In this document: piece by piece, positions 1-64,000 of the stretch | How positions within the stretch are numbered: the first letter of the stretch is position 1 | Layout: each line of letters begins with the position of its first letter | Assembly: GCA_001773215.1 (NCBI GenBank) | Contig: MEWB01000001.1 | Coordinates: 395,052-459,051, forward strand | Source: a candidate division WWE3 bacterium RIFOXYC1_FULL_40_10 | Lineage (GTDB): Bacteria; Patescibacteriota; WWE3; UBA101185; UBA10185 | DNA length: 64,000 bases | Direction: 5' to 3' | Translations under genes and position numbers: made by a program | The notes under the pieces: generated by a model | Told to the model about the DNA's origin: nothing | What the model saw: the letters and a program-made list of their open reading frames with translations, nothing else | The model's database searches: none

Positions 1-890
1 CTAACTGCTCCTGCGGCCAAGTTTTGGCCTACACGGTCCCCATACGGGTAAATTATCACCATAGAGCTTTCCTCTTTGCTCATCTCACTTAATACCTGGA
101 GTTCTCTTAGTCTCATCGAACCTTTATTCTGCCTCAAGATTTCAGCTGCTTTAGTAGTCATTGTTGCAACTTCTACCTCTGCCTCGGCTTCAATCCTCTT
201 GGCCTCCGCACTACGGCGGGCGCGCGCAATTACAGCAAGTTCGTCTATCAAAGTCGGAGGTGTATCAACATCGGTAATTCTAACTGCTCTAACGTCAATC
301 CCATAAGTAGTTGCCCCTGAATCGATTTGAACTTTTAAATTGGCAGCTATTTCATCTCGCTCGCTAAGAATCTCTTTTAAATCCATACTCCCGATAGTAT
401 TTTTAAGCGCTTCGGTCGAAAGCCAAATTACCGACTGGCGATAATTTTGAACATCTATTACTGCTTTTTGCGGATCCTCTACTCTAAACTCAATCGCAGC
501 AGTAATCTTTGTGGGTACATTATCCTTTGTAAGTGTAGCCGTGGCCTCAACCTGATGGGTCTCTATTCTTGTATCCAAAATTGCTGCTACCGAATATACA
601 AATGGCGGTATGATAAATAACCCCGGTCCTCTAACACCAACGAATTTGCCTAATCTTAGCAAAACTAGCCTTTCCCACTCGGGTAGAATAAAAATCATCC
701 CCGCGATTACTCCTGCTAACCAAGCGTTGAACAACAAAGCCGGGACCATGAAAACCCAAGGGCTGGCAAATAGTGCGATTGATAGTACACCCAGAGTGAG
801 TGAACTCACAATTGTAAGGGACACGAATGTAAGTATCCACACTAAAGATCTCATAAAGCCTTGAACGGTGTTTGTGCTGTTATATAACAT
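1..890 (-). CDS. SPFH/band-7 (stomatin/prohibitin-like) membrane protein; C-terminus runs off window start
   Basis: Minus-strand frame open from ATG (complement of 888-890) to the window edge. Own translation: MLYNSTN..(two TM helices)..LPEWERLVLLRLGKFVGVRGPGLFIIPPF..TKDNVPTKITAAIEFRVEDP..ARARRSAEAKRIEAEAEV. This gives an N-terminal TM region, SPFH core motifs and an Ala/Glu-rich tail. Plus-strand ORFs 76-306 and 610-864 are shadow frames. Confidence 0.8.
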   Translation of the reverse strand, partial: MLYNSTNTVQGFMRSLVWILTFVSLTIVSSLTLGVLSIALFASPWVFMVPALLFNAWLAGVIAGMIFILPEWERLVLLRLGKFVGVRGPGLFIIPPFVYSVAAILDTRIETHQVEATATLTKDNVPTKITAAIEFRVEDPQKAVIDVQNYRQSVIWLSTEALKNTIGSMDLKEILSERDEIAANLKVQIDSGATTYGIDVRAVRITDVDTPPTLIDELAVIARARRSAEAKRIEAEAEVEVATMTTKAAEILRQNKGSMRLRELQVLSEMSKEESSMVIIYPYGDRVGQNLAAGAV

Positions 891-964
891 GTTATTCTAA
901 ATTTTCACCTCTTTCCGAATGTAAAATTCTTGCTTTTTGATATCAATAAAAGTATACATGACTC

Positions 965-1518
965 ATGGATATTCTGGCACAAGGGAGCAATATGGTTGTG
1001 TATAAATTGGGCGATAAGGTTCTTAAGATCAGTAAATATGCCTGCCATAAGGCTCTTCAACGCAGTATCTTGACAGATTATAGAAAAAGTAAGAAATTAA
1101 CGGGGATATATACTAAGGTTCCAACAACCTATCACGCGTTCTTCGACAGAGCAGATAAGATGAACATCGTTGAAAGCTACGAGGGAGAAAGTATCAAGGC
1201 TATTATAATCAGATCAGATCAGATCAGATCAGATCAGATATGCTTGTTAATAGGTGCCTTGATATCATAAAACTATTACCTGTCACTATCCCATTGGATA
1301 CAAATCCCGGTAGCTTTGTATTAAACCCCTGCAATGATATTGTGTTTGTGGATTTTACGCCGGTTAATCCCTGGAGATATAACGATACTCGCCAACAAAA
1401 AAATCACGAGGCATTATTCCCAAGTATCGTTAACGAGTATAGCGACAAGCATACAAAATACTTTACCCCCGAAGGAAGAATAGCCAGATTTCTCTATCAC
1501 CTGAAAAATTTAATATGA
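965..1518 (+). pseudogene. small protein-kinase-like fold protein, currently split into two overlapping ORFs (965-1270 frame 2; 1240-1518 frame 1) at a pentanucleotide repeat; candidate phase-variable gene
   Basis: N-terminal part has a Gly-rich/Lys strand (VYKLGDKVLKISKY) and a hinge-like ESYEG. C-terminal part has a catalytic-loop-like LDTNPGSFVLNPCNDIVFVDF (D..N, DF[G/T]-like). Frame 1 is open from 1174, so the two ORFs overlap across the repeat. Loss of one 5-nt unit would fuse them to about 185 aa. Confidence 0.5.
1208..1239 (+). repeat. (ATCAG)n pentanucleotide tandem repeat, about 6.4 units, inside coding sequence
   Basis: Direct reading: atcagatcagatcagatcagatcagatcagat. Each 15 nt encodes an IRSDQ repeat in the upstream ORF. 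Confidence 0.9.
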
Positions 1519-1530
1519 GTCACGCTAGTG

Positions 1531-1707
1531 TTATTTAAGCTTTTGAACCTCTTTAAAAAGAGTGTGCTTGCGAACATGAGGATTATATTTTTTTAACTGG
1601 ATTTTTTCGATAGTGTTAATTTTATTCTTTTGGGTAACGTAAATTCTGTCACCTGTTTCAGTGCATTCCAAACCGATTATAAATCTATTACCTTTTTTCT
1701 TTGCCAT
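1531..1707 (-). CDS. rpmG: 50S ribosomal protein L33
   Basis: Own minus-strand translation MAKKKGNRFIIGLECTETGDRIYVTQKNKINTIEKIQLKKYNPHVRKHTLFKEVQKLK (58 aa). Canonical L33 pattern, with 3 of 4 zinc-ligand Cys positions substituted. Not in the supplied ORF track because it is below the size cutoff. Confidence 0.85.
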   Translation of the reverse strand: MAKKKGNRFIIGLECTETGDRIYVTQKNKINTIEKIQLKKYNPHVRKHTLFKEVQKLK

Positions 1708-1804
1708 AACTGGGATAGTTTAATATATAAGCTAATTTAAAGCAAGCACAAAAATTATACCCCGGGATTTCGTTTTATCCCGAGGTATTTGCTTATCTCA
1801 CCTT

Positions 1805-2041
1805 TCAGATCTTGACTACCTTAACTACCGGAAGGTTAGCGGTATTCACAAAATCTTTTACCCGATAAGCTTCATTATCAACCAGTATCGCCTCGCCAAT
1901 CGCAGGCCGTGTGGAAAGGTACACTTTATCCTTTCTTAGCGGGTTGCCCGATGCATCTGTAACAAGGATTATGTAATTCGGCTCAGGCTCAAGGGGTGTA
2001 TTCCCGCTGGGCATCATTGGCACAAATTGCTTATCGTCCAT
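1805..2041 (-). CDS. hypothetical protein (78 aa)
   Basis: ORF with a strong upstream SD (AAGGAGGAAGAAATG on the minus strand). No recognisable motif. Confidence 0.5.
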   Translation of the reverse strand: MDDKQFVPMMPSGNTPLEPEPNYIILVTDASGNPLRKDKVYLSTRPAIGEAILVDNEAYRVKDFVNTANLPVVKVVKI

Positions 2042-2144
2042 TTCTTCCTCCTTAGCTAAATTAGAATGCCTGTATTGTACCCCATAGTTGTTCTTGGCGC
2101 AAATTCTCTACCCAGGCTGTGTATAAATTGCTATAATCACACAC

Positions 2145-4607
2145 ATGAATGATTCAGCTGTTTACGACCACAGTAAAATAGAAGCAAATTGGAAAAATAA
2201 GTGGTTTGCCGATAACTTGTACGAGGCAGTGGATTTTTCACCCAAACCCAAGAAATTTATATTAGCTGAACTTCCCTATCCCTCGGGTAAATATTTACAT
2301 GTGGGTCATATGATGAGATACACCGTCCCGGAGATATATTCCCGATATTTGCGAATGAAAGGCTTTAATGTTTTGTTCCCCATGGGGTGGGACTCATTTG
2401 GTTTGCCAGCAGAAACATTTGCGTTAAAATCCAATTCAACTCCCCGCAAAGTCCTCGACCAGGCAATTCCCGAATATAAAAAATCTATGATGGATATGGG
2501 CTATGCTATCGACTGGACTCGCGAGATCGATACTTCTCAGCCTGATTTTTACAAATGGACACAATGGATGTTTTTGAAAATGTGGGAAGCAGGACTTGCT
2601 GAAATTAAAGAAATGCCTGTGTGGTGGTGCCAAGCCCTGGGAGTTTTGGCTGATGAGGAAGTGCTTACCAAGCCTGATGGAACAAGGGTGTCCGAACGAG
2701 ATAATCATCCCGTTGAACGAAAAATATTTAAGCAATGGGTTTTAAAAATTACGAAGTACGCAGATAAAATGCTCGATGGGCTAGACAAAACTCAATACAC
2801 TCCCTCTGTTAAACAGGCCCAAGTCAATTGGATAGGTAAGAAAGAAGGTATAAATATTACCTATAAAATTGTAGATGATAGCGGAAAGGATACCAAAAAA
2901 ACCGTCACCTGCTTTACTACTCGTCCCGATACTAACTTTGGAGCTACATTCGTTGTTATTGCACCCGAGCACCCTTTGGTTGAGCAAATTACTCCTAAAG
3001 GGCAACTAGGTAAGGTACAGAAATATGTAAAAGATGCTCTAAATAAGAGCGAGCTTCAAAGAACCTCCGAAAAAACAAAATCCGGTATATTCACCGGGAC
3101 ATACGCTTTAAATACACTTACGAAAACAAAGATGCCCATTTTTGTAGCTGACTATGTATTGGCCCAATATGGTACCGGAGCCGTTGTGGGAGTTCCCGGC
3201 CACGACAAACGGGACTTTGAGTTTGCTAAACATTACGGACTGCCAATTCTAAGAGTTGTAGTTGGAACCGACGGAGATACCACTGAAATCACAAAAGTAG
3301 AACAGGTTCAGGAGGAAAGTGGGAAAATGATCAACAGTGGATTTTTAGACGAGATGGATATAAATAAAGCAACCGACATAATGATAAACTACATGGAAGA
3401 AAAGGGTTATGGAGAGAAACACACAACATATAAACTGAGAGATCAAATCTGGTCAAGGCAAAGATACTGGGGCGAGCCTATTCCCCTTGTTTACACCAAA
3501 GATAATGAAATAGAGCCTGATTATAACCTTCCCCTCAAACTTCCCGAGTTAACACCCGAGGTGATGTCAGGGCGAAAAGACTTTCCGACTTTGGATCAAT
3601 TTCAAGAATTCATAAGTACCAGTGATTCAAAAGGAAGAGAAGCAAAACGGGAAACTGATACCATGCCAACTTGGGCGGGCTCTAATTGGTACTACATAAG
3701 ATATATAGATCCAAAAAATACCGAGGAATTCGCAAACTACGACAAACTTAAATATTGGCTTCCCGTGGATAAGTATTACGGGGACGCCGGACACACAACA
3801 GCCCATTTGCTATACACAAGGTTTTGGTACAAATTTTTATATGATTTGGGTTTGGTACCACATACCGAGCCTATAATGTATAGAATGAGCGGGGGCTTAC
3901 TGTTGGGAGAAGACAACCGTAAGATGAGCAAATCAAGACCTGAGTTTGTCGTCAATCCCGAAGATGCTGTACAAAACTACGGTGCTGACGCAGTTAGAAC
4001 ATATTTGGCATTTATCGGCCCCTATGATGAAACATATCCATGGTGTACCGACGGCTTAAAAGCCATAGCCAGATTCATCAAAAATGCCTTTTCTCTCAAA
4101 TTTAAGGTTAAAAACAATATTAAGGATACAGAAGTAGAAAAGGCTTATAACAAGATGGTTAAAACTGTAACAGAGATGTGTGAAGGCTTTAAGATGAACA
4201 CTGCAGTTAGCCAGCTGATGATTTTTGTAAATTTACTAAAGAAAAAAGACGAAATTGATATAGATATCTGGAAAGGCTTCATCCGGGTACTTGCACCGTT
4301 CGCTCCATTTGTCGCCGAGGAGCTTTGGCAGGAAATAAATGGATTTGAAACATGGAAAAAAGAAAACAGTGTTCACCTGGCAAGCTGGCCAGATTACGAT
4401 AAGACAAAAATAGCCGACGATACATTCCAAGTACCGGTTCAAATAAACGGTAAGGTTAGAGCTGTTATCGAAGTTACAAAGGACATCTCAGAAGACGAGG
4501 TAAAGGCAATTGCTTATAAAAACGAGAATGTTAAGAAATTCCTTAACTCCCAAATACCGGGTAAGGTTATCTACATCAAAGAAAAAATTTTGAATATTGT
4601 TCTGTGA
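2145..4607 (+). CDS. leuS: leucyl-tRNA synthetase
   Basis: 820 aa. HIGH-type motif PYPSGKYLHVGHMMRYT, KMSKS motif (KMSKSRPEF), class I editing-domain architecture. Confidence 0.95.
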   Translation: MNDSAVYDHSKIEANWKNKWFADNLYEAVDFSPKPKKFILAELPYPSGKYLHVGHMMRYTVPEIYSRYLRMKGFNVLFPMGWDSFGLPAETFALKSNSTPRKVLDQAIPEYKKSMMDMGYAIDWTREIDTSQPDFYKWTQWMFLKMWEAGLAEIKEMPVWWCQALGVLADEEVLTKPDGTRVSERDNHPVERKIFKQWVLKITKYADKMLDGLDKTQYTPSVKQAQVNWIGKKEGINITYKIVDDSGKDTKKTVTCFTTRPDTNFGATFVVIAPEHPLVEQITPKGQLGKVQKYVKDALNKSELQRTSEKTKSGIFTGTYALNTLTKTKMPIFVADYVLAQYGTGAVVGVPGHDKRDFEFAKHYGLPILRVVVGTDGDTTEITKVEQVQEESGKMINSGFLDEMDINKATDIMINYMEEKGYGEKHTTYKLRDQIWSRQRYWGEPIPLVYTKDNEIEPDYNLPLKLPELTPEVMSGRKDFPTLDQFQEFISTSDSKGREAKRETDTMPTWAGSNWYYIRYIDPKNTEEFANYDKLKYWLPVDKYYGDAGHTTAHLLYTRFWYKFLYDLGLVPHTEPIMYRMSGGLLLGEDNRKMSKSRPEFVVNPEDAVQNYGADAVRTYLAFIGPYDETYPWCTDGLKAIARFIKNAFSLKFKVKNNIKDTEVEKAYNKMVKTVTEMCEGFKMNTAVSQLMIFVNLLKKKDEIDIDIWKGFIRVLAPFAPFVAEELWQEINGFETWKKENSVHLASWPDYDKTKIADDTFQVPVQINGKVRAVIEVTKDISEDEVKAIAYKNENVKKFLNSQIPGKVIYIKEKILNIVL

Positions 4608-4616
4608 GCTAAAAAA

Positions 4617-4645
4617 TGCGCCCCTCACAGTGTGTAAAGGGCGCG
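4617..4645. terminator. GC hairpin between convergent genes (bidirectional terminator candidate)
   Basis: gcgcccct..cacagtgtgtaa..agggcgcg stem-loop lies between the leuS stop (4607) and the stop of the minus-strand gene at 4654. Confidence 0.5.
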
Positions 4646-4653
4646 AGATTCCA

Positions 4654-4974
4654 TTACTGCGGATCGATTTTGACAGCCACTCTCTTTCGTACAGGCGCCT
4701 GTGCTCTACCAAGCAGGAGTAAAACCAGCAGAAGCAGTACTCCCAGGAAAAAGCCACCAAATCCAAAGAGCGTAAATAGTAGCGCTGTCACCACCCACCT
4801 ACCCAAATTTGGCTCGCTGCGAGTATATTTCTCAAAGACAGCAATTCCGAGACATAGCACGATGCAGCCGACCAAGAACGCGCTGTTGAGGAACAGTTGT
4901 CTTTCAGTAATTACGAGCTGAGGAAATAACCAGTTGAGGATATTTGGCAGAATCATTTTTTTCTCCTTAGTCAA
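4654..4974 (-). CDS. small membrane protein (2-3 TM helices, basic C-terminus)
   Basis: 106 aa, hydrophobic segments LFLNSAFLVGCIVLCLGIAVF and VVTALLFTLFGFGGFFLGVLLLLVLLLL. G+C-richer than neighbours. The antisense ORF 4616-4921 was judged a shadow frame. Confidence 0.45.
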   Translation of the reverse strand: MTKEKKMILPNILNWLFPQLVITERQLFLNSAFLVGCIVLCLGIAVFEKYTRSEPNLGRWVVTALLFTLFGFGGFFLGVLLLLVLLLLGRAQAPVRKRVAVKIDPQ

Positions 4975-5025
4975 AAGTTATTGAAAGAGTATAGCACACC
5001 TATAGGCCAAACAGCAAACGAAGAG

Positions 5026-5190
5026 CTATTTTTCAAAAACCTTGGTTATCACAGAAATAATATCCTTACCCGACCTTTTGGTAGCTTCGAGTAAAGCGAT
5101 CAGCGATTTCAATGCTTCGTTGTTCTCGTGCAGTTTCAAAATCTCTTGGCTTTTATTGATTTCCGATGGGTTCGACTTTTCGTTTTTCAT
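5026..5190 (-). CDS. small hypothetical protein (54 aa)
   Basis: Own translation MKNEKSNPSEINKSQEILKLHENNEALKSLIALLEATKRSGKDIISVITKVFEK. Helical/coiled character; below the ORF-track cutoff. Confidence 0.25.
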   Translation of the reverse strand: MKNEKSNPSEINKSQEILKLHENNEALKSLIALLEATKRSGKDIISVITKVFEK

Positions 5191-5198
5191 ATAAATAC

Positions 5199-5906
5199 CT
5201 AGGTCACAATACCATCTATGGTATTAAACCACTTTACAAATTTAGCCACATGTCCGTAGGTGGCCACACTATAGGGATTTCCCGCGTTGTATGCAGTAGC
5301 TAACTGTTCAACACTTAAATCTCCATAAACATCCAGATTCCGTTTATGATACCTTCCAATTAAATCTATGTTCACATCAGCACTATATAACTGGTCGGGA
5401 GAACCCGAAAAGCCAATTCCCCGTGCAGTACCGTATAATAACTGCCCCAAACCATAACTCGCGTCATTTATATGTGGTTCATACCTGTAAGCCTTGGTAT
5501 TACCACCAGATTCCACCATAATAGTGGCAAAAATTACCTTCGGATCTACATCATATCTTTTTGAGGCATCAACAATCTGAGGTTCATATCGCCTCCATAC
5601 ACCTAAAGCTCGTAGTTGTTCTTTATCCAGAGATCCCCGAAGCTTATCGTCATTTAGGGTAATTACCTTCAGCTCTTTTTGAATTGAAGGGGTTGTATCC
5701 ATAGCAACTGTCGTAACAGGAGTAGTTAAGGTCGAGTACGAAAGCATAAGTGCCATTCCAATACTCTGTGCATATTTTGCCAGGTTATCAAAGTCAATTC
5801 CTTGCGTCCGCATCCATGCGTAGGCCTCTGCATACCTATCCTCTAGCACTGCTAATAACCTTTTATGTTCTTCTTTTAAATCACTCACCGTTGGACTTGT
5901 CATCAC
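5199..5906 (-). CDS. lytic transglycosylase (SLT / GH23 domain) protein
   Basis: Catalytic-Glu motif IMVESGGN, followed by YGLGQL and AYNAG, typical of the SLT domain. Confidence 0.75.
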   Translation of the reverse strand: MMTSPTVSDLKEEHKRLLAVLEDRYAEAYAWMRTQGIDFDNLAKYAQSIGMALMLSYSTLTTPVTTVAMDTTPSIQKELKVITLNDDKLRGSLDKEQLRALGVWRRYEPQIVDASKRYDVDPKVIFATIMVESGGNTKAYRYEPHINDASYGLGQLLYGTARGIGFSGSPDQLYSADVNIDLIGRYHKRNLDVYGDLSVEQLATAYNAGNPYSVATYGHVAKFVKWFNTIDGIVT

Positions 5907-6649
5907 TTTAGCGAATAAGTTATTGTCAAAACTTTTGTTGCTTCACCTGTTCCGGGAACCAGCCCCCCACCGCCGCCTGCTCCTCTTCCATAATCACCAA
6001 AAACTTGATTATTATTTGTGTCATACCCCTCAACAATTCTCTGAATCTCCCCTAAAGAAAGGCCAATTCGAGCGGCTAAAATCTCAGCTTTTGCTCTCCC
6101 ATCGCTTAAGGCGTCACTTAATAGTTCGGAATCGTCGATTTTTTTGTTATCAAAAGTAAAGTTTGGCCCACCAAAATTGCTGATATCCAGCTGAGTCAAT
6201 AGTTCGGTAAGTTTATCAACCTGAGAGATATCCCTAACGGTTATGTCGATAGAAATATTTGCATTCCAATCACCAAACCTAGTTTGCCCCGAGTTATTAT
6301 CATAGTATTGATCCTGGTAAATATTTACACTTGTGGTTTTCAGGTCTGCTTCTGGAATTCCGAATTCCTTCAATTTTTCAATCAGCTGATCTGATTTTTC
6401 CTTGGCTTTCTCGGCAACCTCTATCTTGACCGCATTTCTTTCCAAGATACTAGCGTAAAAATTTGCTATCTGGTTTTGCACAACTTTGCTTGATACTCCC
6501 ACAACGGTTACCGTTCTAACTGGCTTGTTATACACATAAAGGAAATAACCACCCAATATAATGAGGAAAGCTACCAATACGGGTATTATCAAGCTCTTAA
6601 TCTTACTAATACATGAAAATATATAATTTCTTATTTTATTAATTAGCAT
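5903..6649 (-). CDS. SIMPL/DUF541-like (YggE-like) secreted/membrane-anchored protein
   Basis: N-terminal TM anchor, repeated beta-rich halves, Gly-rich GRGAGGGGG C-terminal region. 4-bp overlap with the downstream transglycosylase gene. Confidence 0.55.
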   Translation of the reverse strand: MLINKIRNYIFSCISKIKSLIIPVLVAFLIILGGYFLYVYNKPVRTVTVVGVSSKVVQNQIANFYASILERNAVKIEVAEKAKEKSDQLIEKLKEFGIPEADLKTTSVNIYQDQYYDNNSGQTRFGDWNANISIDITVRDISQVDKLTELLTQLDISNFGGPNFTFDNKKIDDSELLSDALSDGRAKAEILAARIGLSLGEIQRIVEGYDTNNNQVFGDYGRGAGGGGGLVPGTGEATKVLTITYSLK

Positions 6650-6700
6650 ATTGTTATGTTAACAAGTGTAACTCTACCTGTATAGTATAATCATAAATAT

Positions 6701-7459
6701 ATGTCGGCTATCAAAACCGCAGCACAAATACAAACGATGAAAGTTGCCGGAAAAATTCTGGGAGAAATTCTAGCCTCTTTAAAATCACATACCAAACCTG
6801 GCAAGCTGGTCTTAGAACTGGAAGACGAATTTATTAGCTTATGTGATAAATTCAAAGTTACTCCAACGTGTAAGGGCTATTCAGAATATGGTCTCAAACC
6901 GTTTCCTACAGGGCTGTGCGTTAGTATTAACAGCCAGGCCGTGCATTGCCCTCCCAAAAAAGACGTTATTATTACTGATACTGATATAGTGACAGTCGAC
7001 ACTGTTATAGGGTATAATGGCCTTCACGTTGATAGCTCTTTTTGCATAGCAATGCCCGGATCCACTACAACCAGAAAGAATATGGCAGTTACAGCCGAAA
7101 AGGCCTTTGATGAGGCTGTTTCCAGGGTTAGGGAGGGCATTAAAACAGGTCTACTTGGATCAAAAATCTATTCTACAGCTAAAATCGGGGGCTTTAATGT
7201 ATTAAGGGACTTTGCCGGCCACGGTATCGGTGAAGAAATGCACGAATGGCCGGATATTACATGCTTCGGAACTAAAAACGAAGGCGTTAAGTTAAAAGCG
7301 GGCATGACGATTTGTATTGAAACATTAATTTGCGAAGGAAACCCTAAAGTAGAAACAAAAGACGGTTGGGAGACCAATATGGCCGATGGCAAGGATTTTT
7401 GCCAGCACGAGCACACTGTACTCGTAACCAGGAACGGATACGAGATACTAACACAATAA
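6701..7459 (+). CDS. map: methionine aminopeptidase, type I
   Basis: 252 aa. Metal-ligand context DTDIVTVD, HGIGEEMHEWP and EHTVLVT match the MetAP pita-bread fold signatures. Confidence 0.9.
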   Translation: MSAIKTAAQIQTMKVAGKILGEILASLKSHTKPGKLVLELEDEFISLCDKFKVTPTCKGYSEYGLKPFPTGLCVSINSQAVHCPPKKDVIITDTDIVTVDTVIGYNGLHVDSSFCIAMPGSTTTRKNMAVTAEKAFDEAVSRVREGIKTGLLGSKIYSTAKIGGFNVLRDFAGHGIGEEMHEWPDITCFGTKNEGVKLKAGMTICIETLICEGNPKVETKDGWETNMADGKDFCQHEHTVLVTRNGYEILTQ

Positions 7460-7461
7460 TT

Positions 7462-8559
7462 ATGAAAGAAAACAAGTTGTTAAAAATACTAGCAAAGTTT
7501 TTCGGCCAAAATGCCGAGCTAAAAGTGTATAAATTCCTCAGATGGGCACTGGTTATAGCCGGTTTGTTAATAATACTTGGCATCCTTTTTCCAACGGCAA
7601 TGACTATATTTTGGAACATTCTCTGGGTAATCCTTTTCTTCTTTGTGTTAATGTTCTTTGGACTAGGGCTTCTAACTATTCTGGGCATGAAAAATGAAGT
7701 AAGCAAAATTCTGGATTTGCTTTTAGAAGGAGGCATGAGCTTTATTGATTTTTTAGATTTCATCAAGGATGTGTGGAAAAAATTCGTTGAGCTTCTGTTA
7801 GAGTTCCTGTTACTAGCCGCCTGGATACTTGCCTATATTGTCTGTGGCATTATTTATATATTAATTCTGCTTTTATATAAAAGCGTAGGCTCTCACTATG
7901 ATGTAACTTTAATGACCATCGGTATCACAATTCTTATGGTGGCCGCTTTTGGCATAATTAGCAAACCCAAAGTCTATGTAGAGGCCGCGAACGTGTGGGC
8001 CGCCAAATTCAAAAAACGATTCCGCCAAGGGATGATAGACGGACTTGAAATAGTATTATTCGTCTTCTTTTTAACTATAGATAGCACAAATCTCTTCTTT
8101 CTACCCCAAGAGTTAAATATTCCATTAAGAGCCGAATTTGGAGACCAGGATTTGATGGTAAAGAGCATGGACTATCATACAAACTTTAAATTCACCCTAA
8201 CCTTACTAATTTTAGCCACAACCTTTGAGGTAATAAGAAACATGCTCAGAGTGGTAGCCTGGGCCAGGTTCTATTACGCCAAAGATATGTTCGAAAACCC
8301 CGAAGCACCTTTTATGCAACTACTAAAAGGATCTCTGCGAAAAAGCTTTAATGACATGAAAAACGACCTTATTAAATTTATCACATTCACAACTGTTCTA
8401 TTCTTCGTTTTCATGTTCTTCCCAAAACTTAAACTCTTTACTCTGCTACTAGCTTCTGTAACTAACCTAGCATTAGACTTGTTTATAAGGGAAAGATTGA
8501 CCGCGCCAAGGGGGGAGGATCTAATTTCCAGAACTATCGCGTGGGTGTTCAGATTATAA
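7462..8559 (+). CDS. polytopic membrane protein of unknown function
   Basis: The ORF-track start at 7366 lies inside map. The first ATG after the map stop (7462, MKENKLL) is taken as the start. Many hydrophobic helices. Confidence 0.55.
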   Translation: MKENKLLKILAKFFGQNAELKVYKFLRWALVIAGLLIILGILFPTAMTIFWNILWVILFFFVLMFFGLGLLTILGMKNEVSKILDLLLEGGMSFIDFLDFIKDVWKKFVELLLEFLLLAAWILAYIVCGIIYILILLLYKSVGSHYDVTLMTIGITILMVAAFGIISKPKVYVEAANVWAAKFKKRFRQGMIDGLEIVLFVFFLTIDSTNLFFLPQELNIPLRAEFGDQDLMVKSMDYHTNFKFTLTLLILATTFEVIRNMLRVVAWARFYYAKDMFENPEAPFMQLLKGSLRKSFNDMKNDLIKFITFTTVLFFVFMFFPKLKLFTLLLASVTNLALDLFIRERLTAPRGEDLISRTIAWVFRL

Positions 8560-9213
8560 CGGTAGGTTCAACAGTTCTTCAGGCTTGCTGATCAAAAAAT
8601 CAGGCTGGTATTGCTCTAATAATTTTCGAGAATTGAGCCCCCACGAAACTGCTATAACCTTGATACCTACTTTTCTAGCGGCCAGAATATCTCTAAAATC
8701 ATCGCCTATATAATAGTCATTATTTGTATCTATGCCATGTTTATCCATTAGTTTCCTTAAGCGGAGATGCTTGTCAAATAATCCTTTAGTCGCCATAACA
8801 TCTTCAAACATATTCATTTTGTTGTTTTCTAAAAACCCCATTACCGTATCTCGGCTATTTATCGTGACAATGTATAGCGGATAATTTCGTTTTCGAAGCT
8901 CCCAAAGAACAGAGGGCATCCCAGAAACAGGTTTGATTTTGGCTAGGTTGTCGGCAAATATTTTCCGAAATTTTAAAAATAACACGGGGATCATTATCAC
9001 CGGAAGGCCTGTAATTTTAACCAGGTCGGTTAACGAATAATCCCTTAGTGCTTCTATACCGACCTCATTAATTTTTTGCTTAACTTGCAAGGGTAATTCG
9101 TTAATAAATGGTTCTAAAAACTCGAATGAATCGGCAATAGTTCCATCAAAATCGAAAATTAGCGAGCTTTGCCTGTTGATACCCTTAATGTGATCCATCG
9201 AAACAGTATACAA
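8554..9213 (-). CDS. HAD-superfamily hydrolase (phosphatase-like)
   Basis: Motif I FDFDGTIADS and motif IV-like YIGDDFRDILAARKVG. Confidence 0.7.
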   Translation of the reverse strand: MYTVSMDHIKGINRQSSLIFDFDGTIADSFEFLEPFINELPLQVKQKINEVGIEALRDYSLTDLVKITGLPVIMIPVLFLKFRKIFADNLAKIKPVSGMPSVLWELRKRNYPLYIVTINSRDTVMGFLENNKMNMFEDVMATKGLFDKHLRLRKLMDKHGIDTNNDYYIGDDFRDILAARKVGIKVIAVSWGLNSRKLLEQYQPDFLISKPEELLNLPL

Positions 9214-9234
9214 TATTTGTTATATAATGGGCTA

Positions 9235-9741
9235 ATGAACTCAAGAAGACAAAAACTTATCGAAACCAACACCAAGTATCATATGGTGATTCATTTGGTA
9301 ATTGGGGTGTTTATTGCCATTTTTGTACATAGACTATTTCCTTTTTCCTCTTTTTCTAAGACTCTAGTATTAAGCCTTTTTGGGTCATGGCTTCCGGATA
9401 TCGATCATTTTATTTTCTTTTATATCTATGGCCGTAATAACGAGTATTCAAAAATCGTTAGAGCTTTCTTAAGACAATTTAGACTCAAGGAATTTGCTAG
9501 TTTTGCTCAAAATAATCACAAGGAATTAACCGGACTTTACTCTCATAATCTTGCCAGTACTTTTATAGCTGCACTTATCTTTTTCGTACTGGCTTTGGAT
9601 GTACACGGGTATAAATCCGTAACCTTTGCCTTAGCAATAACTATGCATTTTATTTACGATATAGTTGAAGATTTGCTGTTTTTTGGACATCTGAATCCAA
9701 ATTGGTTTCTTCGTTTTAATAAACCAAAACACCAACTGTAG
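9235..9741 (+). CDS. membrane-bound metal-dependent hydrolase-like protein (DUF457/YdjM-like)
   Basis: His-rich membrane protein (HLVIG, WLPDIDH, SHNLAS, HFIYD). Start is uncertain: 9169, 9235 and 9283 are candidate ATGs; 9169 overlaps the HAD gene. Confidence 0.45.
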   Translation: MNSRRQKLIETNTKYHMVIHLVIGVFIAIFVHRLFPFSSFSKTLVLSLFGSWLPDIDHFIFFYIYGRNNEYSKIVRAFLRQFRLKEFASFAQNNHKELTGLYSHNLASTFIAALIFFVLALDVHGYKSVTFALAITMHFIYDIVEDLLFFGHLNPNWFLRFNKPKHQL

Positions 9742-9780
9742 TATCTGGACTTTTCCCTCCTTTTTAGTAATAATATAACA

Positions 9781-10116
9781 GTGAAGATGATACTAAGGTT
9801 AGTCGCCTTAACTCTAGCTATAATAGTAGGTTCGTACATTTTACCGGGTATAGCTATTGCTGATTATCCAACTGCTATTATTTTTGCTATAACTCTGGGG
9901 GTACTCAACACTTTTTTAAGGCCTATTATCTCAATTTTCACCTTGCCGATAACTCTAATAACTTTAGGGCTTTTCTCGTTGGTTATTAACGCTCTGATGG
10001 TCATTCTAGCCTCCTACATTGTTCCCGGGGTACAGATTTCAAGCTTTTTGGACGCTGTAATATTTTGCGTTGTCATCTCACTAGTCACTTCCTTTTTAAA
10101 CATGCTTACAAAGTAG
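9781..10116 (+). CDS. small 4-TM membrane protein, phage-holin-4_2/YvlD (DUF360)-like
   Basis: 111 aa, GTG start, four hydrophobic helices with the composition and spacing seen in YvlD-type proteins. Confidence 0.45.
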   Translation: MKMILRLVALTLAIIVGSYILPGIAIADYPTAIIFAITLGVLNTFLRPIISIFTLPITLITLGLFSLVINALMVILASYIVPGVQISSFLDAVIFCVVISLVTSFLNMLTK

Positions 10117-10126
10117 GGAGGAAGTT

Positions 10127-10345
10127 ATGAAAGGTGAATATTGCCCTCAGTGCGGCATAATGATGGTACCTGTGGGTCATATTATGTGCGAGGGGGAGAG
10201 ATGCATAGAGTATGAGTGTTCGTTCTGCAAGGATTCTTTCGCCTTGTATTGTGGCATCTTCGTATATATTGAAGTCGACGAGGATACTAAAAGCCCCAAG
10301 AGTAAATCTGTTGGGGCTCTTTTTTTGAAGTCGATGTTACAATAA
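10127..10345 (+). CDS. small Cys-rich zinc-ribbon protein
   Basis: CPQCG..CEGERCIEYECSFC motifs. Strong SD (GGGAGGAAGTTATG). Confidence 0.45.
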   Translation: MKGEYCPQCGIMMVPVGHIMCEGERCIEYECSFCKDSFALYCGIFVYIEVDEDTKSPKSKSVGALFLKSMLQ

Positions 10346-10349
10346 CACT

Positions 10350-11066
10350 GTGGCATTAAAAGCGTATAAGAAAAAACTCGAATATTCATACTCTCTTGGG
10401 ATTTTTCCTACAATAGAGCTGTTGCAAACTCATCCAGAAAAAGTTATCTCGATCCTTTTAGCATCAGGAGCTGAGGATACAAAAGGAATCTCGGAAATTA
10501 AGAAGCTGTGTGACAAACACAAGATTACATACGATATCGCCGATAAAGCGATAGCAAGAATTGCTATAAAGGAAAAAACTCAAGTCGCCGGGGCTTTTGA
10601 GAAATACACTCAGCCTCTTATCCGAAACGAACATCATGTTGTATTAGTAAATCCCTCTTTACCGGGGAATGTAGGAACAATAATTAGAACTATGGTAGGC
10701 TTTGGGATTACAAATTTAGCTCTAATTAGGCCCTGTATCGACTTTTTTGATCCTATGACAGTAAGAGCAGCTATGGGGGCAGGCTTTAAAGCAAATTTTG
10801 AGTACTTTTTGAGCTTTGACGATTATAGAAAAAAATTTTCCGAAAATACTATTTATCCATTTGTACTAAATGGAAAAAATGAGTTGAAAGATGTGATTTT
10901 TAAGAAGCCGGCAACATTGCTTTTTGGAAACGAAGGAAGCGGGTTACACCCCGACTTCAACTCCTCTGAGACATCTATAAGAATAAGTCACTCTAATGAA
11001 ATTGAATCATTAAACTTATCTACCGCCGCCGGGTTGGCCTTATACAGCTTATATAATCAACATTGA
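10350..11066 (+). CDS. TrmH/SpoU-family RNA 2'-O-methyltransferase
   Basis: SPOUT motifs VLVNPSLPGNVGTIIRT, LLFGNEGSGL and SLNLSTAAGLALY. Confidence 0.8.
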   Translation: MALKAYKKKLEYSYSLGIFPTIELLQTHPEKVISILLASGAEDTKGISEIKKLCDKHKITYDIADKAIARIAIKEKTQVAGAFEKYTQPLIRNEHHVVLVNPSLPGNVGTIIRTMVGFGITNLALIRPCIDFFDPMTVRAAMGAGFKANFEYFLSFDDYRKKFSENTIYPFVLNGKNELKDVIFKKPATLLFGNEGSGLHPDFNSSETSIRISHSNEIESLNLSTAAGLALYSLYNQH

Positions 11067-11120
11067 AACATACCCTGTAGTTTGATAAAATAGCCTAAAT
11101 ATATATAAAAGGAGACAATA

Positions 11121-11711
11121 ATGATCAAAGACGCTAAGTCGAGAGAAAAGATGTATGGTTTGGTGTTTGTTCTTGCAATTACATCCTTAATAAGCTTTCT
11201 TTTTGCCTCTGTCGTAAGTGGATCTCCCAAAGAAACTATCGGTAACATGTACTTGCCGGCTAAAGATCCTACTATGATTGGCCGACTACCTGAGGAATTA
11301 AGAAGGCAGGCGTTATATCAAGAGATTGGTGAACAAAGCATCAAGGAAGCGATCGTCGAGTTTCCCAACTGTGATTTTTCGCTGCGCCGTTGTCCGACGG
11401 AAATCCTCTATAAGGTTACTGGTAGCGATGCATGGAGATATTCTGTTACATATGAACGGCTCGTTGGCGACTACCCGACATGGCTTCAGCGTACTATTGT
11501 GCAGTATGATGTAGAGTACCTGCCCGAGGACAACAGTACAATGGTCATGGTTGTCGCCAGGAAAAGCACAGCGGGAACGGTGTTAAAGATTGTGGCGTAC
11601 TACTTAATAATGACAGCTGTACTTTCTTTGGTCTATGGAATTTGGATTGTGCACCTGGTCAGAAAGTTATTTAATATTCCTGAACCACCTATAAGCCCAG
11701 ATATGTTATAA
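11121..11711 (+). CDS. hypothetical membrane-anchored protein (N- and C-terminal TM helices)
   Basis: Strong SD AAAAGGAGACAATAATG, signal/TM MYGLVFVLAITSLISFLFA, C-terminal TM. Confidence 0.5.
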   Translation: MIKDAKSREKMYGLVFVLAITSLISFLFASVVSGSPKETIGNMYLPAKDPTMIGRLPEELRRQALYQEIGEQSIKEAIVEFPNCDFSLRRCPTEILYKVTGSDAWRYSVTYERLVGDYPTWLQRTIVQYDVEYLPEDNSTMVMVVARKSTAGTVLKIVAYYLIMTAVLSLVYGIWIVHLVRKLFNIPEPPISPDML

Positions 11712-11718
11712 AACACTT

Positions 11719-11754
11719 GGCGCCTGTGATTTGTTGCAGGCGCTATTTTATTTC
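11719..11754 (+). terminator. rho-independent terminator candidate
   Basis: ggcgcctg-tgatttgtt-gcaggcgc hairpin followed by tattttattt. Confidence 0.55.
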
Positions 11755-11781
11755 CGGGGTCATACCTGTAATATAAAGTAT

Positions 11782-12279
11782 ATGAGTGAAGCCGAAGCTT
11801 CTGAGCTGAATTCAATTTTAAATAGGCTCCCTTGTTCTCCCAAGGGTACATACAGGCCATTATATGAATATACGGATGAGACTGTTTCAACTGACTCTCA
11901 AATTGGATTGTCGGGCGCTAAGGCAGAAACCAGAGAAATTTTATATTTTCATCCGTCGGATGTGATCTTTATTAGCTTCGATACCTTAACAAGACCTGTA
12001 AAATCCCTGTCCTCGTTGCCAAAACGCAATGTATATAATCCTTCAAATGAAGAACTTGGGTCCAAAGTGAGGTCAGTCTCAATTAGTGAGTTAATAAATG
12101 CCGGCTATATAGGAGTGATTGCAGATACGGTAGATGTTGGTATTAGAAGAATGGAAAAAGGCCCCACAATCACTACAAAGGGCTTAATGCCTGTTATCAG
12201 GCAAATGGTCGCACAAAGTATAAATTCGGAGGGTAATGTAGTAAAACACCAAAAGTTTGATGTACTTAAAGAAGAATAG
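11782..12279 (+). CDS. hypothetical protein
   Basis: The track ORF starts at 11731, inside the terminator hairpin. The first downstream in-frame ATG (MSEAEASEL, 11782) is preferred. Confidence 0.45.
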   Translation: MSEAEASELNSILNRLPCSPKGTYRPLYEYTDETVSTDSQIGLSGAKAETREILYFHPSDVIFISFDTLTRPVKSLSSLPKRNVYNPSNEELGSKVRSVSISELINAGYIGVIADTVDVGIRRMEKGPTITTKGLMPVIRQMVAQSINSEGNVVKHQKFDVLKEE

Positions 12280-12317
12280 AAAAGGAGGGTCGTTAAATCA
12301 ACCCTCCCCATACGAGA

Positions 12318-12659
12318 CTAGAATCCCGACAGAATCACGAAAAAGAACCAGCCATTAAGTATCGCATTTACTAGCCATATCGCGATGAGTAGGTTGTTTC
12401 GCTTTTCTCTTTGGAAGTTGTAGACGATAATTGATAAACACGACAGTGCATATAAACCGGCTACTACTAGAAGTAACTCCATGTTAAAATGCTGGTACAC
12501 CCCCACCACCCATGCTACCAACAGGAGTATATTTACTGCCAGAAGAGGAACAATTGCATTGATTGGGAGAGCGCGTTTAATATTTGTCTCCACTATACCC
12601 AAACTCCAACCAATAGCCAGAAAAGATACTACAAGTTCTGCCCACGGAAACTCATCCAT
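12318..12659 (-). CDS. small polytopic membrane protein
   Basis: Track ORF 12318-12755 overlaps the upstream gene. The internal ATG at complement 12659 (MDEFPWAELVV.., TM helices follow) sits 2 nt after the upstream stop (12662). Confidence 0.5.
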   Translation of the reverse strand: MDEFPWAELVVSFLAIGWSLGIVETNIKRALPINAIVPLLAVNILLLVAWVVGVYQHFNMELLLVVAGLYALSCLSIIVYNFQREKRNNLLIAIWLVNAILNGWFFFVILSGF

Positions 12660-12661
12660 TT

Positions 12662-13033
12662 TCACTCCAGTGCGGTTCCGATTATAAACCATTGGTCCCA
12701 AACCCATTGGATAAGAGGGTCCAGGTCTGATTCCAAAGCTCTGTTTGGCAACCATTTCGTAGGTATACCTGCGCCTACTAGAACAACCATCCCCTCCATC
12801 TTCACTACGTATGTATCGTCGACCTGCACAACATACACATATTTAGGAGGCAAATTCTTATCACCATCTTCCTGCTCATCTGCCTTAAGATATACAAAAG
12901 GCACATAAGCTCCAGTTTGTGACAGGTAAACACCGGTTCTAAACAACGGATTTTTTTGTAACCTGGGGGTTAGGTGTATAAACCTTTGTAGAGTTTCTTC
13001 AGCCTGCTCTTGATTCCACAATTGAGTACCCAT
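12662..13033 (-). CDS. hypothetical protein (123 aa)
   Basis: Good SD on the minus strand (AAGGAGAGGACTATATG). No recognised domain. Confidence 0.55.
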   Translation of the reverse strand: MGTQLWNQEQAEETLQRFIHLTPRLQKNPLFRTGVYLSQTGAYVPFVYLKADEQEDGDKNLPPKYVYVVQVDDTYVVKMEGMVVLVGAGIPTKWLPNRALESDLDPLIQWVWDQWFIIGTALE

Positions 13034-13110
13034 ATAGTCCTCTCCTTGAAGATATAGTTCAATACTTATTGGTATTATATCTTAAATATAGCGTGGGAAC
13101 AAGTAAAGGT

Positions 13111-13131
13111 TGGTGACCCCACGGAGAATCG
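13111..13131. repeat. att-like direct repeat (copy of the tRNA-Glu 3' end)
   Basis: Exact 21/21 match to 22173-22193; flanking bases differ on both sides. Confidence 0.75.
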
Positions 13132-13386
13132 GTCACAGGTTCTCGCCTGCTGGCGATCCCTGCGACCCCGCCTCGCCGCCGTCGCGGCTCCGACTTTCGA
13201 TTCCAAGTTAGCTCATACAAAAGGAAGCATCAACCTTGTGGCTGATGCTTCCTTTCGTGGTGACCCCAAGGATATCATTTTACAACCAGTTATCTAAAGA
13301 GTTGGTAGATGTGGGAAAACTTATAGTTGATTACGATTTGGTTGGTGTGTTGAGTAACAATACTACCAGTATGGAGTGTAACTAGT

Positions 13387-13785
13387 ATGGAAAATATTGA
13401 GATTAAGCAAAAATTTGTAGAATTGAGGGCTAAAGGTAATTCCTTTCAAAAGATTGCAGATGAATTGGGTGTTACAAAACAGACACTTATTAACTGGAGT
13501 AAAGACTTGCAAACAGATATTAGAAATATGAAAGCTCTGGAATTGGATAGTCTTCTAACAAAGTACAAAATGACCCAAGAGTGCCAAATTGAATTATATG
13601 GTGAACTATTAGAAAAAATTACTGCAGAAGTTAAAAGTCGTAGCCTTCAAGACTTAAGTACAGATAAGCTTTTTAGTGCCTATTTCAAGTTATTTGAAAA
13701 TATTATGAATACTAAAAGAACAATAACACTTGAAAAAGAATCTGTTTGGGAAATAGAACCCCAAAAAACTCTCTGGACAACTTGA
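13387..13785 (+). CDS. helix-turn-helix DNA-binding protein (island-borne)
   Basis: N-terminal ELRAKGNSFQKIADELGVTKQTLINW is an HTH of the resolvase/terminase-small-subunit type. Confidence 0.5.
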   Translation: MENIEIKQKFVELRAKGNSFQKIADELGVTKQTLINWSKDLQTDIRNMKALELDSLLTKYKMTQECQIELYGELLEKITAEVKSRSLQDLSTDKLFSAYFKLFENIMNTKRTITLEKESVWEIEPQKTLWTT

Positions 13786-13835
13786 CCTTTTCTTTACCAA
13801 AAATTTACCTATTCTTATGAGATAATCTTATTAGA

Positions 13836-15251
13836 ATGATTACCAAAACAGACTTTTTAGTTTATCTGGAAGCTCCAAGGCACTTTTGGGCTTTGAAAAA
13901 TAACAAGTATGATTTAACAATATCCGATTTTGACAAACACTTGATTACACAGGGCTATATCGTGGAAACAAAGGCTAAAGAATACGCTAAGCGTTATTTA
14001 TTACCTAGCTATGCAACAAATGATTCTGACTTGGTTTTTCAGAGGACATGCCTAGACGGGGACTTTGAGGCTAGAACAGACATTTTAGTTAGAAATGCAA
14101 CTACTAACAAATGGGATATTTACGAGGTAAAAAGCGTAACTAAACCTAAGCCAGAGCATTACTACGACACTACATTTCAAACTATAATCTTTGAAAAGCA
14201 CATGGATATTGGCAATGTTTTCATTCTGCATGTAAACAACGACTATGTGCGAGAAGGTGATTTTGACTTGGGATTGTTCTTAGTTGCGGAAGATGTGACC
14301 CAAAAAGTGAAAGAGTTAAAAGAAGAAACGCTTAATAAGATGAAGGATTGCCAATTTCTAGTAGGTACAGACAACTATAAATTAGCTACAGAATGTTGGA
14401 AACCTAAAGAATGTCACTGTAAAGGGCTATGTTTCCCAAGTCTACCTAATGACTCAATCTATAACCTAGCACGGGTTACTGAAAAGAAAATTTTAGACCT
14501 ACGGGATAACGATATTCTAAATATAACGGACATTCCCGATGACTTTGACTTAACCACAAACCAACGAATACAGGTAGAAGTAGCCAAAAGAAATACGCCA
14601 CTAATAAATCATAAAGCTATAAAGCAAGAATTGGAAACCCTAGAGTATCCGTTATATTTCCTTGACTACGAGACCTACGACCCCGCAATCCCGATGTATG
14701 ACTGGTATAAACCGTATCAACAGATGGTTTTCCAGTACTCACTACATGTTTTAGAAAGCCCTAATAACAAAGACCTTAAACATTACGAATATGTTGTAAA
14801 AACGAAAAGCGAGCCTTGTAGGGAGCTTCTGACGCATATGAAACAGTATATTGGAAATACAGGTAGCGTGATTGTTTGGTACAAGGCTTTTGAGTGTTCA
14901 CGAAACAGAGAAATGGGACAAATCTGTATGGATTTTGCTGAATTTTTAGAAAATGTAAATGGTAGAGTTTATGACCTTATGGATATATTTAAAAACAATC
15001 TCTATGTTGACCCCAAATTCAAAGGCAGTAACTCAATTAAAGATGTATTACCCGTTTTAGTTCCAGAGCTAAACTATAAAAACCTAAATATACAAAATGG
15101 CACAATGGCAATGACTAACTGGCATAAGATGGTTTATAAAATTACGAACCAGAAGGAAAAAGACGAACTGCTTAAAAACTTGCTAACTTATTGTGAACAG
15201 GACACATTAGCTATGGTTAGAATATGGGATTTTTTAAGGCAACTGGCTTGA
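13836..15251 (+). CDS. two-domain nuclease-like protein: N-terminal PD-(D/E)xK, C-terminal DEDD/RNase-H-like exonuclease-like (DUF2779-like)
   Basis: PD-(D/E)xK-like TDILVRNATTNKWDIYEVKSV (D..E-x-K). C-terminal YFLDYETYDPAIP resembles a DnaQ-type Exo I D-x-E motif. The domain naming is inference from motifs only. Confidence 0.5.
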   Translation: MITKTDFLVYLEAPRHFWALKNNKYDLTISDFDKHLITQGYIVETKAKEYAKRYLLPSYATNDSDLVFQRTCLDGDFEARTDILVRNATTNKWDIYEVKSVTKPKPEHYYDTTFQTIIFEKHMDIGNVFILHVNNDYVREGDFDLGLFLVAEDVTQKVKELKEETLNKMKDCQFLVGTDNYKLATECWKPKECHCKGLCFPSLPNDSIYNLARVTEKKILDLRDNDILNITDIPDDFDLTTNQRIQVEVAKRNTPLINHKAIKQELETLEYPLYFLDYETYDPAIPMYDWYKPYQQMVFQYSLHVLESPNNKDLKHYEYVVKTKSEPCRELLTHMKQYIGNTGSVIVWYKAFECSRNREMGQICMDFAEFLENVNGRVYDLMDIFKNNLYVDPKFKGSNSIKDVLPVLVPELNYKNLNIQNGTMAMTNWHKMVYKITNQKEKDELLKNLLTYCEQDTLAMVRIWDFLRQLA

Positions 15252-15362
15252 AAACTAATGATTTTTACCCGCATAGATTAACTCTGCACTATAAATAAAT
15301 TCCCTAACTGTATATACTTAATACAATGACTACCCCTAATCAGAAATTTAAGGTAAAAAAGT

Positions 15363-16184
15363 ATGATTACAAGTAATCTAACTAAAAAACAACTTGAAAA
15401 CTCCTTGTTTGAAGGCGATTGTCTAAAAGTCATGTCTAAATTTCCAGATAAAAGTATAGATATGATTTTGTGCGATTTGCCATATGGCACAACGCAAAAC
15501 AAGTGGGATAGTGTAATTCCATTAGCTGCTTTGTGGAAGGAGTACGAGAGGATTATAAAAGATAACGGGGTAATAGCATTGACCTCTCAAGGTGTATTTA
15601 CAGCGTCGTTAATCATGAGCAACACAGCACTATTTAAGTATAAATTAACATGGGTTAAATCTAAGGCTACAAATTTTTTGAACGCTAAGATACAGCCTTT
15701 GAGAAAACACGAAGATATTTGTATCTTTTATAGAAATCACAAGTACAAACCAACATACCACCCGCAGATGACATTTGGAGAACCGTACGATAAAGGACAC
15801 AGAAAAAACCAACAAACTAGTAGTTACGGTGAATTTAACTCAATAGAGGTAAAAAGCGATGGAGAAAGATACCCAACAGATGTCGTTTATTTTAAAACCG
15901 CTGAAAGCGAAGGTGAGGTTTTCCACCCAACACAAAAACCGATTGAACTTGGAAGATATTTAGTTAAAACATATACTAACAAGGGTGAACTGGTATTAGA
16001 CAATACTTTTGGAAGCGGTAGTTTTTTAATCGCTACTGCCTTAGAAGATAGAAAGTTTGTTGGAGTTGAAATAAATCAGGAGGTTTTATTGCACAAGGAA
16101 AAAAAAGTTGATTTAATGCACATAGCAGAAAGCCGCATTAGGAAATTTCTACCTAAAATAGACATACCTATATACAAAATATGA
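15363..16184 (+). CDS. beta-class N6-adenine/N4-cytosine DNA methyltransferase
   Basis: Motif IV DLPYG precedes motif I (FGSGS), which is the beta-class order; FHPTQKP is also present. Confidence 0.85.
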   Translation: MITSNLTKKQLENSLFEGDCLKVMSKFPDKSIDMILCDLPYGTTQNKWDSVIPLAALWKEYERIIKDNGVIALTSQGVFTASLIMSNTALFKYKLTWVKSKATNFLNAKIQPLRKHEDICIFYRNHKYKPTYHPQMTFGEPYDKGHRKNQQTSSYGEFNSIEVKSDGERYPTDVVYFKTAESEGEVFHPTQKPIELGRYLVKTYTNKGELVLDNTFGSGSFLIATALEDRKFVGVEINQEVLLHKEKKVDLMHIAESRIRKFLPKIDIPIYKI

Positions 16185-18931
16185 CCACAATAAATTACAA
16201 TGAACGAAGCTGGGCAATTGATATTATATCCGAAATTAACATTTGGCTATCCAGTAGAAATATAATAATAAAAAGAGCTGGTGGTGAGAACACACTAATG
16301 GAAGGCACTAAATCTTTGTTTCCTGATGTATTGCTATTTGGAGATCTGGACAAAGGTAAAATTCTACAAGGGTGGGAGTTGAAAATGCCAGATACTCCCC
16401 TAGAAGATGCGGATTTTATAGCAAATGCAAAGGCTAAAGCTAAATTACTTTCTCTCAATAGTTTTTTGTTGTGGAATGTATCAGAAGCTGTCTTATATAA
16501 AATTGAGGATAGCGGCAGTCTTACGCAAGTTAAATCTTGGAACAATTTAAGTCATTTAAAACTTAGAGGTGAGGTACTTCAGCATAAAGATGCAATAAAA
16601 CTTATGTTGGTTGAAATACTGAATGATATAAATAGCTTTATTCTTGGTGGAACTATTAAAACGGTATCTGTTGTTACTGCCTTGAGTAGTGAAACAGTTT
16701 CGTGGCTAATACATAATAACTTAAGCTCGTATGTTGAAGCTTTAAAAAATAATGCTGTAGCTAATCATGGTTTTTCAGACGAAATTACTCTATGGTGGCG
16801 ATACGCCAAAAACGACTACCCCGAAGAACAAGATAAATTTGTTGTTCTGGGAAGAAATAACCTACTTTTCTTAATTAACAAGTTCATATTTGCACATATT
16901 TTGAAATCCTACCAAGTAGAAGCAAATTCAATTGATAATATAAACTCTAGTACTGATGTTGAGACGGCACTTGCCACATTTGACCATATTTCTGAAAAAT
17001 GTGATTTTTGGAACATATTCCAACGACAAACAGGTGAGGAGCTAGTCACTCCTGAAGTTTGGCAAGATATAGTAAGTTTTAACGCCTTGTTAAAAGAGTT
17101 TAATTTCGCAAAAATTGAAAAGAACCTTCTTCATGATCTACTTGGTGCAACGATTTACAAGAATAAAAGAAAATTTGCTGGGCAATTTACAACGCCACAG
17201 GAATTGGCAAGGTTTATTGTACGGCTTACCATTAAAGACAAAAATCTACATGCGATTGACCCCTGTTGTGGTACTGGAACTATAGTGAAAGAAATCTATA
17301 AGTATAAAAAAACACAAATAACTGTAAAGGAAAGTCTGGCTACATTGTGGGCATCAGATAAGTTCTCCCTTCCTCTACAGATGGCAATGTTTAACCTAGC
17401 TGAACCAGAGGCGTTAGGTTTCGTATTAAAAGTTTTCAAGGAAGATGCAACTAAACTTGAAGTAGATAAAGAAATCACGCTTCATGAACCTTTTAAAGGT
17501 ACAGCAATAATTGAGAAGTTACCAAAGTTTGGTTACATTATTTCCAATCTGCCGTTTGTTCAACAGGAAGATATTGAAGTCCTAAACCCAAATGTTGTAG
17601 AAATCAACAGGTTCATTCAAGACAAGCTAGGGGAGGGGTTTCTACTTGACGGAAGGAGTGACTTATATGCTTATTTTCCTTTTCATTTCTGGAAATTATT
17701 AGATACAGACGGAAAAATGTCTATTATCGTTTCAAACTCATGGCTGGGTACAGCTTGGGGTAAGAAATTTTATACAGCATTATCCGCTTTTTTTGAAATA
17801 GAAAATATAATAACATCAGGTAATGGTCGTTGGTTTGATAATGCCAAAGTCGTTACAAATATAATCACTTTGAGAAAGAAAAATTTTCCGTCACTACCAA
17901 ATGCAAACGAGATAATTAAATTTACAACAACTAAAAAAGCACTAACAAGCTATAATCCTGAAGAAATTGAAGAAATATCAGCAATTGTTTCCACAGCGGA
18001 ATCATTCAATGAAAGCGACTTGTCGGTGTATGCGTATACACACGAAAAACTAAATAAAGTTCTGTCTCTAGGACTAAATTTAAACAGTTTTTTTGCAAAT
18101 AATGACTGGCTTTTAGAACTAAGTAGCAAACTAATTAAGGTTTCAGAATTATTTGATATAGGCAGAGGTGAAAGGCGAGGCTGGGATAAGCTATTCTACC
18201 CCGATACAACTAATGGAATTGAGCAGGTATATCTACAACCTGTTTTAAAGACACCTAGGTCGGTTCATACACTAGGTGCAAAGCCAGATGCGTTAGCATT
18301 TTGTTGTGATAAAACGAAGGAGGAGTTGGAGCTTCTTGGGCATACAGGTGCCCTGTCATGGATAAATAAGTTTGAACATCAGGAAAATGAGAGGGGTATT
18401 CCATTAACTACAGCATTAGCGAGAAGCGGTACAAATTGGTATACCATGTCACCGACTACTATGGCGGAAATGGTGACTAGTATTAACTTTGGGGATAGGC
18501 TTTTCTTTGCTAAATTTCAAAAGCCAACCTTTGTGAACCAAAGACTTGTAAGATTTAGCAAAAAATCTGGAGATATTGATGATGACTTATGTCATTCATT
18601 ATTAAATAGCATTGTTGGGCAGTTTTACATTGAAGCTATGGGAACTGGTAGAGGAGAGGGGGCTTTGGACTTGAGCAAAGACAAAATAAAAGCTGACCTA
18701 AGAATCATTAACCCAAAGTTATTTACTGGGGATAAAAGAGATAAAATAATGACTCTGTTTGGAAAATTGATGGAAAGAGAAGTTTTACCTTTAAAGCAAG
18801 AGCTTGAAATGGACGATAGAGTAGACTTTGACAATGCAGTACTTGAGGCTATCGGCTTTCCTTTATACAGGGAACGCATAAAAACTGCTCTACTCACACT
18901 TTATAATATAAGGGCTTCCGTTAACGGCTAA
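16181..18931 (+). CDS. MmeI-like Type IIG/IIL restriction-modification enzyme (nuclease + gamma-class N6A methyltransferase + target-recognition domain fusion)
   Basis: 916 aa. N-terminal D..E-L-K (PDVLLFGDLDKGKILQGWELK). Central motif I FTTPQELARFIV..IDPCCGTG and motif IV ISNLPF. Overlaps the upstream methyltransferase by ATGA. Confidence 0.7.
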   Translation: MTTINYNERSWAIDIISEINIWLSSRNIIIKRAGGENTLMEGTKSLFPDVLLFGDLDKGKILQGWELKMPDTPLEDADFIANAKAKAKLLSLNSFLLWNVSEAVLYKIEDSGSLTQVKSWNNLSHLKLRGEVLQHKDAIKLMLVEILNDINSFILGGTIKTVSVVTALSSETVSWLIHNNLSSYVEALKNNAVANHGFSDEITLWWRYAKNDYPEEQDKFVVLGRNNLLFLINKFIFAHILKSYQVEANSIDNINSSTDVETALATFDHISEKCDFWNIFQRQTGEELVTPEVWQDIVSFNALLKEFNFAKIEKNLLHDLLGATIYKNKRKFAGQFTTPQELARFIVRLTIKDKNLHAIDPCCGTGTIVKEIYKYKKTQITVKESLATLWASDKFSLPLQMAMFNLAEPEALGFVLKVFKEDATKLEVDKEITLHEPFKGTAIIEKLPKFGYIISNLPFVQQEDIEVLNPNVVEINRFIQDKLGEGFLLDGRSDLYAYFPFHFWKLLDTDGKMSIIVSNSWLGTAWGKKFYTALSAFFEIENIITSGNGRWFDNAKVVTNIITLRKKNFPSLPNANEIIKFTTTKKALTSYNPEEIEEISAIVSTAESFNESDLSVYAYTHEKLNKVLSLGLNLNSFFANNDWLLELSSKLIKVSELFDIGRGERRGWDKLFYPDTTNGIEQVYLQPVLKTPRSVHTLGAKPDALAFCCDKTKEELELLGHTGALSWINKFEHQENERGIPLTTALARSGTNWYTMSPTTMAEMVTSINFGDRLFFAKFQKPTFVNQRLVRFSKKSGDIDDDLCHSLLNSIVGQFYIEAMGTGRGEGALDLSKDKIKADLRIINPKLFTGDKRDKIMTLFGKLMEREVLPLKQELEMDDRVDFDNAVLEAIGFPLYRERIKTALLTLYNIRASVNG

Positions 18932-18978
18932 AACTACCAACTTACTAAAATTTATAACTAAGAAAATTGAAAGGTTGC

Positions 18979-19004
18979 AAAAATCAGCTTCTTCACTGAT
19001 TTTT
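18979..19004 (+). terminator. hairpin terminator candidate after the RM gene
   Basis: aaaaatcag-cttcttca-ctgattttt. Confidence 0.45.
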
Positions 19005-19231
19005 AAATCTTAAAAGTGTATTTGAAAATGTTTAACAAAAAGCCTGCCTTGAGCAAGTATCGTCAAAAACAATTGGAAACGAGATGTTTCAAAAAGAAAC
19101 GGGTTTTAATGAGCGTCATACATTAAATAAAAACTTTGGTTACCCTATTATATTTAACGCCCCTCTCTTAAATTATACTTGACTGTATAATTCTCCACAT
19201 GCTATAAAGTATACATAACGGTATAATTTAT

Positions 19232-19651
19232 ATGAATGACTTAATAATTAGCAATTATGAAGAACGCAACAAACAGCTATTAGAGGACTGTATATCTATT
19301 TGGGTTGAACACGACTTTCAATCGCGCTGGTTTCGTGTAAAAGGATACCATGAATTGGGCAAAAGACTTTTAGAAGAACCAAAGGAATATGGGGATAGGT
19401 TTGTGCCATTGGTGGCAGAATCTTTGGGTAAAAGTGAACGAACAATATACAGGACTATTGAATTTGCACGAGCATTTCCTGATTTAGATTTACTTCCCGA
19501 AGGTAAAAATATTAGCTGGTACAAGATAATTCAAAAATATCTCCCATTAGAAACAAGATGTATAGGAGACGCTATGCTAGTGTATATATGTCCCAACTGT
19601 AATTCCGAACACAAAAAATCAGATATAAAGTTCATAAGAAAGAATATATAG
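19232..19651 (+). CDS. hypothetical protein with C-terminal CxxC zinc-ribbon (island-borne)
   Basis: CPNCNSEHK; GKSERTIYRTIEFARAF is possibly HTH-like. A TATAAT lies 10 nt upstream. Confidence 0.45.
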   Translation: MNDLIISNYEERNKQLLEDCISIWVEHDFQSRWFRVKGYHELGKRLLEEPKEYGDRFVPLVAESLGKSERTIYRTIEFARAFPDLDLLPEGKNISWYKIIQKYLPLETRCIGDAMLVYICPNCNSEHKKSDIKFIRKNI

Positions 19652-19652
19652 A

Positions 19653-20456
19653 ATGTTTCGGTTACCAGAAGCAGAGGAAATAAATCTATTAGATGCTAAG
19701 GCTAGAATTAACTTTGATTCCATAATCAACACAAGAAAGTACACCGTTAAAGACTCTACAATGACTTACCGTCAAGCTAATTCTATGGCGAGTGATAATA
19801 TGCTTCCCGAAGACAAAGATAGGGATAATGGGTGGAGAAAGTTCAGTCTCAAGGAGTTAATTTACATTGAATTGGTCTTATCACTAAAGAAGTTGGGACT
19901 AAAACACAGTCAACTTAGAAATGTTTGGGACTCTTTTTTCAATCCGTATGATGACGCAAAAAAGGAAAAACGATTATGGAGAGAAATTAGTGATGATGTG
20001 ATTGCGTTAGTAATGGGTCACATAGACATGATTTTAACAATAACTGCAGGTGGGGAGGTTTCCTATATACACCCTGTTTTTTTTACTAGGGAATATCCAA
20101 CTGAAGAGCCATTTGTTTTTGTTAGTATGAGCGATACCGTTAATAAAGTAGCTAAAAGAATTGGTAAAGAAGGGTTTACACCAAAAGCAACATTAGATAG
20201 CATTTATCACATCTTAACAACCAAAGAAGAAAAGGCATTAGCCCTTATAAGAAACGGCGAGTTTAGAACAATAAAGTTAACAAAAAAGGATGGGGAAATA
20301 GAGTTAATCCATGCAGAGCAGATGAATAAATCCGATAATATTACAATTAAAGCAATTGAGGAAGTCATCTCAACAGGTAAATACCAAAAAATTACTATTA
20401 CTCAAAAAGATGGAAAATTAGTCAACCTTACACAAGAAGTTATGATGAAAGTCTAA
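19653..20456 (+). CDS. hypothetical protein (267 aa, island-borne)
   Basis: Follows the previous ORF with 1-nt spacing. No recognised motif. Confidence 0.45.
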   Translation: MFRLPEAEEINLLDAKARINFDSIINTRKYTVKDSTMTYRQANSMASDNMLPEDKDRDNGWRKFSLKELIYIELVLSLKKLGLKHSQLRNVWDSFFNPYDDAKKEKRLWREISDDVIALVMGHIDMILTITAGGEVSYIHPVFFTREYPTEEPFVFVSMSDTVNKVAKRIGKEGFTPKATLDSIYHILTTKEEKALALIRNGEFRTIKLTKKDGEIELIHAEQMNKSDNITIKAIEEVISTGKYQKITITQKDGKLVNLTQEVMMKV

Positions 20457-20549
20457 CCACTGAGCTGATACACAGCAGGTGTTAGCATGTAATTAAAATT
20501 TATAAGCAAGTTATGAGAAACACTCAAGCTGGCTGGGACAACCAGTACT

Positions 20550-20714
20550 ATGAGTGCAGAAAAAGAAAAGTTAGCTAAAATTGCTCAATCTATAGAAAGG
20601 AAGACTAGTATTAAAGATAAAGAAAAGATATTAGGAATAGCACAGGCTGTAGATGACTTCGCTGGTCTAATTCTACAAAGCTATTTAGCAGGAAAGGCAT
20701 TAAAGAAAAAATGA
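20550..20714 (+). CDS. small ORF (54 aa) translationally coupled to the recombinase gene; candidate recombination accessory/directionality factor
   Basis: Own translation MSAEKEKLAKIAQSIERKTSIKDKEKILGIAQAVDDFAGLILQSYLAGKALKKK. Its stop TGA overlaps the recombinase ATG (ATGA). Confidence 0.25.
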   Translation: MSAEKEKLAKIAQSIERKTSIKDKEKILGIAQAVDDFAGLILQSYLAGKALKKK

Positions 20715-22213
20715 AAGCAATAATTTATTGTAGGGTATCTACACAGGAACAAGTTAATGAGGGCAACAGTCTTTTAACACAAGAAAGGCTTTGTAGGCAG
20801 TATGGAAAAAATAATGGCTACGAGATTGACAAGGTTTTCGTTGAGGAAGGTGAAAGTGCTAAAACCATATACAGAACATCCCTCAAGAACATGATGAAAT
20901 ATTGTACTTTAACGGAAGGTAAAATTGATGCTGTGTTGATTTATAGAATTGATAGGCTTTCAAGAGAAACTGCAGACTATATAGCCTTAAAGGTTTTTTT
21001 TAATAAATTAGGGATTAAAGTGATATCTACCAGCGAACCAATTGAAGATACACCTACAGGTAGGTTTTTAGAAACTGTTCTCGCAAGTAGTGCTCAAATG
21101 GATAATGAGATAAGAGGAGAACGAAGTAAAAACGGTATGATAGACCGTCTAAAACAAGGAAGATGGATGTTTTATGCACCTTTAGGTTATAGGACAGAGG
21201 GAGCAAAAGGTGCCTCAAATATAGAACCTGTAGAACCCATAGCAGGTTATATAAACAGGGTTTTTATGGCACTATCCTCTGGGTATATAACGGTAGAAGA
21301 GGTGCGAAGGGACTCCGCAAAATGGGGACTTGTAACAAACAGAGGTAAAGCACTTAGCATTTCAATGTTTCATAAAATGATTAGAAACCCGATTTATAAG
21401 GGGTACTTAGATGTCCCTAGCATGGGGATTTATCAAAAAGGCAGTTTTAAGGCTATTGTAGATGAAAAAGTATTTGACCAAGTTCAGTATATTTTAGAAA
21501 GCAAAAAGAAGAAAATGCCTATATATAGAAAATTAAACCCTGACTTTCCTTTAAGGGGTGCATTGAAATGTAGCAAATGTGGAAAATTACTAACAGCGAG
21601 TTGGGCAAAGCAAAGAACCATAGGTCACTACAGGTGTTCAGTATGTACCAATGTGAACCTAAACAAAAAGGTTTTGGAAAATACATTTAGTGAATACCTT
21701 AAGTCAATAGTTTGGAACCAAATAACAGTTGAAGTTGTAAAAGAAGCATTGTTATTAAATTGGCAATCGCACAAAAAAGAATACGAAAAAGAACTAGCTA
21801 AAATTGCGAAGCAACAAATTGAAATAAGAGAGTTAATGGATAAAGTTGTTGATAAAAACATGAGGGGTGTTTACAGTGACTCGCTAGCAAAAACTAAACT
21901 AAATGATTATGAAAGGAACCTCGCCGAATTGCGTTTAGAGACCCAGAAATATGCTTCTCCAGATGTTATGGAGGCAGATTTACTTAACTACAGCGTTGAC
22001 TTCATGCGTAATATAACTGGTATGTGGGATAAATTGGATATAGAACCAAAGCATAGGTTGCATAAAATGTTATTTCCTGATGGTATCGTTTATTTGAATG
22101 GGATATTTACAACCCCTGTTAAATCCTGTCTTATAGAGCTAAACGATCTAGTATGTGTTGAAAATTCTACTATGGTGACCCCACGGAGAATCGAACTCCG
22201 GTTGCCGGGATGA
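20711..22213 (+). CDS. large serine recombinase (resolvase-domain integrase)
   Basis: N-terminal catalytic context IIYCRVSTQEQ and resolvase-domain motifs (LIYRIDRLSR, SAQMDNEIRGERSKNG). Downstream recombinase domain and zinc ribbon CSKCGKLL..YRCSVC. The last 13 codons are encoded within the tRNA-Glu sequence. Confidence 0.9.
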   Translation: MKAIIYCRVSTQEQVNEGNSLLTQERLCRQYGKNNGYEIDKVFVEEGESAKTIYRTSLKNMMKYCTLTEGKIDAVLIYRIDRLSRETADYIALKVFFNKLGIKVISTSEPIEDTPTGRFLETVLASSAQMDNEIRGERSKNGMIDRLKQGRWMFYAPLGYRTEGAKGASNIEPVEPIAGYINRVFMALSSGYITVEEVRRDSAKWGLVTNRGKALSISMFHKMIRNPIYKGYLDVPSMGIYQKGSFKAIVDEKVFDQVQYILESKKKKMPIYRKLNPDFPLRGALKCSKCGKLLTASWAKQRTIGHYRCSVCTNVNLNKKVLENTFSEYLKSIVWNQITVEVVKEALLLNWQSHKKEYEKELAKIAKQQIEIRELMDKVVDKNMRGVYSDSLAKTKLNDYERNLAELRLETQKYASPDVMEADLLNYSVDFMRNITGMWDKLDIEPKHRLHKMLFPDGIVYLNGIFTTPVKSCLIELNDLVCVENSTMVTPRRIELRLPG

Positions 22214-22247
22214 AAACCCGGCGTCCTAACCGTTAGACGATGGGGCC
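22173..22247 (-). tRNA. tRNA-Glu (anticodon TTC)
   Basis: Minus-strand GGCCCCATCGTCTAACGGTTAGGACGCCGGGTTTTCATCCCGGCAACCGGAGTTCGATTCTCCGTGGGGTCACCA. Acceptor 7 bp with one G-U pair, anticodon loop TTTTCAT, TTCGATT T-loop, CCA encoded. Confidence 0.9.
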
Positions 22248-22302
22248 ACGACCTCGCCATTTTATCAGTAAATACACCTATCAGCAATATTTGGTAAAAT
22301 GA

Positions 22303-23727
22303 TTGCATTCTATGAATATCCTGGAAAAAATTATTATTTATTTCACCTCGGTGATCTTAACTCTATCCCCTACCCCTAAATATACAGAGGGTATAGTAGG
22401 CCAACCTCAGAATTTCTTGCCAAGCCAAGCGCAAACACCTAACGATCGAACAATTTCCAGGATGATTTTTAGAGGCCTGTTTAAATACGATAACTACGGA
22501 GCCCTTCAGCCGGATTTAGCAGATACTTGGTCAATTTCCCCGGATGGATTGGTTTATACCATAAAATTAAAAGAGAATAATTTTTGGACAAACGGCAAGA
22601 GAATTACCTCAGATGACTTAATCTATACATCATTTAAGGTTAACGACCTCTCGGGAGTGGCAACCGACAAAGTAGACGAGCTAACAGTTCGGTATACACT
22701 TCCAAATAGATACGCCCCATTTTTAAACTTGATGACTGTTGGAATAATGCCCTCCCAGTCTGAAGAAAAGGTAGACCCTATATTTCCGGTCTCCAGTGGC
22801 CCCTTTAGAGTAATTTCCGTTGAGAAAGTAGGGGGTTTAGTTAAGAAAGTGACATTGCATAATTCTGAAACTAACCTAAGAAAACTGGTGTTTAGATATT
22901 ATAAAACCGAAGATGATCTGAATTTGGCTATTAAGCTGGCAGAGATCGATGGATACACATCAGAGGCTGAAAACCCAAATGAGAATTTTGAGGATCACAA
23001 GTTCCCACTTCAAGGAGTATATTATGCATTGTTTTTTAACCAAAGAAATGAAAAATTTCAGGATCCGGCACTTAGAATAAATATCGCAAAAGCACTTAAC
23101 ACAAATCACGTTATTGGTAATAAAGGAATTCCCGTAGAAGGGCCTATTAGCCGCAGTGCTTTTACAAGCAGTAAGCTAAAGTTTAATATTTATGACGAAA
23201 ACTTTTCAATAGACATGAGTACGAAAGACTTTAAGTTAACTATCCCCGACTTACCCATACATAGGGATAGCGCTCAGCTAATTAAGTCTCTACTAAAGGA
23301 TAAACTGGGGATCAAAGTTGAGATTATTGCAGTACAGCCGGAAAATTTCATCAAGGAAATCGTGGAACCTAGAAATTTTGAGGTTCTCCTTTATGGCCAG
23401 GAAGTATCTAGAGATCCGGATAGGTATGTTTTATGGCATTCTGAACAAAAAGACCCGCCGGGTTTAAACATAACCGGATTTAAGCACGTAAGAGCCGACC
23501 GCGCTTTGGAAGAAGGCCGTAAGGAACTAGAAACCTCAAAGCGTACGTTACATTACGAAGAATTCGAACGAGTGTTTTCCGAACAGGTACCCGCGATATT
23601 TTTATACCATCCTTTTGTACACCACTATGTAACATCTCATATAAAGGGCATCGGAGAGAAATATACCTACACGTATGTGGATAGGTTCTTAGATTTTTAT
23701 AACTGGACCAGGCTTGATACGAATTAG
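22303..23727 (+). CDS. ABC-transporter solute-binding protein, family 5 (peptide/nickel-binding-like)
   Basis: Signal/TM start, then the NFLPSQAQTPNDRTISRMIFRGLFKYD..LQPDLADTWSISPDGLVYTIKLK pattern typical of SBP_bac_5. Confidence 0.65.
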   Translation: MHSMNILEKIIIYFTSVILTLSPTPKYTEGIVGQPQNFLPSQAQTPNDRTISRMIFRGLFKYDNYGALQPDLADTWSISPDGLVYTIKLKENNFWTNGKRITSDDLIYTSFKVNDLSGVATDKVDELTVRYTLPNRYAPFLNLMTVGIMPSQSEEKVDPIFPVSSGPFRVISVEKVGGLVKKVTLHNSETNLRKLVFRYYKTEDDLNLAIKLAEIDGYTSEAENPNENFEDHKFPLQGVYYALFFNQRNEKFQDPALRINIAKALNTNHVIGNKGIPVEGPISRSAFTSSKLKFNIYDENFSIDMSTKDFKLTIPDLPIHRDSAQLIKSLLKDKLGIKVEIIAVQPENFIKEIVEPRNFEVLLYGQEVSRDPDRYVLWHSEQKDPPGLNITGFKHVRADRALEEGRKELETSKRTLHYEEFERVFSEQVPAIFLYHPFVHHYVTSHIKGIGEKYTYTYVDRFLDFYNWTRLDTN

Positions 23728-23816
23728 TGTATAATGCTCGTTGGTGTATGGTGACCGTAGCTTCCGCCTTCGCTGGTGCTACGGCGGACAGGACTACACT
23801 ATTAAGGATGTCATGT

Positions 23817-23893
23817 GGTGACCGTAGCTCAGTCGGTAGAGCACCGCTCTGTGGAAGCGGGGGTCGCGGGTTCGAGCCCCGTCGGTCACCCCA
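23817..23893 (+). tRNA. tRNA-His (anticodon GTG)
   Basis: G-1 encoded and paired with C73. Acceptor GTGACCG/CGGTCAC, anticodon loop CTGTGGA, CCA encoded. Track ORF 23727-23912 overlaps it and is rejected. Confidence 0.9.
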
Positions 23894-23996
23894 GAAAATA
23901 AAGTTGATTTAACAACACTTTTTATAGTGCCCCTAACGATAAATTGAACCGAGACCTACATTCCCTTTCAACTCGGAGTATCGTATAATCAATAGT

Positions 23997-24326
23997 GTGA
24001 ACCGTAGAGTTGCATACTCATTAGCCTTTTTGTTTCTTACCGTTTTACTTTTGCTTTTTTTGTGGAAGCAAGTCGTTCTACTTTCATTTCTACTTGTACT
24101 TATTGCATATGCGAAATATAGAATAGCCCCTATTAAAAGAGAACTGCTGTGGTATGTTTTGGTAAGTCTTGCTGGCGGTATTACCGAAATCATATTAGTA
24201 AATATTGGTCGTGCGTGGAGCTACACCGGTCCAGGTTTTTTAGGTTTACCTATACAGATGGTACTTTTTTGGGGAGTTGTGGGCACCACTGTAGTCATAA
24301 TATATGATGAGTTAGTTGGTAAATAG
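23997..24326 (+). CDS. small membrane protein (3 TM)
   Basis: Hydrophobic helices. The antisense ORF 23933-24193 is less protein-like. Confidence 0.4.
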   Translation: MNRRVAYSLAFLFLTVLLLLFLWKQVVLLSFLLVLIAYAKYRIAPIKRELLWYVLVSLAGGITEIILVNIGRAWSYTGPGFLGLPIQMVLFWGVVGTTVVIIYDELVGK

Positions 24327-24523
24327 TATCCCTTTGTTTAGTATTTCTCGGAAAATCAGAATTGTTTTAATAATGCGGTTCAAGTTAGCACCTACTACCG
24401 ACCCCAATATATTTTCGTTGCTAAATCAACACTTTTTTGTAACCCCCTAATACTAAATTGAACCGGATTGCATATTTATGACAAGCTGCCTATAATCACA
24501 GCAAAATAAAAGGAGAGTGGAAA

Positions 24524-24808
24524 ATGACGATTAGAATCACATCTACGACTGACGATATGTGGGTAGGAAGGCAATTGGGCGGGAATAACGTTGATATAGC
24601 CCTACTTCATTACCCAGATAAAAAGGTAGGTTGCCACCTGTGTGTAAGGAAATCTATCAAGGACAGAATTTCAGAAACACTTGCGATAAAAGAGGGGTGG
24701 AAATCCACAAATTGTTATTTCTTTGTATGGGTAAACCAAACCCCGGAGCAAATCATAGATATGATCCGAACTAAAACACGTGAAACAGACACATTAGTGG
24801 TTTCATAA
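24524..24808 (+). CDS. hypothetical protein (94 aa)
   Basis: SD AAAGGAGAGTGGAAAATG. Followed by a clean terminator. Confidence 0.5.
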   Translation: MTIRITSTTDDMWVGRQLGGNNVDIALLHYPDKKVGCHLCVRKSIKDRISETLAIKEGWKSTNCYFFVWVNQTPEQIIDMIRTKTRETDTLVVS

Positions 24809-24860
24809 CGAAATGAGTTGTAATCGGGAGATATATTTTATATATAAAACATCGCTCACA

Positions 24861-24897
24861 AAGAACCTTCTAAACAAACAGAAGGTTCTTTTTTTAT
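24861..24897 (+). terminator. rho-independent terminator
   Basis: aagaaccttct-aaacaaac-agaaggttctt followed by a T7 run. Confidence 0.6.
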
Positions 24898-25072
24898 TTG
24901 TCTCAAATACTGATACTCATTATTCCCATTAGTCTCTGTAAAACAAGTATTATTTGGTTTAATCTAGCCTCCACCACCGACCGCAAGCAACAAAGAAGTC
25001 AATTACAGAAAACAAAGCCGTCATTGCCAAATCCATTAAGGAATCTGGGTCAGACGGCTTTTTGTCATCTAT

Positions 25073-26527
25073 TTATTGTAAATTAGCGCGAGAACTCAAG
25101 GACAGTGCCACGAATCCGCCAAACCCAAAAATTAGTATAACTTTTACCCCCGTAGCAGACGATGTGTGAACTTTCACTTCTTCGCATCTAACATACTCTG
25201 TTGCTTTGAACTCATCAGTTAGAAAACCTTCGAGTCCCCATAGCTCAAATAGACTTGCGGCAACTTCCTCGCCTTCCCCAATAAAGTAAGGCCGAGAAGC
25301 AAGCCAATCACTATCTAATCCGGCCGGTAGTAAGCATGGCCCAATGATAGTAGGAGGCTTAATATCAACTCCCCTCCTCATGGTGCGTACCTCATCTCCT
25401 ACCAGCAGCCTACCCTCACGGTGCTCTTTAGCAAAGGTAAGCGCCGAATTAAGGTTTTGAGAAACATACTCGCCCACAGTGTAATACACCTCGACAATGG
25501 TAATCTCTTTGAATACTCCCGGCCGAACCTCAATTGTAGGGGGTACAAAATTCGGATACTCCAACTCGATCTTTTGCTCCTTACCCCTTTTAAAGCTTTT
25601 TACAGTTACGGCCTCGGGTGTTCGATTGGCTTCAGCTATAGCTCCCTCGAGGTATCTATGCCATTTAATCCCCTTGGAAGTGGACAGTTGGAAGTATCTC
25701 TCCCCCGAAGGCCAACCGGCTAACTCATCCGGCGGAGCCCATGCATCCAAAATTTCCAGTAAAATCGGAGTATCGAAACCCCTTTGCAAAAACACTGCCC
25801 CTGCTTCGTACTGGGACTCGGCATATCGTCTGGCTTCCTCCTCAGTGTCATATTCTCGTCGAGACAAGGTTGTTGAGGAATCCGGCAGATATACATATTT
25901 TATCTCTACAGGTAGTCCGCCTTCATTCAAACAGGACACAAGTTGCTGCCAAGAAGAAAAACTTCGCGGATCTCCTTCTTGATTTCCCTGCTCCGCAGTT
26001 TTGTAGATAAAAACCCTCGATTGCTTGGAATACCCGTACACTGCAACCTCAGACCCATTCACAAGAGTACCACGGCATTCCCTATCCGGTTCAAGAAAAT
26101 ATCTTCTCGAAAATGATTCTACGGGAATATCTGCCCCGGCAATCACTAAAGCTTGTTGTGAGGGTGGATTAACTTTTAAACGTAACCCTGCCGCGGACTC
26201 AACCACACAGTTATCTAAAGCTCGCGCATTTTTAAAATAGGCTGCGTCTTTCTTTACAACTCTATCGAAAAAATGAAAAAGATACTCGCGAGTGTAACCG
26301 TTTTGGAAACCCACAACGCCTACATTCGTCCCCTCAATAGTTTCCCCGGTACATGGTAGTGTCCCCGGAGGAAAAAAACCTCCATCGGGTAGCCGATCGA
26401 AAATTATAGCCTCTTCCTCTGACCAGGCGTTTTCATAGTCAGAGGTGTCTAACGGGATACATCCTACAAGAACAAGCAACAGTGTAACTTGGATAATCCG
26501 AACAAAGAATCTACTCTTAATGACCAT
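25073..26527 (-). CDS. predicted lipoprotein with C-terminal TM anchor, unknown function (G+C-richer than surroundings)
   Basis: Lipobox-like LLLVLVGC, a large soluble region, C-terminal VKVILIFGFGGFVALSL plus a short polar tail. Confidence 0.55.
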   Translation of the reverse strand: MVIKSRFFVRIIQVTLLLVLVGCIPLDTSDYENAWSEEEAIIFDRLPDGGFFPPGTLPCTGETIEGTNVGVVGFQNGYTREYLFHFFDRVVKKDAAYFKNARALDNCVVESAAGLRLKVNPPSQQALVIAGADIPVESFSRRYFLEPDRECRGTLVNGSEVAVYGYSKQSRVFIYKTAEQGNQEGDPRSFSSWQQLVSCLNEGGLPVEIKYVYLPDSSTTLSRREYDTEEEARRYAESQYEAGAVFLQRGFDTPILLEILDAWAPPDELAGWPSGERYFQLSTSKGIKWHRYLEGAIAEANRTPEAVTVKSFKRGKEQKIELEYPNFVPPTIEVRPGVFKEITIVEVYYTVGEYVSQNLNSALTFAKEHREGRLLVGDEVRTMRRGVDIKPPTIIGPCLLPAGLDSDWLASRPYFIGEGEEVAASLFELWGLEGFLTDEFKATEYVRCEEVKVHTSSATGVKVILIFGFGGFVALSLSSRANLQ

Positions 26528-26634
26528 CTTCTTCTCCTTCTGTTATCTTAGATCAAGGCCAAGATGCCTATAGGCTCATATATGTGTGCAGTTTACTATA
26601 TATGACTTGTAGTAGCAAATGGTAAAATTATCAG

Positions 26635-27396
26635 GTGAAAATTATCAGCTGGAACGTTAGAACAGGTAATAAAAGGCTTCATAGAGCTTTAAACGACATT
26701 CTTAACAAGGAACCTGACGTGGTGTGTTTCCAAGAGTGGCCTAAGCGGAGACTGAATTTGCTTACTGGGTTAAATTCGTACGCATTACACCTTATTCCCG
26801 ATGTGATGAGTGATAATCCGCTGAAGGGTAGCTACATTTGCACCCTCACGAAATTACCTGTCGTATCCTCCAAAACAATTGAATATGCAACCAAAGCCCC
26901 GGCATCTCTTCTAAGCAAGGTATGCTATGAAGGATTTAATAAAACAAAAGAAGTCCATAAAGCCCTGGTTATAACCTTGCTTTATAATAACGCGACCTTT
27001 GAGGTGGCCAACTTTAGACTATCTTGCGCAGTAGGGCCTAGAACTCGCCAAAGATACTTAGATACCATCTTACGGACACACGGCGCTAACAAGCGCATCT
27101 ATTGCGGTGACTTTAATACAGTCGATGGCTTACTCATGAAAGCCTGGGGATGGGCGCTGGGATATAAAAAGGCTGATTTCTTATTCAACGAAAGAGGGGA
27201 ACTGGAGAAAAAGATTCAAGAGTTGAATTTGACTAACCCCTTTAACGGGATGTGTACCACATTTCCAAAGTGGTCTAGAAAAATGCAATTCGATCACATA
27301 CTGATTCCAAATGAGTTGAAATTATCCGAGAAGAAAATGCTCAAAAAAAGTATGGGCTCAGACCACCGAGTTCTTGTAACAAAAATAGAAGCATAG
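26635..27396 (+). CDS. endonuclease/exonuclease/phosphatase (EEP) family protein
   Basis: GTG start. IISWNVRTG, DVVCFQE, and C-terminal GSDHRVLVT (the SDH motif). Confidence 0.75.
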   Translation: MKIISWNVRTGNKRLHRALNDILNKEPDVVCFQEWPKRRLNLLTGLNSYALHLIPDVMSDNPLKGSYICTLTKLPVVSSKTIEYATKAPASLLSKVCYEGFNKTKEVHKALVITLLYNNATFEVANFRLSCAVGPRTRQRYLDTILRTHGANKRIYCGDFNTVDGLLMKAWGWALGYKKADFLFNERGELEKKIQELNLTNPFNGMCTTFPKWSRKMQFDHILIPNELKLSEKKMLKKSMGSDHRVLVTKIEA

Positions 27397-27660
27397 ATTG
27401 GATACCCGAAAATTTTTAGTCTTCGGATATCCTTTGCAAAACTACTTTGGAAGTCCCCTGAAAGCTTGTCTGAAAAAAACTCTGATGTCGCGAACAAATT
27501 TCCGGGGCAAAAAGTGAGGTCTTCCAACCGCCGGCCGTACCGCTTTTCTACGATTAGAGCTTTTAACAGTTTTAGGAGAGTCCATCTTCTATCCTTTCAT
27601 TGAGAGTCTAAGCGCGATACAGAAAAACTATCACAACTTGCTGTAATTGTATAGCTTCAG

Positions 27661-29559
27661 TTATATTTTAAGAAACCAAGGCCAAACCCTCACGTTGAAC
27701 CAGTCTAAAACAGGCGAGGATGCAACCATGCCGGTTGTCAGAGAATAATGCATATACCACGAAAACGTAACAAGAGCTAAAAACAATATAAGTTGAACAA
27801 CACTTGTTATTTTTGCAAAGTCATTTTTAAGCAGCCTATCAACATAAAATGCCAGTGGCATAAATAGTAAAACCACACTATCAAGCAGGTACCTATAGTC
27901 ATGTGAACCGCCCCCGAAGGAGCTTGTAGTAAACGTTAAAAAAGCGCTGGATGCTACAAATATAAAGACAATAAGAGATGCAATATTATAATATTGCCGT
28001 CTCATAAAATAGAAGCCGACTAGGGAAAATAGTAGGTAGGGCGCCATATATAATACCCCATATACCTCCTGGCTAGATAAGTAAGTTGTGCCGCCGGCCA
28101 CAGAATCGGGAAATACTGTTCCTCCAAAGAAAAGCACTATCGTGTTAAATAGGTGATTCTTAGTAAAGATAGAACTCTCGGATAAAAACATTGGATAGTC
28201 TTTGTAGTACTTAAAAGCTGTCGCGAAAGGGGATCCAAAAGCACTGTAATTAAACACTAATATAAATAGCAAAAAGGGTAACATACCAAAACCAACAGGC
28301 ATAATGTATCTAAATCGTTTTTTAAAGTGACTGACCAACTCTCGTGGTGACAACAAAGATAAAAGAACTAAGAAAACATAGAATAGATTTCGATACTCTG
28401 TAACTAATATCGCACCCAAAACAATTCCCAGTAACAACCTGATTTTTAAGGAATCTAACCGTTTTAGCTTTACCGCTAAAAACAGATAGGTTGCAACAAG
28501 CATAAGCATAATCGAGAAAGCATGGACGAATACCACGGTGCTGTACCTCCAAATTAGCGTGCCAAACGCCATGATAAGCGCTGTTAAGAAACCCGCTCCG
28601 CGAGATACTCCCAGTAGTCTTGTTAGTATCATATTCAGAAGCGACACCGATAAACCCGCTGATATTAGAGAAAGAAGGGATGAGAATCTGATAGGCACTT
28701 CTCTCCCTAGGTACCTGTAAATTCCTTCGTTAGCAGGAACATCCGTGCTGCTAAATATTTTTAAATAAGGAGTTTTATCTGCTTTAGCCCAAACATCCGT
28801 TAAACTATTCCTTGAAATCGCATTTTCGGTATCCCCCGCTCCAAGTAAGTAATAGTATCCTGTGGGTGAAACAACCTTGTTAGTTGGACCAACTAAAACC
28901 CAATACTTTTTATTAATATCAAGGTTACCTTTATATTCAAAGGTAATCTCAGATGCAAACTGCTTTAGCTGTTGAGAATATATAATTCTGCTCTGCCCAA
29001 CTGTTCCATCTCCCGGAATCCCCTTAACATCTTCCGCCACTGAGACATACAAATTATTCACGGGTTCTCCCATTTTCCCGATTCGCATTGTTATTTTTTC
29101 AATAGTGCTTGATTTGGGTTGAAACCTCCACGCATAAGTGTGCAAACTTTCTGGAGATTGCATGTCGATCCTGGTGTTAAAACCTGCCTGTAACGCCATA
29201 ATCCTATTGTTAGGAATCGCGACTAGTTTAGTATAAATTTCTCCTAAAGCATAAAAAGGGATTGCAGCTATAGACACTCCCATGGATTTATTTGAGTACT
29301 GTTTATCGCCAACTTTTGCAACATCACCCTCGGTACAAATTCGGTTTTGAGATATGTCAAAGGTTTGGTTCAAATAAAGAGATCGTGTTTCGCTCAAAAT
29401 AGCACCATCATTTGTCGATGCTAAATTCTCACAATCAAGGTGCCCCGTGGGCCAGCGAAATTTCCAATAAACAAAAGTAGAGAACAAAAACAATAGCAAT
29501 TCGACTTTGTTGGTGGAAACAAATGTTAAAAGGCCAAGGGCCAGCTTTTTAAAGCTCAT
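27661..29559 (-). CDS. large membrane protein: N-terminal extracytoplasmic domain + C-terminal polytopic domain
   Basis: 632 aa. N-terminal TM, about 270 aa soluble, then at least 9 hydrophobic helices. 4-bp overlap with the upstream oxidoreductase gene. Confidence 0.55.
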   Translation of the reverse strand: MSFKKLALGLLTFVSTNKVELLLFLFSTFVYWKFRWPTGHLDCENLASTNDGAILSETRSLYLNQTFDISQNRICTEGDVAKVGDKQYSNKSMGVSIAAIPFYALGEIYTKLVAIPNNRIMALQAGFNTRIDMQSPESLHTYAWRFQPKSSTIEKITMRIGKMGEPVNNLYVSVAEDVKGIPGDGTVGQSRIIYSQQLKQFASEITFEYKGNLDINKKYWVLVGPTNKVVSPTGYYYLLGAGDTENAISRNSLTDVWAKADKTPYLKIFSSTDVPANEGIYRYLGREVPIRFSSLLSLISAGLSVSLLNMILTRLLGVSRGAGFLTALIMAFGTLIWRYSTVVFVHAFSIMLMLVATYLFLAVKLKRLDSLKIRLLLGIVLGAILVTEYRNLFYVFLVLLSLLSPRELVSHFKKRFRYIMPVGFGMLPFLLFILVFNYSAFGSPFATAFKYYKDYPMFLSESSIFTKNHLFNTIVLFFGGTVFPDSVAGGTTYLSSQEVYGVLYMAPYLLFSLVGFYFMRRQYYNIASLIVFIFVASSAFLTFTTSSFGGGSHDYRYLLDSVVLLFMPLAFYVDRLLKNDFAKITSVVQLILFLALVTFSWYMHYSLTTGMVASSPVLDWFNVRVWPWFLKI

Positions 29560-30980
29560 ATATTGTTATTTTGTTTGGCAAGCCCGGTTTCATCCTCCTG
29601 ATATTCATCGTCAGTATTAACTTCCCACAAGTTATGATTTTTGTTATCAGCAATATTTTCGGCTGCCAAAATTCCCATGTATATACTGTGATCCTGGTTA
29701 TTGTATTTAAAAGCCCCGCCCCTACCGATTACAGTTAAGTTTTCTAAGCTATTTAAATAACTCTCTATTGGGGACAGATAATCTTTGTATCCGGGCTCAT
29801 ATATTGGGTAGCATTTGGGAATGCGCAACACATGCCCTTGCGTTATCTCACAATTGCCCGTCAACCCCAACGCTTCAATTTCTTCGATCGCCTTGTTTAT
29901 AATATACGATGTATCGTCCGACTTCCACAATACATCATTATCATGGAACCAATACTCCAGTGCCAATACCGAGTACTTATTTTGATCTCCATATAACTCA
30001 GGTATCCAGTTTCTAAAATTCGTTATTCTGCCAACCAAAACATCAGGCGCATGGATATATAACCATTGATCTGGAAATAATTCGTGATGCGGAACGTTTA
30101 AATATACTATCAGTGTGTTTCTAAATTTCAATTTTTTAACGTTTTCCTCAACCTGGCTTGGAAGGTTTGGCAAATTCTCAACTAAAGTAGTGAGAGGCAT
30201 TGTAGATATAACGTGATCATACTTAACTTGCTGTCCATCAGGGAGTTCTATACCACAAACAGCGTTGCCTTCTACTAGTACTTTACGGATGGGACGGGAA
30301 GTATAAACGTTGCCACCAAGTTCCTTAATACGATCAGCCATTTTCGAATAAACATAACCCGTTCCCTTTAGTGGGTAAGCAAACTTTTCTACTAGTGTAG
30401 CGTGATCCGTTTTAATAAACACACTTTTCATGGCCTCGGTTAGTGAAAATTTCTTAATTCTTTGCTTTGCAAAATCGGCGTCGAGTTCGTGACACTTGAT
30501 ACCCCAAAGTTTCTCGGAATAGGTTTTAAAAAAGTGGTGATATAGTCGCTTGCCAAACCTTGAAATGACCCAGGTTTCAAATGTTCCTTTATCTGGGGTT
30601 GGAGATAGTTTTTCTTTAAGATAACTTAGTACACACAAAGCAGTTTCGAGTATTCCCAGGTTACTTAGCGCGTTGAAAGGTTTTAGGGGATAGTTATAAA
30701 ATTTATTGCGGTAGTTAATTCTGGTTAATCTATTTACAAACTTGTATTCGTCTTTTACAACTTCTAGCCACAACTCATTCACTCGCCTATTTTTGGAGAA
30801 GAATCTGTGCGGACCAGTATCAACCGTGGTACCCCATAAGTTTAAGCTCTTACACATGCCGCCTACAGTGTCATCCGCTTCATATACATCTACCAAATAG
30901 GCCTTTTTAGCCAGCTCATATCCAGCGGATAAACCTGCCGGACCGGCACCTATTATTGCTATCTTTTTACTATTGGACAT
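29556..30980 (-). CDS. FAD/NAD(P)-binding oxidoreductase (amine-oxidase / UDP-galactopyranose-mutase-like)
   Basis: Rossmann dinucleotide motif KIAIIGAGPAGLSAGYEL..VDVYEADDTVGG. Confidence 0.65.
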   Translation of the reverse strand: MSNSKKIAIIGAGPAGLSAGYELAKKAYLVDVYEADDTVGGMCKSLNLWGTTVDTGPHRFFSKNRRVNELWLEVVKDEYKFVNRLTRINYRNKFYNYPLKPFNALSNLGILETALCVLSYLKEKLSPTPDKGTFETWVISRFGKRLYHHFFKTYSEKLWGIKCHELDADFAKQRIKKFSLTEAMKSVFIKTDHATLVEKFAYPLKGTGYVYSKMADRIKELGGNVYTSRPIRKVLVEGNAVCGIELPDGQQVKYDHVISTMPLTTLVENLPNLPSQVEENVKKLKFRNTLIVYLNVPHHELFPDQWLYIHAPDVLVGRITNFRNWIPELYGDQNKYSVLALEYWFHDNDVLWKSDDTSYIINKAIEEIEALGLTGNCEITQGHVLRIPKCYPIYEPGYKDYLSPIESYLNSLENLTVIGRGGAFKYNNQDHSIYMGILAAENIADNKNHNLWEVNTDDEYQEDETGLAKQNNNI

Positions 30981-31050
30981 GCCTCAGCATGATACACTAT
31001 TAGAAATGGTGGTACTATAGCCTTTGGCGTTGTATAATTTCAAGGTTTGT

Positions 31051-31107
31051 TGAGGGGACGTAGCTCAGTGGTAGACCTGCCTGCCGGCAGGCAGGGCAGC
31101 GGCTAAG
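31051..31107 (+). repeat. truncated 5' copy of tRNA-Lys interrupted by a 20-bp palindrome
   Basis: TGAGGGGACGTAGCTCAGTGGTAGA (25 nt) is identical to 31352-31376. After the palindrome, GCAGCGGC matches the anticodon-stem 5' strand of the intact gene; then the sequences diverge. Confidence 0.7.
31076..31095. repeat. perfect 20-bp palindrome CCTGCCTGCCGGCAGGCAGG
   Basis: Read directly; self-complementary. It is absent from the intact tRNA-Lys copy. Confidence 0.85.
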
Positions 31108-31114
31108 TAGTAGT

Positions 31115-31354
31115 ATGTATTTTGTATACGTATTAAAAAATGCCAAAGGTGTACTATACAAGGGACTGACGAGAGACCCGCTGACACGTTTGGAGCAACA
31201 TAACAAGAGCAGAAATAGGAGTACAAAAGGGAAGGGTGTTTGGGAACTTGTACTCATTGAAAATTATAATACACGCGCTGAAGCCAGGAAGCGCGAGAAG
31301 TATCTTAAGAGCGGATCTGGAAGGGAAATGCTTCGCAGGATATTGCATCTATGA
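31115..31354 (+). CDS. GIY-YIG nuclease-domain mini-protein (UPF0213/YhbQ-like)
   Basis: MYFVYVLKNAKGVLYKGLTRDPLTRLEQHN..WELVLIENYNTRAEARKREKYLK matches the GIY-YIG catalytic core. The stop TGA abuts the tRNA-Lys 5' end. Confidence 0.8.
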   Translation: MYFVYVLKNAKGVLYKGLTRDPLTRLEQHNKSRNRSTKGKGVWELVLIENYNTRAEARKREKYLKSGSGREMLRRILHL

Positions 31355-31429
31355 GGGGACGTAGCTCAGTGGTAGAGCAGCGGCCTTTTAAGCCGTTTGT
31401 CGTGGGTTCGAACCCCACCGTCCTCACCA
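31355..31429 (+). tRNA. tRNA-Lys (anticodon TTT)
   Basis: GGGGACGTAGCTCAGTGGTAGAGCAGCGGCCTTTTAAGCCGTTTGTCGTGGGTTCGAACCCCACCGTCCTCACCA. Anticodon loop CTTTTAA, CCA encoded. Confidence 0.9.
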
Positions 31430-31548
31430 TAATACCCCCTGGCCTTCCAGGATGACTTCTAACATGCGGTTATGACTATAGGTTGACATAAATACCCACA
31501 AATCGTATAATATCCATCAAACTACATTCAAATGAGAGGAGTTATGAG

Positions 31549-31845
31549 ATGTATAAGTTGAGAGTTATAGACTGGCATGACGAGGCGGATCGCGCTGATT
31601 ATTGGGACCCCGCTTTCAATGGAGCACCTGGAAATACGATAGGCTTTCTACACGAAGAGCTCTGTTCTGATCCTCATACAGTGATCCAGCGCATCAGCGA
31701 ATGTACAGCTTACCACCCACCTGCTTTAGAAGAGATTGAGAAACTCGGTGTTGGGGACTTCTATAAAAAAGAGCTATATAACGACCATGAAGACGGATGC
31801 TGGGGTAGTATCCCTGAGGGATACTTAGTATTTAGAGTGCCATAG
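31549..31845 (+). CDS. hypothetical protein (98 aa)
   Basis: SD AGAGGAGTTATGAGATG. G+C-richer segment. Confidence 0.45.
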   Translation: MYKLRVIDWHDEADRADYWDPAFNGAPGNTIGFLHEELCSDPHTVIQRISECTAYHPPALEEIEKLGVGDFYKKELYNDHEDGCWGSIPEGYLVFRVP

Positions 31846-31936
31846 TCAGTGTATCGACAGGAGTGGTCCCATACTCCCATGCTCTGCATAGTGTTTTTAG
31901 TGTACAATCATGCAAAATCGATAATACGGAGGCTAA

Positions 31937-32339
31937 GATGAAGCAATTGCGAATTTTTTTGTCCATGATCGCTCTGATTACCATTGGAGTTGCTTGCTTC
32001 TACCTGGGCAAACATAGCGTTCACACCTATGAGTTTGTCCGAGAGGAAGAAGTAAACAATACTCGTTACATCTTCATAAAGGAACCTGTCAGTGGTAAAG
32101 CTGTAGTCGATCGTGATGGCTATCTGGCAACAGGCTTCATTTCGCTCGATACGGTTCGGCTCAATGAAAAAGGCCAGCTAGTAATGACGGACAAGAGTCT
32201 TTTAGTAGTTACATGCCCAAATGGTGAGGCTGTTGTGTCAGCTACAGGGTACGACCCACAGTCCTCCCTAATAGCTTGTGGTAGCATAAAAGACTTAATT
32301 ACTAATTCGGAAGGTGTCTTGAGAATTTACAAAAAATAA
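31937..32339 (+). CDS. membrane-anchored hypothetical protein
   Basis: Track ORF starts at 31863. The internal ATG at 31937 has an SD (ACGGAGGCTAAGATG) and a signal/TM MKQLRIFLSMIALITIGVACF. Confidence 0.45.
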
Positions 32340-32360
32340 TAGTACTAGGAACATTCCTAA

Positions 32361-32388
32361 GACTCAACCAAAAGTTGGGTCTTTTTTG
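32361..32388 (+). terminator. rho-independent terminator candidate
   Basis: gactcaacc-aaaa-gttgggtc followed by tttttt. Confidence 0.5.
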
Positions 32389-32430
32389 TTTAAATCAGAA
32401 GTATTGAATCGTCTATTGACCACCTCATCA

Positions 32431-32880
32431 CTATTTCAATACTATGTGATACTCACCTGATCCGTCGTGAGTGACTTGCATTTCTTTATTTAAAACACTT
32501 GGATCCCAGTTTTCACCCCAAATGCTTAAGTACGGTTGATTGTTGTAAGAGCCGCTCTTTGAATATATTTTTTTAACTATCCTGCCACTATCAGGCTCTT
32601 CGGGTACCTTGGGACCTAGATCGATATACATAACAGGGAGTTGGCCGTGAATATCAAAGGTCCAAACCCTATCGGTAAACCCAAATATTTCTGCAAGAGC
32701 AACAAGGTCCTCAATTTTTCTAAAGGCATTCTCACCACTTATGTAACCTCCTCCTTCGGCAAACAAAGCGTTTTTATTTAAGTTAGGAAATTTTTGGATC
32801 AAAACAGGATAAGTTGCTTCCCTTACTACTTCCCGACGATGCCTTTCATCAGCCATAGACTCATTATACACACTCACCAT
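32431..32880 (-). CDS. hypothetical protein (149 aa)
   Basis: Protein-like composition. No recognised motif. Confidence 0.5.
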   Translation of the reverse strand: MVSVYNESMADERHRREVVREATYPVLIQKFPNLNKNALFAEGGGYISGENAFRKIEDLVALAEIFGFTDRVWTFDIHGQLPVMYIDLGPKVPEEPDSGRIVKKIYSKSGSYNNQPYLSIWGENWDPSVLNKEMQVTHDGSGEYHIVLK

Positions 32881-32905
32881 CGTAAAATAATGTTAAAATT
32901 TAATA

Positions 32906-33778
32906 ATGAAAAGTCCAGAAACAAGTCCGGAGGAATTCAAAAAGGACATTGCTCGTGTGGCCAGAAGAACTTTCATCTCAAAAGAGCTTGAAAACACTAA
33001 ATCTATTTCCGAAGTATCAGAAGGTGTCAGACAGAGGGAAACCCAAAGTGATGTCCAAGGTATTATTGAAAAACTTACGGAATCTGGCGAAACCTTGGAA
33101 CCCAAGATCGAAAAGTTATGTGAGTCATTATTGGAAAAACTACGAGCTGAATTTCCGTTCATCAAAGGAATAGTGGTAATGGGTAGTGGAGCACACGGAG
33201 GTGGATTGGTTAGATCAATTGTAGGAGACGAGGAGGAAGATTTAGATTGGACAATTGTATCGTCCAAGCGCCTAATGAGTCAGTCTTCAATAGACCAGGA
33301 GGTTCTAAAAGAGATCAGAATACGAGGGGATGAAATTATGAGAGAGATTGCTCCCCAGGTCGGTTTTACTTCAGAAATACAGTCCTGCCCTATGTATAAC
33401 CCGAGAAGTGGGGTTATCTATGAATTAGATAAAAATGAAGCCGAGCTCCTCGTTATGAAGGATGCTTATTCGATAAGACCATATCTTAACCCCACAATAC
33501 CTAAGACTGTGGGAGAAAATAACAGGATCCTGATTCAGCGGGCTCTGTTAGGCCTGGAGACTAACGATAACTGGAGGTTTGGATACTTGGGGAGAGATCT
33601 TAAGGATATGTGGAAAAAGATGCATACTCTAAAATATAAACACTTTGAGCATTACAACAAAGACTCCAGATCAGTAACGATGCTGAAAAGGATAGAGGAT
33701 AATTCTGCCAAGTCTATGACTGATAAGCCAGTCAGGGGATTGATTGATACACAAGAAAGAACCCGGCCTGGCGAATAA
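32906..33778 (+). CDS. nucleotidyltransferase-fold (Pol-beta superfamily) protein
   Basis: hG[GS]x9-13[DE]h[DE]h-like segment VVMGSGAHGGGLVRSIVGDEEEDLDWTIV. The family cannot be assigned without a search. Confidence 0.5.
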   Translation: MKSPETSPEEFKKDIARVARRTFISKELENTKSISEVSEGVRQRETQSDVQGIIEKLTESGETLEPKIEKLCESLLEKLRAEFPFIKGIVVMGSGAHGGGLVRSIVGDEEEDLDWTIVSSKRLMSQSSIDQEVLKEIRIRGDEIMREIAPQVGFTSEIQSCPMYNPRSGVIYELDKNEAELLVMKDAYSIRPYLNPTIPKTVGENNRILIQRALLGLETNDNWRFGYLGRDLKDMWKKMHTLKYKHFEHYNKDSRSVTMLKRIEDNSAKSMTDKPVRGLIDTQERTRPGE

Positions 33779-33801
33779 TCGCAAAGTCGGGTTCTACTAG
33801 A

Positions 33802-34701
33802 TTACAACAAAATCGGATTAGCCGAACTCAGCAGGTAAAATCTGTATGGCCTTCGTCCTTCGGGTGTTGGCAATTTCCATACAAATGCCTTTATAAGCTG
33901 GCCAATATTAATTTCTATTCCAGAGGAGCGCATGTCAGGCTTGACAGGTTGAGTGTCCCCATCAAAATAGCACACTGGCACCTTTGGATCATAATGCGCA
34001 GGCACTACCTGCAATAAAACCTGTTTTTTTGACCCTATTGCGCTGAACGCATTCCAATCAAGTCCCTCATCCCGAAGCCAGCTTTCCAAACGCGACACCG
34101 AATCCGGGTTTAAGGTAACGTACAAGGTGCCTCTCCGAACCTCAAACTCAAGTCCGAGGCTATTCGCCAACCTGGCTTTTGCTATGTTTGGAATACCATG
34201 TCCTGGAAGAAACTCCCCGGTGGCTGTCTCGGCGAATTTAAATCCTCCGCTCTTATATCGATAGTATTTGTTATCCCAAGCGGGGCTCACAATACCATTT
34301 GTCGGCAAAAGCCTAACCGGTTCATATTTCCTTCCGGTTAAAACTTTAATTCGGCAACCAGCCAAAGATAGCTGGGTAATTGACTCTCGAAGGTTTCCTC
34401 GATAGAACAGATTGTGGAACCAGATCCGAAGCTCGTTCCCTCCATTTGTAGCCTGACCAACCTGCCAGCTGAATCCAGGGTCAACAATTGTATAACCGGA
34501 ATCGGTTTTACTAACTGCCTGCCGGATTGGAACCTCATTTCCAATCCAATTAGGGATCAGCAGATCCGGTGAGCGGAAAGTGCTCTCTCCTGGTACAAAA
34601 AACCTTATCGCCTTTCGTGTCTTATCTACCATCCAGGTAGCGCAAACCGGAACAAAGTTGCCGTCAAATCGTGGTTTTACCCAAATGATTATCGATCTCA
34701 T
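33802..34701 (-). CDS. hypothetical protein (299 aa), G+C-richer
   Basis: No recognised motif. Confidence 0.5.
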   Translation of the reverse strand: MRSIIIWVKPRFDGNFVPVCATWMVDKTRKAIRFFVPGESTFRSPDLLIPNWIGNEVPIRQAVSKTDSGYTIVDPGFSWQVGQATNGGNELRIWFHNLFYRGNLRESITQLSLAGCRIKVLTGRKYEPVRLLPTNGIVSPAWDNKYYRYKSGGFKFAETATGEFLPGHGIPNIAKARLANSLGLEFEVRRGTLYVTLNPDSVSRLESWLRDEGLDWNAFSAIGSKKQVLLQVVPAHYDPKVPVCYFDGDTQPVKPDMRSSGIEINIGQLIKAFVWKLPTPEGRRPYRFYLLSSANPILL

Positions 34702-34836
34702 TTAAAGCCTCCTTTTGGCTTTTGTAATAGGTTTGACTAGATTAAATAACTGTAAATATTATACTATGGGCTTGGACTAAAATCAAGCCATAAAAAGACT
34801 AATGACAAGCCTAAAAAATTCATATACCATTACATT

Positions 34837-35901
34837 GTGAAGGAGTCCGTAAAAACAATTGCCACCAAAACAAAGGAGCTATTCACCGACAAAGCCCTTT
34901 GCAAAGAACTAAAACTTATCGCTGTAGCTTATTCCCACATAGAACGCGAAATGTTTGCGACGGAGGATGCATACAATGCTGAACTTGAAGTTGAAGAACG
35001 TGCCAAGCAAGTAGTTGAAACACTAAAAAAGCTGGGTTTCAACGTAAAAAGTTATGCCAGTGACCCTTACTTTCTAACCAACATCATCGTGGATAAGCCT
35101 GATTTACTTATTAATCTTGTAGACACCGTAAAAGGCCGAGATGAACTGCAGGAATCCATCCCTGCAATTTTAGAGTTTGCGGGCATCGAGTACACAGGAA
35201 GCGGTATCTCAGGACTAGTTGTCGGAAATAATCGAAATTATTTTAAACAGCTACTAATTACATCAGAAATTCCCTCACCTCAATTTAAATATATTAAAGA
35301 TTTAAGATCTAATACTGAACCCGACTTTGATCCACCTTATATAGTTAAACTAAATGAAAGCGGCGGAAGTGTAGGTATCGACAATAAAGCAGTAAAAGCT
35401 ACGAAAAAAGAAGTGTTAGAAAAAGTTAAAGACATGATTACCGCCTACAAGATGCCCGTTCTCATTGAACAGTTTATAGGCGGACCTGAAATCACAGCAG
35501 TCGTATTCGATGATGGGAATTCAAAAACTGTATATTTAGCTGAGAAAAAGTTTGGGATAAAACCGGACGGCGTGCACAATTTTACCAGCCAGGATAGCTA
35601 CGAATACGACAAAGCCTACACATATAAGTTTGTAGACGAAAAACTGGAGGAAAGGATAATTCCTCTAGTAATTAAGGCTTTCAACGTATTAAAATATAAA
35701 GATTACGCCAAATTTGACATTAGATTAGGGGAAAATGACATTCCATTTTTTATCGACTGCAACCCCAATACAGCATTCGGCCCCGATAAGGGTTTGCCTA
35801 TGACAGAGGTTTTAAAGATGTATGGAGTTAGCTTCGAAAATGTACTTTTAAGTTTAGTTAGCAAGCATGCCAGAATTATCAAAAACAAAAAGGTTGGATA
35901 A
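34837..35901 (+). CDS. ATP-grasp ligase (D-alanine--D-alanine-ligase-like fold)
   Basis: GTG start. PYIVKLNESGGSVGI (central-domain Gly loop), EQFIGGPEITAVVF, KFDIRL..FFIDCNPNTAFG (the Ddl E-x-N position reads D-x-N). Confidence 0.65.
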   Translation: MKESVKTIATKTKELFTDKALCKELKLIAVAYSHIEREMFATEDAYNAELEVEERAKQVVETLKKLGFNVKSYASDPYFLTNIIVDKPDLLINLVDTVKGRDELQESIPAILEFAGIEYTGSGISGLVVGNNRNYFKQLLITSEIPSPQFKYIKDLRSNTEPDFDPPYIVKLNESGGSVGIDNKAVKATKKEVLEKVKDMITAYKMPVLIEQFIGGPEITAVVFDDGNSKTVYLAEKKFGIKPDGVHNFTSQDSYEYDKAYTYKFVDEKLEERIIPLVIKAFNVLKYKDYAKFDIRLGENDIPFFIDCNPNTAFGPDKGLPMTEVLKMYGVSFENVLLSLVSKHARIIKNKKVG

Positions 35902-36505
35902 AATTCGTACTATCCAGCAAATATCCGAAAATCACTGCGGGCCGGCCGTCGTACAGATGTTGCTGGAAAACATTGGGATTGAAACAACCCAGGAACTGAT
36001 CACAAAAGCGGGAGGTTCAAATGAGTCTATGCTTGACCGATATGGAATGCGTGTGGACCAATTTGCAAAAGCTGTGTTTGTTATAGCACCCACTGCTTCC
36101 TTGTGGACTAAGGAGAAGGCTACTGTAAATGATATAAAAAAGTTACTTGAGGTTTACGATCATCCGGTGGGTATAGAGTGGCAGGGGCTGTTTGAAGACT
36201 CCTTAGAAGAGGAGGACCCTGATGAAGACTATGGGCACTATAGCATAGTCTCACATGTGGATGAAGAAACGGGTAATTTAATAATTGTAGACCCATACAA
36301 AGACTTTGTAGATAGAAACAGAATAGTCTCCAACAAAATCTTTGTGAAAAGGTGGTGGGACAATAATGCGTACATGGACGAGGTAACCTGCAAATTGAAG
36401 CATAAAAAGGACGTGAGGCTTCTATTCATTATTGCAGACAACTCGGAAACGTTTCCTGAAGAACTTGGACTTACGAAGGTAAGACAAGCCTCGTGTAACA
36501 CGTAG
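35867..36505 (+). CDS. papain-like cysteine peptidase, C39-like domain
   Basis: Q(x5)NHCGPAVVQMLL catalytic-Cys context and downstream GHYSIVSHVDEETGNLIIVDP His/Asp context. Overlaps the ATP-grasp gene by 35 nt. Confidence 0.5.
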   Translation: MPELSKTKRLDKIRTIQQISENHCGPAVVQMLLENIGIETTQELITKAGGSNESMLDRYGMRVDQFAKAVFVIAPTASLWTKEKATVNDIKKLLEVYDHPVGIEWQGLFEDSLEEEDPDEDYGHYSIVSHVDEETGNLIIVDPYKDFVDRNRIVSNKIFVKRWWDNNAYMDEVTCKLKHKKDVRLLFIIADNSETFPEELGLTKVRQASCNT

Positions 36506-36518
36506 AGGAAAATACCAG

Positions 36519-36959
36519 CTATTTAGTCGATTCTTTTATTTTCATGGCGCTTCGGCCTTTTTTACCACGCAAGTAAAAAAGCTTAGCTCTACGAACTTTA
36601 CCATGCTTTAATATATCCAAACTAACAATGCTAGGTGAATTTAGCGGAAAGATTCTTTCTACTCCGACACCATCAACGCCTATTCTTCTCACTACAAAAG
36701 TTTTGGAATCTCCAGCACCCCTTTTGGATATTACAATGCCTTCGTAAGGCTGTAATCTGGTTTTATCTCCTTCAATTATCTTGTACTGAAGTTTTATAGT
36801 ATCTCCCGGTTTAAAATCCGGCATCTCAAAGCGCGAGATTTTTTGTTCTTCCTTTATTTCCGGCAACTCTGAAATAGGATCTACCGCATCGGCTACAGCC
36901 GGTTCTTCGGTTATTTCTGGGGAATCAGTATTTTGTTGTTGTAATGTATCTTCTGCCAT
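36519..36959 (-). CDS. rplS: 50S ribosomal protein L19
   Basis: [58 protein letters not shown]. Acidic N-terminal extension. Confidence 0.85.
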
Positions 36960-37000
36960 AATGCGAGGTATAAAGTATCAGATAATGACGCTAAAATCAA

Positions 37001-39133
37001 TCACTTTGCGCTAACCTTAGCTCCAGCCCTTACGTTGAATTTCACTCCACTCTTATCCCAGGTTACTTCCACGTTGTCTCCCTCACCTAATTCACCCTTA
37101 ATTATCTTTCCTGATAACACGTTATCAAGCTCCTTCTGGATTAGTCTTCTCAAGGGTCGGGCTCCGTATTCATCGCTATAGCCTTCGCTTGCGAAATATT
37201 TTACAGCCTTCTCATCCACGGTCAGGTCGATTCCTTGCTCTAAGATTAACTTTACAGTCTTTTGAACCATCCGTCTGGAGATTTCTTCAATATCCTTTGG
37301 TGATAAGCTGGTAAAGACGATTATTTCATCAATTCGGTTCAAGAATTCCGGTCTAAATGAATTCTTTAACAAGGAATCGATTTTTTTATGCGTATCGCTT
37401 TTTTCCACATTTTTATCTTTAGATTTGCGAGACCCCTTATCAAATCCAATCTCTTGTCTTCTTAGCAGGTCAGATCCCACATTTGAGGTCATTATTAAGA
37501 TAGTGTTTTTGAAGTCAACAGTCCTCCCTTTGCTGTCAGTAAGCCTTCCATCCTCCATAATTTGTAACAAGGCGTTAAACGTATCAGGATGGGCTTTTTC
37601 GATCTCGTCCAAAAGTATGACCGAAAAGGGCTTTCTCCTAACTATGTCTGTCAGTTGACCTCCCTGATCAAAGCCAATGTAACCCGGAGGCGCACCTATT
37701 AGCTTACTAACCGAATGCTTCTCCATGTACTCACTCATGTCTAAACGTACAACCATATCTTCGTTTCCATACAAAGACTCAGTTAATGCCTTAGCAAGCT
37801 CGGTTTTTCCAACTCCTGTAGGTCCTAAAAATAAGAAGCTCCCGATAGGTCTCTTGGGATCCTTTAAACCTGCTCTCGCGCGTCTTATCGCCTCTGCAAG
37901 TACACTCACAGCTTCCCCCTGGCCAACAATTCTTTGAGAAATCGTCTTTTCCAAATTTAACAATCTCTCTTTCTCCTTAACACTTAACTTCTCTAAAGGG
38001 ATGCCTGTGGCACGTGAAACTACTTTTACAACAGCATCCTCCCAAACAGTCGGAATATCTTCGAGCTTGGTTTTAGTCCAAATTTCGGTCAGTTCTTTTT
38101 TTACTTTTTCCAATTCCGATATTCTTTTTGAAATCTCTTTTTTGCGGTCCTCCCCCAGGTCAGATCTAAACTCCTCTTTTAGCTGCACAAGCTCTGCGGT
38201 AACCTCTCTCAGATTCTCCGGCTCTTTTACCTGAGACAGTCTCACCAATGCACTTGCTTCATCAATCAAGTCAATTGCCTTATCAGGCAAAAAGCGGTCG
38301 CTAACATATCTATCGCTCATTTTTACAGCAGCTGCTATTGCCTCATCAGATATTTTTACCTGATGATGTTTTTCATAATTTTCACGTAATCCATAAAGTA
38401 TCTTTACGGTGTCTTCAGTAGAAGGCTCTTCCACCATTACCGGCTGAAATCTTCTCTCTAGGGCCGCATCTTTTTCTATATGCTTACGATATTCGTCGAT
38501 TGTAGTGGCCCCCACCATTTGCAACTGTCCCCGCGATAGTGCGGGTTTTAAAATGTTTGCCGCATCCATACTACCTTCGGCACTACCAGCCCCTACAACA
38601 GTGTGTAACTCGTCTAAAAACATTATTATCTGCCCTTTTGCGTCGATCACTTCCTGAATGATGTCTTTGAGACGGGATTCAAACATACCTCTATGAGAAG
38701 TACCTGCCAAAACAGAGGCAAGATCTAACGCGAACACCCTTTTTCCTCTCAGCAACTCAGGTACCTGCCCGTCTACTATTCTTTGAGCCAAACCCTCAAC
38801 AATTGCTGTTTTACCTACTCCGGGATCACCGATTAATACGGGATTATTCTTTGTTCTTCGGGATAAAATGTGAACGACTCGCTCTATTTCATCTTTTCGA
38901 CCAATTACCGGGTCCAACAGGCCATCTTTAGCCATCTCAGTTAGATCTCTTCCAAACTTATCCAATTTTGATGCCTTATCTGTAGTCTGTTTTGTTAGCT
39001 CCTCGTAACACTCTTCACAAACAGCCATATATATCTGTTGTCCGTTAATGATTTGATTTATTGGAATTTTGGCGGGTTTCTGCCCGCATCGATGACACAT
39101 TACCATACAGAATATTTTAGCAGGAATATCCAT
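37001..39133 (-). CDS. ClpC/ClpB-family double-AAA+ chaperone ATPase with N-terminal zinc-ribbon
   Basis: Walker A GDPGVGKT (D1) and GPTGVGKT (D2), short coiled-coil linker. N-terminal CHRCG..CEECYEE replaces the usual Clp_N repeats. Confidence 0.85.
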
Positions 39134-39163
39134 TTTAGCAATGGGGTATTTTGAGTGCCAGCT

Positions 39164-39574
39164 TCACTTTGGCTGTTTTTTTTGGTACTTGTAATCTATT
39201 CCCCCTGCTCGCCTATTACCGGCATATGTGTGTTTCTTCATAAAGTCAGCGGGGAATCTTTCCTCAAACTCATTAAGCCTATCTATAACTGCTTTTTGTG
39301 AATCAACCTCAAAAACGCACGCCAGTTTGTATACGAGGTACATTAAATCCCCTATGCTATCCTCCAGCTCGAGTTTATTTTCACTCATCACTTTTTTTAA
39401 CAGGGTCTCGTCTTTTTCCAAATGTTTAACTATATTCCATGCCTCCCCTATTTCCTCAGTAAGGTTTAACAGAATCCCATACACCTGGTATTTCTCTCCC
39501 CAATTACGAGCACTAATAAATTTATTGATCCTTTTCTGCATTTCATCTATTTTTACACTACTTTTTTTTGGCAT
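39164..39574 (-). CDS. MazG-like all-alpha NTP pyrophosphohydrolase
   Basis: ISARNWGEKYQ..LLNLTEEIGEAWN..LELEDSIGDLMYLVYKLA matches the MazG/dCTPase-type EExxE..D metal-binding helices. Confidence 0.65.
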   Translation of the reverse strand: MPKKSSVKIDEMQKRINKFISARNWGEKYQVYGILLNLTEEIGEAWNIVKHLEKDETLLKKVMSENKLELEDSIGDLMYLVYKLACVFEVDSQKAVIDRLNEFEERFPADFMKKHTYAGNRRAGGIDYKYQKKQPK

Positions 39575-40757
39575 ACACTGAATTTACCCTTTTAGTTCCT
39601 TTGTTCTCAAAACTAATTACTTGAAACCCAGTTTTCTTGAGCATCTTTTTGACACCCGCTATTGAGTATATACTCTTTTCTCTACTCATATCTCCCTCGG
39701 TTTTTCCAACCTTTTGGATAAAATCTAAAATAAGCGTGCCATTATTATTCAGCAAGCGGTATGCCTCCCTAACAAGCTTGTCGGAAGAATACTTTAAATG
39801 AGATAACAAAACTCCTCTGCTCACAATCAGATCGAAACTATTAACAGGTAGTGCTGTGTCAGCTGCATCTCCTACAAGGTACCCAATCTTTGGCGTTAGT
39901 TTTTTGGCAACGGCAATCATTTCTGGCGCAATATCAATTCCGGTGACTGATTTTGTAATTTTGGCCGACAAAAGGTGCCTGGCCACAATTCCTGTGCCGC
40001 ATCCCAGATCCAGTGCCTTTCTAAAAGTGGTCTTCCTACACACCTTTTCTACAAACCGGAGGAACCTTTTATAGCCCTTTTCAATGTTTACGTAGTGGGC
40101 CGAATTCTTGACATCTTTCTCCCAGGAACCAGCATGCTCCCCCCACTTTTTTTCGGAAATAATGTTAAGCATCTTTTCGAACTCGCATTCATACACGTGT
40201 AGGGACATAATGAAAATTGTAAAATCACCGGACTGAAGTTTAAGTTTTTTTGCAACTTGGTTGTGAATTTCCGATAATTTATATAAATCCGGGGGGAGCT
40301 TTTTTAGTGCGTCCATACTGCGCGATGCCACCGACATTACAAGTCTTCCATCTCTAATCATAAAGTTAAGCCCCCATACGCAAGGCACATGCTCATACGC
40401 AGTTTTTGGATCGATAAGTGTGACTATAGCTGATTTAGACCATGGGTTTTTTTTCAACTTCTTCACAACCAAATCGAGTTGGTCTATTCCATCGAAACTA
40501 TGTATATTCTTATAGTAGTACCCCTTCTCGAAGATGGCCTTAACAAACTCAAAGTGCTTTGAACCCATTTTCTCTAAATACCACGAAAGCTCAGCTCTAT
40601 CCGATTTATTACCGCAAACGCTTATTTTCATGTTTCGAAGTTCCAAAAGCTTTTCATCACCGTCGATGATTTCGCGGCCATATTTGAACAAGGCTCTTAA
40701 AGCTTTGTACCAGGCATCACTAAGGTTATTCGCTTTGTAATTAAGGTAGTCTTCCAT
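39558..40757 (-). CDS. thymidylate-synthase-like (pyrimidine C5 hydroxymethylase/methylase fold) fused to a class I SAM-dependent methyltransferase
   Basis: N-terminal half aligns by eye to ThyA: IDQLDLVVKKLKKNPWSKSAIVTLIDP, catalytic Cys in VPCVWGLNFMIRDGRLVMSVASRSMDALKKLPPD, and ..FIMSLHVYE. C-terminal half has LDLGCGTGIVARHL and DLIVSRGVLLSHL. Confidence 0.75.
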   Translation of the reverse strand: MEDYLNYKANNLSDAWYKALRALFKYGREIIDGDEKLLELRNMKISVCGNKSDRAELSWYLEKMGSKHFEFVKAIFEKGYYYKNIHSFDGIDQLDLVVKKLKKNPWSKSAIVTLIDPKTAYEHVPCVWGLNFMIRDGRLVMSVASRSMDALKKLPPDLYKLSEIHNQVAKKLKLQSGDFTIFIMSLHVYECEFEKMLNIISEKKWGEHAGSWEKDVKNSAHYVNIEKGYKRFLRFVEKVCRKTTFRKALDLGCGTGIVARHLLSAKITKSVTGIDIAPEMIAVAKKLTPKIGYLVGDAADTALPVNSFDLIVSRGVLLSHLKYSSDKLVREAYRLLNNNGTLILDFIQKVGKTEGDMSREKSIYSIAGVKKMLKKTGFQVISFENKGTKRVNSVYAKKK

Positions 40758-40762
40758 ATAAG

Positions 40763-41386
40763 TTATTTGGAAATTACATCAAGATAATCTTTATATTTAT
40801 CATCCTGATAAGTTATCCTATCTTGAATTGATTCTCTCAATATATCGGCTTTACTTTTTTTATAATTGTAAGAAGCCCAGTCTAGGTATTTTTCGAGTTT
40901 TTTATCAATGAAAAAGTTAAAGCGTATCTTTTCTCCTCCGCTTTCGTTTTCTCTAAAAAAGAGAATCATTATGTCCTTTAGAGTAGTCTTGTTATATTTG
41001 CGCATAGTTATTAAATCAGAATCTAACCCGGAAATAAATGAGTCTTTTAAATCCCTCTGGCTATCCTCCGACCATAGTATTAGAACAGGTTTTCTCCTCT
41101 CGATGGCAAGGGAGATTTGGTAACCGATCGAAAAGCTTGGTACAGTTGCTTCAAACACAACAGCATCACAGGCCAGTACTGCTTTGGAAACCTCGTGAAA
41201 TACTTCCTTCCATGGTAACTTTTCACACTTATCTGCCGATTTTTTACTGTCTGTATACTCCAAGGCAACATCAATCCAATCTCTAACCAATGTGTGACCT
41301 AACTCGCTAATGAGAGAGTTTATCAAAATGTAATTTTCCTTATATTTATCTATCTGGGCGGTAGAGCATGCAAAATTTACTTTCAT
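40763..41386 (-). CDS. nucleoside 2-deoxyribosyltransferase / Rcl / MilB-like N-glycosidase-fold protein with C-terminal extension
   Basis: CDAVVFEATVPSFSIGYQISLAIERRKPVLILW closely parallels the Rcl/NDT core (DxxxAEVTxPSxGxGYExG...KPI). Confidence 0.6.
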   Translation of the reverse strand: MKVNFACSTAQIDKYKENYILINSLISELGHTLVRDWIDVALEYTDSKKSADKCEKLPWKEVFHEVSKAVLACDAVVFEATVPSFSIGYQISLAIERRKPVLILWSEDSQRDLKDSFISGLDSDLITMRKYNKTTLKDIMILFFRENESGGEKIRFNFFIDKKLEKYLDWASYNYKKSKADILRESIQDRITYQDDKYKDYLDVISK

Positions 41387-41560
41387 ATCCGAATCCTATT
41401 GACTAAATTGTTACACATGATATATGTAATACATAATAGCTATGTATACGTACCCTATACATAATTACATACACTTCATTTTATACCACATAAATACTCT
41501 GTCTCGCAAACCTCCTTGAATTAACTCTAAAAATGTAACAAATTTCTGTGAGGATTTATT
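41387..41560. promoter_or_regulatory. divergent intergenic region with TATGTATA(N7)TATACATA inverted repeat and multiple ATGTA/TACAT half-sites (operator-like)
   Basis: Read directly: ..atatgtaatacataatagcTATGTATAcgtacccTATACATAattacataca.. Confidence 0.35.
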
Positions 41561-42817
41561 ATGAATTTTAAAAACTTAATATTAATCGACATAGGTACAA
41601 CCACTGTTAAAGCCTATAAGTACTCAGACAAGCTTATACCCTTAGAACAAATCAGTCTCCACTTTAAGCAGGATTTCTCGCCCGAACAAGGGATAACCAA
41701 GGAAAAAGAGCGCGAATTGTTTAAATTTATTGAAAAATTAAAGGCTAAAAACGAAGATACCCCTATCAAAGTCTATGCCACCTCTGTGTTTAGGAAAATG
41801 GACCCCAAAACACAAAAAGCTTTCACAGATAGATTCTTTAATAACACAGGTATCTTCTTCAATATAGTACCCCACGACTTAGAAAATTTCTATCTCCAAA
41901 CTAGTTTAATTGGCAAATATACATCTGCCGATCCTGTTATGCTCATTAACATAGGTGGAGGATCTACCGAGCTGGTTGTACTTGAGAATCGTAAAATAGT
42001 TGAAACTCACAACATAGATTTAGGGGTAGGTGCAGTGTTAGAAAAACACCCTGAAATAAATAAGGAAATTTCCGGGATATTTCTTGACGAGTTAACGCAA
42101 GAAGTAAAATTACAACTGCCGGAGATTGTATCAAAACCCAAAGTTGCATTTTATACCGGAGGAGAACTATCTTATATGAAACTGGCTGAATACCCGTTGA
42201 AAAGCAACTCGCTTTTCGAGGACCCCGACCATCCATACGTAATAGAAACAGCTCAATTTGCTCGAAAGAACAAGGAAGTATTCGAATACATCAGGCTGGA
42301 GACCTTAGAAAAACTGATGCCGGAAAACCCTAAGTGGATGGCCGGAGCACGACCATGTAGTGCAATAGCTCAAGCAATTTGCCAAAAGTATAACATCGAA
42401 TCATTGATACCTTCTGACTCAAACCTGATTAATGGTGTAGTACGACAGGAATTTAGGAAAGTTACCTTAAGCGGAAGCTTTAGAAAGCATCTTGACTATA
42501 TACTAACTATTAAACGGTCTCTGGAGCAGACTAAGATCGAAATACTAAGCCCAAGATTCACCGAACCAAAGAACCCTGGAGAGGAGTTTGTGGTATTTAC
42601 CGGGGAAGAGAATATGACTCCTTTGGATCTCGAGAGACATCATTTGAGATCTATCGAAAACTCAGACGCTTTAATTGTGTGTGACAAGGAAGGTTATGTT
42701 GGTGCATCAGCAATGATTGAAATCGGATATGCGCAGTCTTTCGGGAAAAGAGTCATTTTCGCCGAGCCCCCAGAAGAATTTATGTTAAAGACATTGCCGG
42801 CTGAAATTGGAATATAG
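41561..42817 (+). CDS. fusion of Ppx/GppA-type (ASKHA-fold) phosphatase domain and C-terminal nucleoside 2-deoxyribosyltransferase/Rcl-like domain
   Basis: N-terminal LILIDIGTTTVKAYKY and VYATSVFRKMD. C-terminal DALIVCDKEGYVGASAMIEIGYAQSFGKRVIF parallels the Rcl/NDT core. Confidence 0.55.
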   Translation: MNFKNLILIDIGTTTVKAYKYSDKLIPLEQISLHFKQDFSPEQGITKEKERELFKFIEKLKAKNEDTPIKVYATSVFRKMDPKTQKAFTDRFFNNTGIFFNIVPHDLENFYLQTSLIGKYTSADPVMLINIGGGSTELVVLENRKIVETHNIDLGVGAVLEKHPEINKEISGIFLDELTQEVKLQLPEIVSKPKVAFYTGGELSYMKLAEYPLKSNSLFEDPDHPYVIETAQFARKNKEVFEYIRLETLEKLMPENPKWMAGARPCSAIAQAICQKYNIESLIPSDSNLINGVVRQEFRKVTLSGSFRKHLDYILTIKRSLEQTKIEILSPRFTEPKNPGEEFVVFTGEENMTPLDLERHHLRSIENSDALIVCDKEGYVGASAMIEIGYAQSFGKRVIFAEPPEEFMLKTLPAEIGI

Positions 42818-42911
42818 CTCAATGCGGGCCGCAATACGCGGCCTGCCCCCCTATTTTAGATCGTGCGAATTTAGTATAGTATTACTACACATTAGCTAAA
42901 GGAGGCTTACT

Positions 42912-43256
42912 ATGGCAAACCTAATGCACCTAAGTCGGAAGGCATTTGAGCAGGTTATAGCGAAGGCTAAAACAGTTGAAATTCGAGTTAACGACCAAAA
43001 GCGAAGATTGTTGCGTGTAGGAGACATCATCACATTCGTCAACTGCTCTAATCAAGCAGATACAATATCTGTAGTAGTAACAAAGCTTGCAGTAATGGAT
43101 CTGTTTGTAGACCTATTCAGAGAAGTACTCCCTTCACTAGCAGGATGGCCGGCCGGAACCTCACCAAGAGACGCTGCTATCGCAATGCAATATTATTATA
43201 CCCTTGAAGAGGAAAGAGAATTCGGAGTGGTCGCCATTTTCTTTGAAAGAGTTTAG
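42912..43256 (+). CDS. ASCH (PUA-like) domain protein
   Basis: About 114 aa. TVEIRVND..GDIITFV beta-barrel pattern typical of ASCH; low-complexity call. Confidence 0.45.
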   Translation: MANLMHLSRKAFEQVIAKAKTVEIRVNDQKRRLLRVGDIITFVNCSNQADTISVVVTKLAVMDLFVDLFREVLPSLAGWPAGTSPRDAAIAMQYYYTLEEEREFGVVAIFFERV

Positions 43257-43303
43257 CACTGCGAGTTACATACCCCTCAAACAAACATTGGGGGGTAATT
43301 TGT

Positions 43304-45133
43304 TTAATGCTCCCAAACATCACCAACAAAGGGCTCCGAAGCTAGCGGAACTTTTTTGATAAATATTTCACCTGCCCTTATCATATCGTTAGACAAAACA
43401 TGAGAAAATTCCTCAGCTTGATCTTCCCTAACTTCACACACTATTTCGTCATGTACAGTATGGGTAATTCCCCCATCGTACTGGCCACTTTTAAACCTTT
43501 CTTGAACAAAAACCAAGGCATACTTTATTGCATCAGCGTTTGTACCCTGAATAGGATGGTTTTTTGCCTGTCTTTGAATTCTGCTTATTTTTTTTCTATA
43601 TTCAGGATCGGATTTTTCCGGTAATTTGTACCATCTTTTTCTTCCCGCCGGAGTCATACTGTACCCATGCACAATGGCATCCTTAGCCTGTTTATCCAGC
43701 CATTTACGGACGCTTGGGTAAGACTGGAAATATTTCTCCATATATTGTTCTGCATCCTCAGGGGTTACATCAATTTGCCTAGCTAAGCTTCCGGCACCCA
43801 TTCCATACATTAATCCAAAATTAATAGCTTTCGCCGCCTGTCGCTTGTCTGGATATTTCTTTTTAAAATCATCCGTGTATTCCAAACCAAACATTAGCGC
43901 CGCGGTATAAGAATGTAAATCAAGTCCGTCTTTAATGGCCTTAATAAACTTTTCATCTCCCGACAAATCAGCTAATATTCTCATTTCCATCGAAGAATAA
44001 TCCGAAACTACCATTTTGTACCCGGGTTTGGGGTTGAAACAAGTTCTGAAGGAGGCAGTTCTGCCTGCGGGTATTTGCTGAAGGTTAGGTTTGTTACAAG
44101 AAAATCTGCCCGTTGCCGCGCCCATTTGATTAAATTCCGGGTGCACTCTATTTGTTTTTGGATTTACTAATTCTAAAAAGGATTCCCCGAATGCGGATAA
44201 CAGCTTCTCGCTTTGCCTGTAATTTAACAGAATCTGAGCAATCGGATGCTTTTGTTCTTCTAGGATCTCAACTCCCGTCGATGGGATATTTAATTTCAAT
44301 TTGTTGTTAAACAAATCCATCAATTGTTGCTGACTATTCAGGTTTATAGCCGGAGCAGTACCACCAAATAGGTTAAATTGCGCGGTGGGAAAGTAGGGTT
44401 TTATTGCCTCATAAAATTCAGCCATAGCTTTGTCTCTATCTACACGGATAATATCCAATATTTCGTGCCATTTCTTGCGATCCACGTAAATACCTCGATA
44501 CTCCATTTCAGCAACCACACTTGTTGTGGCAAACTCCAGCTTGGCAACATTCAACACGTTTTCCTTCTTCAGCTTTTGCAGCTGCTGCTCAAATATCGGA
44601 AAAAGCACAAGCGTATCTTTAGCACCATATTTAAGTTGCTCTTCAGTGAAATGCGCATGCTGCTGACCAGCAAAAGATTTACGAATATCCTTGTTCATAT
44701 CAATTCCGGCGTAAGCTTGGGCAAGTGAAAGTAAACTAAAATAGCCCGAGCCCAACCCTGCTGTTAAAACTGCCTCCGCCAACATGGTATCGTATATGTT
44801 TTCCATAGCAACACCCGTAAAATGCTTTATCCATTTATAATCAAACTTGGCGTTATGTAATATTTTAATAACTTTCTTGTTTGTTAATAACTCAGAAAAT
44901 CCATGTATTTCCCCCAAATGAAGTATCCGGGCGTCAAACACGTAACTAATTGTTTCAGTGCCAATTTGTACAGTTAGCAAGGCACCTAAGTATGGGTCCG
45001 TATGTGTGGTTTCAACGTCAACCCCAACTGCTTTCTCCGAAATTAATGCTTTTAATGCTTCTACCGCCCGAGCAGTGTCGGTAATAAACTCGTATTTTGG
45101 CTCATTTGGATCAAATTTTAGTACATAGGGCAT
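43304..45133 (-). CDS. polA: DNA polymerase I, Klenow-like (3'-5' exonuclease + polymerase, no 5'-nuclease domain)
   Basis: Exo I VGVDVETT. Motif A DYSSMEMRILADLSGD, motif B KAINFGLMYGMG, motif C HTVHDEIV. 609 aa. Confidence 0.9.
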   Translation of the reverse strand: MPYVLKFDPNEPKYEFITDTARAVEALKALISEKAVGVDVETTHTDPYLGALLTVQIGTETISYVFDARILHLGEIHGFSELLTNKKVIKILHNAKFDYKWIKHFTGVAMENIYDTMLAEAVLTAGLGSGYFSLLSLAQAYAGIDMNKDIRKSFAGQQHAHFTEEQLKYGAKDTLVLFPIFEQQLQKLKKENVLNVAKLEFATTSVVAEMEYRGIYVDRKKWHEILDIIRVDRDKAMAEFYEAIKPYFPTAQFNLFGGTAPAINLNSQQQLMDLFNNKLKLNIPSTGVEILEEQKHPIAQILLNYRQSEKLLSAFGESFLELVNPKTNRVHPEFNQMGAATGRFSCNKPNLQQIPAGRTASFRTCFNPKPGYKMVVSDYSSMEMRILADLSGDEKFIKAIKDGLDLHSYTAALMFGLEYTDDFKKKYPDKRQAAKAINFGLMYGMGAGSLARQIDVTPEDAEQYMEKYFQSYPSVRKWLDKQAKDAIVHGYSMTPAGRKRWYKLPEKSDPEYRKKISRIQRQAKNHPIQGTNADAIKYALVFVQERFKSGQYDGGITHTVHDEIVCEVREDQAEEFSHVLSNDMIRAGEIFIKKVPLASEPFVGDVWEH

Positions 45134-45266
45134 ATGAACAGTTAAATTAAACCATATTTTTACTCAAATAAGTCAAGTTCAAAAAACCCGACTATGGGTC
45201 GAAATTAAACTCGTTTCGTGATAAGATACTCCAAGCTAATAAAACTATCATGATAGGAGGCTAAAA

Positions 45267-46016
45267 ATGAGCAGGCTCACGAAAGGGTTATTCAGTAGTG
45301 ATGAAAGAGTTTCTCTTCTGAGGAAGGAGCTGTTTGGTGATAAACTGAAACATTTTGGCAAACTGCTTAACATAAGATTTCCAAACATGGCTCTCAAAGC
45401 ACTCGCAGAGCTGGGAATTTCTCACTTCGCACAGGGTGTCTTAATTAAAAACCGAGATCTGTTCGAGTTTTCATTTGATGGCTTCGATATGGATTGCTTT
45501 AGCTTTGCCCTTAATGGAAGCGCGATTGGGCTTGTTGAGATCAACAACAACCCAGTTATAGCCTGCAAGGAGCTCGCCGCAGACATAGCAGCCATAGTAA
45601 GTGGAATCGCCCTTCGACAAGAAACGGACTTGGTGATTTGCAGTAACTGTGGTGGCAAGCCAGGCGACGTAAGCAGGGAATATTACTGCCCAGGCTGTGG
45701 CGGAGCAGACACATGGAAACTGAAGGATCCGATCACTTCGGGCATGGCACCTATTCCATCATCGTTTTTGAATTTGCTAAATGTGCACGAAATTCAATTG
45801 GTTGACGCTCAGCGGCCTCATCATACAGAAGAACCAGAATACTGCGCAAAGTGCCGTAAAGTGCTAGACAACCTTTACACCGGAATCGATATCATTTATT
45901 ACGATCCGCAAAAAGGATGGGTGGTTGAAGCATCGGCCAAAGGGCTCCATTTCACAGTGTGTCGTGATTGCAGTAAAGAGTTGGAAGGTACGCACAACAC
46001 CGGGTGGGTGACTTAA
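45267..46016 (+). CDS. Cys-rich hypothetical protein (two CxxC..CxxC zinc-ribbon-like pairs)
   Basis: Strong SD ATAGGAGGCTAAAAATG. CSNCGG..CPGCGG and CAKCRK..CRDCSK. G+C-richer. Confidence 0.5.
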   Translation: MSRLTKGLFSSDERVSLLRKELFGDKLKHFGKLLNIRFPNMALKALAELGISHFAQGVLIKNRDLFEFSFDGFDMDCFSFALNGSAIGLVEINNNPVIACKELAADIAAIVSGIALRQETDLVICSNCGGKPGDVSREYYCPGCGGADTWKLKDPITSGMAPIPSSFLNLLNVHEIQLVDAQRPHHTEEPEYCAKCRKVLDNLYTGIDIIYYDPQKGWVVEASAKGLHFTVCRDCSKELEGTHNTGWVT

Positions 46017-46053
46017 AGTAGTAGAAAGAGAGATTAAGAGGGTAAGCCGTATG

Positions 46054-47379
46054 CTAAAGCTTGCCCTCTATTTTTTTTCTTACTACCATTGGGTCCGCCC
46101 CTCCTTTAGTCTCCTTCATCACCTGGCCTACTAAAAAACTAATCGAATTAGTATTACCCTTTTTATAGTCTCCCACTGCTTTAGGGTTCATTTCCAACAC
46201 TTGGTCTATAACCCCGGCCAATTTTTCTTCATCTAAATTGTCCGAGTTTCCCTTTATAAGCTGCTCTAACATCGAGTAAAGATGTTCCGAACCCTTAGCG
46301 GCAGCCTCAATTATCTCCTTTTTGTTTACCAAAAAATTCGCGGATTTTATAGGATCCAAGCCCTTTTTTAGTGCCTGATCAAACAATATCACTGTATCAA
46401 GTCCGAAATTATTAACAATGGTTCTAGCCGTAGCAAGGGAAATTCCCATGCTCTCGTAACGGGAAACCGCCTCATCGGGTAATTCTCTTAACTGTGATGT
46501 AATTCCGGCAAGGTAGTCGTCGTCGAACTCCATGGGAGGTATGTCAGGTTCAGGGAAATACCTGTAATCATGAGCTTCTTCTTTGTCTCTTTGAGTAACC
46601 GTTTTCCCCGTAGCCTCATTAAAACCTCTGTTCTCCTGTTTTGGAATTTCACCTGATGTAAAAACTTCAACTTGCCTTTCAAACTCGGCGTTAACTGCTT
46701 TTTCTAAAAATTTAAACGAATTTATGTTTTTTATCTCGACTTTATAGGGAGCCAGTTCGTTCGCATTTTCCATTTCTTCCGTTCTAACAGACACATTAGC
46801 TTCTAATCTTAACTGGCCTTTCTCCATATCGACGTCGCCTATTTCTAAGAACCTAATAATATTTTGGACCTTTTTACAAAAATCCACTGCATCTGTTACA
46901 TTAGTAAAAACGGGTTTTGTCACCATTTCTATTAGCGCAACCCCCGACTTGTTGAAATCTATCAAAGTTTGGCTATTTACGTGAAATGACTTGGCAACAT
47001 CCTCCTCTAGGTGAATTCGGTCTAATTCAACTACAAAGCCATTATCGAGCTTCAAGGATCCCCCAACACATAAGGGTTGCTTATATTGGCTGATTTGATA
47101 ACCTTTTGGCAAATCCGGATAAAAGTAGTGCTTTCGATCAAACCTGGACTTCTGGTTGATTTCACACTTTAGTGCCATTCCAAGCAACTGTGTTTTCTCA
47201 ACCGCTTCCCGATTGGGCACAGGCAATGCGCCGGGCAAACCCAAACAAACCGGACACGTTAATGTGTTAGGCTCTTTTCCCCAAATATCAGAGGAGCAAT
47301 AACAAAACATTTTTTTATTAATTTTGGGATGTAAGTGTATTTCCAACCCCAATACAAGCTTATATTTAGTTAAGCTCAT
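46054..47379 (-). CDS. gatB: Asp-tRNA(Asn)/Glu-tRNA(Gln) amidotransferase subunit B
   Basis: LVLGLEIHLHPK..KMFCYCS..CPVCLGLPGALP..FDRKHYFYPDLPKGYQISQ. Confidence 0.9.
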   Translation of the reverse strand: MSLTKYKLVLGLEIHLHPKINKKMFCYCSSDIWGKEPNTLTCPVCLGLPGALPVPNREAVEKTQLLGMALKCEINQKSRFDRKHYFYPDLPKGYQISQYKQPLCVGGSLKLDNGFVVELDRIHLEEDVAKSFHVNSQTLIDFNKSGVALIEMVTKPVFTNVTDAVDFCKKVQNIIRFLEIGDVDMEKGQLRLEANVSVRTEEMENANELAPYKVEIKNINSFKFLEKAVNAEFERQVEVFTSGEIPKQENRGFNEATGKTVTQRDKEEAHDYRYFPEPDIPPMEFDDDYLAGITSQLRELPDEAVSRYESMGISLATARTIVNNFGLDTVILFDQALKKGLDPIKSANFLVNKKEIIEAAAKGSEHLYSMLEQLIKGNSDNLDEEKLAGVIDQVLEMNPKAVGDYKKGNTNSISFLVGQVMKETKGGADPMVVRKKIEGKL

Positions 47380-48067
47380 TGTTCATATCTCTAAAAACCA
47401 ATTGCTCTATTACAAAGTCATCTTGATCTATCACATAATCCACTAACTTTGCAACCTCTTTAGGATCCATTGAATACTTAAAATCCCTCTTGGCTCCGGC
47501 AGTTTCGTGTAAAGAAGTTTTCATTAAACCAGGATAGAGCCCTACAACACTTATATTATCTTTTTGTAAATCTTTTCTAAGGGCTTTGGTAAAGCCTGTA
47601 ATTGCCCACTTCGATGAGATATACACGCATCTTTCTTCTTTTGCTTCTATTCCATTTACCGACACAATGTTTACGATCTTTCCCCGTTTGTTTCTCTTCA
47701 TAATCGGCAAAACTGCCTTAGTCATATAAATCGTCCCCACTGTGTTAACCATTATCACCCGTGCAACATCTTGGTAAGTGTTTTCTACTAAATCTCCACC
47801 AAGCCAGATTCCTGCATTGTTTATCAAAACATCTATTTTCTTATGCCTCGCTACTATTTGGCTAACTACATCCTCAATTTGGCCGGGGTCTGATACATCA
47901 CAATAAAAATTGTCGCAACACAAGCTATCTCCAATCTCACACAGCTTGGTTTTATCGTTAGATGTAATTACTACGGTATGCTTTTGGTTCAGAAACTCTG
48001 CAATCTCAAGCCCCAAACCATCAGAGCCCCCTGTTATTAACACCACTTTTTTCTCTAATTCAATCAT
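47366..48067 (-). CDS. short-chain dehydrogenase/reductase (SDR)
   Basis: VVLITGGSDGLGLEIA Gly-rich motif, NNAGI, YxxxK context YISSKWAITGF. Confidence 0.8.
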   Translation of the reverse strand: MIELEKKVVLITGGSDGLGLEIAEFLNQKHTVVITSNDKTKLCEIGDSLCCDNFYCDVSDPGQIEDVVSQIVARHKKIDVLINNAGIWLGGDLVENTYQDVARVIMVNTVGTIYMTKAVLPIMKRNKRGKIVNIVSVNGIEAKEERCVYISSKWAITGFTKALRKDLQKDNISVVGLYPGLMKTSLHETAGAKRDFKYSMDPKEVAKLVDYVIDQDDFVIEQLVFRDMNNELN

Positions 48068-48068
48068 A

Positions 48069-48479
48069 TTAAATAATTACCCCAAGTGCTCTCAAAGCTT
48101 CTTTAAAAACTGTAATATTTTCAGTAAGTATAAAATGTGGCGGTTCAAACCCCGCTTCATGCACCAAATTATTTCTTATTTTGTGTGCCCCCCAAATGTT
48201 GCTATATAAATACCTATCAAAACGGTTTTCGGCAGATTTTAAACGCTCTCCCATCGACTCGCCATCCGAAATATCCTTTAAAGCCGCATCCAAACTTCTG
48301 TCTGCCATAATCAAGGCCTGTCTTAATTGCGCAGGAGATTTTGAAGCTATTGCCGCATTGATCTTTTTCCAATCGTCACGAATTCGTGCTTCGGATGCAG
48401 ATGATACCGAAGATCGTCCCCATCCGGATCCAAAAGAAAATAATTTAAATAAGTTTAAAACCATATATTTAATGAACAA
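48069..48479 (-). CDS. hypothetical protein with C-terminal HEPN-like R-x4-H motif
   Basis: ..RSLDAALKDI.. helix, then HKIRNNLVHE (R-x4-H). The start is uncertain. Inserted between gatA and gatB. Confidence 0.35.
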   Translation of the reverse strand: MFIKYMVLNLFKLFSFGSGWGRSSVSSASEARIRDDWKKINAAIASKSPAQLRQALIMADRSLDAALKDISDGESMGERLKSAENRFDRYLYSNIWGAHKIRNNLVHEAGFEPPHFILTENITVFKEALRALGVII

Positions 48480-48681
48480 TCATTCTCACTATTTTGTAGG
48501 CAAGTGCTAATGTGATTAAATGAACAGTCGCTTGAACCAATGCAGGCATCTCACCCAACGACTTTCCGGTGAAACCTCTAAAGACTTGATCTGCTAAAAA
48601 TATAACAAACACAAAAAACATAACCGGGACTGCTAGCCACATTATTCTATCGTCTATTTTTATAATCGGTGCTTTACCCAT
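48469..48681 (-). CDS. small membrane protein (70 aa)
   Basis: Two hydrophobic helices. Overlaps neighbours by a few nt on the same strand. Confidence 0.35.
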   Translation of the reverse strand: MGKAPIIKIDDRIMWLAVPVMFFVFVIFLADQVFRGFTGKSLGEMPALVQATVHLITLALAYKIVRMIVH

Positions 48682-48684
48682 ATG

Positions 48685-50106
48685 CTACTCAAGAATCGGC
48701 CTTTCTAAATTGAACTTAGTAGACTTTTCAAACTCGTGCGCTGCCCCTAACAGTTTCGCCTCAGCAAACATAGGGGCCATAATATTTAATCCTACAGGCA
48801 AATTTTGGTGAAGTCCACACGGCACTGAGATGCCTGTTATTCCTGCTATACTGCTTTGTTCTACCAAGACATCCATCATTTCTCCAAATGCCGAAAACTT
48901 CTCACTCTCACCTAATTTTAGAGCGATTCCAGGCATTGTTGGTCCAACAATAAGATCAACTTTCTCAAAAGCTTCATTCAAATCATCAATCAACATAGTC
49001 CTCACTCTTTGCGCTTTTGAGTAGTAAGCTTCATAATATCCGGCACTTAGGGCATACGCACCAAGCATCATTCGCCTCTTGGCCTCTCGGCCAAAGGTTC
49101 CCCTTGCATTTCCATACCTGACCCCGGTTAACCTAGCTAGATTGGAAGAAACTTCCGACCTTTGCAAAATCGTGTACACAGCTATCGAATACTTTGGATT
49201 CATCAAGTCAATATCAACTACTTCCGCTCCAAGCTCGGTGAAAACAGCAAGGCTATCCTCAACTGTTTTCTTATAGCCGGCTTCCATACCGATATCAAAG
49301 TAGGATGCCGGTCTTCCCACTTTTAAACCCTTCAAGCTGAAAGATTCCATCTTAGCTACATAATCCTCCACAGCCAAGGGAGAGGAAGTTGCATCAAACG
49401 GGTCGCCTCCCGCAATTACACCCAAAACTATAGCGGCATCTTCAACAGTTTTTGTTAGCGGACCGGGTGAATCAGTCGATGAAGCCATAGCAACCACACC
49501 GTATCTGCTTACACGTCCATAAGTAGGTTTTAAGCCTGTGATTCCACACCATGCCGCAGGGCCGCGAACACTTCCTGCTGTCTCGCTCCCAATTCCAAAA
49601 ATACACATATCGGCCGACACAGCCGCAGCAGACCCTCCGGATGACCCTCCCGGCACTCTGGAATAATCCCAAGGATTAGTAGTTTTAAAAAAGTCTGATG
49701 TTTCCGTGGAGGACCCGTGAGCAAATGCATCCATATTGGTTTTCCCCAATAAAATAGCCCCGGCATTTTCTAGCTTGCGTGTAACAGTAGATTCAAAAGG
49801 CGGTATATATCCTTTCAAAATATTCGACCCGGCCGTTGTTTGTATACCCCGTGTACTAAAATTATCCTTACAAACATAGGGAATTCCTAACAAAGGTTTT
49901 TTGTAACTGGCCTGTGAGATTTCCAGATCAGCTTTTTTGGCCAATTCTAGAGCCTTGTCGGCACATAACGTAATAAAAGCTTTAATTTTTTTATCATAGG
50001 AACTTATTTGGGTCAAACAGGCCTCCACCAAAGCCACACTGGTAAAATCCCGATTTTTTAAGCCTTCCCTTGCCTGTGAAATTGTGAGTTTGTTAAGCGA
50101 AGCCAT
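48685..50106 (-). CDS. gatA: Glu-tRNA(Gln)/Asp-tRNA(Asn) amidotransferase subunit A
   Basis: Amidase signature GGSSGGSAAAV, and the KDNF..TTAGS context. Confidence 0.9.
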   Translation of the reverse strand: MASLNKLTISQAREGLKNRDFTSVALVEACLTQISSYDKKIKAFITLCADKALELAKKADLEISQASYKKPLLGIPYVCKDNFSTRGIQTTAGSNILKGYIPPFESTVTRKLENAGAILLGKTNMDAFAHGSSTETSDFFKTTNPWDYSRVPGGSSGGSAAAVSADMCIFGIGSETAGSVRGPAAWCGITGLKPTYGRVSRYGVVAMASSTDSPGPLTKTVEDAAIVLGVIAGGDPFDATSSPLAVEDYVAKMESFSLKGLKVGRPASYFDIGMEAGYKKTVEDSLAVFTELGAEVVDIDLMNPKYSIAVYTILQRSEVSSNLARLTGVRYGNARGTFGREAKRRMMLGAYALSAGYYEAYYSKAQRVRTMLIDDLNEAFEKVDLIVGPTMPGIALKLGESEKFSAFGEMMDVLVEQSSIAGITGISVPCGLHQNLPVGLNIMAPMFAEAKLLGAAHEFEKSTKFNLERPILE

Positions 50107-50399
50107 TAGCGATCAAATACTGCCTCCGCACCAAATAAATCCCCTACTCTCTTGGAAGCATTAGACAACGCTTCTTCTGCCGATAAAGTAGCGGATACGT
50201 TTTCTTTTTGAAAAACATTTTTTCGCCCTGTAACTTGATATGTCTCATCAATATTGTGAGTGTCCAGTTCATTTAGAGTTACAACATAGTCCAACGTATC
50301 AGTTAGAATCTCCGAAAAGGCTTCCTCTTGCCCCGAGACATCAACTTTTATCAGTTTAGCAATATGCAAAACCTCATCTTTACTTATTCTATCGACCAT
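50106..50399 (-). CDS. gatC: amidotransferase subunit C
   Basis: 97 aa. The N-terminal ..EVLHIAKL.. region and the C-terminal ..RKNVFQKENVSATLSAEEALSNA.. region follow the GatC pattern. 1-nt overlap with the gatA start. Confidence 0.75.
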   Translation of the reverse strand: MVDRISKDEVLHIAKLIKVDVSGQEEAFSEILTDTLDYVVTLNELDTHNIDETYQVTGRKNVFQKENVSATLSAEEALSNASKRVGDLFGAEAVFDR

Positions 50400-50429
50400 A
50401 AAGCTATTGTATCTAAAAAAATCGAACTT

Positions 50430-51326
50430 TTACATACTTTCCAAGCGGCGGATGCGTTCCTCGATAGGTGGATGGGTGCTAAACAAATTTGCCGCTCCAC
50501 GCCCTATACCGGCACGGATAGGGCTTACAATGTATAAATGAGCTGTAGCGCCATTAGCAGCTTCAAGAATTTCCTCGTCGTTTGTCAGTTTTTTGAGCGC
50601 GCCTGCCAGCCCGGCCGGGTAGCGAGTTATCAAAGCAGCCGTGGAATCAGCTAAATATTCTCTGTTTCTCGAAAGTGCCAGCTTAATCAAAGTAGCTATT
50701 ATTGGGCTAAGTATTAAAAATACCACTCCGATCAGTAAAATAAGTCCGCTACCCTCGGAATTTCGTTTATTACTTGATCTGTACAACCTTCCACGGGTAA
50801 ACCAATCAGCTAACAAAGTGATTGTTCCTACTAGCACGCTCACTATACTCATTAGTCTAATATCGTAATTACCTATGTGGCTCATCTCGTGGGCTATTAC
50901 TCCCTCAAGCTCGCGTTTTTCTAATCTTTGGATAATCCCTGTCGTAAAGCAAATAACTCCATGCTCAGGATCCCTACCGGTCGCAAAAGCGTTCATTGAA
51001 GTATCATCGATAATGTAAACCTTCGGCTTAGGCAACCCGGAAGCTATAGACATGTTCTCAACTAGTTTGTGTACATCCGGTGCTTCATCGAAGTTAACTT
51101 CTTTTGCCCCCGAAATGCTAAGAACAATCTTGTCTGAATTATAATATGATAAAAGCCCGGAAACTCCCGAAAAGATAAGAGCAAAGGGAATCAATCCAAG
51201 CCCACCTGACTCTGTGAAAAACTCACCGATAAACCAACCTAGAGCGGACACCACAACAACGAAAGCAGTAACAACAAAAAATGTTTGGCGTTTATTCGAA
51301 TCGATATTTTGGTAAATATTTGGCAT
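50430..51326 (-). CDS. htpX: HtpX-type M48 zinc metalloprotease
   Basis: HEMSHIGNYD (HExxH), N-terminal TM helices, C-terminal ..STHPPIEERI. Confidence 0.9.
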   Translation of the reverse strand: MPNIYQNIDSNKRQTFFVVTAFVVVVSALGWFIGEFFTESGGLGLIPFALIFSGVSGLLSYYNSDKIVLSISGAKEVNFDEAPDVHKLVENMSIASGLPKPKVYIIDDTSMNAFATGRDPEHGVICFTTGIIQRLEKRELEGVIAHEMSHIGNYDIRLMSIVSVLVGTITLLADWFTRGRLYRSSNKRNSEGSGLILLIGVVFLILSPIIATLIKLALSRNREYLADSTAALITRYPAGLAGALKKLTNDEEILEAANGATAHLYIVSPIRAGIGRGAANLFSTHPPIEERIRRLESM

Positions 51327-51398
51327 GCGACTATTTTATCATCCATAAACGCGAAAAGCTCCGATTAAGGAGCTTCTCATATATATTGAACAATTAGC

Positions 51399-51920
51399 CT
51401 AAAAGGTAGTCATATAATCTGCAAGTTTAGGGAGTATCTGTTTAAACCAGGGTGTAAAACCTTCAGGATCCTGCTCAATTTCCTCTGCCAATTCCTCAAG
51501 AGATATCCATTCCCAGTCGCAAGCTTCATCTATGTTTATGTTGGGCTCCAAATCGTAATTACCCACAAACACGTGTGTAATTTCATGTTCCTTAAGGTTG
51601 TGATCCAACTCAACCTCATAATAATGCTCCATCAACGGTGTTAACTCGCACGAAAATCCCATCTCCTCCATCAAACGTCGTTTTGCAGCCTCTATAACAT
51701 CTTCACCGGGCCTGGGGTGGCCACAACAAGTATTCGACCACAATTCCCCGCAGTGGTACTTTTTTAAAGCTCTTCTTTGTATTAACAATTCCCCTTTTAT
51801 ATTAAAAACGAAAATCGAAAATGCCCTGTGCAGTAAACCTTTCTCATGTGCTTCCATTTTTTCCATTTCACCCAAGGGCTTGTTCTTGTTATCAATAAGT
51901 ATTACTTTTTCCACCATCAC
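51399..51920 (-). CDS. idi: isopentenyl-diphosphate delta-isomerase type 1 (NUDIX fold)
   Basis: HRAFSIFVFNIKGELLIQRR..WSNTCCGHPRPGE closely parallels the IDI-1 core (HRAFSVFLFN..TNTCCSHP). Confidence 0.8.
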   Translation of the reverse strand: MMVEKVILIDNKNKPLGEMEKMEAHEKGLLHRAFSIFVFNIKGELLIQRRALKKYHCGELWSNTCCGHPRPGEDVIEAAKRRLMEEMGFSCELTPLMEHYYEVELDHNLKEHEITHVFVGNYDLEPNINIDEACDWEWISLEELAEEIEQDPEGFTPWFKQILPKLADYMTTF

Positions 51921-52174
51921 ATTTTACTACACAAAACAAGAAAGCTCCCGTAAAGGGAACTTTCTCATGAGCCCGGCGGGTTGCAAAACCCTCCCGGTCC
52001 ACCACATAGCCTAAGCTATGAAAACCTATCAAGTAAGTTCAGTTTAACAAATCCTACTGTAAGTTCAATGGGATTATTCTATCGAAAATGGAACAATGTG
52101 CATTGATATTTCTAGCGAGATCAAGTATTTCTCTAAGGGTTCAATCCCCTTTGGGTCCACCACTAAATAGAATG

Positions 52175-52720
52175 TTAATTAAACCCAACCTTTACGGCCT
52201 CGCGTTCGGTATCGTTGGCTTCGAAGAACTCCTCGGCTTTAAATCCCAGCATATTTGCGATTAAGTTGCTTGGGAATACTACAATTTTCTCGTTAAACTG
52301 GCGGACCACATTGTTGTAAAACTGTCTGGAATATGCCACTTTATCTTCGGTGTCTGATAATTCCTTTTGTAAGTTGGTAAACCCCTCTTGAGCTTTTAAC
52401 TCTGGATATGCTTCTGCAACTGCAAACAAACTTTTTAAAGCTCCCGAGAGCATGTTATCAGCTTCACCGGCCTCTTTGGGATTTTGTGCACTAATAAGAG
52501 CCGCACGGGCTTTTGTTACATTTTCAAAAACTTCTCTTTCATGAGTAGCATAACCTTTAACAGTTTCCACAAGGTTAGGAATTAGATCCGCTCGTCTCTT
52601 AAGCTGAACGTCAATTTGGCTCCAAGCTTCTTTTATTCTTACCTTAAGAGAAGCCAGAGAATTATATAGACCTATTACTAAGAAGGCTAAAACTAACGGT
52701 ATTACCAATAAATAAATCAT
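52175..52720 (-). CDS. lemA: LemA family protein
   Basis: N-terminal [38 protein letters not shown]-terminal NMLGFK context. Confidence 0.8.
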
Positions 52721-52878
52721 AAAACCTCCACAAATTTTACTACTGCAAATATTATACTACTTCAGTTTTGACCTGTAACCAAGCCTTCAAACTTGACATA
52801 TGCTATAGGATATGGGATAATCCAAACATCGAACTTAACCCCAGATATCGGGGAAAAAACTCATAATAAGGAGCAAAA

Positions 52879-53703
52879 ATGAAGACCAAGTTTTGGATAG
52901 TTCTAGTAGTCGTGGCGTTTGCCTTGTCTTTTGCTACTATTCCAGAAAAGGTTAAGGCTAGTGAGCTAAATCTCCCCAGCATCTCGGTGAACTTTCAGGG
53001 TCAGCCCCAATGGGAAGAGCTTAGCATCTCAAATACAGGACTTATCGAATTTTTGTTCGTGCCTACCTCTACCTATCCAACCCCAGACTACCTGGATAAC
53101 GGAAGAGTCTGGTATAAAACTCCAGCAGGAGACTTCAGAATAGACGAAAATTTGTGGTCTCCTTCGGAAGAAGTAGAAGGCGCATATGTTTGGCACCAGG
53201 CCACTACTTCAAGTGTGCAAAGCTTTTGGATCGACACCTACCCGGGCATCCTTATCGATTGGAACGGTTATGGGCCGTGGGAAGAAGCCCTCATTCACTA
53301 CACCTATTCCGGTATCGAATTGACTGAGGGGAGTACTGCGATTAACTTTACTGTCTACCCCCCGGTTTACCTGCCGGGGTACGGGGTACAAAATCCCATA
53401 TGGGATTGGTACACTGAAGCTTTCCCCATGTGGGCTGCGGATCAGTTTGGGCCAATCATAATGGACATCCAAACCTCATGCGATGGCTTTGGAGACAACC
53501 ACGAGGGCGAATTCGAATGGGAAACCGACATGCAAAGCGGTTTATGGTTCGGAAATGGTGTTCCTAGGCTGTTCGTATTAGATCCATTTACAGAGGTTTT
53601 ATGGACGTTGATGAGACCCGACGGGACAATATTGGCTCAGGGTATATCGCAAGGCCCATCATGTGGTACTAATTTGATGTGGCTTCCACTTATACAGCAA
53701 TAG
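52879..53703 (+). CDS. secreted hypothetical protein (signal peptide; Trp/acidic-rich)
   Basis: SD AAGGAGCAAAAATG, signal MKTKFWIVLVVVAFALSFA. G+C-richer. Confidence 0.5.
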   Translation: MKTKFWIVLVVVAFALSFATIPEKVKASELNLPSISVNFQGQPQWEELSISNTGLIEFLFVPTSTYPTPDYLDNGRVWYKTPAGDFRIDENLWSPSEEVEGAYVWHQATTSSVQSFWIDTYPGILIDWNGYGPWEEALIHYTYSGIELTEGSTAINFTVYPPVYLPGYGVQNPIWDWYTEAFPMWAADQFGPIIMDIQTSCDGFGDNHEGEFEWETDMQSGLWFGNGVPRLFVLDPFTEVLWTLMRPDGTILAQGISQGPSCGTNLMWLPLIQQ

Positions 53704-53759
53704 ATTTGTTACATGAGCTCGGACAGAAATATATATGTCCGAGCTCTTTTATTTATAAC

Positions 53760-55526
53760 TCATTTCTTTAGTCTTAACTTGAACTTATCCGCAAATTCTC
53801 CAAAACTCAGCGTGTTTACAATATCCTTGGCCTCTATTCCCGCTCTTCGAGCAATATTTACACCATATTTCATGTATTCCATTTGGCTTTTCTCGTGAGC
53901 GTCAGTGTTAATCACTAATGGTATTGCCCTTTTAACACATTCCTTAGCAAGATCATCGGGTAAATCAAGCCTGTTGGGTTGGGCATTTATTTCCATCAAT
54001 TTTCCCTCATATGCACATGCCGAAAAAACTTTCAACCAATCCGGATCAACCGGATCCCTTTCGTTTAGCAATCTCCCCGAAGGATGGCCTATATAGTTAA
54101 TGTAGGGATTTTCCAGTGCTTTAATTATTCGGTCGGTTATCTCTTCCCTTGATTGATTAAAAGCTGTATGAATAGATCCAAGAGCAAAGTCCAGTTCCTT
54201 TAGAATAGAATCCGGTAATGCCAGTGTGGCATCCGCCAGAATATTAACTTCGTACCCGAATAATATCTTGATTTCCGGGTATTTTTTACTAAGAATCGCG
54301 ATTTGCTCTCGCGTCTCGGTAATTATTTTTTCGACTTCCTCCAAACCTCTTGTTTGAACACTAGGAGCGTGATCAGTAACTCCATAATATTCATAGCCTA
54401 TCTTTATAGCCTGAATAATCATATCTTCCAGGCTATTTAAGCCATCCGACGCAATAGTATGCGATTGCAGATCTCCTTTTATATCACTTACTTTTATCAA
54501 ATTAGGAATTTTCCTTTGTCTGGCCAAATCTACTTCGTTGGAGCCATGACGCATTTCTGGGGGAATGTACTCTAGATTTAAGAAACCGTAAAACTCTTCT
54601 TCGGTGGCAAATTCCTTAATATCTTCCATACCTTTGCGCTTTATGCCATATTCCGATAAGGAAAAACCTTTATCTAAGGCGTATTGTCTTAATAGAATGT
54701 TATGTTGCTTGGAACCTGTATTATATTGCAGCATCGCTCCGTAGGATTGCGGTGTTGACAAGCGTAAGTCTACTTGAGCATCATTTGTGAGTACAACCAT
54801 CACTTTTTTTTCACCACGGGTTAGTACCTCGGCTATCTCGGGAAACTCCAAAAAGTGTTTGGCAACTTCATCAAAATTAGAAGTAGCGACAACAATATCT
54901 ATATCTCCAACTGTCGGGTTTTTCCGGCGGTAAGACCCTAGGGCATCGATCTTCTCTACAAACTCGCACTCTTTCATATACATAATTATTCTGTTCACAA
55001 CTTGCTCAGCATGGACGTACAACATTCGAGGTTTTTCGTTTTTTGTTAATTTAGATTGATTAATTGCTTCTAAGATTTGCGCCTCGGATTTTTCACCAAA
55101 GCCCTCGAGTGTTTGAATCTTATGATTTTCGGCTACTTCTTTAAGTTTTTCGATGGCACTTTCTCTACTATCAAGTTTAAAAGCATGGGCCAGTTTAAAT
55201 GCTTTTTTGGCACCTATACTTCGTAACCCAATCAGCGCAAACATTCCATCCGGCAAGCCCTTTTTTAACGCTTCAAACTTCTTTACCTCTCCAGTTTTAA
55301 ACAGTTCATCTAAGTGTTCGGATATAGTTGTTCCCACACCGGGAATTTCCCGAAGTTTTTTGTTTTCCCAGATATCGAATATTGAAACAGTGAGATTGTC
55401 TAAAATAGAAATGGCGTTTTGGTATGCTCTAATTTCAAAAAAGTTATTTCCCCTTATTTCCATCGCTGCCAGGGCTTCTTCCAGGATTGTGATTACTTCG
55501 TTGTTAGGAAGTCTTCTTTTAGTCAC
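53760..55526 (-). CDS. DNA polymerase X family protein with C-terminal PHP phosphoesterase domain
   Basis: N-terminal HhH/Pol-beta-like region (GVGTTISEH, GDIDIVV). C-terminal PHP His/Asp motifs (GVTDHAPS, GSIHTAF, TDAHE). Confidence 0.85.
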   Translation of the reverse strand: MTKRRLPNNEVITILEEALAAMEIRGNNFFEIRAYQNAISILDNLTVSIFDIWENKKLREIPGVGTTISEHLDELFKTGEVKKFEALKKGLPDGMFALIGLRSIGAKKAFKLAHAFKLDSRESAIEKLKEVAENHKIQTLEGFGEKSEAQILEAINQSKLTKNEKPRMLYVHAEQVVNRIIMYMKECEFVEKIDALGSYRRKNPTVGDIDIVVATSNFDEVAKHFLEFPEIAEVLTRGEKKVMVVLTNDAQVDLRLSTPQSYGAMLQYNTGSKQHNILLRQYALDKGFSLSEYGIKRKGMEDIKEFATEEEFYGFLNLEYIPPEMRHGSNEVDLARQRKIPNLIKVSDIKGDLQSHTIASDGLNSLEDMIIQAIKIGYEYYGVTDHAPSVQTRGLEEVEKIITETREQIAILSKKYPEIKILFGYEVNILADATLALPDSILKELDFALGSIHTAFNQSREEITDRIIKALENPYINYIGHPSGRLLNERDPVDPDWLKVFSACAYEGKLMEINAQPNRLDLPDDLAKECVKRAIPLVINTDAHEKSQMEYMKYGVNIARRAGIEAKDIVNTLSFGEFADKFKLRLKK

Positions 55527-55543
55527 ATGGTAATTGTATCATT

Positions 55544-56149
55544 CTAGGCATGTGTCTGCGCGTAAGTCCAATCGGCGATGTGCCACCAATTTTCGATGTA
55601 TTCAGCTCTAAGGTTTTGATATTTTAAATAGTAGGCATGCTCCCACAAGTCCAAACCTATAAGCACAGTATTTCCCTCCGAAATAGGAGTATCTTGGTTT
55701 TTGGTAGTCAGAATTTCCAGGTCGCCAGAGGGCTTTTTAACAAGCCATACCCATCCGCTTCCAAAATGCTTCATTGCCACATCAGTGAACTTTGCCTTAA
55801 ACTCAGCAAAAGAACCAAATGTATCATCTATTTTATCAGCTAACGCGTTGTTCGGGAGCACTTGGGGATCGGGCGACATGCATAGCCAAAAAAGATTGTG
55901 GTTATAAACTCCTCCGCCATGGTTTTTTATTGCCTGCCTGCTTTTTTCGGGGATATTATCTAAATTTTTGAGTAAATCCTCCAAGGACAACTCTGCAAAC
56001 TGTGGGAGTGACTCAAGGGCGGAATTTAACTTATCTACATATGTTTGATGGTGTTTAGTGTGATGGACTTCCATTGTTTTTTCATCAATATACGGCTCTA
56101 GTGAATCATACGGATACGGTAGTTGGGGTAATTGGTGTTTCATATTCAT
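55544..56149 (-). CDS. sodA: Fe/Mn superoxide dismutase
   Basis: LPYPYDSLEPYIDEKTMEVHHTKHHQTYV and DLWEHAYYLKYQN. Confidence 0.9.
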   Translation of the reverse strand: MNMKHQLPQLPYPYDSLEPYIDEKTMEVHHTKHHQTYVDKLNSALESLPQFAELSLEDLLKNLDNIPEKSRQAIKNHGGGVYNHNLFWLCMSPDPQVLPNNALADKIDDTFGSFAEFKAKFTDVAMKHFGSGWVWLVKKPSGDLEILTTKNQDTPISEGNTVLIGLDLWEHAYYLKYQNLRAEYIENWWHIADWTYAQTHA

Positions 56150-56258
56150 AATTATCTATATGTTTGGGATTTTGTAAAGGCTTTTCTACTGAAGAAAGCA
56201 TCTGCAAGTTTGTCCGTTGACCCAGACAGGTTGAGTTGGTAAGATATGTTGGTATTTT

Positions 56259-56335
56259 GGGGCCGTAGCTCAGTTGGTTAGAGCGCTTCCCTGTCACGGA
56301 AGAGGTCGCGGGTTCGAGACCCGTCGGTCCCGCCA
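56259..56335 (+). tRNA. tRNA-Asp (anticodon GTC)
   Basis: GGGGCCGTAGCTCAGTTGGTTAGAGCGCTTCCCTGTCACGGAAGAGGTCGCGGGTTCGAGACCCGTCGGTCCCGCCA. CCA encoded. Confidence 0.9.
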
Positions 56336-56465
56336 GTTCTTACCTTCACTCTCTATATCCACCGTATCCCTACTATAGGTTGACGCCATGCCTTTTCAAT
56401 GCTATACTCTGCCAAGCTCTCTAATCAAATCCCTAGGCCATGTGGCCATTAAAAGGAGTAATGCA

Positions 56466-57014
56466 ATGAAAAAGCAGTTTATGCTGTATGTCGAGTACGT
56501 ATTTGCACAGTGGAACTACTTAGTGATGCTAATGCTGGGCGGAGTTTTTTTTGGTGTCTGGCTTGTGACCATAACCATCCCAAACACTACAGTTAAGTTG
56601 ATTGGCATCGCCTTTTTGCTTTCGGGATGTATATCATCCGGAATAGCAATTTATAATCCGCTAAGCTACTTCAAAAACGAGAAATATCGCTGTAAACGCG
56701 CTCATCTTGAGGAGTTGTCTCACAAAATGGACTGGCTGGTTGCGAACATGTGCAAGGCCTGCAAGAAAGGCTCACTGCCAAAGACACAGGCAAGCGACCT
56801 GATCTTGTTTTTAATCTCCTACTATATGGCAGGCGGAGATCTGGAGCATAAGATCGAGGAACTAAACAAAAGTTCTTACATCCTGCTCTTCACCACAAAT
56901 ACTCAGGGTACCTCGGTACATATCGAGTCCAAGCCAGGAGCACCTGCCATGATGATCACAGTTTGCATCGGAAATGATCTGAAACATTTGGCGGAAGGCG
57001 AATTTTGTAGTTAG
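56466..57014 (+). CDS. hypothetical membrane protein
   Basis: The track ORF starts at 56388, adjacent to the tRNA. Internal start MKKQF (56466) precedes two TM helices. CxxC present. Confidence 0.4.
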   Translation: MKKQFMLYVEYVFAQWNYLVMLMLGGVFFGVWLVTITIPNTTVKLIGIAFLLSGCISSGIAIYNPLSYFKNEKYRCKRAHLEELSHKMDWLVANMCKACKKGSLPKTQASDLILFLISYYMAGGDLEHKIEELNKSSYILLFTTNTQGTSVHIESKPGAPAMMITVCIGNDLKHLAEGEFCS

Positions 57015-57040
57015 GAACTAATTATTAGTAGAGAGCCAGG

Positions 57041-57080
57041 GGTAAGCGTCCATATGGACATTGCTTACCTCTTTTTTTTT
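57041..57080 (+). terminator. rho-independent terminator
   Basis: ggtaagc-gtccatatggacatt-gcttacc followed by a T9 run. Confidence 0.6.
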
Positions 57081-57142
57081 GCCTTATTTCTTCCACACTG
57101 ATAGAATTTCAACAAAGAGCTAATAGACTAAAGGAGGAAAGT

Positions 57143-57721
57143 ATGCTTCACATCATAGGTCACGATTGGCTTGCAGTTGCATGCGATCAAACTGATTGGA
57201 CCCGCGAGGCACTGGCCAATTCCATCGCAGAACACTTTGATACTATTGCTGGCAAAAGCTTTGAGGAGGTCTGCAGTGATATCTTGGAGGACCGAAGTAG
57301 ACGATTTGAACTTGTAGATTTCCTGAAAAACAGCATTGACCAACTTAAGGCCACCCCCCGCTGCAGAATTCTAAGCACGTTGGAGCTTAAATCCGGAGGA
57401 ACTTTGGTCTTCCTATGTTTTGGCAAGCAGATAACCAGAGATAGAATAGTTGAAACGATAGTGGAAGCCGGTTATAAAACACATTTGGTCACTAAAGATC
57501 ATGACTTGAACTTTCTTCCAGAGGAAGGGATCGGTGTTGTCATGCTAAGGGGGCTACTAGATACACCGGATACTCTCCTACTAGATAAACTGGATTGGAG
57601 TGAGGCGAGTGGATCTGAAGTATTTAAGTGGGTTCGAGAGCAGTCAACTTCAGGAATTTCTGGCCACTACACTACCGAAGAAGAAAGGAAGTTGCTTAGG
57701 AAATATTTGTTTCTACACTAG
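57143..57721 (+). CDS. hypothetical protein (192 aa)
   Basis: Strong SD AAAGGAGGAAAGTATG. No recognised motif. Confidence 0.5.
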   Translation: MLHIIGHDWLAVACDQTDWTREALANSIAEHFDTIAGKSFEEVCSDILEDRSRRFELVDFLKNSIDQLKATPRCRILSTLELKSGGTLVFLCFGKQITRDRIVETIVEAGYKTHLVTKDHDLNFLPEEGIGVVMLRGLLDTPDTLLLDKLDWSEASGSEVFKWVREQSTSGISGHYTTEEERKLLRKYLFLH

Positions 57722-57911
57722 TTAAGCAAAGCAAGGGTAATATAACATCCTTGCTTTTTCATTTTCCAACAACTAAACACTTTCATTTGAATAATATTTC
57801 TGGTATATACTACTTACAACTCAAATATATTTAATTGAGCTATCTTGCCCTTCTTGCCCAAAAACTACTATGTAACTGTTTTTTGACTAAGGGGGTGCTA
57901 ATAATTAGAAA

Positions 57912-58400
57912 ATGGCGGAAAATAAAGAAAACATTGATACACAAAAAGACGGACTAGCCTTAGTCGTGGGGGGACTTTTTATATTGGCTTTAGTTTTTGC
58001 AGCTTACAACTACTTTTCAAAAGGAAAAAACACTGAACAAACTACAACAACAACCGGTGAAACTGCGCAGGAAGTAGTTGCAGAGGCACCTAGCGAAGAC
58101 ACTGCAGAAGAACCGGTGGGGGATATTAACGGTGACGGGCTAGCTGATAATACCTTAGGAACAGAGCAGGCCAAATTGGAGTTAGGGGGATGGGTAGCTA
58201 ATAATTACAATTCCGGGGAAATTAAAGCAGGTAATTACACTGTAAAAAGCGGTGACACACTTTGGGAAATCGCGGAGGCGGCATACGGTAACGGGGCTGA
58301 TTGGGTAAAAATCCTAGATGCGAATAAAGGGTCTATTGATTTCTTACCAAATGGGTCACAAGCGTTGATAAGAACCGGTCAGGTTTTAGTATTGCCTTAA
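57912..58400 (+). CDS. LysM-domain protein with N-terminal TM anchor
   Basis: C-terminal YTVKSGDTLWEIAEAAYGNGADWVKILDAN..LIRTGQVLVLP is a LysM consensus. Confidence 0.75.
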   Translation: MAENKENIDTQKDGLALVVGGLFILALVFAAYNYFSKGKNTEQTTTTTGETAQEVVAEAPSEDTAEEPVGDINGDGLADNTLGTEQAKLELGGWVANNYNSGEIKAGNYTVKSGDTLWEIAEAAYGNGADWVKILDANKGSIDFLPNGSQALIRTGQVLVLP

Positions 58401-58431
58401 CTGCTCATTTAAATAGATAGCTTGCAAGCTC

Positions 58432-58464
58432 AAGGAGGGCCGTCTGGTGGAAGCGGCCCTCCTT
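58432..58464 (+). terminator. GC-rich hairpin (terminator-like, weak U-tract)
   Basis: aaggagggccg-tctggtggaag-cggccctcctt. Confidence 0.4.
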
Positions 58465-58492
58465 GTGTTGTGTTGATATAATTAAAACGTAT

Positions 58493-58567
58493 GCGGGCGT
58501 GGCTTAGTGGTAAAGCGTCTCCTTCCCAAGGAGAAGATCGCGGGTTCGAATCCCGTCGCCCGCTCCA
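58493..58567 (+). tRNA. tRNA-Gly (anticodon CCC)
   Basis: GCGGGCGTGGCTTAGTGGTAAAGCGTCTCCTTCCCAAGGAGAAGATCGCGGGTTCGAATCCCGTCGCCCGCTCCA. CCA encoded. Confidence 0.9.
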
Positions 58568-58722
58568 TAGCGTTTGGTTTTCGAAAACCTCTAATTCTGC
58601 CCCCTAAAACAAGCTTTTCCCTAGTTTGAGCCTAAATTTCGAGAAGACTTTCGTTAGTCTCAGCAATTTTATACTGGAAACCGGAGTCAGATCTATATTT
58701 TTTTCTGAGATATAATAGTTAA

Positions 58723-59232
58723 GTGAAAATTTACGTCGATAATAACATCCTATCTGCAATCATCGGAAACCAGTTCACTGTCGATGATGGGAACGCAATG
58801 CAAAAATTAGCTTTGAGTGATCATGAGTTTATTACTTCACAAATCACAAAGCAGGAAATGGATAAAGCTACCGTGCCTAAGATAAAAGGGGCTGCTCTGT
58901 TTATTTATAAAATATTCGGAGGAGAGAAGTTTCTGAACAAAGAGACTTATTCTGCATCCGGATTCGGGGATGCTCTTTTTGGAGCAGTTCCTTGGGGAGG
59001 CGGAGAAGCAGAACAGCCATCTTTATCTCTTCTAAGACAAGCCTTTGAACCCGATGACGCACGACACATTTTCCAAGCGCTTTCTAGTCACTCTGACTTT
59101 TTTCTCACGCTAGATGAAAAGACTATTCTTAAAAGATACAGATCAAATTATATGAATATGCAAGCTTTTTGTACAAAGGGCAAACTGAAAATTGTGAATC
59201 CAAAAGAACTAATAAAGGAGCTTCAACTCTAA
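58723..59232 (+). CDS. hypothetical protein, possibly PIN-like nuclease fold
   Basis: N-terminal MKIYVDNNILSAIIG resembles a PIN first strand/Asp. No other support; low confidence. Confidence 0.35.
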   Translation: MKIYVDNNILSAIIGNQFTVDDGNAMQKLALSDHEFITSQITKQEMDKATVPKIKGAALFIYKIFGGEKFLNKETYSASGFGDALFGAVPWGGGEAEQPSLSLLRQAFEPDDARHIFQALSSHSDFFLTLDEKTILKRYRSNYMNMQAFCTKGKLKIVNPKELIKELQL

Positions 59233-59259
59233 GCTTTTCCAACTATTTATCCTGTGAGT

Positions 59260-59386
59260 AATGATTGACTGCTCGTGAAAGGCGATCTCTGTGGCTAAGA
59301 TGGATCACAAACTAGTATGATACCATCAGTTCTCTAAAAGTAAGATACCCTCATCACAGAAATCATTTGGTAGCAGTAGTATGTCA
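59260..59386 (+). repeat. copy A of a ~105-125 bp structured direct repeat
   Basis: Shares aatgatt..ATCTCTG(T/C)GGCTAAG(A/G)TGGATCACAA..CCATCAG.TC.CTAAAAAG..TCACAG.AGA.ATCATT.GGTA..TAGTAT.TCA with 61120-61225. Confidence 0.6.
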
Positions 59387-59420
59387 ATTTGTCTCGCCTT
59401 TTTCTCCCCAAAGTTATAAA

Positions 59421-60155
59421 ATGTTAGTACATATGTGGACTAAGCATGACATTATTAAAGAGCTTCAAAGGTACGCTAAAGAGATTGGCAAAACTCCAAG
59501 CCAAAAAATATTTTTCGACAATACCGAGGTTGGAATATATGATCGAATGAGGTTTTGGCCTAACTATGGTGCACTTGTGCGTGAGGCTGGATTAACCCCT
59601 AACGAGTTTGATAAAACCAAATACAATCATGATCAACTATGTAGACTGTTTATTCGTGTTGTTCGTGAAGAAGGCAAATGGCCAACAAGAGGCATTTTAG
59701 ATGTTAAACATCATGCAGATCATAGTTTTCCAGACTCATCTACGTTTTACAAGAAACTTGGTTTGACTGGTGAATTAGCAAAAACTATCTTAATATTTGT
59801 CAATGAAAAACGTGGATACAGGGACATCATTGATACTTGCAATTCAGTGATTAAGGAATACGAAGATAGCAGTTTATTCTCAGAAGGTGATGTAGTTCCA
59901 GGTTATGTATATTTAGGTAAACAGAACGGAAAATATAAGATAGGCAAATCAAAAGACCCTGATCGTCGTAGAGAAGATATTACACTTTTAGGCCCTGAGC
60001 CTTTCGAACTAATACATGTGATAAAAACAGATGACATGAACGGTATTGAAAAATATTGGCATGAAAGATTTAAATCAAAACACAAAAGAGCTGAATGGTT
60101 TAGCCTATCCAGAACTGACATCAGCGATTTCAAGCAATGGAAGAAAATCGCTTAA
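59421..60155 (+). CDS. T5orf172 / GIY-YIG-like domain protein
   Basis: C-terminal GYVYLGKQNGKYKIGKSKDPDRRREDI..ELIHVIKTDD..IEKYWHERFKSKHKRAEWFSLSRTDI matches the T5orf172 pattern. Track ORF starts at 59367, inside the repeat; 59421 (MLVHMW) is preferred. Confidence 0.6.
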   Translation: MLVHMWTKHDIIKELQRYAKEIGKTPSQKIFFDNTEVGIYDRMRFWPNYGALVREAGLTPNEFDKTKYNHDQLCRLFIRVVREEGKWPTRGILDVKHHADHSFPDSSTFYKKLGLTGELAKTILIFVNEKRGYRDIIDTCNSVIKEYEDSSLFSEGDVVPGYVYLGKQNGKYKIGKSKDPDRRREDITLLGPEPFELIHVIKTDDMNGIEKYWHERFKSKHKRAEWFSLSRTDISDFKQWKKIA

Positions 60156-60437
60156 CTAGGAATATTTCCTTTGATTAAACTTTCCCTTTTTCAGAAAATC
60201 AACAAAAACCTCCTGAAACATACAGAAATCAACACTCTTTAGATAGTTTTTTAAAGCAGTCAGTTGTAGAATTAGTTCTGGAGTAACGGAAGACCGAAGG
60301 ATGATTTTGACATCAGTGGGAAATGTCATATCAGATTGGTTTAGAAGATATGATTTGATATTGCCCTCCAGGCTGGGCAGGTTCGAGCAAAGTACGGTCA
60401 CCAGCTCAATTGCGAAATGGTTTTGTGTTTTTCCCAA
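60156..60437 (-). CDS. hypothetical protein (93 aa)
   Basis: ORF only; abuts the upstream gene's stop. Confidence 0.3.
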   Translation of the reverse strand: MGKTQNHFAIELVTVLCSNLPSLEGNIKSYLLNQSDMTFPTDVKIILRSSVTPELILQLTALKNYLKSVDFCMFQEVFVDFLKKGKFNQRKYS

Positions 60438-60536
60438 TTTTCTTCAAGAAATCAATCTTTTCCCGAGTTCTAGCTACTATTTTTAACAATTTGTTGTTAG
60501 CCTGGAAGTTTTGGTTAATGGTGACGAGAGTCGGAC

Positions 60537-61118
60537 CTAAATATATTTAAGAAGAACTGGAATTTTGGTAACACCACCAACCTCCTTCATAAAGTGGCCT
60601 TTATTGTGTTCTACGATAATCTTTGCCCCCAGCTTTTCTCTATAAGCCAATTTGTTTTGTTCCAAGGGAACCCATGGATCATTGTCTGAGAAAAGAGCAA
60701 CAAAAACATTTGCTAAATGTTTCACTTTCTCATAATTAATTGGTGTTTCGTACCAAGATTGTACGATCTTGTGGTCTTCGGGTAATGGCAATGCTTCCTT
60801 GCTCAATATTTCCCAGCCAGCAACAAGTATGACTTTATCAACCTTTTCATTTTGTTGATCTAAGTATCTTATGATTGTCTGGCAACCCATTGAGTGCCCG
60901 ATCAGAATATCGGTTTGCCTTAGTTTACCGAGACTATTTGTCATTTCAGCTAACCATTCGGACATCACTGGATAATCTGGATTTGGCATAGCTGGTGTTG
61001 AAGCAGAATACCCTCTACTTTCAAGTTCTTTCAATGCCCACGGAAACCAATCTTGGTCATCACGACCAGTCCACCCATGAATAATAAATGCTCTTTTTCT
61101 TTCCATATCTTTTGTCAA
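60537..61118 (-). CDS. alpha/beta serine hydrolase, YdeN/RBBP9-like
   Basis: RAFIIHGWTG, nucleophile elbow GHSMGCQ. TTG start at 61118; an ATG is at 61106. Confidence 0.7.
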   Translation of the reverse strand: MTKDMERKRAFIIHGWTGRDDQDWFPWALKELESRGYSASTPAMPNPDYPVMSEWLAEMTNSLGKLRQTDILIGHSMGCQTIIRYLDQQNEKVDKVILVAGWEILSKEALPLPEDHKIVQSWYETPINYEKVKHLANVFVALFSDNDPWVPLEQNKLAYREKLGAKIIVEHNKGHFMKEVGGVTKIPVLLKYI

Positions 61119-61119
61119 A

Positions 61120-61225
61120 AATGATTCTTCAATCTCTGCGGCTAAGGTGGATCACAATTTGTGCCATCAGCTCCCTAAAAAGGGTACGTTCACAGCAGAG
61201 ATCATTCGGTACGCCTAGTATATCA
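61120..61225 (+). repeat. copy B of the structured direct repeat
   Basis: See copy A. Stem ATCTCTGC/GCAGAGAT here versus TCTGTG/CACAGA in copy A. Confidence 0.6.
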
Positions 61226-61353
61226 CTTCTTCAGATCCTTGAAGCTATTTATTTTTTAGGTGACGCATCAGAGATCCTAACTCTAATCCTAGTTCGGGGG
61301 TGATATAATCAAAAAGGTTCGAGCTGAGTACCGTCGCCCGCTCCATAAAGAGC

Positions 61354-62004
61354 TTACTCAATCACAAACAACACGTATCTGCCGTATAAATAGTTGTAAG
61401 TCAGCTCCGAATAGCTTTCCATGTGAACAAGATTCCAGCCTTTTTTGGCAACCAAATTTCGCCACCACTCAGCAGTGTGGTACGGATGAATGTAAAACTC
61501 CCAATTTCCAAGACAATCGCTTATCGACACTATTAGTTTTTCAAAAATGTTCCTGTAGGTATCTTCGATAATTATTACTCTATTTGCAACTCGTTTAGCC
61601 TCCTCCAAAACCCTCAAGCTGTCGGCACAGTGGTGCAATACATGCACAATTAGAGCAGTCTCAAAAGAGTTATCTTTAAAGGGAAAATCACTTCCGTTGT
61701 ATACCCTAACATTTGTACCTTCGAACAAGGCAACGTCGGCAATATCCAAGCCCGAAACAAAAAAGCCTTTTTTAGTCAAAAATTTGGATATGCCCCCGGC
61801 CCCAACTCCCACATCTAATAGCTTTTTACCCTTTATAAATTTGGCAATTCGGTCAAAAGTCGTCTTGGATTTGATATCAACATATCCAGTAACAATTCTG
61901 CTCAGCAAATCCTTGCCTTCGTAAATAACCTTATTTTTTCTAAACAGCTTTGTTACACTAGAGATTGGCATATGTGTAAAATCCAGTACAATAGTAGCAC
62001 ACAA
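61354..62004 (-). CDS. class I SAM-dependent methyltransferase
   Basis: LLDVGVGAGGISKFLTKKGFFVSGLDIAD (motif I) and a downstream acidic motif. Confidence 0.75.
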   Translation of the reverse strand: MCATIVLDFTHMPISSVTKLFRKNKVIYEGKDLLSRIVTGYVDIKSKTTFDRIAKFIKGKKLLDVGVGAGGISKFLTKKGFFVSGLDIADVALFEGTNVRVYNGSDFPFKDNSFETALIVHVLHHCADSLRVLEEAKRVANRVIIIEDTYRNIFEKLIVSISDCLGNWEFYIHPYHTAEWWRNLVAKKGWNLVHMESYSELTYNYLYGRYVLFVIE

Positions 62005-62039
62005 ACCCCATCTCTGATATCATCCAAATGCCACCCTAG

Positions 62040-62113
62040 CTCAATGGAAGAGCAGATGTATCGTAAACATCCGACAAGAGTTCGATTCTCTTGGGTGGCT
62101 CCACTGCATGATA
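62040..62113 (+). tRNA. tRNA-Thr (anticodon CGT)
   Basis: GCCACCCTAGCTCAATGGAAGAGCAGATGTATCGTAAACATCCGACAAGAGTTCGATTCTCTTGGGTGGCTCCA. Anticodon stem GATGT/ACATC, loop ATCGTAA. Confidence 0.85.
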
Positions 62114-62123
62114 CAATTTACCT

Positions 62124-62855
62124 ATGGCAAGAAAAAAGACCCTAATTAAATCAGACCTAACCGAAGAGGAATTAGCCCAACGTTTATTTTTAAGCCTACT
62201 CACAACTGTAGCTATAGTTACACTTTCGGGTATTTCTATCCTCTTTTTTGGGCCTAAGATAGGAGCTTTCTTCGGACTGCTCTCCAGCCACCGCAACGAT
62301 AGACCCAATATTCCCACTGCGCGGCCTAACCCGCCCCTATTTACAAACCTTCCTGAGGCCACAAACCAGGAAAAATTAACTGTTTCGGGAACATCCCAAC
62401 CGGGATACACGGTAAAACTATATGTTAACGGTCCTGAAAAGGCTTCGGCTATTGTAGGCGCTGATGGCGGATTTACATTTGCAGACATAAAACTTAATAC
62501 CGGTAGAAATAGTGTTTTTGCAAAGGCAGTTAATCAAAGCAACGAGGAAAGTTTAAATACCGAATACTACACGATTATGCTTGATACAAGAAAACCAAAA
62601 ATTGATCTGGAAACTCCACAGAACGATGACACAGTAAGGAATTTGGATAAAAGAGTGCTTGTTAAAGGGAAGATTGACGAGCAGGTGACGTTAACCATAA
62701 ACAAGAACTCTGTAATCATTCAGGAAGACGGCAACTTTGACTATCTTTTGGGAGTTAAAGAGGGCTTGAACGAAATCTCCATTGAGGCAACCGATAAAGC
62801 CGGGAATAAAGTTGAAGAAAAAATTACAATTAGGTATGAGAATCGCGGAATTTAG
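62124..62855 (+). CDS. membrane-anchored protein with Ig-like beta-rich extracytoplasmic region
   Basis: N-terminal TM, then beta-rich repeats (TVSGTSQPGYTVKLYVNG.., ..KVLVKGKIDEQVTLTINKNSV..). The antisense ORF 62036-62488 overlaps the tRNA and is rejected. Confidence 0.5.
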   Translation: MARKKTLIKSDLTEEELAQRLFLSLLTTVAIVTLSGISILFFGPKIGAFFGLLSSHRNDRPNIPTARPNPPLFTNLPEATNQEKLTVSGTSQPGYTVKLYVNGPEKASAIVGADGGFTFADIKLNTGRNSVFAKAVNQSNEESLNTEYYTIMLDTRKPKIDLETPQNDDTVRNLDKRVLVKGKIDEQVTLTINKNSVIIQEDGNFDYLLGVKEGLNEISIEATDKAGNKVEEKITIRYENRGI

Positions 62856-63969
62856 CCGAAAACAAAAAAATCAGCCAAAAAAACATAATAGCCGGAAAAA
62901 ACAAACTGTTTATAAACATTGAATTAACAGCCAAACTTGATACAATCTCCTTTTCCATACCCTTTAAAAAAGGCGAAAAAAAGCCTAATAAATAAAATAC
63001 TAATCCCACAATCCCGGATGTAGCCAAAATATTGAGAAAGCTTGAATCCGACCCTGCACCCGCGTGATCACCAAAGTCGTCTGGAGTGAGAAAGCCAAAA
63101 TCCTCCTGGACATATCTATAATAATTGAACCCGACTCCAAATATCGGAGAATGTTTCCAAATACTCACAGCGTTATTCCAGGAAATAATCCTAAAATGAG
63201 CCGAGTCCGCTGGATCTGTAATTCCCGAAATTCTAGTTTGGATACGTGGAACAGCAAAGTAAGCTAAAAAGGATCCAATGAGAGCTAGTATTATTATTTT
63301 TGGGTTTTTCGTCGCCCCATATACAACTAGTATCACACTGAGTGTGAGCCAAGAGCTACGTGAGAAAGTTAGTATTATGCCAATCACAAGAACCAAAAGA
63401 CTTAGCACTCGCTTCTGGGACAAAGCCAAAATGGTACACATACTCAAATATGCTCCTGTGAAATTAGGATCAAAGAATGTAGAAGATAGTCTGTTTTTGT
63501 GGGGGTCCCAACCCAAAGAAGGATCCAAAACCCCAAAATCAGGCAAAATCACCAGCTGGATCAAACCGGCGACAAAGATAAAGTACCCTGAGAGTAAAAA
63601 GGTTTGGATAATTTGTCCCATAGAAATCAACCCCATCTTTAGCATGTTATAAACAACGACAGCCGCTATCAAGTAAACTAGCCACCTGACATAGTAAAAA
63701 TTTGCAACCAGGTGTTGAGAGGAGTTAAATTTCCCGGCGGTTAATATATTCGACACCAATACAAACCCGCTAAATATCAAGAAAAACACAGAGTTGCTGG
63801 GAATGGCAAACCTTTTTTTAGCTAGCAAAAAGTAGATACAACCAAAAAACGCAAATACCGCTATTGAGATATCAAAAAGATATATGGAAAACCCCCCACT
63901 TTTAGCTATTACCGAAAGTTGACCCAACGATAAGGAGAGCACACACAGATAAAACAAATACTTAAGCAT
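62830..63969 (-). CDS. O-antigen ligase/polymerase-like (Wzy_C family) polytopic membrane protein
   Basis: At least 10 TM helices with a periplasmic loop containing FGVGFNYYRYVQ, typical of the RfaL/Wzy_C family. Confidence 0.6.
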   Translation of the reverse strand: MLKYLFYLCVLSLSLGQLSVIAKSGGFSIYLFDISIAVFAFFGCIYFLLAKKRFAIPSNSVFFLIFSGFVLVSNILTAGKFNSSQHLVANFYYVRWLVYLIAAVVVYNMLKMGLISMGQIIQTFLLSGYFIFVAGLIQLVILPDFGVLDPSLGWDPHKNRLSSTFFDPNFTGAYLSMCTILALSQKRVLSLLVLVIGIILTFSRSSWLTLSVILVVYGATKNPKIIILALIGSFLAYFAVPRIQTRISGITDPADSAHFRIISWNNAVSIWKHSPIFGVGFNYYRYVQEDFGFLTPDDFGDHAGAGSDSSFLNILATSGIVGLVFYLLGFFSPFLKGMEKEIVSSLAVNSMFINSLFFPAIMFFWLIFLFSAKFRDSHT

Positions 63970-64000
63970 ATTTTGCTTTCCAGGCTTTTTTTAGGGCAAT

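Follow-up and report, generated by a model that had tools for sequence, protein, structure and literature searches.

A Ddl-like ATP-grasp ligase and a papain-fold cysteine enzyme, encoded by overlapping genes in a WWE3 bacterium, form a recurrent two-gene unit

The stretch of DNA analyzed here, 64 kb in length and hereafter called the window, belongs to the candidate division WWE3 (CPR) bacterium RIFOXYC1_FULL_40_10. Between a tRNA-Lys gene and rplS it contains seven protein-coding genes. An ORF and motif check has recovered, each in its place, all the ORFs and motifs reported in the first-pass annotation, and it has also revealed a 149-aa ORF on the minus strand that had been overlooked. The features are the following:

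31355-31429: tRNA-Lys
31549..31845, plus strand: orphan ORF of 98 aa (A3K34_02385), outside the conserved pair
31863..32339, plus strand: orphan ORF of 158 aa with one hydrophobic segment, outside the conserved pair
32431..32880, minus strand: orphan ORF of 149 aa (A3K34_02395), annotated in the source genome as hypothetical, outside the conserved pair
32906..33778, plus strand: orphan ORF of 290 aa (A3K34_02400), product bearing a GS...DxD-like motif, outside the conserved pair
33802..34701, minus strand: 299-aa protein (A3K34_02405), divergent from the ligase gene, outside the conserved pair
34733..34762, plus strand: weak element from a consensus scan only, 10/12 matches
34837..35901, plus strand: predicted Ddl-like ATP-grasp carboxylate-amine ligase, 354 aa, GTG start (A3K34_02410)
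35867..35901, plus strand: final 35 nt of the ligase gene, which double as the start of the peptidase gene (+1 frame shift)
35867..36505, plus strand: papain-fold Cys-His-Asp enzyme, 212 aa, cytoplasmic (A3K34_02415)
36519-36959, minus strand: rplS

The region had been described as visibly richer in G+C than its surroundings, but the rise is marginal, i.e., 0.416 versus a window mean of 0.398 (same-size windows: standard deviation 0.020, maximum 0.427). The only outliers in the region are the 98-aa ORF (0.461) and the 299-aa ORF (0.466), the ATP-grasp gene falls below the window mean (0.381), and the G+C peak of the window is found at 25-26 kb, outside the accessory region.

The 98-aa, 158-aa, and 149-aa ORFs have no family matches in Pfam, NCBIfam, PADLOC, or PHROG. 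The first of them is recorded only in WWE3 assemblies and only as a "hypothetical protein," and the second, with this exact start, has no entry in the protein collection. The 290-aa protein contains GSGAHGGG at residues 93-100 and DEEEDLDW at residues 108-115, which form an hhGS-x17-DhDh motif (residues 91-115), and it had been proposed on this basis to be a nucleotidyltransferase. The motif is indeed present, but the protein has no match in Pfam, NCBIfam, PADLOC, PHROG, or PDB, and the assignment goes no further than this short motif. The only match of this protein among 5.8 billion proteins is its own sequence, and its single-sequence AlphaFold (AF2) model is unusable (pLDDT 35.8). The 299-aa protein has no phage match and a single distant homologue (P0243; 32% identity, E 8e-14) among 1.84 billion representatives, whose 4.8-kb contig contains unannotated ORFs but not the ligase-peptidase pair. 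None of the five ORFs that separate tRNA-Lys from the pair occurs in any of the 50 other pair-bearing loci; they are unrelated lineage-specific genes.

These observations bear on the possibility that the seven genes constitute a tRNA-linked defence or nucleotide-signalling island including a nucleotidyltransferase, a module of the kind suggested by the first-pass annotation. The genes adjoin tRNA-Lys, a run of five orphan genes is what variable regions typically show, a GIY-YIG cassette is located just upstream together with a duplicate of the tRNA 5' part, and the 290-aa protein has its GS...DxD-like motif. However, none of the seven proteins matches a PADLOC model at E <= 1, there are no PHROG, phage, plasmid, or IMG/VR matches, no integrase is present, and the tRNA 3' end is not repeated. 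Moreover, the G+C content is barely raised, the nucleotidyltransferase fold is only putative, and the orphans, among them the 290-aa and 299-aa genes, are never found beside the pair in other loci. We consider such an island very improbable.

The picture is different for the last two genes. The ligase and peptidase genes are adjacent, and mostly overlapping, in 48 of the 50 fetched loci, which come from Chloroflexota, Patescibacteria, Bacteroidota, and Gammaproteobacteria MAGs, i.e., four phyla. In L033, one of the remaining two, the contig begins with the peptidase gene, and what lies upstream is not visible; L050 is an orphan peptidase copy in which the absence of the ligase is confirmed. 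The 35-nt overlap reported for the window was borne out, and an overlap of 14-38 nt is found in 42 of the 47 scorable junctions (exactly 35 nt in 17 of those 42), so that translational coupling of the two genes is probable from their arrangement. The pairwise identities of the ligases correlate with those of the peptidases (Pearson r = 0.80). No third gene is conserved beside the pair when neighbour families of at least 60 aa are considered, and the scan of 142 neighbours yielded only generic families, with no consistent pathway context. The distribution is patchy (46 loci among 185,579 species genomes). Thus, the supposed seven-gene accessory cluster is not co-inherited: only its last two genes recur jointly across loci, as a functional pair would, and it consists of a widespread uncharacterised two-gene unit plus five unrelated orphan genes.

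The ligase matches the Pfam family Dala_Dala_lig_C (E 4.8e-14) and has more than 1,300 homologues, the 120 listed being 55-72% identical to the window protein. They form a distinct, highly conserved subfamily of ~347 aa. Whether queried with the window protein or with a profile of 44 sequences, PDB and NCBIfam yielded only Ddl, Van, PurD, PurK, biotin carboxylase, and one L-amino-acid ligase; the nearest solved relatives are Ddl and VanA, with which the ligase shares fold and domain order. To map the residues we have used E. coli DdlB, whose sequence was verified to be identical to PDB 2DLN. Aligned to DdlB, 44-116 family members all have the ATP/Mg residues K171, E211, E218, D294, D307, and N309, which correspond to K144, E180, E187, D257, E270, and N272 of DdlB. 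As had been noticed from the window sequence, the E-x-N of the Mg site reads D-x-N, in this case D307-C-N309, a feature that is invariant across the family. The residues expected of an active member of the ATP-grasp superfamily are therefore in place, and activity is predicted. As for the Ddl substrate residues E15, S150, Y216, R255, S281, and L282, only E15 is retained (E49), and it is preceded by an insertion of ~11 residues. S150 is replaced by Gly, R255 by Lys (K292), and Y216 by Glu/Asp, the omega-loop alignment being uncertain at this last position, and S281/L282 are not kept. The D-Ala2 pocket is thus replaced, and the D-Ala2 carboxylate site is gone.

That the ligase is the housekeeping D-Ala-D-Ala ligase of the host, and the peptidase an unrelated neighbour, could be argued from its best database match, which is Ddl, and from the lack of any other ddl in the 64-kb window (of a genome of ~0.9 Mb). 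Nevertheless, it scores 95 bits on the Ddl model NF002378 (cut-off 243), about 40% of the threshold, and 79.5 bits on TIGR01205 (cut-off 245.65), and three other family members reach 84-100 bits. For the family as a whole the Ddl model scores are 89-100 bits (cut-off 243). The loss of the D-Ala2 carboxylate site, the strict linkage to a peptidase gene in four phyla, and the patchy distribution are also at odds with a housekeeping role. In addition, related CPR contigs carry, ~7 kb from the pair, a second and more canonical Ddl-like gene with R-x-D and E-x-N intact (176 bits). A housekeeping function is accordingly most unlikely, and the earlier suggestion that this is not the standard Ddl holds.

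The kinship with Ddl and VanA, together with the conserved equivalent of Glu15, also raises the possibility of a cell-wall remodelling system analogous to VanA/VanX, in which the ligase would make D-Ala-X or a stem-peptide or cross-bridge bond and the peptidase would destroy the normal dipeptide or trim the stem. The more canonical Ddl-like gene of related CPR contigs lies, together with a class A PBP gene, within 7 kb of the pair, and genes for Amidase_3, SLT, and FemAB-like proteins are found near the pair in two loci (L051 and L012). PeiR, a pseudomurein endoisopeptidase, is among the fold matches of the peptidase. Proximity to wall genes can be due to chance in CPR bacteria, whose small genomes are densely packed with them; cell-wall genes are not enriched among the 142 scanned neighbours, and most Chloroflexota copies have none around them. 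Besides, the D-Ala2 carboxylate-binding residues are lost outright, whereas they are merely altered in Van ligases, and the peptidase has no visible signal peptide and does not resemble VanX or VanY. Wall remodelling is, in our opinion, unlikely.

The assignment of the second protein as a papain-like C39-type enzyme was supported, although just above the cut-offs, by Pfam matches to C39_2 (26.2 bits, cut-off 24) and C39 (25.3 bits), both with E about 1e-5. Loss of its Cys and His in homologues had been named beforehand as a possible refutation; instead, 51 homologues keep Q18, C24, H124, and D142 without exception. The AF2 model is confident (pLDDT 86.8), and its top Foldseek match is Alr0975, the primitive phytochelatin synthase of Nostoc (MEROPS C83; PDB 2BU3, 6TH5), with E 1e-6 and TM 0.60 over ~200 residues; Alr0975 is also the top PDB profile match (E 0.004) and hence the nearest solved structure by both fold and profile. 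The two proteins are similar in size, consist of a single domain, and appear to align at Q-x5-C, His, and Asp. However, the relationship is remote (15-18% identity), and the Pfam Phytochelatin model (PF05023) gives no match to the peptidase at E <= 1. Furthermore, the peptidase has no signal or pro-region, and it carries a poly-acidic loop and the motifs EWQG and RWWD, all of which are specific to its family.

The C39 domains of ComA score nearly as high as Alr0975 against the model, and the core fold aligns with the C39/C39_2 domains of ComA and PCAT1 with a target-normalised TM of about 0.8. In contrast to the C39 leader peptidases, the enzyme is a stand-alone domain (~203 aa), ~60 residues longer than the C39 core of ~140-150 residues, with no ABC transporter fused or adjoining and no double-glycine substrate encoded nearby. 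These differences are relevant to the proposal of the first-pass annotation that the two enzymes are the core of a graspetide/microviridin RiPP cluster, where a ribosomal precursor would be macrocyclised by the ATP-grasp enzyme and lose its leader to the C39 peptidase. The pair does share with such clusters an ATP-grasp enzyme, and it adjoins a C39-type domain able to process peptides of this kind. According to a survey of graspetide loci, precursors are encoded beside the ligase and C39 peptidases are not typically encoded (PMC8939145). Following the same survey, a precursor should have at most 150 aa, a leader, and a Ser/Thr-Asp/Glu core, and should lie next to the ligase. When the flanks of about 47 loci were searched for precursor peptides out to 1.2 kb from the pair, no conserved ORF of 15-90 aa emerged, the best cluster comprising shadow ORFs of 4 closely related loci. 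No graspetide maturase model or structure was matched in NCBIfam or PDB, the ligase being of the Ddl type and from another clade than MdnB/C, PsnB, and CdnC, and neither an ABC transporter gene nor any further RiPP gene recurs near the pair. The graspetide reading is thus largely refuted already, and we assign it a very low probability.

The poly-acidic loop is located at residues ~110-121, beside the catalytic His. It is present in nearly all ligase-linked peptidases, with 5-21 D/E and almost no K/R, and is disordered and variable in length (9-42 aa); two gammaproteobacterial loci depart from this, with just 3 acidic residues. In the single confirmed ligase-less copy the loop is missing (0 acidic and 4 basic residues). 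This pattern would be compatible with a writer/eraser system, in which a RimK/TTL-like ligase adds amino acids to the acidic side chains or the C-terminus of a protein, possibly to the poly-acidic loop of its own partner, and the peptidase removes them. Translational coupling would suggest a stoichiometric complex, and peptide tagging had also been raised by the first-pass annotation. Against it, the ligase is of the Ddl type and retains the Glu that binds the free amino acid, NCBIfam and PDB reveal no resemblance of it to RimK, TTL, or graspetide ligases, no candidate target protein is co-conserved with the pair, and the link between loss of the loop and absence of the ligase comes from one orphan copy. 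A writer/eraser is therefore rather unlikely, and a peptide-tagging system is a minor possibility.

The reading that we favour, to which we give an even chance of being right, is that the pair is a self-contained, translationally coupled two-enzyme module composed of a ligase and a cysteine amidase/transpeptidase that act on a small amide. Its observed basis is the pairing and overlap of the genes, the intact catalytic residues, and the altered pocket; what each step does, in which direction it runs, and on which substrate is inferred as follows. The ligase would phosphorylate, with ATP-Mg, the carboxylate of a free amino acid whose amino group is gripped by Glu49, which is invariant and corresponds to Ddl Glu15, and would join the activated amino acid to an amine. 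This acceptor should be other than D-alanine, because the D-Ala2 pocket has been replaced. The Cys24-His124-Asp142 triad of the second enzyme may then attack a small peptide or amide belonging to that pathway via a thioester acyl-enzyme, and the acyl group would be hydrolysed or handed to another amine. The invariant acidic residue at the position of Ddl Tyr216 and the conserved poly-acidic loop suggest that the substrate is cationic or associated with a metal. If ligase and hydrolase acted on the same bond, they would run a futile cycle unless regulated, a consideration that counts against the module.

Systems with a comparable logic are known. Gss of E. coli couples an ATP-grasp amide synthetase one-to-one with a papain-clan cysteine amidase, both acting on a small cationic peptide conjugate. 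Alr0975, in turn, takes as its substrate a small peptide produced by an ATP-grasp ligase and acts via a thioester acyl-enzyme. Glutathionylspermidine synthetase/amidase, whose family is discussed in PMC10318531, and the succession of glutathione synthetase and phytochelatin synthase are, in logic, the closest counterparts of the pair. The likeness to Gss is one of logic only: Gss is one fused polypeptide with a CHAP amidase and a non-Ddl ATP-grasp domain, whereas the pair is encoded by separate genes and gave no match to CHAP or GSP_synth in Pfam and none to Gss in the NCBIfam and PDB searches.

As for phytochelatin synthesis, among the matches listed the closest relatives, i.e., a locus 72% identical and a Saccharibacteria MAG, have the pair directly downstream of copA, inside a copper-resistance cluster with CsoR, HMA, and cupredoxin genes. 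It is conceivable, although we regard it as rather improbable, that an unrecognised pathway of CPR and Chloroflexota leads from a glutathione-synthetase-like ligase of the Ddl type to a phytochelatin-synthase-like transpeptidase, the product being an oligomeric metal-binding or cationic peptide. In more general terms, the two enzymes probably make, and then cleave or transfer, a small non-ribosomal peptide-like compound.

The region between the tRNA-Lys gene (31355-31429) and rplS (36519-36959, minus strand) of this CPR/Patescibacteria genome of ~0.9 Mb contains seven ORFs:

31549-31845, plus strand: 98-aa ORF
31863-32339, plus strand: 158-aa ORF
32431-32880, minus strand: 149-aa ORF
32906-33778, plus strand: 290-aa ORF
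33802-34701, minus strand: 299-aa ORF
34837-35901, plus strand: 354-aa ligase ORF with a Dala_Dala_lig_C match
35867-36505, plus strand: 212-aa peptidase ORF with Peptidase_C39_2 and C39 matches

The ATP-grasp ligase and the peptidase are 100% identical to A3K34_02410 and A3K34_02415, respectively, both annotated as hypothetical proteins. The first-pass annotation, from which the 149-aa ORF was absent, had treated the whole region as one accessory cluster of higher G+C content. That cluster was over-extended: only its last two genes recur together, and most of the proposed cluster drops out. The difference in G+C is weak (41.6% in the region versus 39.8% in the window, where equal-size windows have a standard deviation of 2.0 points and a maximum of 42.7%). 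It holds for the 98-aa and 299-aa ORFs only (46%), whereas the ligase gene, at 38.1%, is below the average. The true G+C maximum of the window (25-26 kb, 46.6%) exceeds all of the tRNA-Lys-rplS region and is due to a 484-aa ORF (25073-26527, minus strand; 46% G+C) with no Pfam match. At the other border, the ribosomal protein L19 encoded by rplS has an acidic N-terminal extension of ~27-36 residues, its Pfam match beginning at residue 37. Further on, a 399-aa ORF (39558-40757, minus strand) is an unusual fusion in which a partial thymidylate-synthase domain (residues 87-203) is followed at the C-terminus by a SAM-dependent methyltransferase domain.

The five upstream genes are unrelated lineage-specific orphans located in a variable spot beside a tRNA gene. 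None of them had homologues in the other pair-carrying loci examined, and four are labelled 'hypothetical protein' in the source assemblies, the exception being the 158-aa ORF, whose exact sequence is absent from the protein collection. The 299-aa protein has a single distant homologue among 1.84 billion representatives, encoded on a short contig with unannotated ORFs and without the pair, and a phage search with this protein returned nothing. The 290-aa protein does contain the motifs on which its assignment as a nucleotidyltransferase was based (GSGAHGGG, residues 93-100, and DEEEDLDW, residues 108-115). It has no homologue among 5.8 billion proteins and no match in PDB, Pfam, NCBIfam, PADLOC or PHROG, and its single-sequence AlphaFold model (pLDDT 35.8) was discarded. 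A defence or signalling island built around this protein, as had been suggested, is very improbable, since there are no PADLOC matches, the orphans never accompany the pair elsewhere, and the 290-aa gene was not found beside the pair in other loci.

A copy of roughly the first 38 nt of tRNA-Lys, covering the acceptor and D arms and reaching to the 5' strand of the anticodon stem, lies at 31051-31100 and is split by a 20-nt palindrome (CCTGCCTGCCGGCAGGCAGG). Just downstream of the duplicate, a 79-aa GIY-YIG ORF (31115-31354) abuts the intact tRNA-Lys gene. Judging from the sequence, a GIY-YIG cassette seems to have entered the tRNA gene and restored it, leaving this arrangement as its footprint. 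The segment 31051-31429 gave no Rfam intron match, and no repeat of the tRNA-Lys 3' end marking an integrated element was found.

The ligase and the peptidase, on the other hand, recur together across genomes. The ligase family has more than 1,300 matches; the 120 listed are ~347 aa long, 55-72% identical to the window protein, and come from Patescibacteria and Chloroflexota/Anaerolineales. The peptidase family has ~860 matches, with members of ~203 aa that are roughly 50-55% identical to the window protein. Both genes adjoin in the same order in all the contexts retrieved via either protein. When one genome of each GTDB species was scanned with the peptidase profile, 46 loci were obtained, all of them in MAGs, from Chloroflexota (33), Patescibacteria (7), Gammaproteobacteria (5) and Bacteroidota (1). 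The ligase gene is directly upstream of the peptidase gene in 48 of 50 loci. One exception is L033, a locus whose peptidase gene begins the contig, leaving the upstream side beyond view; the other is L050, a divergent Shapirobacteria copy without a ligase gene immediately upstream. The L050 peptidase (4965-5648) is 39% identical to the window protein and keeps the Q/C/H/D residues.

The two genes of the window overlap by 35 nt, as originally noted. Of 47 loci whose junction could be scored, 42 show an overlap of 14-38 nt, and in 17 of these 42 it is exactly 35 nt, which is consistent with translational coupling. In addition, the pairwise identities of ligase and peptidase are correlated (Pearson r = 0.80, 41 loci). 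Adjacency, overlap and correlated identities show that the two genes are inherited as one unit, and they are probably transferred together as well.

All-against-all clustering of 1,829 ORFs (at least 60 aa) from 50 loci revealed no specific third conserved gene, and, once shadow ORFs of the pair itself were set aside, no third ORF family occurred in more than six loci. The Pfam domains of 142 neighbouring proteins are only generic (ECF sigma factors, 6; MFS transporters, 5; histidine kinases, 5), and the adjacency to rplS/trmD is not recurrent across the loci examined. A precursor peptide in the flanks, for which the first-pass annotation proposed a search, was not found across the loci, where 1,770 small ORFs (15-90 aa) included no conserved one within 1.2 kb of the pair. 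No ligase-peptidase fusions appeared among the longer homologues, whose extra residues are mis-called N-termini, nor were peptidase relatives found on plasmids, phages or IMG/VR contigs. With no other conserved partner and with orphans that do not travel with it, the pair is therefore a stand-alone two-gene module.

The 354-aa protein is an ATP-grasp enzyme (Dala_Dala_lig_C, E 4.8e-14). Sequence and profile searches against PDB ranked Ddl and VanA first. Lower matches were PurD, PurK, biotin carboxylase and one L-amino-acid ligase, and none of the matches was a structure of a graspetide enzyme, RimK or glutathione synthetase. This bears on the earlier proposal of a graspetide/microviridin RiPP core, which we regard as extremely unlikely because the ligase belongs to the wrong clade and there is no precursor. 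In graspetide loci, the precursor genes lie beside the ligase gene, and a C39 peptidase is not a usual component (PMC8939145).

The NCBIfam matches of the ligase are all Ddl, Van or PurD models, with a score of 95 versus a curated cut-off of 243, and three further family members are likewise far below the Ddl cut-offs. We aligned 116 ligase-family members to E. coli DdlB, whose sequence was verified against PDB 2DLN. The ATP/Mg residues K144, E180, E187 and D257 of DdlB correspond to K171, E211, E218 and D294, all invariant in the family. The Mg ligands E270 and N272 correspond to D307, an invariant Asp, and the invariant N309, so that the Ddl E-x-N motif reads D307-C-N309, as had been noticed. 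E15, which holds the amino group of D-Ala1, is also invariant (E49). The substrate site is changed: S150 is replaced by Gly, Y216 by Glu/Asp (97% Glu) and R255 by an invariant Lys, and S281 and L282, which bind the D-Ala2 carboxylate, are not conserved. With the ATP/Mg residues and E49 kept and the acceptor residues changed, the pattern points to a catalytically active ATP-grasp enzyme, in which activation of a free amino acid has probably been retained and which would join that amino acid to something other than D-alanine. C308, between the Mg residues, is nearly invariant where Ddl has an aliphatic residue, and may be redox-sensitive.

The first-pass view that this enzyme differs from standard Ddl is thus borne out by its scores and by the loss of the D-Ala2 site. 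A housekeeping Ddl role is hardly credible given these low scores, although the 64-kb window, the part of the WWE3 genome covered, has no other ddl; a second Ddl-like gene, more canonical (339 aa, 176 bits) and with R-x-D and E-x-N intact, lies 7 kb from the pair in two related CPR contigs, which argues against it as well. These are the locus L053 (2599-3618, 8849-9907) and the JGI contig of P0008. In both, a class A PBP gene also adjoins the pair, and directly upstream of the pair lies a gene for a free-standing RVT_1 reverse transcriptase (340-352 aa), which does not recur in the other loci with DNA sequence. A wall-precursor remodelling pair resembling VanA/VanX would agree with the kinship of the ligase to Ddl and with the presence of wall genes close to it in CPR loci, but these genes are not enriched overall among the 142 neighbouring proteins and the D-Ala2 site is lost, making this possibility unlikely.

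Peptidase_C39_2 and C39 match the 212-aa protein with scores just over their cut-offs, and the protein contains the Q18, C24, H124 and D142 residues first recognized in it. C24 and H124 are invariant among 51 homologues, which share 57 invariant positions including Q18, H23-C24-G-P-A, E104-W-Q-G, Y122-G-H124-Y, D142-P-Y-K and R162-W-W-D. No signal peptide is evident in the window sequence. The AlphaFold model built from the 51-homologue alignment is confident (pLDDT 86.8, pTM 0.86). Foldseek against PDB returned first the Nostoc primitive phytochelatin synthase Alr0975 (E 1e-6, TM 0.60 over ~200 residues), including its glutathione acyl-enzyme structures. The C39 peptidase domains of ComA and PCAT1 followed, with coverage of the core only; papain-like T6SS and CDI toxins ranked lower still, as did the pseudomurein endoisopeptidase PeiR. 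A PDB profile search independently ranked Alr0975 first (E 0.004), with the Q-x5-C, His and Asp segments aligned. The relation to Alr0975 is remote (15-18% identity), and the Pfam Phytochelatin model does not match the peptidase. We regard Alr0975 as the nearest known relative and do not count the peptidase as a member of its family. A second, larger Peptidase_C39_2 protein with TPR repeats (364-381 aa), often beside an Amidase_3 gene, is encoded a few kb from the pair in several loci (L051, 15595-16740; L012, 8565-9680; L007; L039; the P0008 contig).

Immediately preceding the catalytic His is a loop of low model confidence and variable length (9-42 residues). Nearly all peptidases paired with a ligase have 5-21 Asp/Glu and hardly any Lys/Arg in this loop; in the gammaproteobacterial loci L037 and L039 it is short and has just 3 acidic residues. 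In L050, the sole copy confirmed without a ligase, the loop has 0 acidic and 4 basic residues (PKTGRK). This conserved acidic loop, coupled to the presence of the ligase, could be the target of a protein-directed writer and eraser, a reading that is rather improbable because the ligase shows no RimK/TTL similarity.

The closest relatives of the window pair are found in L051/L052 (72% ligase identity) and in the Saccharibacteria MAG locus L012 (69%). In these relatives (L051, 4588-14819; L012, 1397-7715) copA directly precedes the pair and has the same orientation, and the surrounding cluster includes a CsoR-type repressor, HMA-domain proteins and cupredoxins. A MASE3 histidine kinase follows the pair in L051 and L012. 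No copper-resistance genes of this kind are present in the window. A general link to copper resistance was rejected: the copper context is limited to this one synteny group, apart from one P-type ATPase in L022, and therefore is not general evidence. The copA context fits a phytochelatin-like function of the pair, which we consider fairly improbable.

We give even chances to the more general model, in which a coupled ligase and cysteine enzyme serve one small-amide pathway. Its basis is the strict pairing, the conserved overlap, the intact catalytic residues in both proteins and the remodelled acceptor pocket, in a module without precursor, transporter or other partner. The ligase would activate an amino acid as its acyl phosphate and couple it to an amine other than D-Ala. 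The papain-fold enzyme would be acylated, as a thioester, by a small peptide or amide belonging to that pathway, and the acyl group would then be hydrolysed or transferred. With hydrolysis, one enzyme would make and the other break the product, in the manner of glutathionylspermidine synthetase/amidase; transfer would be comparable to phytochelatin synthase using what glutathione synthetase has made. A cationic or metal-associated substrate is hinted at by the acidic loop and by the acidic residue in place of Tyr216.

The general type, in which an ATP-grasp ligase is coupled with an enzyme of the papain clan, is already known. No description of the Ddl-like/C39_2 pair was found in the full-text literature searched, which did not include the amidoligase study of Iyer et al. 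(2009), and a recent classification of papain-like peptidases makes no mention of it (PMC10318531). The ligase-peptidase family is large, strongly conserved (55-72% identity among the listed ligases, across phyla), tightly coupled and without assigned function. Its members cluster in uncultured Patescibacteria and Anaerolineales, groups about whose small-molecule biochemistry next to nothing is known. An identified product would mean a new non-ribosomal amide-forming route and, if the phytochelatin-like reading were true, a peptide with which ultra-small bacteria buffer metals or stress.

What the first reader, a model, noticed from the sequence alone, without database searches (positions are those of the whole stretch)
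39164..43256. Candidate modified-pyrimidine system: MazG-like NTP pyrophosphatase, ThyA-like::SAM-methyltransferase fusion, Rcl/NDT-like N-glycosidase, Ppx/GppA::NDT-like fusion and ASCH reader
Five adjacent genes all point at pyrimidine nucleotide modification.

- 39558-40757 aligns by eye to thymidylate synthase across the catalytic-Cys region (VPCVWG..RDGRL..ASRS.D..KLPPD, then ..SLHVYE). It carries a class I SAM-dependent methyltransferase domain in the same polypeptide.
- 40763-41386 has the nucleoside 2-deoxyribosyltransferase/Rcl/MilB core.
- 39164-39574, overlapping the fusion gene by 17 nt, is a MazG/dCTPase-type NTP pyrophosphatase.
- Divergently, 41561-42817 fuses a Ppx/GppA-type phosphatase domain to a second Rcl/NDT-like domain.
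- 42912-43256 is an ASCH (PUA-like) domain, a fold that often reads modified bases. DNA polymerase I follows immediately.

Two known precedents are combined here. The bacimethrin and mildiomycin pathways use a ThyA-like CMP hydroxymethylase (BcmA/MilA), an N-glycosidase (BcmB/MilB) and a methyltransferase (BcmC) to make 5-hydroxymethyl/2-methoxy pyrimidine antimetabolites. Phage T4 uses dCTPase (gp56) plus dCMP hydroxymethylase (gp42) for hypermodified DNA.

A fused ThyA::methyltransferase plus two NDT-like proteins in one locus is, to my knowledge, not a described arrangement. It could encode either an antivitamin/antimetabolite or a DNA/nucleotide hypermodification route in a reduced-genome bacterium.
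Basis: partly seen in the sequence, partly recalled or inferred. Interest (0 to 1): 0.85.

Follow-up and report, generated by a model that had tools for sequence, protein, structure and literature searches.

The report
Regulated modified-cytosine nucleotide operon in CPR

Summary
All five ORFs exist and most domain calls hold. The source is candidate division WWE3 bacterium RIFOXYC1_FULL_40_10.

**Conserved module (three genes).** The 207-aa, 399-aa and 136-aa genes on the minus strand keep the same order in every related locus where the flanks could be read.
- 399 aa: a short thymidylate-synthase-fold domain fused to a class I SAM methyltransferase. It keeps the catalytic Cys and D169 but has Asp at N177 and His at L143. 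This is a cytosine-specific, non-methyl (hydroxymethylase-like) signature, not a true ThyA.
- 207 aa: has the Rcl/DNPH1/BcmB fold, but the catalytic Glu is Gln across the family. It carries an RHH-like tail, and a conserved palindrome lies upstream. I read it as a nucleotide-sensing repressor, not a glycosidase.
- 136 aa: a DCTPP1-like MazG protein, replaced by a CYTH protein in sister loci.

**Unlinked neighbours.** The Ppx/GppA::NDT-like gene is a widespread Patescibacteria gene with unrelated neighbourhoods. It and the ASCH gene are not associated with the module.

**Wider context.** The same TS-like subfamily sits in many uncharacterised clusters with NTP pyrophosphatases, kinases and alternative tailoring enzymes.

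The product and its fate (DNA precursor or free metabolite) are unresolved. Verdict: new variant of a known kind, interest about 0.7.

The parts
41443..41461 (.). Candidate operator: palindrome TGTATA-N7-TATACA, 57-75 nt upstream of the 207-aa gene, flanked by further TATGTA/TACATA repeats (41423-41471)
   Evidence: One search lists the inverted repeats. The pattern TGTATA-N(1-21)-TATACA occurs twice in the 64-kb window, against 0.16 expected. The same or near-same half-sites (GTGTAT...ATACAC) lie 45-75 nt upstream of the orthologous gene in L001/2, L003, L004, L005 and L087, with only 2 stray hits in 98 loci.
41478..41505 (-). Promoter-like site (GAGACA-16-TAAAAT) just upstream of the palindrome; consensus match only
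   Evidence: This is a 9/12 match and promoter-like sites are not enriched over shuffles, so it is weak evidence by itself.
40763..41386 (-). 207-aa protein. Residues ~1-148 form an Rcl/DNPH1/BcmB-fold nucleotide-binding domain with the catalytic Glu replaced by Gln (GYQ). Residues ~153-195 form an RHH-like beta-alpha-alpha tail. Predicted (d)NMP-sensing autorepressor.
   Evidence: Profile vs PDB: Rcl/DNPH1 E 7.7e-6. Foldseek: DNPH1 1.4e-6, BcmB 4.3e-5. Gln at the nucleophile position in 7/8 close members and in all five newly extracted full-length homologs (L110, L111, L112, L113, L115). AF2 secondary structure is. hhalign places the tail in register with the P22 Mnt RHH, P 0.0045. The gene sits upstream of the fusion in 6/6 independent loci.
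40143..40757 (-). Thymidylate-synthase-fold domain (aa 1-205) of the 399-aa fusion: short form with a cytosine-specific signature (C126=C146, R146=R166, D149=D169, D157=N177, H123=L143, K108/S109=R126/R127, K153=G173)
39558..40142 (-). Class I SAM-dependent methyltransferase domain (aa ~206-399) of the fusion, with the family-specific N-terminal motif HYVNIExGYxRFL and motif I LDLGCGTG
   Evidence: Pfam Methyltransf_11 5.7e-21. Invariant columns are listed. The nearest standalone relatives sit in TS-like clusters.
39164..39574 (-). 136-aa MazG/DCTPP1-like all-alpha NTP pyrophosphatase, overlapping the fusion gene by 17 nt
   Evidence: Orthologs occupy the same slot in L001, L086, L172 and L178. 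A CYTH-domain protein occupies that slot in L003-5 and L087.

Best explanation
**What it is.** A three-gene, probably autoregulated operon (207 aa, 399 aa, 136 aa; minus strand) that makes a doubly modified cytosine nucleotide.

**Inferred pathway.**
1. The MazG/DCTPP1-like enzyme hydrolyses (d)CTP to (d)CMP. Alternatively it polices the triphosphate of the product.
2. The thymidylate-synthase-fold domain attacks C6 with its conserved Cys and transfers a one-carbon unit from a folate/pterin donor to C5 of the cytosine nucleotide. The likely product is 5-hydroxymethyl-(d)CMP.
3. The fused class I SAM methyltransferase adds a methyl group to that intermediate. The acceptor atom is unknown.
4. 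The 207-aa protein is a catalytically dead Rcl/DNPH1-type nucleotide-binding domain fused to an RHH DNA-binding tail. It binds the TGTATA-N7-TATACA palindrome in front of its own gene and tunes transcription in response to a pathway nucleotide.

**Shown.** Domain identities, the active-site signature, gene-order conservation and operator conservation.

**Inferred.** Substrates, hydroxymethyl versus methyl, the methyl acceptor, ligand sensing, and the fate of the product. In sister loci kinases lie nearby, so a modified dNTP is plausible.
For: **Fusion domains.** Pfam and NCBIfam support both domains.

**Active-site signature.**
- The alignment is in exact gap-free register with E. coli ThyA around the active site. 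C146, R166, S167 and D169 are kept; N177 is Asp and L143 is His.
- PMC5175136 and PMC13326640 link N177D to cytosine substrates, a non-hydrophobic residue at L143 to non-methyl products, and D169N to flavin-dependent 5-hydroxylases.

**Closest relatives.**
- The best TS-fold relatives in PDB are MilA CMP hydroxymethylase and phage dCMP-modifying enzymes.
- The closest phage homologs lie next to beta-glucosyltransferase genes.
- The MazG-like protein's best PDB hit is dCTP pyrophosphatase 1.

**Gene-order conservation.**
- The order Rcl-RHH | TS::MTase | MazG or CYTH is conserved at 32-55% identity in L001, L003-5, L086, L087, L172 and L178.
- TS-like plus this MTase subfamily plus an NTP pyrophosphatase (Ham1, MazG, CYTH or NUDIX) plus kinases recur as separate or differently fused genes.

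**Regulator.**
- The Rcl fold is confirmed, with Glu replaced by Gln.
- E103A of MilB is inactive, and the DNPH1 chain of entry 8qhq, solved with hmdUMP bound, reads GYQL at this position.
- The conserved upstream palindrome is shown.
Against: - No biochemical data exist for any family member.
- His or Lys at L143 is not the Asp/Glu seen in proven hydroxymethylases.
- R126 and R127, the phosphate-binding arginines of the partner subunit, are Lys and Ser. The substrate may therefore not be a simple monophosphate.
- The ribose/deoxyribose markers are mixed: K at R126 is ribo-like, S167 is deoxy-like.
- The RHH assignment is statistically weak. There is no Pfam or PDB sequence hit, hhalign probability is low, and AF2 pLDDT is below 60 in the tail.
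- One of the four MazG metal ligands (E95 of DCTPP1) aligns with Ser.
- The AF2 model of the fusion is only moderate (pLDDT 73.7, pTM 0.50), so nothing can be said about domain-domain channelling.
Confidence: 0.5

Rival explanations
1. Bacimethrin/mildiomycin-type antimetabolite route. CMP is converted to hmCMP by the TS-like domain. The 207-aa NDT-fold protein releases the base. The base is then methylated to a 2-methoxy/5-hydroxymethyl pyrimidine that is exported or poisons thiamin metabolism in neighbours.
For: - The component list (TS-like, NDT-fold, SAM MTase) matches BcmA/BcmB/BcmC.
- MilA is the best PDB sequence hit.
- BcmB is a significant fold match of the 207-aa model.
- Lys at the R126 position is the ribo-preferring state of MilA/BcmA.
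Against: - The NDT-fold protein has Gln at the nucleophile Glu and lacks the Rcl Tyr/Asp residues. MilB E103A is inactive.
- The protein carries a DNA-binding-like tail and has a conserved operator upstream.
- No ThiD-like kinase appears among the called neighbours in L001-L005, L086 or L087.
- The partners are NTP pyrophosphatases, dNMP-type kinases and, in sister clusters, a dCTP-deaminase-like gene.
- S167 is the deoxy-type residue.
Confidence: 0.12
2. Flavin-dependent 5-hydroxylation followed by O-methylation. The TS-fold domain acts like phage AfhB/RB69 gp48 and makes 5-hydroxy-dCMP. The fused methyltransferase converts this to 5-methoxy-dCMP.
For: - The best structural match by target coverage is the phage HY126 dCMP hydroxylase AfhB (9iqu, TMt 0.74, rmsd 3.3).
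- A phenol-like 5-OH is a chemically natural SAM acceptor.
- GTP cyclohydrolase II genes lie next to the module in L001, L003-5 and L152.
Against: - All verified 5hodCMP synthases carry D169N (PMC13326640). This family keeps Asp169 invariantly.
- Related short TS-fold proteins are fused to pterin-binding domains.
- The high TM-score may only reflect the shared short form of the fold.
Confidence: 0.12
3. Ordinary housekeeping: the TS-like domain is the organism's thymidylate synthase (archaeal short type) that happens to be fused to an unrelated methyltransferase, and the neighbours are general nucleotide-metabolism genes.
For: - The best NCBIfam model is the methanogen-type thymidylate synthase.
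- JGI annotates homologs as thymidylate synthase.
- In homologous loci the module sits among housekeeping genes such as NDK, adenylate kinase and ribosomal protein genes.
Against: - N177 is Asp and L143 is His/Lys. The archaeal MtrA::TS::pterin-binding relatives keep N177 and R126/R127.
- The TIGR03283 score is far below its cutoff (90.8 vs 174.55).
- There is tight, repeated linkage with a specific MTase subfamily and a dedicated regulator.
Confidence: 0.06
4. Anti-phage or conflict system. The operon is induced on infection and either depletes dCTP/dCMP or makes a toxic cytosine nucleotide analogue. The Rcl-RHH protein acts as the sensor/antitoxin-like repressor.
For: - The distribution is sporadic and the tailoring modules are variable.
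- Nucleotide-centred enzymes are combined with a ligand-binding repressor.
- A dCTP-deaminase-like gene follows a P-loop kinase in sister cluster L114.
- An R-M/recombinase island elsewhere in the window shows that the genome does acquire defence genes.
Against: - PADLOC 2.0 gives no specific hit for any component apart from a generic MTase-domain match.
- The subfamily was not found on IMG/VR contigs or in recognisable defence islands.
- In L003-5 the module is embedded next to the ribosomal protein operon.
Confidence: 0.1

Closest known systems
Phage T4 pre-replicative hydroxymethylcytosine pathway (gp56 dCTPase/dUTPase, gp42 dCMP hydroxymethylase, gp1 dNMP kinase)
   Same: - An NTP pyrophosphatase of the all-alpha MazG/dUTPase type is paired with a TS-fold enzyme carrying Asp at N177 and keeping Asp169.
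- Kinases occur in sister loci.
- The closest phage homologs of the TS domain lie next to beta-glucosyltransferases.
   Different: - The host is cellular (CPR), not a phage.
- The TS domain is the short ~205-aa form, with His rather than Asp at L143 and K/S rather than R/R at 126/127.
- It is fused to a SAM methyltransferase.
- There is no glycosyltransferase.
- A dedicated Rcl-RHH regulator is present.
- No dNMP kinase lies inside the window operon.
Bacimethrin (BcmA/BcmB/BcmC/BcmD) and mildiomycin (MilA/MilB) pathways
   Same: The same three protein folds are present: a TS-like CMP hydroxymethylase, an NDT/Rcl-fold protein and a SAM methyltransferase. MilA is the top PDB sequence hit and BcmB is a fold hit.
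   Different: - The NDT-fold protein here lacks the catalytic Glu and is fused to a DNA-binding-like domain.
- The MTase is fused to the TS-like enzyme.
- There is no ThiD-type kinase.
- A MazG- or CYTH-type triphosphatase is added.
- Orthology of the MTase with BcmC was not tested.
Mammalian nucleotide-pool sanitisers DCTPP1 and DNPH1 (5-hydroxymethyl-dUMP N-hydrolase)
   Same: These are the best solved relatives of the 136-aa protein (DCTPP1) and of the 207-aa protein (DNPH1). Both act on 5-modified deoxypyrimidine nucleotides.
   Different: The DNPH1-like domain here has Gln at the position of the catalytic Glu, as does the hmdUMP-bound DNPH1 chain of entry 8qhq, and so is probably only a binder. 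The genes are coupled to biosynthetic enzymes, not to catabolism.
Phage 5-hydroxy-dCMP synthases (RB69 gp48, DLP3 gp80, HY126 AfhB; PMC13326640)
   Same: A TS-fold enzyme acting on dCMP (N177D). AfhB is the best structural match by target TM-score.
   Different: The diagnostic D169N substitution is absent: Asp is invariant here. No flavin evidence is available.
Ligand-responsive RHH repressors such as NikR and MetJ, and the P22 Arc/Mnt RHH fold
   Same: - A short beta-alpha-alpha module with an (R/K)FNF strand, in register with Mnt HFNF.
- A palindromic operator in front of its own operon.
- A ligand-binding domain in the same chain.
   Different: - The sensor domain is an Rcl/NDT-fold pseudo-enzyme placed N-terminal to the RHH.
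- I found no description of this combination in 6 full-text searches.
- The RHH assignment is not statistically secure.

Membership tests
Thymidylate synthase ThyA (dUMP to dTMP) | TS fold / Pfam PF00303 above the gathering score | tested here: met
   54 bits against a cutoff of 24.3. Foldseek to many ThyA structures gives E ~1e-12.
Thymidylate synthase ThyA (dUMP to dTMP) | Catalytic Cys146 and phosphate-binding Arg166 | tested here: met
   C126 and R146 are in exact register with E. coli ThyA. The Cys is invariant in 9 fusions.
Thymidylate synthase ThyA (dUMP to dTMP) | Asn177 (uracil recognition) and a bulky hydrophobic residue at Leu143 (methyl product) | tested here: not met
   D157 and H123 occupy these positions. 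The criteria come from PMC5175136 and PMC13326640.
Thymidylate synthase ThyA (dUMP to dTMP) | Arg126'/Arg127' pair from the partner subunit | tested here: not met
   K108 and S109 in the window protein; R/S in the other fusions.
dCMP/CMP 5-hydroxymethylases (T4 gp42, MilA, BcmA) | Asp at N177 with Asp169 retained | tested here: met
   D157 and D149 are invariant.
dCMP/CMP 5-hydroxymethylases (T4 gp42, MilA, BcmA) | Acidic residue (Asp/Glu) at L143 | tested here: inconclusive
   The residue is His (Lys in six homologs). It is polar and so consistent with water access, but it is not the described Asp/Glu.
dCMP/CMP 5-hydroxymethylases (T4 gp42, MilA, BcmA) | Formation of a 5-hydroxymethyl product from CH2-THF | not testable with these tools
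   Needs an enzyme assay with LC-MS.
Flavin-dependent 5-hydroxy-dCMP synthases | Asn at D169 (D169N signature) | tested here: not met
   Asp149 is invariant. The signature is from PMC13326640.
NDT / Rcl(DNPH1) / MilB-BcmB N-glycosidases (207-aa protein) | Flavodoxin-like NDT fold | tested here: met
   Profile vs PDB gives E 7.7e-6 to Rcl. Foldseek gives E 1.4e-6 with TMt up to 0.83.
NDT / Rcl(DNPH1) / MilB-BcmB N-glycosidases (207-aa protein) | Conserved Glu nucleophile (Rcl E93 / DNPH1 E104 / MilB E103), plus Rcl Tyr13 and Asp69 | tested here: not met
   - Gln occupies the nucleophile position (GYQ/GHQ/GFQ) in the window protein, in 7/8 close members, and in all five newly extracted full-length homologs (L110, L111, L112, L113, L115).
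- Tyr13 is replaced by N/H/C and Asp69 by S/V/L.
- Only P0113 has Glu.
MazG / all-alpha NTP pyrophosphatase (136-aa protein) | Sequence membership and the four acidic metal ligands (DCTPP1 E63, E66, E95, D98) | tested here: inconclusive
   - Pfam is below cutoff (E 0.024); NCBIfam 3e-5; DCTPP1 6.8e-5.
- In the alignment E63, E66 and D98 align with E, E and D, but E95 aligns with Ser, with an Asp one position earlier.
- The DCTPP1 residue numbers are from my own knowledge.
Ribbon-helix-helix (Arc/MetJ/CopG) DNA-binding domain (C-terminus of the 207-aa protein) | Beta-alpha-alpha module recognisable by profile | tested here: inconclusive
   - There is no significant Pfam or PDB sequence hit.
- hhalign aligns 38 columns with P22 Mnt in the expected register, P 0.0045, probability 7.8%.
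- AF2 shows two helices after a disordered strand region with low pLDDT.
Ribbon-helix-helix (Arc/MetJ/CopG) DNA-binding domain (C-terminus of the 207-aa protein) | Palindromic or repeated operator in front of the regulated operon | tested here: met
   TGTATA-N7-TATACA lies at 41443-41461. Equivalent palindromes lie upstream of the orthologs in five further loci.
Bacimethrin-type gene cluster | ThiD-like HMP kinase (BcmD) and an active CMP N-glycosidase in the cluster | tested here: not met
   No Phos_pyr_kin-type gene appears among the called genes of L001-L005, L086 or L087. The glycosidase nucleophile is absent.
Bacimethrin-type gene cluster | MTase orthologous to BcmC | not tested
Class I SAM-dependent methyltransferase | Rossmann-like MTase fold with glycine-rich motif I | tested here: met
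   Methyltransf_11 at 75 bits and Methyltransf_25 at 74 bits. The LDLGCGTG motif is invariant.
Ppx/GppA::NDT-like protein as a member of the module | Conserved co-location with the TS::MTase genes | tested here: not met
   Absent from all TS::MTase loci and from 80 TS-subfamily loci. Its own homologs have unrelated neighbourhoods in 3 of 3 cases.

The most novel reading that the evidence does not exclude
The operon, together with kinases encoded elsewhere, feeds a methylated 5-hydroxymethyl-type dCTP analogue into replication. On this reading, this CPR bacterium and the other carriers replace or heavily substitute cytosine in their own chromosomal DNA. That would be a phage-style pre-replicative hypermodification operating in a cellular organism, controlled by a pseudo-glycosidase repressor that senses the modified nucleotide.
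Probability: 0.15. Interest if true: 0.93.

Novelty: new variant of a known kind. Interest (0 to 1): 0.7.

Why it matters
**Where this chemistry is known.** C5-modified pyrimidine nucleotides made by thymidylate-synthase homologs are known from phages, as anti-restriction DNA hypermodification, and from two nucleoside-antibiotic pathways.

**What is new here.**
- The chemistry appears in chromosomes of ultra-small CPR bacteria.
- It comes in a new fused form, TS-like::SAM methyltransferase.
- It has a dedicated regulator that seems to be a catalytically dead DNPH1/Rcl domain recruited as a nucleotide sensor.
- The same TS-like subfamily (signature K126/S127/H143/D169/K173/D177) anchors a large, uncharacterised set of clusters. 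These carry interchangeable NTP pyrophosphatases (MazG, CYTH, Ham1, NUDIX), kinases (AAA_17, Tmk::pyruvate-kinase) and tailoring enzymes (MTase, QueC-like PP-loop ATPases, aminotransferases, B12 radical-SAM).

**If the products are DNA precursors**, this would be evidence for cellular pre-replicative DNA hypermodification.

**If they are free metabolites**, this would be a new antimetabolite family from organisms thought to have minimal biosynthetic capacity.

Either way the system is compact enough (three genes) for direct biochemical testing.

Tried and rejected
- **GTDB species representatives.** A scan for the fusion returned only generic methyltransferases and one split-gene variant, L006.
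- **IMG/VR viral contigs.** A scan with the TS-subfamily pattern found nothing. I therefore dropped the idea that the module is simply phage-derived.
- **Defence system.** PADLOC gave only a generic MTase hit (mad2) and nothing for sister-cluster proteins. The defence reading is kept only as a low-probability rival.
- **Ppx/GppA::NDT and ASCH as module members.** Rejected on neighbourhood data.
- **PolA adjacency as a functional link.** Not conserved in any homologous locus.
- **RHH confirmation by sequence.** Pfam on isolated tails and a family profile against PDB gave nothing significant. hhalign to Arc was uninformative.
- **Second palindrome at 19184-19215.** It lies in a promoter of an R-M/recombinase island and is judged a chance match.
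- **Plasmid TS-like hits.** They belong to other subfamilies and were not informative.
- **Structure prediction with the richer 8-sequence alignment.** The 4-sequence model is of modest quality.
- **Literature.** Six full-text searches found no description of the fusion or of an Rcl-RHH protein.
- **Other thymidylate synthase in the genome.** I could not test whether the genome encodes another thyA or thyX, because only 64 kb were available.

Full report
**1. What is in the sequence**

Identical proteins in public data place the window in candidate division WWE3 bacterium RIFOXYC1_FULL_40_10, locus tags A3K34_02440 and A3K34_02445, on a contig of up to 903 kb. The surroundings are ordinary chromosome: a 710-aa Clp-type ATPase by eye (37001-39133, not profile-checked), ribosomal protein L19-like and GatB-like ORFs by eye, PolA, six tRNAs, an amidase, and an R-M/recombinase island at 15-22 kb.

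**2. The 399-aa fusion**

- Pfam gives Thymidylat_synt (E 1.7e-14, residues 87-203) and Methyltransf_11/25 (E ~1e-20, residues 249-344).
- The best thymidylate synthase model in NCBIfam is the short methanogen-type form. It matches over its full length (8-195) but far below the family cutoff.
- Against PDB, the best TS-fold sequence hit is MilA, the CMP 5-hydroxymethylase (3e-8), ahead of ThyA.
- An AF2 model (pLDDT 73.7, pTM 0.50) hits MilA at 6e-14. By target coverage it best matches the short phage HY126 dCMP hydroxylase AfhB (TMt 0.74).

An HMM alignment puts the active-site stretch in gap-free register with E. coli ThyA and T4 gp42:

| Window residue | E. coli ThyA position |
|---|---|
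| C126 | C146 |
| R146 | R166 |
| S147 | S167 |
| D149 | D169 |
| D157 | N177 |
| H123 | L143 |
| K108 / S109 | R126 / R127 |
| K153 | G173 |

The literature gives these meanings (PMC5175136; PMC13326640):
- Asp at N177 selects cytosine nucleotides.
- A non-hydrophobic residue at L143 goes with non-methyl products.
- Asn at D169 marks the flavin-dependent 5-hydroxylases.

So the domain is a cytosine-specific C5-modifying enzyme that keeps the folate-type Asp169. It is not a canonical thymidylate synthase. The archaeal MtrA::TS::pterin-binding relatives keep R126, R127 and N177, so the window protein does not group with true short-form TS either. The ribose markers are mixed: K at R126 as in MilA/BcmA, S167 as in deoxy-specific enzymes.

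**3. The 207-aa protein**

- No Pfam or NCBIfam hit was found.
- A profile of eight family members hits Rcl/DNPH1, now named 5-hydroxymethyl-dUMP N-hydrolase, at E 7.7e-6 over residues 3-142.
- The AF2 model hits DNPH1 (E 1.4e-6, TMt 0.77-0.83) and the bacimethrin glycosidase BcmB (4.3e-5).
- In the alignment, the nucleophile Glu (GYELG in Rcl) is Gln (GYQIS). The Rcl Tyr13 and Asp69 positions are N/H/C and S/V/L.
- Gln is kept in the five newly extracted full-length homologs from differently composed clusters (L110, L111, L112, L113, L115). Only P0113 has Glu.
- MilB E103A is inactive. The DNPH1 chain of entry 8qhq, solved with hmdUMP bound, reads GYQL at this position.
- The last ~55 residues, (R/K)FNF-x5-YLDW-x7-KS-x3-R, look like a ribbon-helix-helix. 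AF2 shows two helices after a low-confidence strand region.
- hhalign puts the tail in register with the P22 Mnt RHH, HFNF...GRS (38 columns, P 0.0045, low probability). Pfam and PDB profile searches are negative.

**4. A conserved operator-like palindrome**

- TGTATA-N7-TATACA lies 57-75 nt upstream of the 207-aa gene, at 41443-41461, within a nest of TATGTA/TACATA repeats.
- The pattern occurs twice in 64 kb against 0.16 expected.
- The other match sits in a promoter of the R-M island and is judged chance.
- The same half-sites (GTGTAT...ATACAC) lie 45-75 nt upstream of the orthologous gene in L001/2, L003, L004, L005 and L087. Only two stray matches occur in 98 loci.

This is the strongest support for a DNA-binding, autoregulatory role.

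**5. The 136-aa protein**

MazG is weak in Pfam, but NCBIfam gives 3e-5 and the best PDB relative is dCTP pyrophosphatase 1 (6.8e-5, residues 10-111). Three of the four DCTPP1 metal ligands align with acidic residues. The DCTPP1 numbering is from my own knowledge.

**6. Neighbourhood conservation**

- Only nine fusion proteins were found among 5.8 billion clusters, at 32-36% identity to the query.
- In every locus where flanks exist (L001/2, L003/4/5, L086, L087, L172), the order is Rcl-RHH gene, then fusion, then a small triphosphatase.
- The third gene is a clear MazG-like ortholog in L001, L086, L172 and L178.
- In L003-5 and L087 the same slot holds a CYTH-domain protein (E 2.6e-7). This is a non-homologous replacement by another triphosphate-acting enzyme.
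- Nearby genes in those loci include cytidylate/guanylate kinases, NDK, an AAA_17 kinase and GTP cyclohydrolase II.

**7. The two plus-strand genes are not part of it**

- The Ppx/GppA::NDT-like protein has at least 489 homologs at ~60% identity across Patescibacteria.
- Three examined homologs sit in unrelated neighbourhoods without any TS-like gene.
- Neither it nor ASCH occurs in any TS::MTase locus or in 80 TS-subfamily loci.
- Its C-terminal NDT-like assignment is weak: Pfam 0.008, BcmB 0.036. It does keep an E-I-G motif.

**8. A wider family**

An exhaustive HMMER search with the TS domain finds 2,893 relatives. The nearest share the K/S/H/C/R/S/D/K/D signature and include TS::MTase, TS::NUDIX and TS::Ham1 fusions.

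The nearest standalone MTases lie in these clusters:
- L006: TS | radical SAM | Tmk-like | Ham1-x | MTase.
- L097: QueC-like | aminotransferase | TS | Ham1::MTase | AAA_17 kinase.
- L099 and L101: (dCMP deaminase) | TS(::Ham1) | B12 radical SAM | pyruvate-kinase::Tmk | HIT-like (assigned by eye from an HxHxH motif, no profile search) | MTase | aminotransferase.

A metagenome scan gave 80 loci. Partner counts among 36 non-identical loci of at least 4 kb:

| Partner | Loci (of 36) |
|---|---|
| QueC-like | 27 |
| Ham1 | 24 |
| AAA_17 kinase | 12 |
| Aminotransferase | 8 |
| Rcl-RHH | 6 |
| MTase | 4 |

L114 also has a dCTP-deaminase-like gene and a DHH phosphoesterase.

The recurring logic is NTP pyrophosphatase plus cytosine-specific TS-like enzyme plus tailoring enzyme plus kinase. 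This matches the phage pre-replicative route. The closest phage homologs of the TS domain sit beside beta-glucosyltransferases. However, the subfamily was not found on IMG/VR contigs and matches no known defence family.

**9. Interpretation**

The best-supported reading is an autoregulated operon that converts (d)CTP to (d)CMP, then to a C5 one-carbon (probably hydroxymethyl) derivative, then to a SAM-methylated product. A pseudo-glycosidase/RHH repressor would sense a pathway nucleotide. Domain identities, signatures, synteny and the operator are shown. Substrates, the methyl acceptor and the product's fate are inferred.

Rivals, with my probabilities:
- Bacimethrin-like free base: 0.12.
- 5-hydroxylation followed by O-methylation: 0.12.
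- Defence system: 0.10.
- Plain thymidylate synthase: 0.06.

The most novel reading not excluded is cellular genome-wide cytosine hypermodification (about 0.15).

**10. Novelty**

Six full-text searches found no description of the fusion, of the Rcl-RHH protein or of these clusters. I classify it as a new variant of a known kind, namely TS-homolog-based pyrimidine modification.

Noticed in passing
window 41561-42817 (+): The Ppx/GppA::NDT-like 418-aa protein belongs to a very strongly conserved family (~60% identity, at least 489 hits) that is widespread in Patescibacteria and has no known function. It has many invariant residues and keeps the NDT-type E-I-G motif. Its neighbourhoods vary: HD hydrolase, NUDIX or DNA glycosylase genes lie nearby in some.
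   Followed up: partly
L103-L116, L114:3100-10900: A large uncharacterised cluster type is built around the same TS-like subfamily: DHH phosphoesterase, Ham1, QueC-like PP-loop ATPase, class I/II aminotransferase, TS-like, a second QueC-like, AAA_17 kinase, dCTP-deaminase-like, a second Ham1 and an Rcl-RHH homolog. It has no MTase, which suggests an alternative tailoring of the same core intermediate.
   Followed up: partly
L006:5241-10642; L099; L101:859-7799: A second cluster type: (dCMP deaminase) | TS-like (sometimes fused to Ham1) | B12-binding radical SAM | pyruvate-kinase::thymidylate-kinase fusion | a ~215-aa protein that I read by eye as HIT-like (HxHxH motif; no profile search) | MTase of the same subfamily as the window's | class V aminotransferase. 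The kinase fusion suggests complete conversion of a modified dNMP to a dNTP.
   Followed up: partly
L001:8338-9036, L003:4263-4856, L004, L005, L152:2-628: A GTP cyclohydrolase II-like gene lies divergently next to the Rcl-RHH gene, or next to a TS-like gene, in several loci of organisms that look genome-reduced. No explanation was found. A flavin link is possible but untested.
   Followed up: no
window 15363-22213: A low-GC (0.34-0.35) island with strong GC skew. It holds an N6/N4 DNA methylase, a 916-aa Eco57I-like type IIG R-M enzyme, two unknown ORFs and a large serine recombinase, and it ends at tRNA-Glu (22173-22247). It is probably an integrated mobile R-M element.
   Followed up: partly
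window 43304-45133 (-): PolA is only 609 aa. It has the 3'-5' exonuclease and polymerase domains but no 5'-nuclease domain.
   Followed up: no
window 35867-36505 (+) and 45267-46016 (+): A cytoplasmic-looking Peptidase_C39-like protein (E 1e-5) and a 249-aa protein with weak double zinc-ribbon matches. Both are of unknown role and flank the region.
   Followed up: no
P0239, P0245, P0277/P0280/P0281: The short TS-fold family shows further fusions. TS::NUDIX and TS::Ham1 carry the same cytosine-type signature. MtrA-like::TS::PterinBD-DUF4346 carries N177 and R126/R127, and is presumably the true methanopterin-dependent thymidylate synthase.
   Followed up: partly

What the first reader, a model, noticed from the sequence alone, without database searches (positions are those of the whole stretch)
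59260..61225. Pair of ~105-125 bp direct repeats with compensatory stem changes flanking a T5orf172/GIY-YIG-like gene cassette downstream of tRNA-Gly
Copies at 59260-59386 and 61120-61225 share an ordered set of conserved blocks: aatgatt, ATCTCTG(T/C)GG, CTAAG(A/G)TGGATCACAA, CCATCAG, CTAAAAAG, TCACAG.AGA.ATCATT.GGTA, TAGTAT.TCA. Two helices are preserved through paired substitutions. One is CTCTGTG/CACAGA versus CTCTGC/GCAGAG. The other is GATGG/CCATC versus GGTGG/CCATC, an A-U to G-U change. That pattern argues for a structured RNA or structured DNA site rather than random duplication.

The repeats bracket a 1.7-kb segment encoding a T5orf172 (GIY-YIG-related) domain protein, a small ORF and a YdeN-like hydrolase. 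They may be a novel cis-regulatory or sRNA family, or the terminal repeats of a small mobile cassette.
Basis: seen in the sequence. Interest (0 to 1): 0.6.

Follow-up and report, generated by a model that had tools for sequence, protein, structure and literature searches.

The report
New promoter-driven RNA heading tRNA-Gly cassettes
The two repeats are copies of an undescribed, widely conserved ~82-nt structured RNA of ultrasmall (CPR/Microgenomates) bacteria; it is read from the opposite strand from its own promoter and sits at the head of swappable, often anti-phage, gene cassettes stacked next to glycine-tRNA genes.

Summary
The repeat pair is real and non-random. It belongs to a large family: 24 species genomes and at least 80 metagenome contigs, 114 covariance-model hits, nearly all Microgenomates/CPR. 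There were no matches in Rfam 15, in viral contigs, or in a literature string search.

The RNA strand is the window's minus strand (61209->61129 and 59370->59282). An extended -10 promoter (TGnTAnnnT) lies at a fixed distance in almost every copy.

The fold is a three-way junction. Pairing is 91%, and covariation is modest but above controls.

Each copy ends a conserved block made of a small ORF "X", sometimes an inserted T5orf172 gene, the promoter and the RNA. Unrelated cargo genes abut the block within 30 nt, on either strand. The first tRNA beyond the cargo is tRNA-Gly in 42 of 45 cases, always convergent.

The window therefore holds two stacked cassettes, not one 1.7-kb cassette with terminal repeats.

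The function is inferred only. The most likely role is a portable promoter plus structured leader for cargo.

The parts
61129..61209 (-). RNA motif copy B (subtype 2), about 81 nt. It is a three-way junction and lies directly upstream of the hydrolase start codon at 61106.
   Evidence: Covariance model R1 scores 88.3 bits, E=1.5e-19. Alignment A3. The ORF starts 22 nt after the motif.
61217..61225 (-). Extended -10 promoter of copy B (TGATATACT on the minus strand). The inferred transcription start is the A at 61210.
   Evidence: Position-specific conservation T-16 G-15 n T-13 A-12 nnn T-8 in 73-82 of 83 distinct upstream regions; an exact TGnTAnnnT at that fixed place in 66 of 83.
59282..59370 (-). 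RNA motif copy A (subtype 1, with a lengthened P3 hairpin), 89 nt. No same-strand gene follows. It points at the 3' end of the convergent 169-aa ORF.
   Evidence: Model R1 scores 82.2 bits, E=5.8e-18. Alignment A3. Context.
59378..59386 (-). Extended -10 promoter of copy A (TGACATACT; C instead of T at -13). The inferred start is the A at 59371.
   Evidence: Same register as the family promoter.
60156..60437 (-). ORF X, 93 aa with a TTG start. It is the conserved partner of the RNA on the same strand. Its codons ELVTV... overlap a tRNA-3'-end-like stretch.
   Evidence: A tblastn copy lies upstream, in the same orientation, of 67 of 109 motif hits, either 11-19 nt or 360-1200 nt away. Synonymous to non-synonymous differences are 16279:33995 in frame, against 3463-11752 synonymous in the other five frames. 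Codon-position differences are 25167/16719/33052, and indels are in frame. No Pfam or PHROG match.
61245..61346 (-). Shortened X-like ORF (MERATVLSSNLFDYITPELGLELGSLMRHLKNK*) upstream of copy B. Its first codons are the reverse complement of a copy of the tRNA-Gly 3' end.
   Evidence: Translation. Direct repeat D7, 58548-58569 / 61326-61347, 91% over 22 nt.
60380..60407 (+). Degenerate tRNA-3'-end-like segment (GGTTCGAGC...ACCAGCTC) at the start of X. It marks the junction between the two cassettes.
   Evidence: Repeat D1, regex map. Conservation among loci stops exactly here.
61316..61347 (+). Copy of the tRNA-Gly 3' end (CCGTCGCCCGCTCCATA). It is the far boundary of the island.
   Evidence: Repeats D1 and D7; map.
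60409..60545 (-). Element Y, about 140 nt. In other genomes the same sequence lies directly downstream of real tRNA-Gly genes. Here it sits between the hydrolase stop and X, and it supplies X's start codon.
   Evidence: blastn gives 79-84% identity to the tRNA-Gly 3' flanks of L008, L006, L014, L063 and L074; L008 sequence; map.
58568..58720 (-). Y-like flank directly downstream of the intact tRNA-Gly(CCC).
   Evidence: Map. Similarity to Y was seen by reading the sequence.
58493..58567 (+). tRNA-Gly(CCC), the anchor of the island, convergent with both RNA copies.
   Evidence: ARAGORN and Rfam. tRNA-Gly is the first downstream tRNA for 42 of 45 motif instances that have any tRNA within 5 kb, always convergent.
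58723..59232 (+). Cargo of cassette 1: a 169-aa ORF (only a weak PIN_12 hit), convergent with RNA-A.
   Evidence: In the syntenic Gottesmanbacteria locus L113 the same slot holds an Mrr_cat gene.
60537..61106 (-). Cargo of cassette 2: a YdeN-type serine hydrolase, co-directional with RNA-B.
   Evidence: Pfam PF06821, 4.5e-23.
59433..60155 (+). T5orf172/MUG113 (GIY-YIG-like) gene with an HNH_repeat, inserted between X and the promoter of RNA-A. It is divergent from the RNA.
   Evidence: Pfam. The same arrangement occurs in L007, L086, L096, L112 and L113. Homologues at 37-55% identity have no motif nearby.
59278..60408 (-). The conserved block (RNA-A, its promoter, T5orf172, X) with sharp homology edges.
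   Evidence: 88-90% identity over about 1130 nt to L086 and L096/L050, 92.5% to L112 and 82% to L113, with unrelated flanks.

Best explanation
Each repeat is a gene for a previously undescribed structured RNA of Microgenomates (Patescibacteria/CPR). It is about 82 nt long and is read from the window's minus strand.

Transcription comes from the RNA's own extended -10 promoter, and the transcript starts at ACCGAAUGAUC.... The RNA folds into a three-way junction:
- P1, an 11-bp closing stem (GAUCUCUGUGG / CCACAGAGAUC).
- P2, a short U-rich hairpin that tolerates insertions.
- P3, GAUGG-CAC...GUG-AU-CCAUC.
- Junction sequences that are almost invariant.

The RNA is the last element of a conserved backbone block: a tRNA-3'-end-like junction, then small ORF X, then optionally an inserted selfish gene, then the promoter, then the RNA. 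Unrelated cargo genes begin, or end if convergent, within 30 nt of the last base pair of P1. Such units are stacked next to tRNA-Gly genes.

Proposed mechanism (inferred, not shown):
- The promoter plus RNA is a portable expression module. It transcribes into the cargo and supplies a structured 5' leader that stabilises, or gates translation of, cargo mRNAs that mostly lack a Shine-Dalgarno sequence.
- When cargo is convergent, the module yields a short stand-alone or antisense RNA.
- The conserved block also provides the homology, or the site, by which cassettes are exchanged between genomes and between tRNA-Gly loci.

In this window, cassette 1 is Y-like, ORF169, RNA-A, T5orf172 and X. Cassette 2 is Y, hydrolase, RNA-B and X-short.
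For: Shown:
- Family size and taxonomy. 24 of 25 genome hits carry the whole motif, almost all in Microgenomates MAGs. There are 80 metagenome loci, which is the return cap, and 114 covariance-model hits with E values from 1e-24 to 5e-4.
- Promoter. TGnTAnnnT lies at a fixed distance, the spacer positions are not conserved, and U-A follows before CCGAAU. tRNA-Gly in the window has the same promoter layout (sequence).
- Structure. 91.3% of cells are paired, against 48% or less when partners are slid. 14 pairs show double changes, against 7.1 in shuffles. 0 of 500 shuffles reach any of the five measures. Hairpin lengths vary in P3 and extra hairpins are inserted next to P2, while the stems are kept. 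The minimum free energy is lower on the minus strand in 62 of 85 sequences.
- Cargo junction. Of 75 instances with enough downstream sequence, 46 have a same-strand ORF of at least 100 aa starting 2-30 nt after the motif, and only 17 of those have an SD-like sequence. Another 24 have a convergent ORF whose stop lies within -4 to 25 nt.
- Cargo diversity. Cargo is unrelated between loci and partly defence-like.
- Linkage to X and to tRNA-Gly, and the array maps.
- Block mobility. The same block, 82-92% identical, sits at tRNA-Gly(CCC) with different cargo in L113 and at tRNA-Gly(UCC) with a four-gene cargo in L112.
Against: - No transcript data exist. The promoter and the strand are inferred from sequence conservation only.
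- Wobble evidence does not settle the strand. In P1 there are 88 G.U cells on the minus strand against 62 A.C cells (which would be G.U on the plus strand). In P3 the counts are 17 against 29.
- P2 is poorly supported: one of its pairs is unpaired in 43 of 90 sequences.
- Most of the motif is nearly invariant, so covariation is limited. The sequences were gathered with patterns taken from the motif itself.
- A third of the copies have no co-directional gene, so a purely cis-acting role cannot be general.
- No conserved terminator or expression platform was found.
- Cargo functions share no theme that would suggest a ligand.
- No recombinase was found that could move the cassettes (this was a crude test).
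Confidence: 0.55

Rival explanations
1. It is a stand-alone, trans-acting small RNA, possibly working with the small protein X as an RNP or as a toxin/antitoxin-like pair. Its closeness to cargo start codons would then only reflect the tight gene packing of CPR genomes.
For: - It has its own promoter.
- 24 of 75 copies face a convergent gene and 5 have no adjacent ORF.
- The loop and junction sequences are almost invariant, as expected for a protein- or target-binding RNA.
- Linkage and co-orientation with X are tight: 67 of 109 hits. In one subgroup X's stop codon lies inside the RNA's -10 box.
- Some copies have a U-rich stretch after P1.
Against: - There is no consistent terminator.
- 61% of copies run straight into a co-directional ORF within 30 nt.
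- X is rarely called as a gene: 11 clusters among 5.8 billion proteins. Its structure model is of low confidence, pLDDT 63.
- No target complementarity was found.
Confidence: 0.2
2. It is mainly a DNA-level site: the cassette junction of an integron-like capture system. It would fold in single-stranded DNA, like an attC site, or be recognised by a recombinase or homing nuclease. Any transcription would be secondary.
For: - Homology between blocks ends exactly at the last P1 pair, and cargo abuts it in either orientation: 70 of 75 instances within 30 nt.
- Units are repeated in one orientation along arrays.
- Wobble-type mismatches occur on both strands in similar numbers, as expected if neither RNA strand is selected.
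- Homing-endonuclease-type genes (T5orf172, small GIY-YIG, Bro-N-like) are inserted in or near the blocks.
- A direct repeat of the tRNA-Gly 3' end bounds the island.
Against: - The conservation pattern just upstream is that of a sigma-70 extended -10 box, at a fixed distance from an invariant start. A recombination site does not need this.
- The motif has no RYYYAAC/GTTRRRY core sites at its ends.
- Its sequence is conserved across candidate phyla-level groups, unlike attC sites.
- No integrase was found in about 0.7 Mb of neighbouring sequence, nor among the gene clusters.
- T5orf172 is not linked to the motif outside one subfamily.
Confidence: 0.13
3. One reading: the two copies are the terminal direct repeats of one small mobile cassette of 1.7 kb carrying T5orf172, a small ORF and the hydrolase.
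For: The two copies are direct repeats about 1.85 kb apart in an island next to a tRNA gene.
Against: - Most loci carry one copy per unit, and pairs are spaced variably.
- The segment between the copies is not a unit. 59278-60408 recurs elsewhere without the hydrolase, and the syntenic locus L113 has RNA-A, T5orf172 and X but no second copy.
- The two copies belong to two different subtypes, each conserved across many genomes.
- There are no target-site duplications.
Confidence: 0.02
4. It is a ligand-sensing riboswitch or a self-cleaving ribozyme of a new class that controls or processes the cargo mRNAs.
For: - It is a compact three-way junction with invariant junction nucleotides.
- It lies in the 5' UTR in 61% of cases.
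- RNAalifold finds an alternative, mutually exclusive pairing: UCUCU/AGAGA and CUGAUGGC/GCCACAG.
- There are multiple copies per genome region next to variable genes, as is common for small ribozymes.
Against: - The downstream genes have no common function.
- The alternative fold has no covariation: 0 of 12 pairs with double changes.
- The hammerhead core (CUGANGA ... GAAA) is not met.
- No Rfam riboswitch or ribozyme model matches, even at E values up to 10.
Confidence: 0.08

Closest known systems
Integron gene-cassette arrays with attC sites (for example the Vibrio cholerae repeats). This comparison rests on my own knowledge of integrons.
   Same: - A conserved, imperfectly palindromic repeat separates unrelated, tightly packed single genes.
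- The repeats keep one orientation along the array.
- Cargo is occasionally inverted.
- Arrays differ between close relatives.
   Different: - No IntI integrase or attI was seen.
- The spacer is a 350-1100-bp block containing an ORF, a promoter and a transcribed RNA, not a 60-140-bp attC.
- The motif has no R''/R' core sites.
- Each unit has its own promoter instead of a single Pc.
- The sequence is conserved across distant lineages.
- The array is anchored at tRNA-Gly genes.
Genomic islands or integrative elements at tRNA genes, including small cargo-carrying elements such as the Prochlorococcus tycheposons. This comparison rests on my own knowledge.
   Same: - The island lies at the 3' end of a tRNA gene.
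- A direct repeat of the tRNA 3' end bounds it (58548-58569 / 61326-61347).
- Units are stacked in tandem.
- Cargo is defence-like and accessory.
- Content varies at a syntenic site.
   Different: - No integrase or replication module lies in or near the units.
- The internal junctions are only tRNA-like and are part of an ORF.
- The hallmark is a conserved structured RNA with its own promoter.
Structured 5' leader RNAs, 'orphan' riboswitch candidates and mRNA-stabilising 5' stem-loops.
   Same: It is a promoter-proximal, conserved multi-stem structure immediately upstream of start codons.
   Different: - The downstream genes are functionally unrelated.
- A third of the copies have no co-directional gene.
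- No expression platform is evident.
- No Rfam family matches.
Non-coding RNAs encoded at the ends of mobile elements (TnpB/IscB omega-RNAs, IS110 bridge RNAs). This comparison rests on my own knowledge.
   Same: It is a conserved structured RNA lying exactly at the edge of a mobile or exchangeable DNA block.
   Different: - No TnpB, IscB or IS110 gene is adjacent.
- The only nuclease-like neighbour (T5orf172) is not linked to the RNA.
- The loops are invariant rather than carrying variable guide segments.

Membership tests
Any Rfam 15 family (4227 models) | A match to a curated covariance model | tested here: not met
   The whole-window scan at gathering thresholds found only tRNAs. An E<=10 scan of 58300-62300 and of six short loci that carry the motif gave only tRNAs and chance-level hits elsewhere.
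Integron attC site / cassette array | An IntI-type tyrosine recombinase next to the array | tested here: inconclusive
   No tyrosine-recombinase box II signature was found in ORFs of at least 150 aa in the window or in about 110 loci, but this was a crude regex. There is no integrase among the 30 largest neighbour-gene clusters. A full Pfam scan of all neighbours was not run.
Integron attC site / cassette array | Inverse core sites RYYYAAC ... GTTRRRY at the ends of the repeat | tested here: not met
   The motif ends are GATCTCTGTGG / CCACAGAGATC (alignment A3). No such cores lie at the homology edges.
Integron attC site / cassette array | Promoterless cassettes expressed from one upstream Pc | tested here: not met
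   Every unit carries its own conserved extended -10 box.
tRNA-gene-targeting integrative island | A direct repeat of the tRNA 3' end at the distal boundary | tested here: met
   Repeat D7: 58548-58569 and 61326-61347, 20 of 22 identical. The internal junction at 60380-60407, and the junction in L113, are only loosely tRNA-like.
tRNA-gene-targeting integrative island | An integrase encoded within the element | tested here: not met
   The window island encodes ORF169, T5orf172, X, the hydrolase and X-short only.
tRNA-gene-targeting integrative island | Content that varies at the same tRNA site in related genomes | tested here: met
   L113 has the same synteny (tRNA-Asp, LysM, tRNA-Gly CCC ... 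tRNA-Thr CGT, Wzy_C) but an Mrr_cat cargo and one unit instead of two.
Riboswitch / cis-regulatory leader | Consistent placement in the 5' UTR of co-directional genes | tested here: inconclusive
   46 of 75 copies are placed this way, but 24 of 75 face a convergent gene.
Riboswitch / cis-regulatory leader | A functionally coherent set of regulated genes | tested here: not met
   The cargo includes a membrane-protein family, NUDIX, MFS, EEP, an alpha/beta hydrolase, an AAA_15/21 ATPase, a TIR-like protein, an EcoRI methylase, a Ser/Thr kinase, DUF5677 and many proteins with no match.
Riboswitch / cis-regulatory leader | Ligand binding with a switchable expression platform | not testable with these tools
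   Only an alternative pairing without covariation was found.
Hammerhead ribozyme | The core CUGANGA - stem II - GAAA - stem III - UH | tested here: not met
   The sequence reads CUGAUGG, in which GAUGG is paired, and stem P3 is followed by UUAG, not GAAA. No Rfam hammerhead hit.
   Single copies are the rule. The bracketed segment is not conserved as a unit. No target-site duplication is seen at the block edges.
Mobile-element guide RNA (omega-RNA, bridge RNA) | Obligate adjacency to the effector gene (TnpB, IscB, IS110 recombinase) | tested here: not met
   No such genes appear among the neighbours. T5orf172 homologues in L106-L111 lack the motif.

The most novel reading that the evidence does not exclude
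The block of X ORF, promoter and RNA could be the working part of an integrase-free gene-capture system specific to CPR bacteria, a functional analogue of integrons.

In this reading the structured RNA, or the same sequence folded as DNA, defines the insertion point for cargo at the last base pair of P1. With X and the tRNA-like junction, it would direct units into tRNA-Gly genes.

A weaker variant is that the RNA is a new ribozyme or sensor that arms defence cargo.
Probability: 0.08. Interest if true: 0.9.

Novelty: new variant of a known kind. Interest (0 to 1): 0.68.

Why it matters
Patescibacteria/CPR make up a large share of bacterial diversity, yet almost nothing is known about their RNA-based regulation or about how their tiny genomes gain and exchange accessory genes.

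This finding adds three things:
- A new, abundant RNA family that is easy to recognise, together with a defined promoter.
- A marker for hypervariable islands at tRNA-Gly genes that are partly loaded with defence genes.
- A modular cassette architecture, with sharp junctions and no visible recombinase, that can be tested in metatranscriptomes and strain-resolved metagenomes.

If the module proves to be a portable promoter plus leader, it would also be a natural expression cassette for the genetic tools now being developed for these organisms.

Tried and rejected
- **Known RNA family.** Three Rfam scans were negative. A full-text search for six diagnostic sequence strings found no papers, and two keyword searches found nothing relevant.
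- **Phage origin.** There were no pattern matches in 2.9 million viral contigs.
- **The RNA as partner of the T5orf172 nuclease.** Rejected. Homologues at 37-55% identity in other contexts have no motif within 4 kb.
- **The motif as a degenerate or antisense tRNA-Gly copy.** This was suggested by GTGGCTAAGATGG resembling a D-arm. Local alignment scores against 46 tRNA-Gly genes (mean 17.5) are no better than against other tRNAs (16.2) or against shuffled motifs (15.9, sd 1.4). Rejected.
- **The alternative fold proposed by RNAalifold.** It has no covariation.
- **Using G.U versus A.C counts to fix the strand.** Inconclusive.
It is specific to this window.
- **A simple -35/-10 scan.** It did not flag the promoters because they are of the extended -10 type without a -35 box.
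- **The function of X.** No Pfam or PHROG match. The AlphaFold model is all-helical but has pLDDT 63, too low for a fold search.
- **Integrase search.** A regex found none, but the test is crude.
- **Classical attP x attB integration as the origin of the internal junctions.** The X-start sequence does not match the local tRNA-Gly 3' end in L113 or at 60380-60407. Only the outermost repeat fits.
Full report
**Observation**

The two copies exist as described. The 26-nt core occurs only at these two places in the window, and none is expected by chance. tRNA-Gly(CCC) lies at 58493-58567. The genes between the copies are a T5orf172/MUG113 protein with an HNH_repeat and a YdeN-type serine hydrolase.

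**A large family, not a local duplication**

A degenerate pattern taken from the core found 25 places in one-genome-per-species contigs. Of these, 24 carry the whole motif of about 95 nt. Almost all are Microgenomates MAGs: Gottesman-, Woese-, Ames-, Shapiro-, Collier-, Blackburn- and Pacebacteria. A few bins are labelled Gammaproteobacteria.

Viral contigs gave nothing.

A covariance model built from 25 sequences found 114 matches in 100 sources, with E values from 1e-24 to 5e-4. Several loci hold two copies 1-3 kb apart, and the window holds only the two known copies.

Rfam 15 has no counterpart, even at E values up to 10. A text search for diagnostic sequence strings found no paper.

**Strand and promoter**

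In 83 distinct upstream regions the positions T-16, G-15, T-13, A-12 and T-8 are each conserved in 73-82 sequences. The positions between them vary freely. They are followed by U-2, A-1 and an invariant CCGAAUGAUC. An exact TGnTAnnnT at that fixed place occurs in 66 of 83 regions.

This is the contact pattern of an extended -10 promoter, and it lies on the window's minus strand. The tRNA-Gly gene of the window has the same layout, TGATATAAT five bases before the mature 5' end.

The RNAs are therefore 61209->61129 (copy B) and 59370->59282 (copy A).

Wobble statistics do not decide the strand. P1 has 88 G.U cells on the minus strand against 62 A.C cells, and P3 has 17 against 29. Folding energy is lower on the minus strand in 62 of 85 sequences.

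**Structure**

The model is a three-way junction:
- P1 has 11 pairs.
- P2 has 3-4 pairs and a U-rich loop. It is the site of extra hairpins in L007, L009 and L033.
- P3 has 5+3 pairs with an AU bulge. Its tip varies: GNRA-like tetraloops in subtype 1, longer stems in others, and a lengthened one in window copy A.

On 90 distinct sequences, 91.3% of cells pair, against 48% or less when the partners are slid. Fourteen pairs show double changes, against 7.1 in shuffles. No shuffle out of 500 reaches any of the measures.

There are limits to this evidence. Much of the motif is invariant, P2 is weak, and the sequences were gathered with motif-derived patterns. An alternative pairing found by RNAalifold has no covariation.

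**Surroundings**

- *Downstream of the motif.* Of 75 instances with enough sequence, 46 have a co-directional ORF of at least 100 aa that starts 2-30 nt after P1. Only 17 of those have an SD-like sequence. Another 24 have a convergent ORF whose stop lies within -4 to 25 nt.
- *Cargo.* The cargo genes are unrelated between loci. They include a recurrent membrane-protein family, NUDIX, MFS, EEP, an alpha/beta hydrolase, an AriA/PtuA-like AAA ATPase, a TIR-like protein, an EcoRI-type methylase, a PD-T4-6-like kinase, DUF5677 and many proteins without any match.
- *Upstream of the motif.* A conserved element X lies on the same strand in 67 of 109 hits. It is either 11-19 nt away or 360-1200 nt away with a divergent gene in between: T5orf172, a Bro-N-like gene and others.
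- *X looks protein-coding.* Differences by codon position are 25167/16719/33052. The synonymous share is far higher in frame than in the other five frames, and indels are in frame. Against this, X is rarely called as a gene, has no family match, and gives only a low-confidence helical model.
- *The start of X.* It overlaps a tRNA-3'-end-like stretch. Conservation among loci stops exactly there.
- *Element Y.* Y is the conserved 3' flank of genuine tRNA-Gly genes.
- *tRNA-Gly.* The first tRNA beyond the cargo is tRNA-Gly in 42 of 45 cases (UCC 20, CCC 18, GCC 4), always convergent with the RNA.
- *Array maps.* They show units of X, promoter, RNA and cargo repeated in one orientation and ending at Y and tRNA-Gly.

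**The window**

Read on the + strand, the region contains, in order:
1. tRNA-Gly (58493-58567).
2. A Y-like flank.
3. ORF169 as cargo 1.
4. RNA-A.
5. T5orf172.
6. X (60437->60156) with the tRNA-like junction at 60380-60407.
7. Y (60409-60545).
8. The hydrolase as cargo 2.
9. RNA-B.
10. A shortened X (61346->61245), whose first codons are a copy of the tRNA-Gly 3' end.

The repeat 58548-58569 / 61326-61347, 20 of 22 identical, bounds the island.

The block 59278-60408 recurs with unrelated flanks at 88-90% identity in L086 and L096, at 92.5% in L112 and at 82% in L113.

L113 is the syntenic locus of a Gottesmanbacteria genome. It has the same tRNA-Asp, LysM, tRNA-Gly, tRNA-Thr and Wzy_C frame. 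It carries an Mrr_cat cargo instead of ORF169 and has no second unit. L112 carries the block at tRNA-Gly(UCC) with a four-gene cargo.

So the segment between the two copies is not a unit, and the copies are not its terminal repeats. T5orf172 is an incidental insertion: its homologues at 37-55% identity sit in other contexts without the motif.

**Mechanism**

What is shown: a conserved, structured sequence with a promoter-like box lies at the sharp edge between a conserved block and variable cargo, next to tRNA-Gly genes.

What is inferred, in order of likelihood:
- It is transcribed from the minus strand and serves as a portable promoter plus structured leader for cargo. When cargo is convergent it gives a short RNA. 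The block would also provide the homology or the site for cassette exchange (confidence 0.55).
- It is a trans-acting small RNA, perhaps working with X (0.20).
- It is a DNA-level cassette junction comparable to attC (0.13).
- It is a new riboswitch or ribozyme (0.08).

No integrase was seen. A classical attP x attB origin fits only the outermost repeat.

**Comparison and novelty**

The arrangement works like an integron array, or like a tRNA-linked island of small cargo elements. It fails the defining tests of both: there is no IntI and no attC core sites, each unit has its own promoter, and there is no internal integrase. As an RNA it matches no curated family. I therefore file it as a new variant of known kinds: a new structured RNA family embedded in an unusual cassette architecture.

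**Dead ends**

A tRNA-derived origin of the motif was tested and rejected.

Noticed in passing
window 60156-60437 (-); also L003-L105: The 'small ORF' X is conserved in most loci and shows a coding-type substitution pattern and in-frame indels. It has no conserved start codon of its own. Its first conserved codons (ELVTV / ERVTV) are the reverse complement of a tRNA-3'-end-like sequence, and the start codon is supplied by the neighbouring Y element. Gene callers almost never call it: 11 clusters among 5.8 billion proteins.
   Followed up: partly
window 60409-60545 and 58568-58720; L008 5195-5335; L113 8522-8660: Element Y, the conserved flank downstream of tRNA-Gly genes, contains an inverted tRNA-3'-half-like piece at its cargo-proximal end (for example GGTTCGATTCCCGTTACCCGTA in L113) and a TTAGCCTGGA motif. 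That motif recurs, inverted, inside X.
   Followed up: no
L052, L056, L047, L059, L073, L078, L085, L091, L101: the 50-60 nt upstream of X: About a dozen loci have an iteron-like spacer with repeated TGTAAC / TGTAC / TGTCAC words between a divergent gene's start codon and the start of X. It may be a protein-binding region.
   Followed up: no
L029, ORF of 416 aa about 370-1620 nt upstream of the motif (cluster CL0): A DDE (rve-type, IS481-like by its sequence look) transposase is inserted into X and reads in frame into the rest of X.
   Followed up: no
window 61205->61176 and 59366->59334 (-), inside the RNA: The RNA contains a conserved AUG 5 nt from the inferred start and an in-frame UAG in the P2 loop (MISVVKVSYF in subtype 1, MISAVNVPF in subtype 2). 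The 3-nt length difference between the subtypes keeps the frame. It could be a leader peptide or a coincidence. L014 lacks the AUG.
   Followed up: partly
many subtype-1 copies, directly after P1 (for example L016 2291-2305): A small extra hairpin GCCC-UUCG-GGGU follows P1 and contains the only SD-like sequence (GGGG) before the start codon of a recurrent membrane-protein cargo family (MKKNGI...). It may be a cargo-specific translational element.
   Followed up: no
L109 2680-4741: A T5orf172/MUG113 homologue sits directly downstream of a group II intron reverse transcriptase (RVT_1, GIIM). This is in keeping with a selfish, mobile lifestyle for this gene family.
   Followed up: no
window 56259-62103: The frame of tRNA-Asp(GTC), a LysM protein, tRNA-Gly(CCC), the island and tRNA-Thr(CGT), followed by a Glucodextran_B-like protein and a Wzy_C ligase, is syntenic with Gottesmanbacteria contigs (L113, L038, L036). 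The window therefore most likely comes from a Gottesmanbacteria-like Microgenomates genome. Housekeeping genes there are too diverged for blastn, while the RNA/T5orf172/X block is 82% identical.
   Followed up: partly
L009, L013, L015, L017, L018, L022: Several MAGs that carry the motif and typical CPR neighbours are labelled Gammaproteobacteria or Pseudomonadales in their records. These are probably mis-binned or mislabelled contigs.
   Followed up: no
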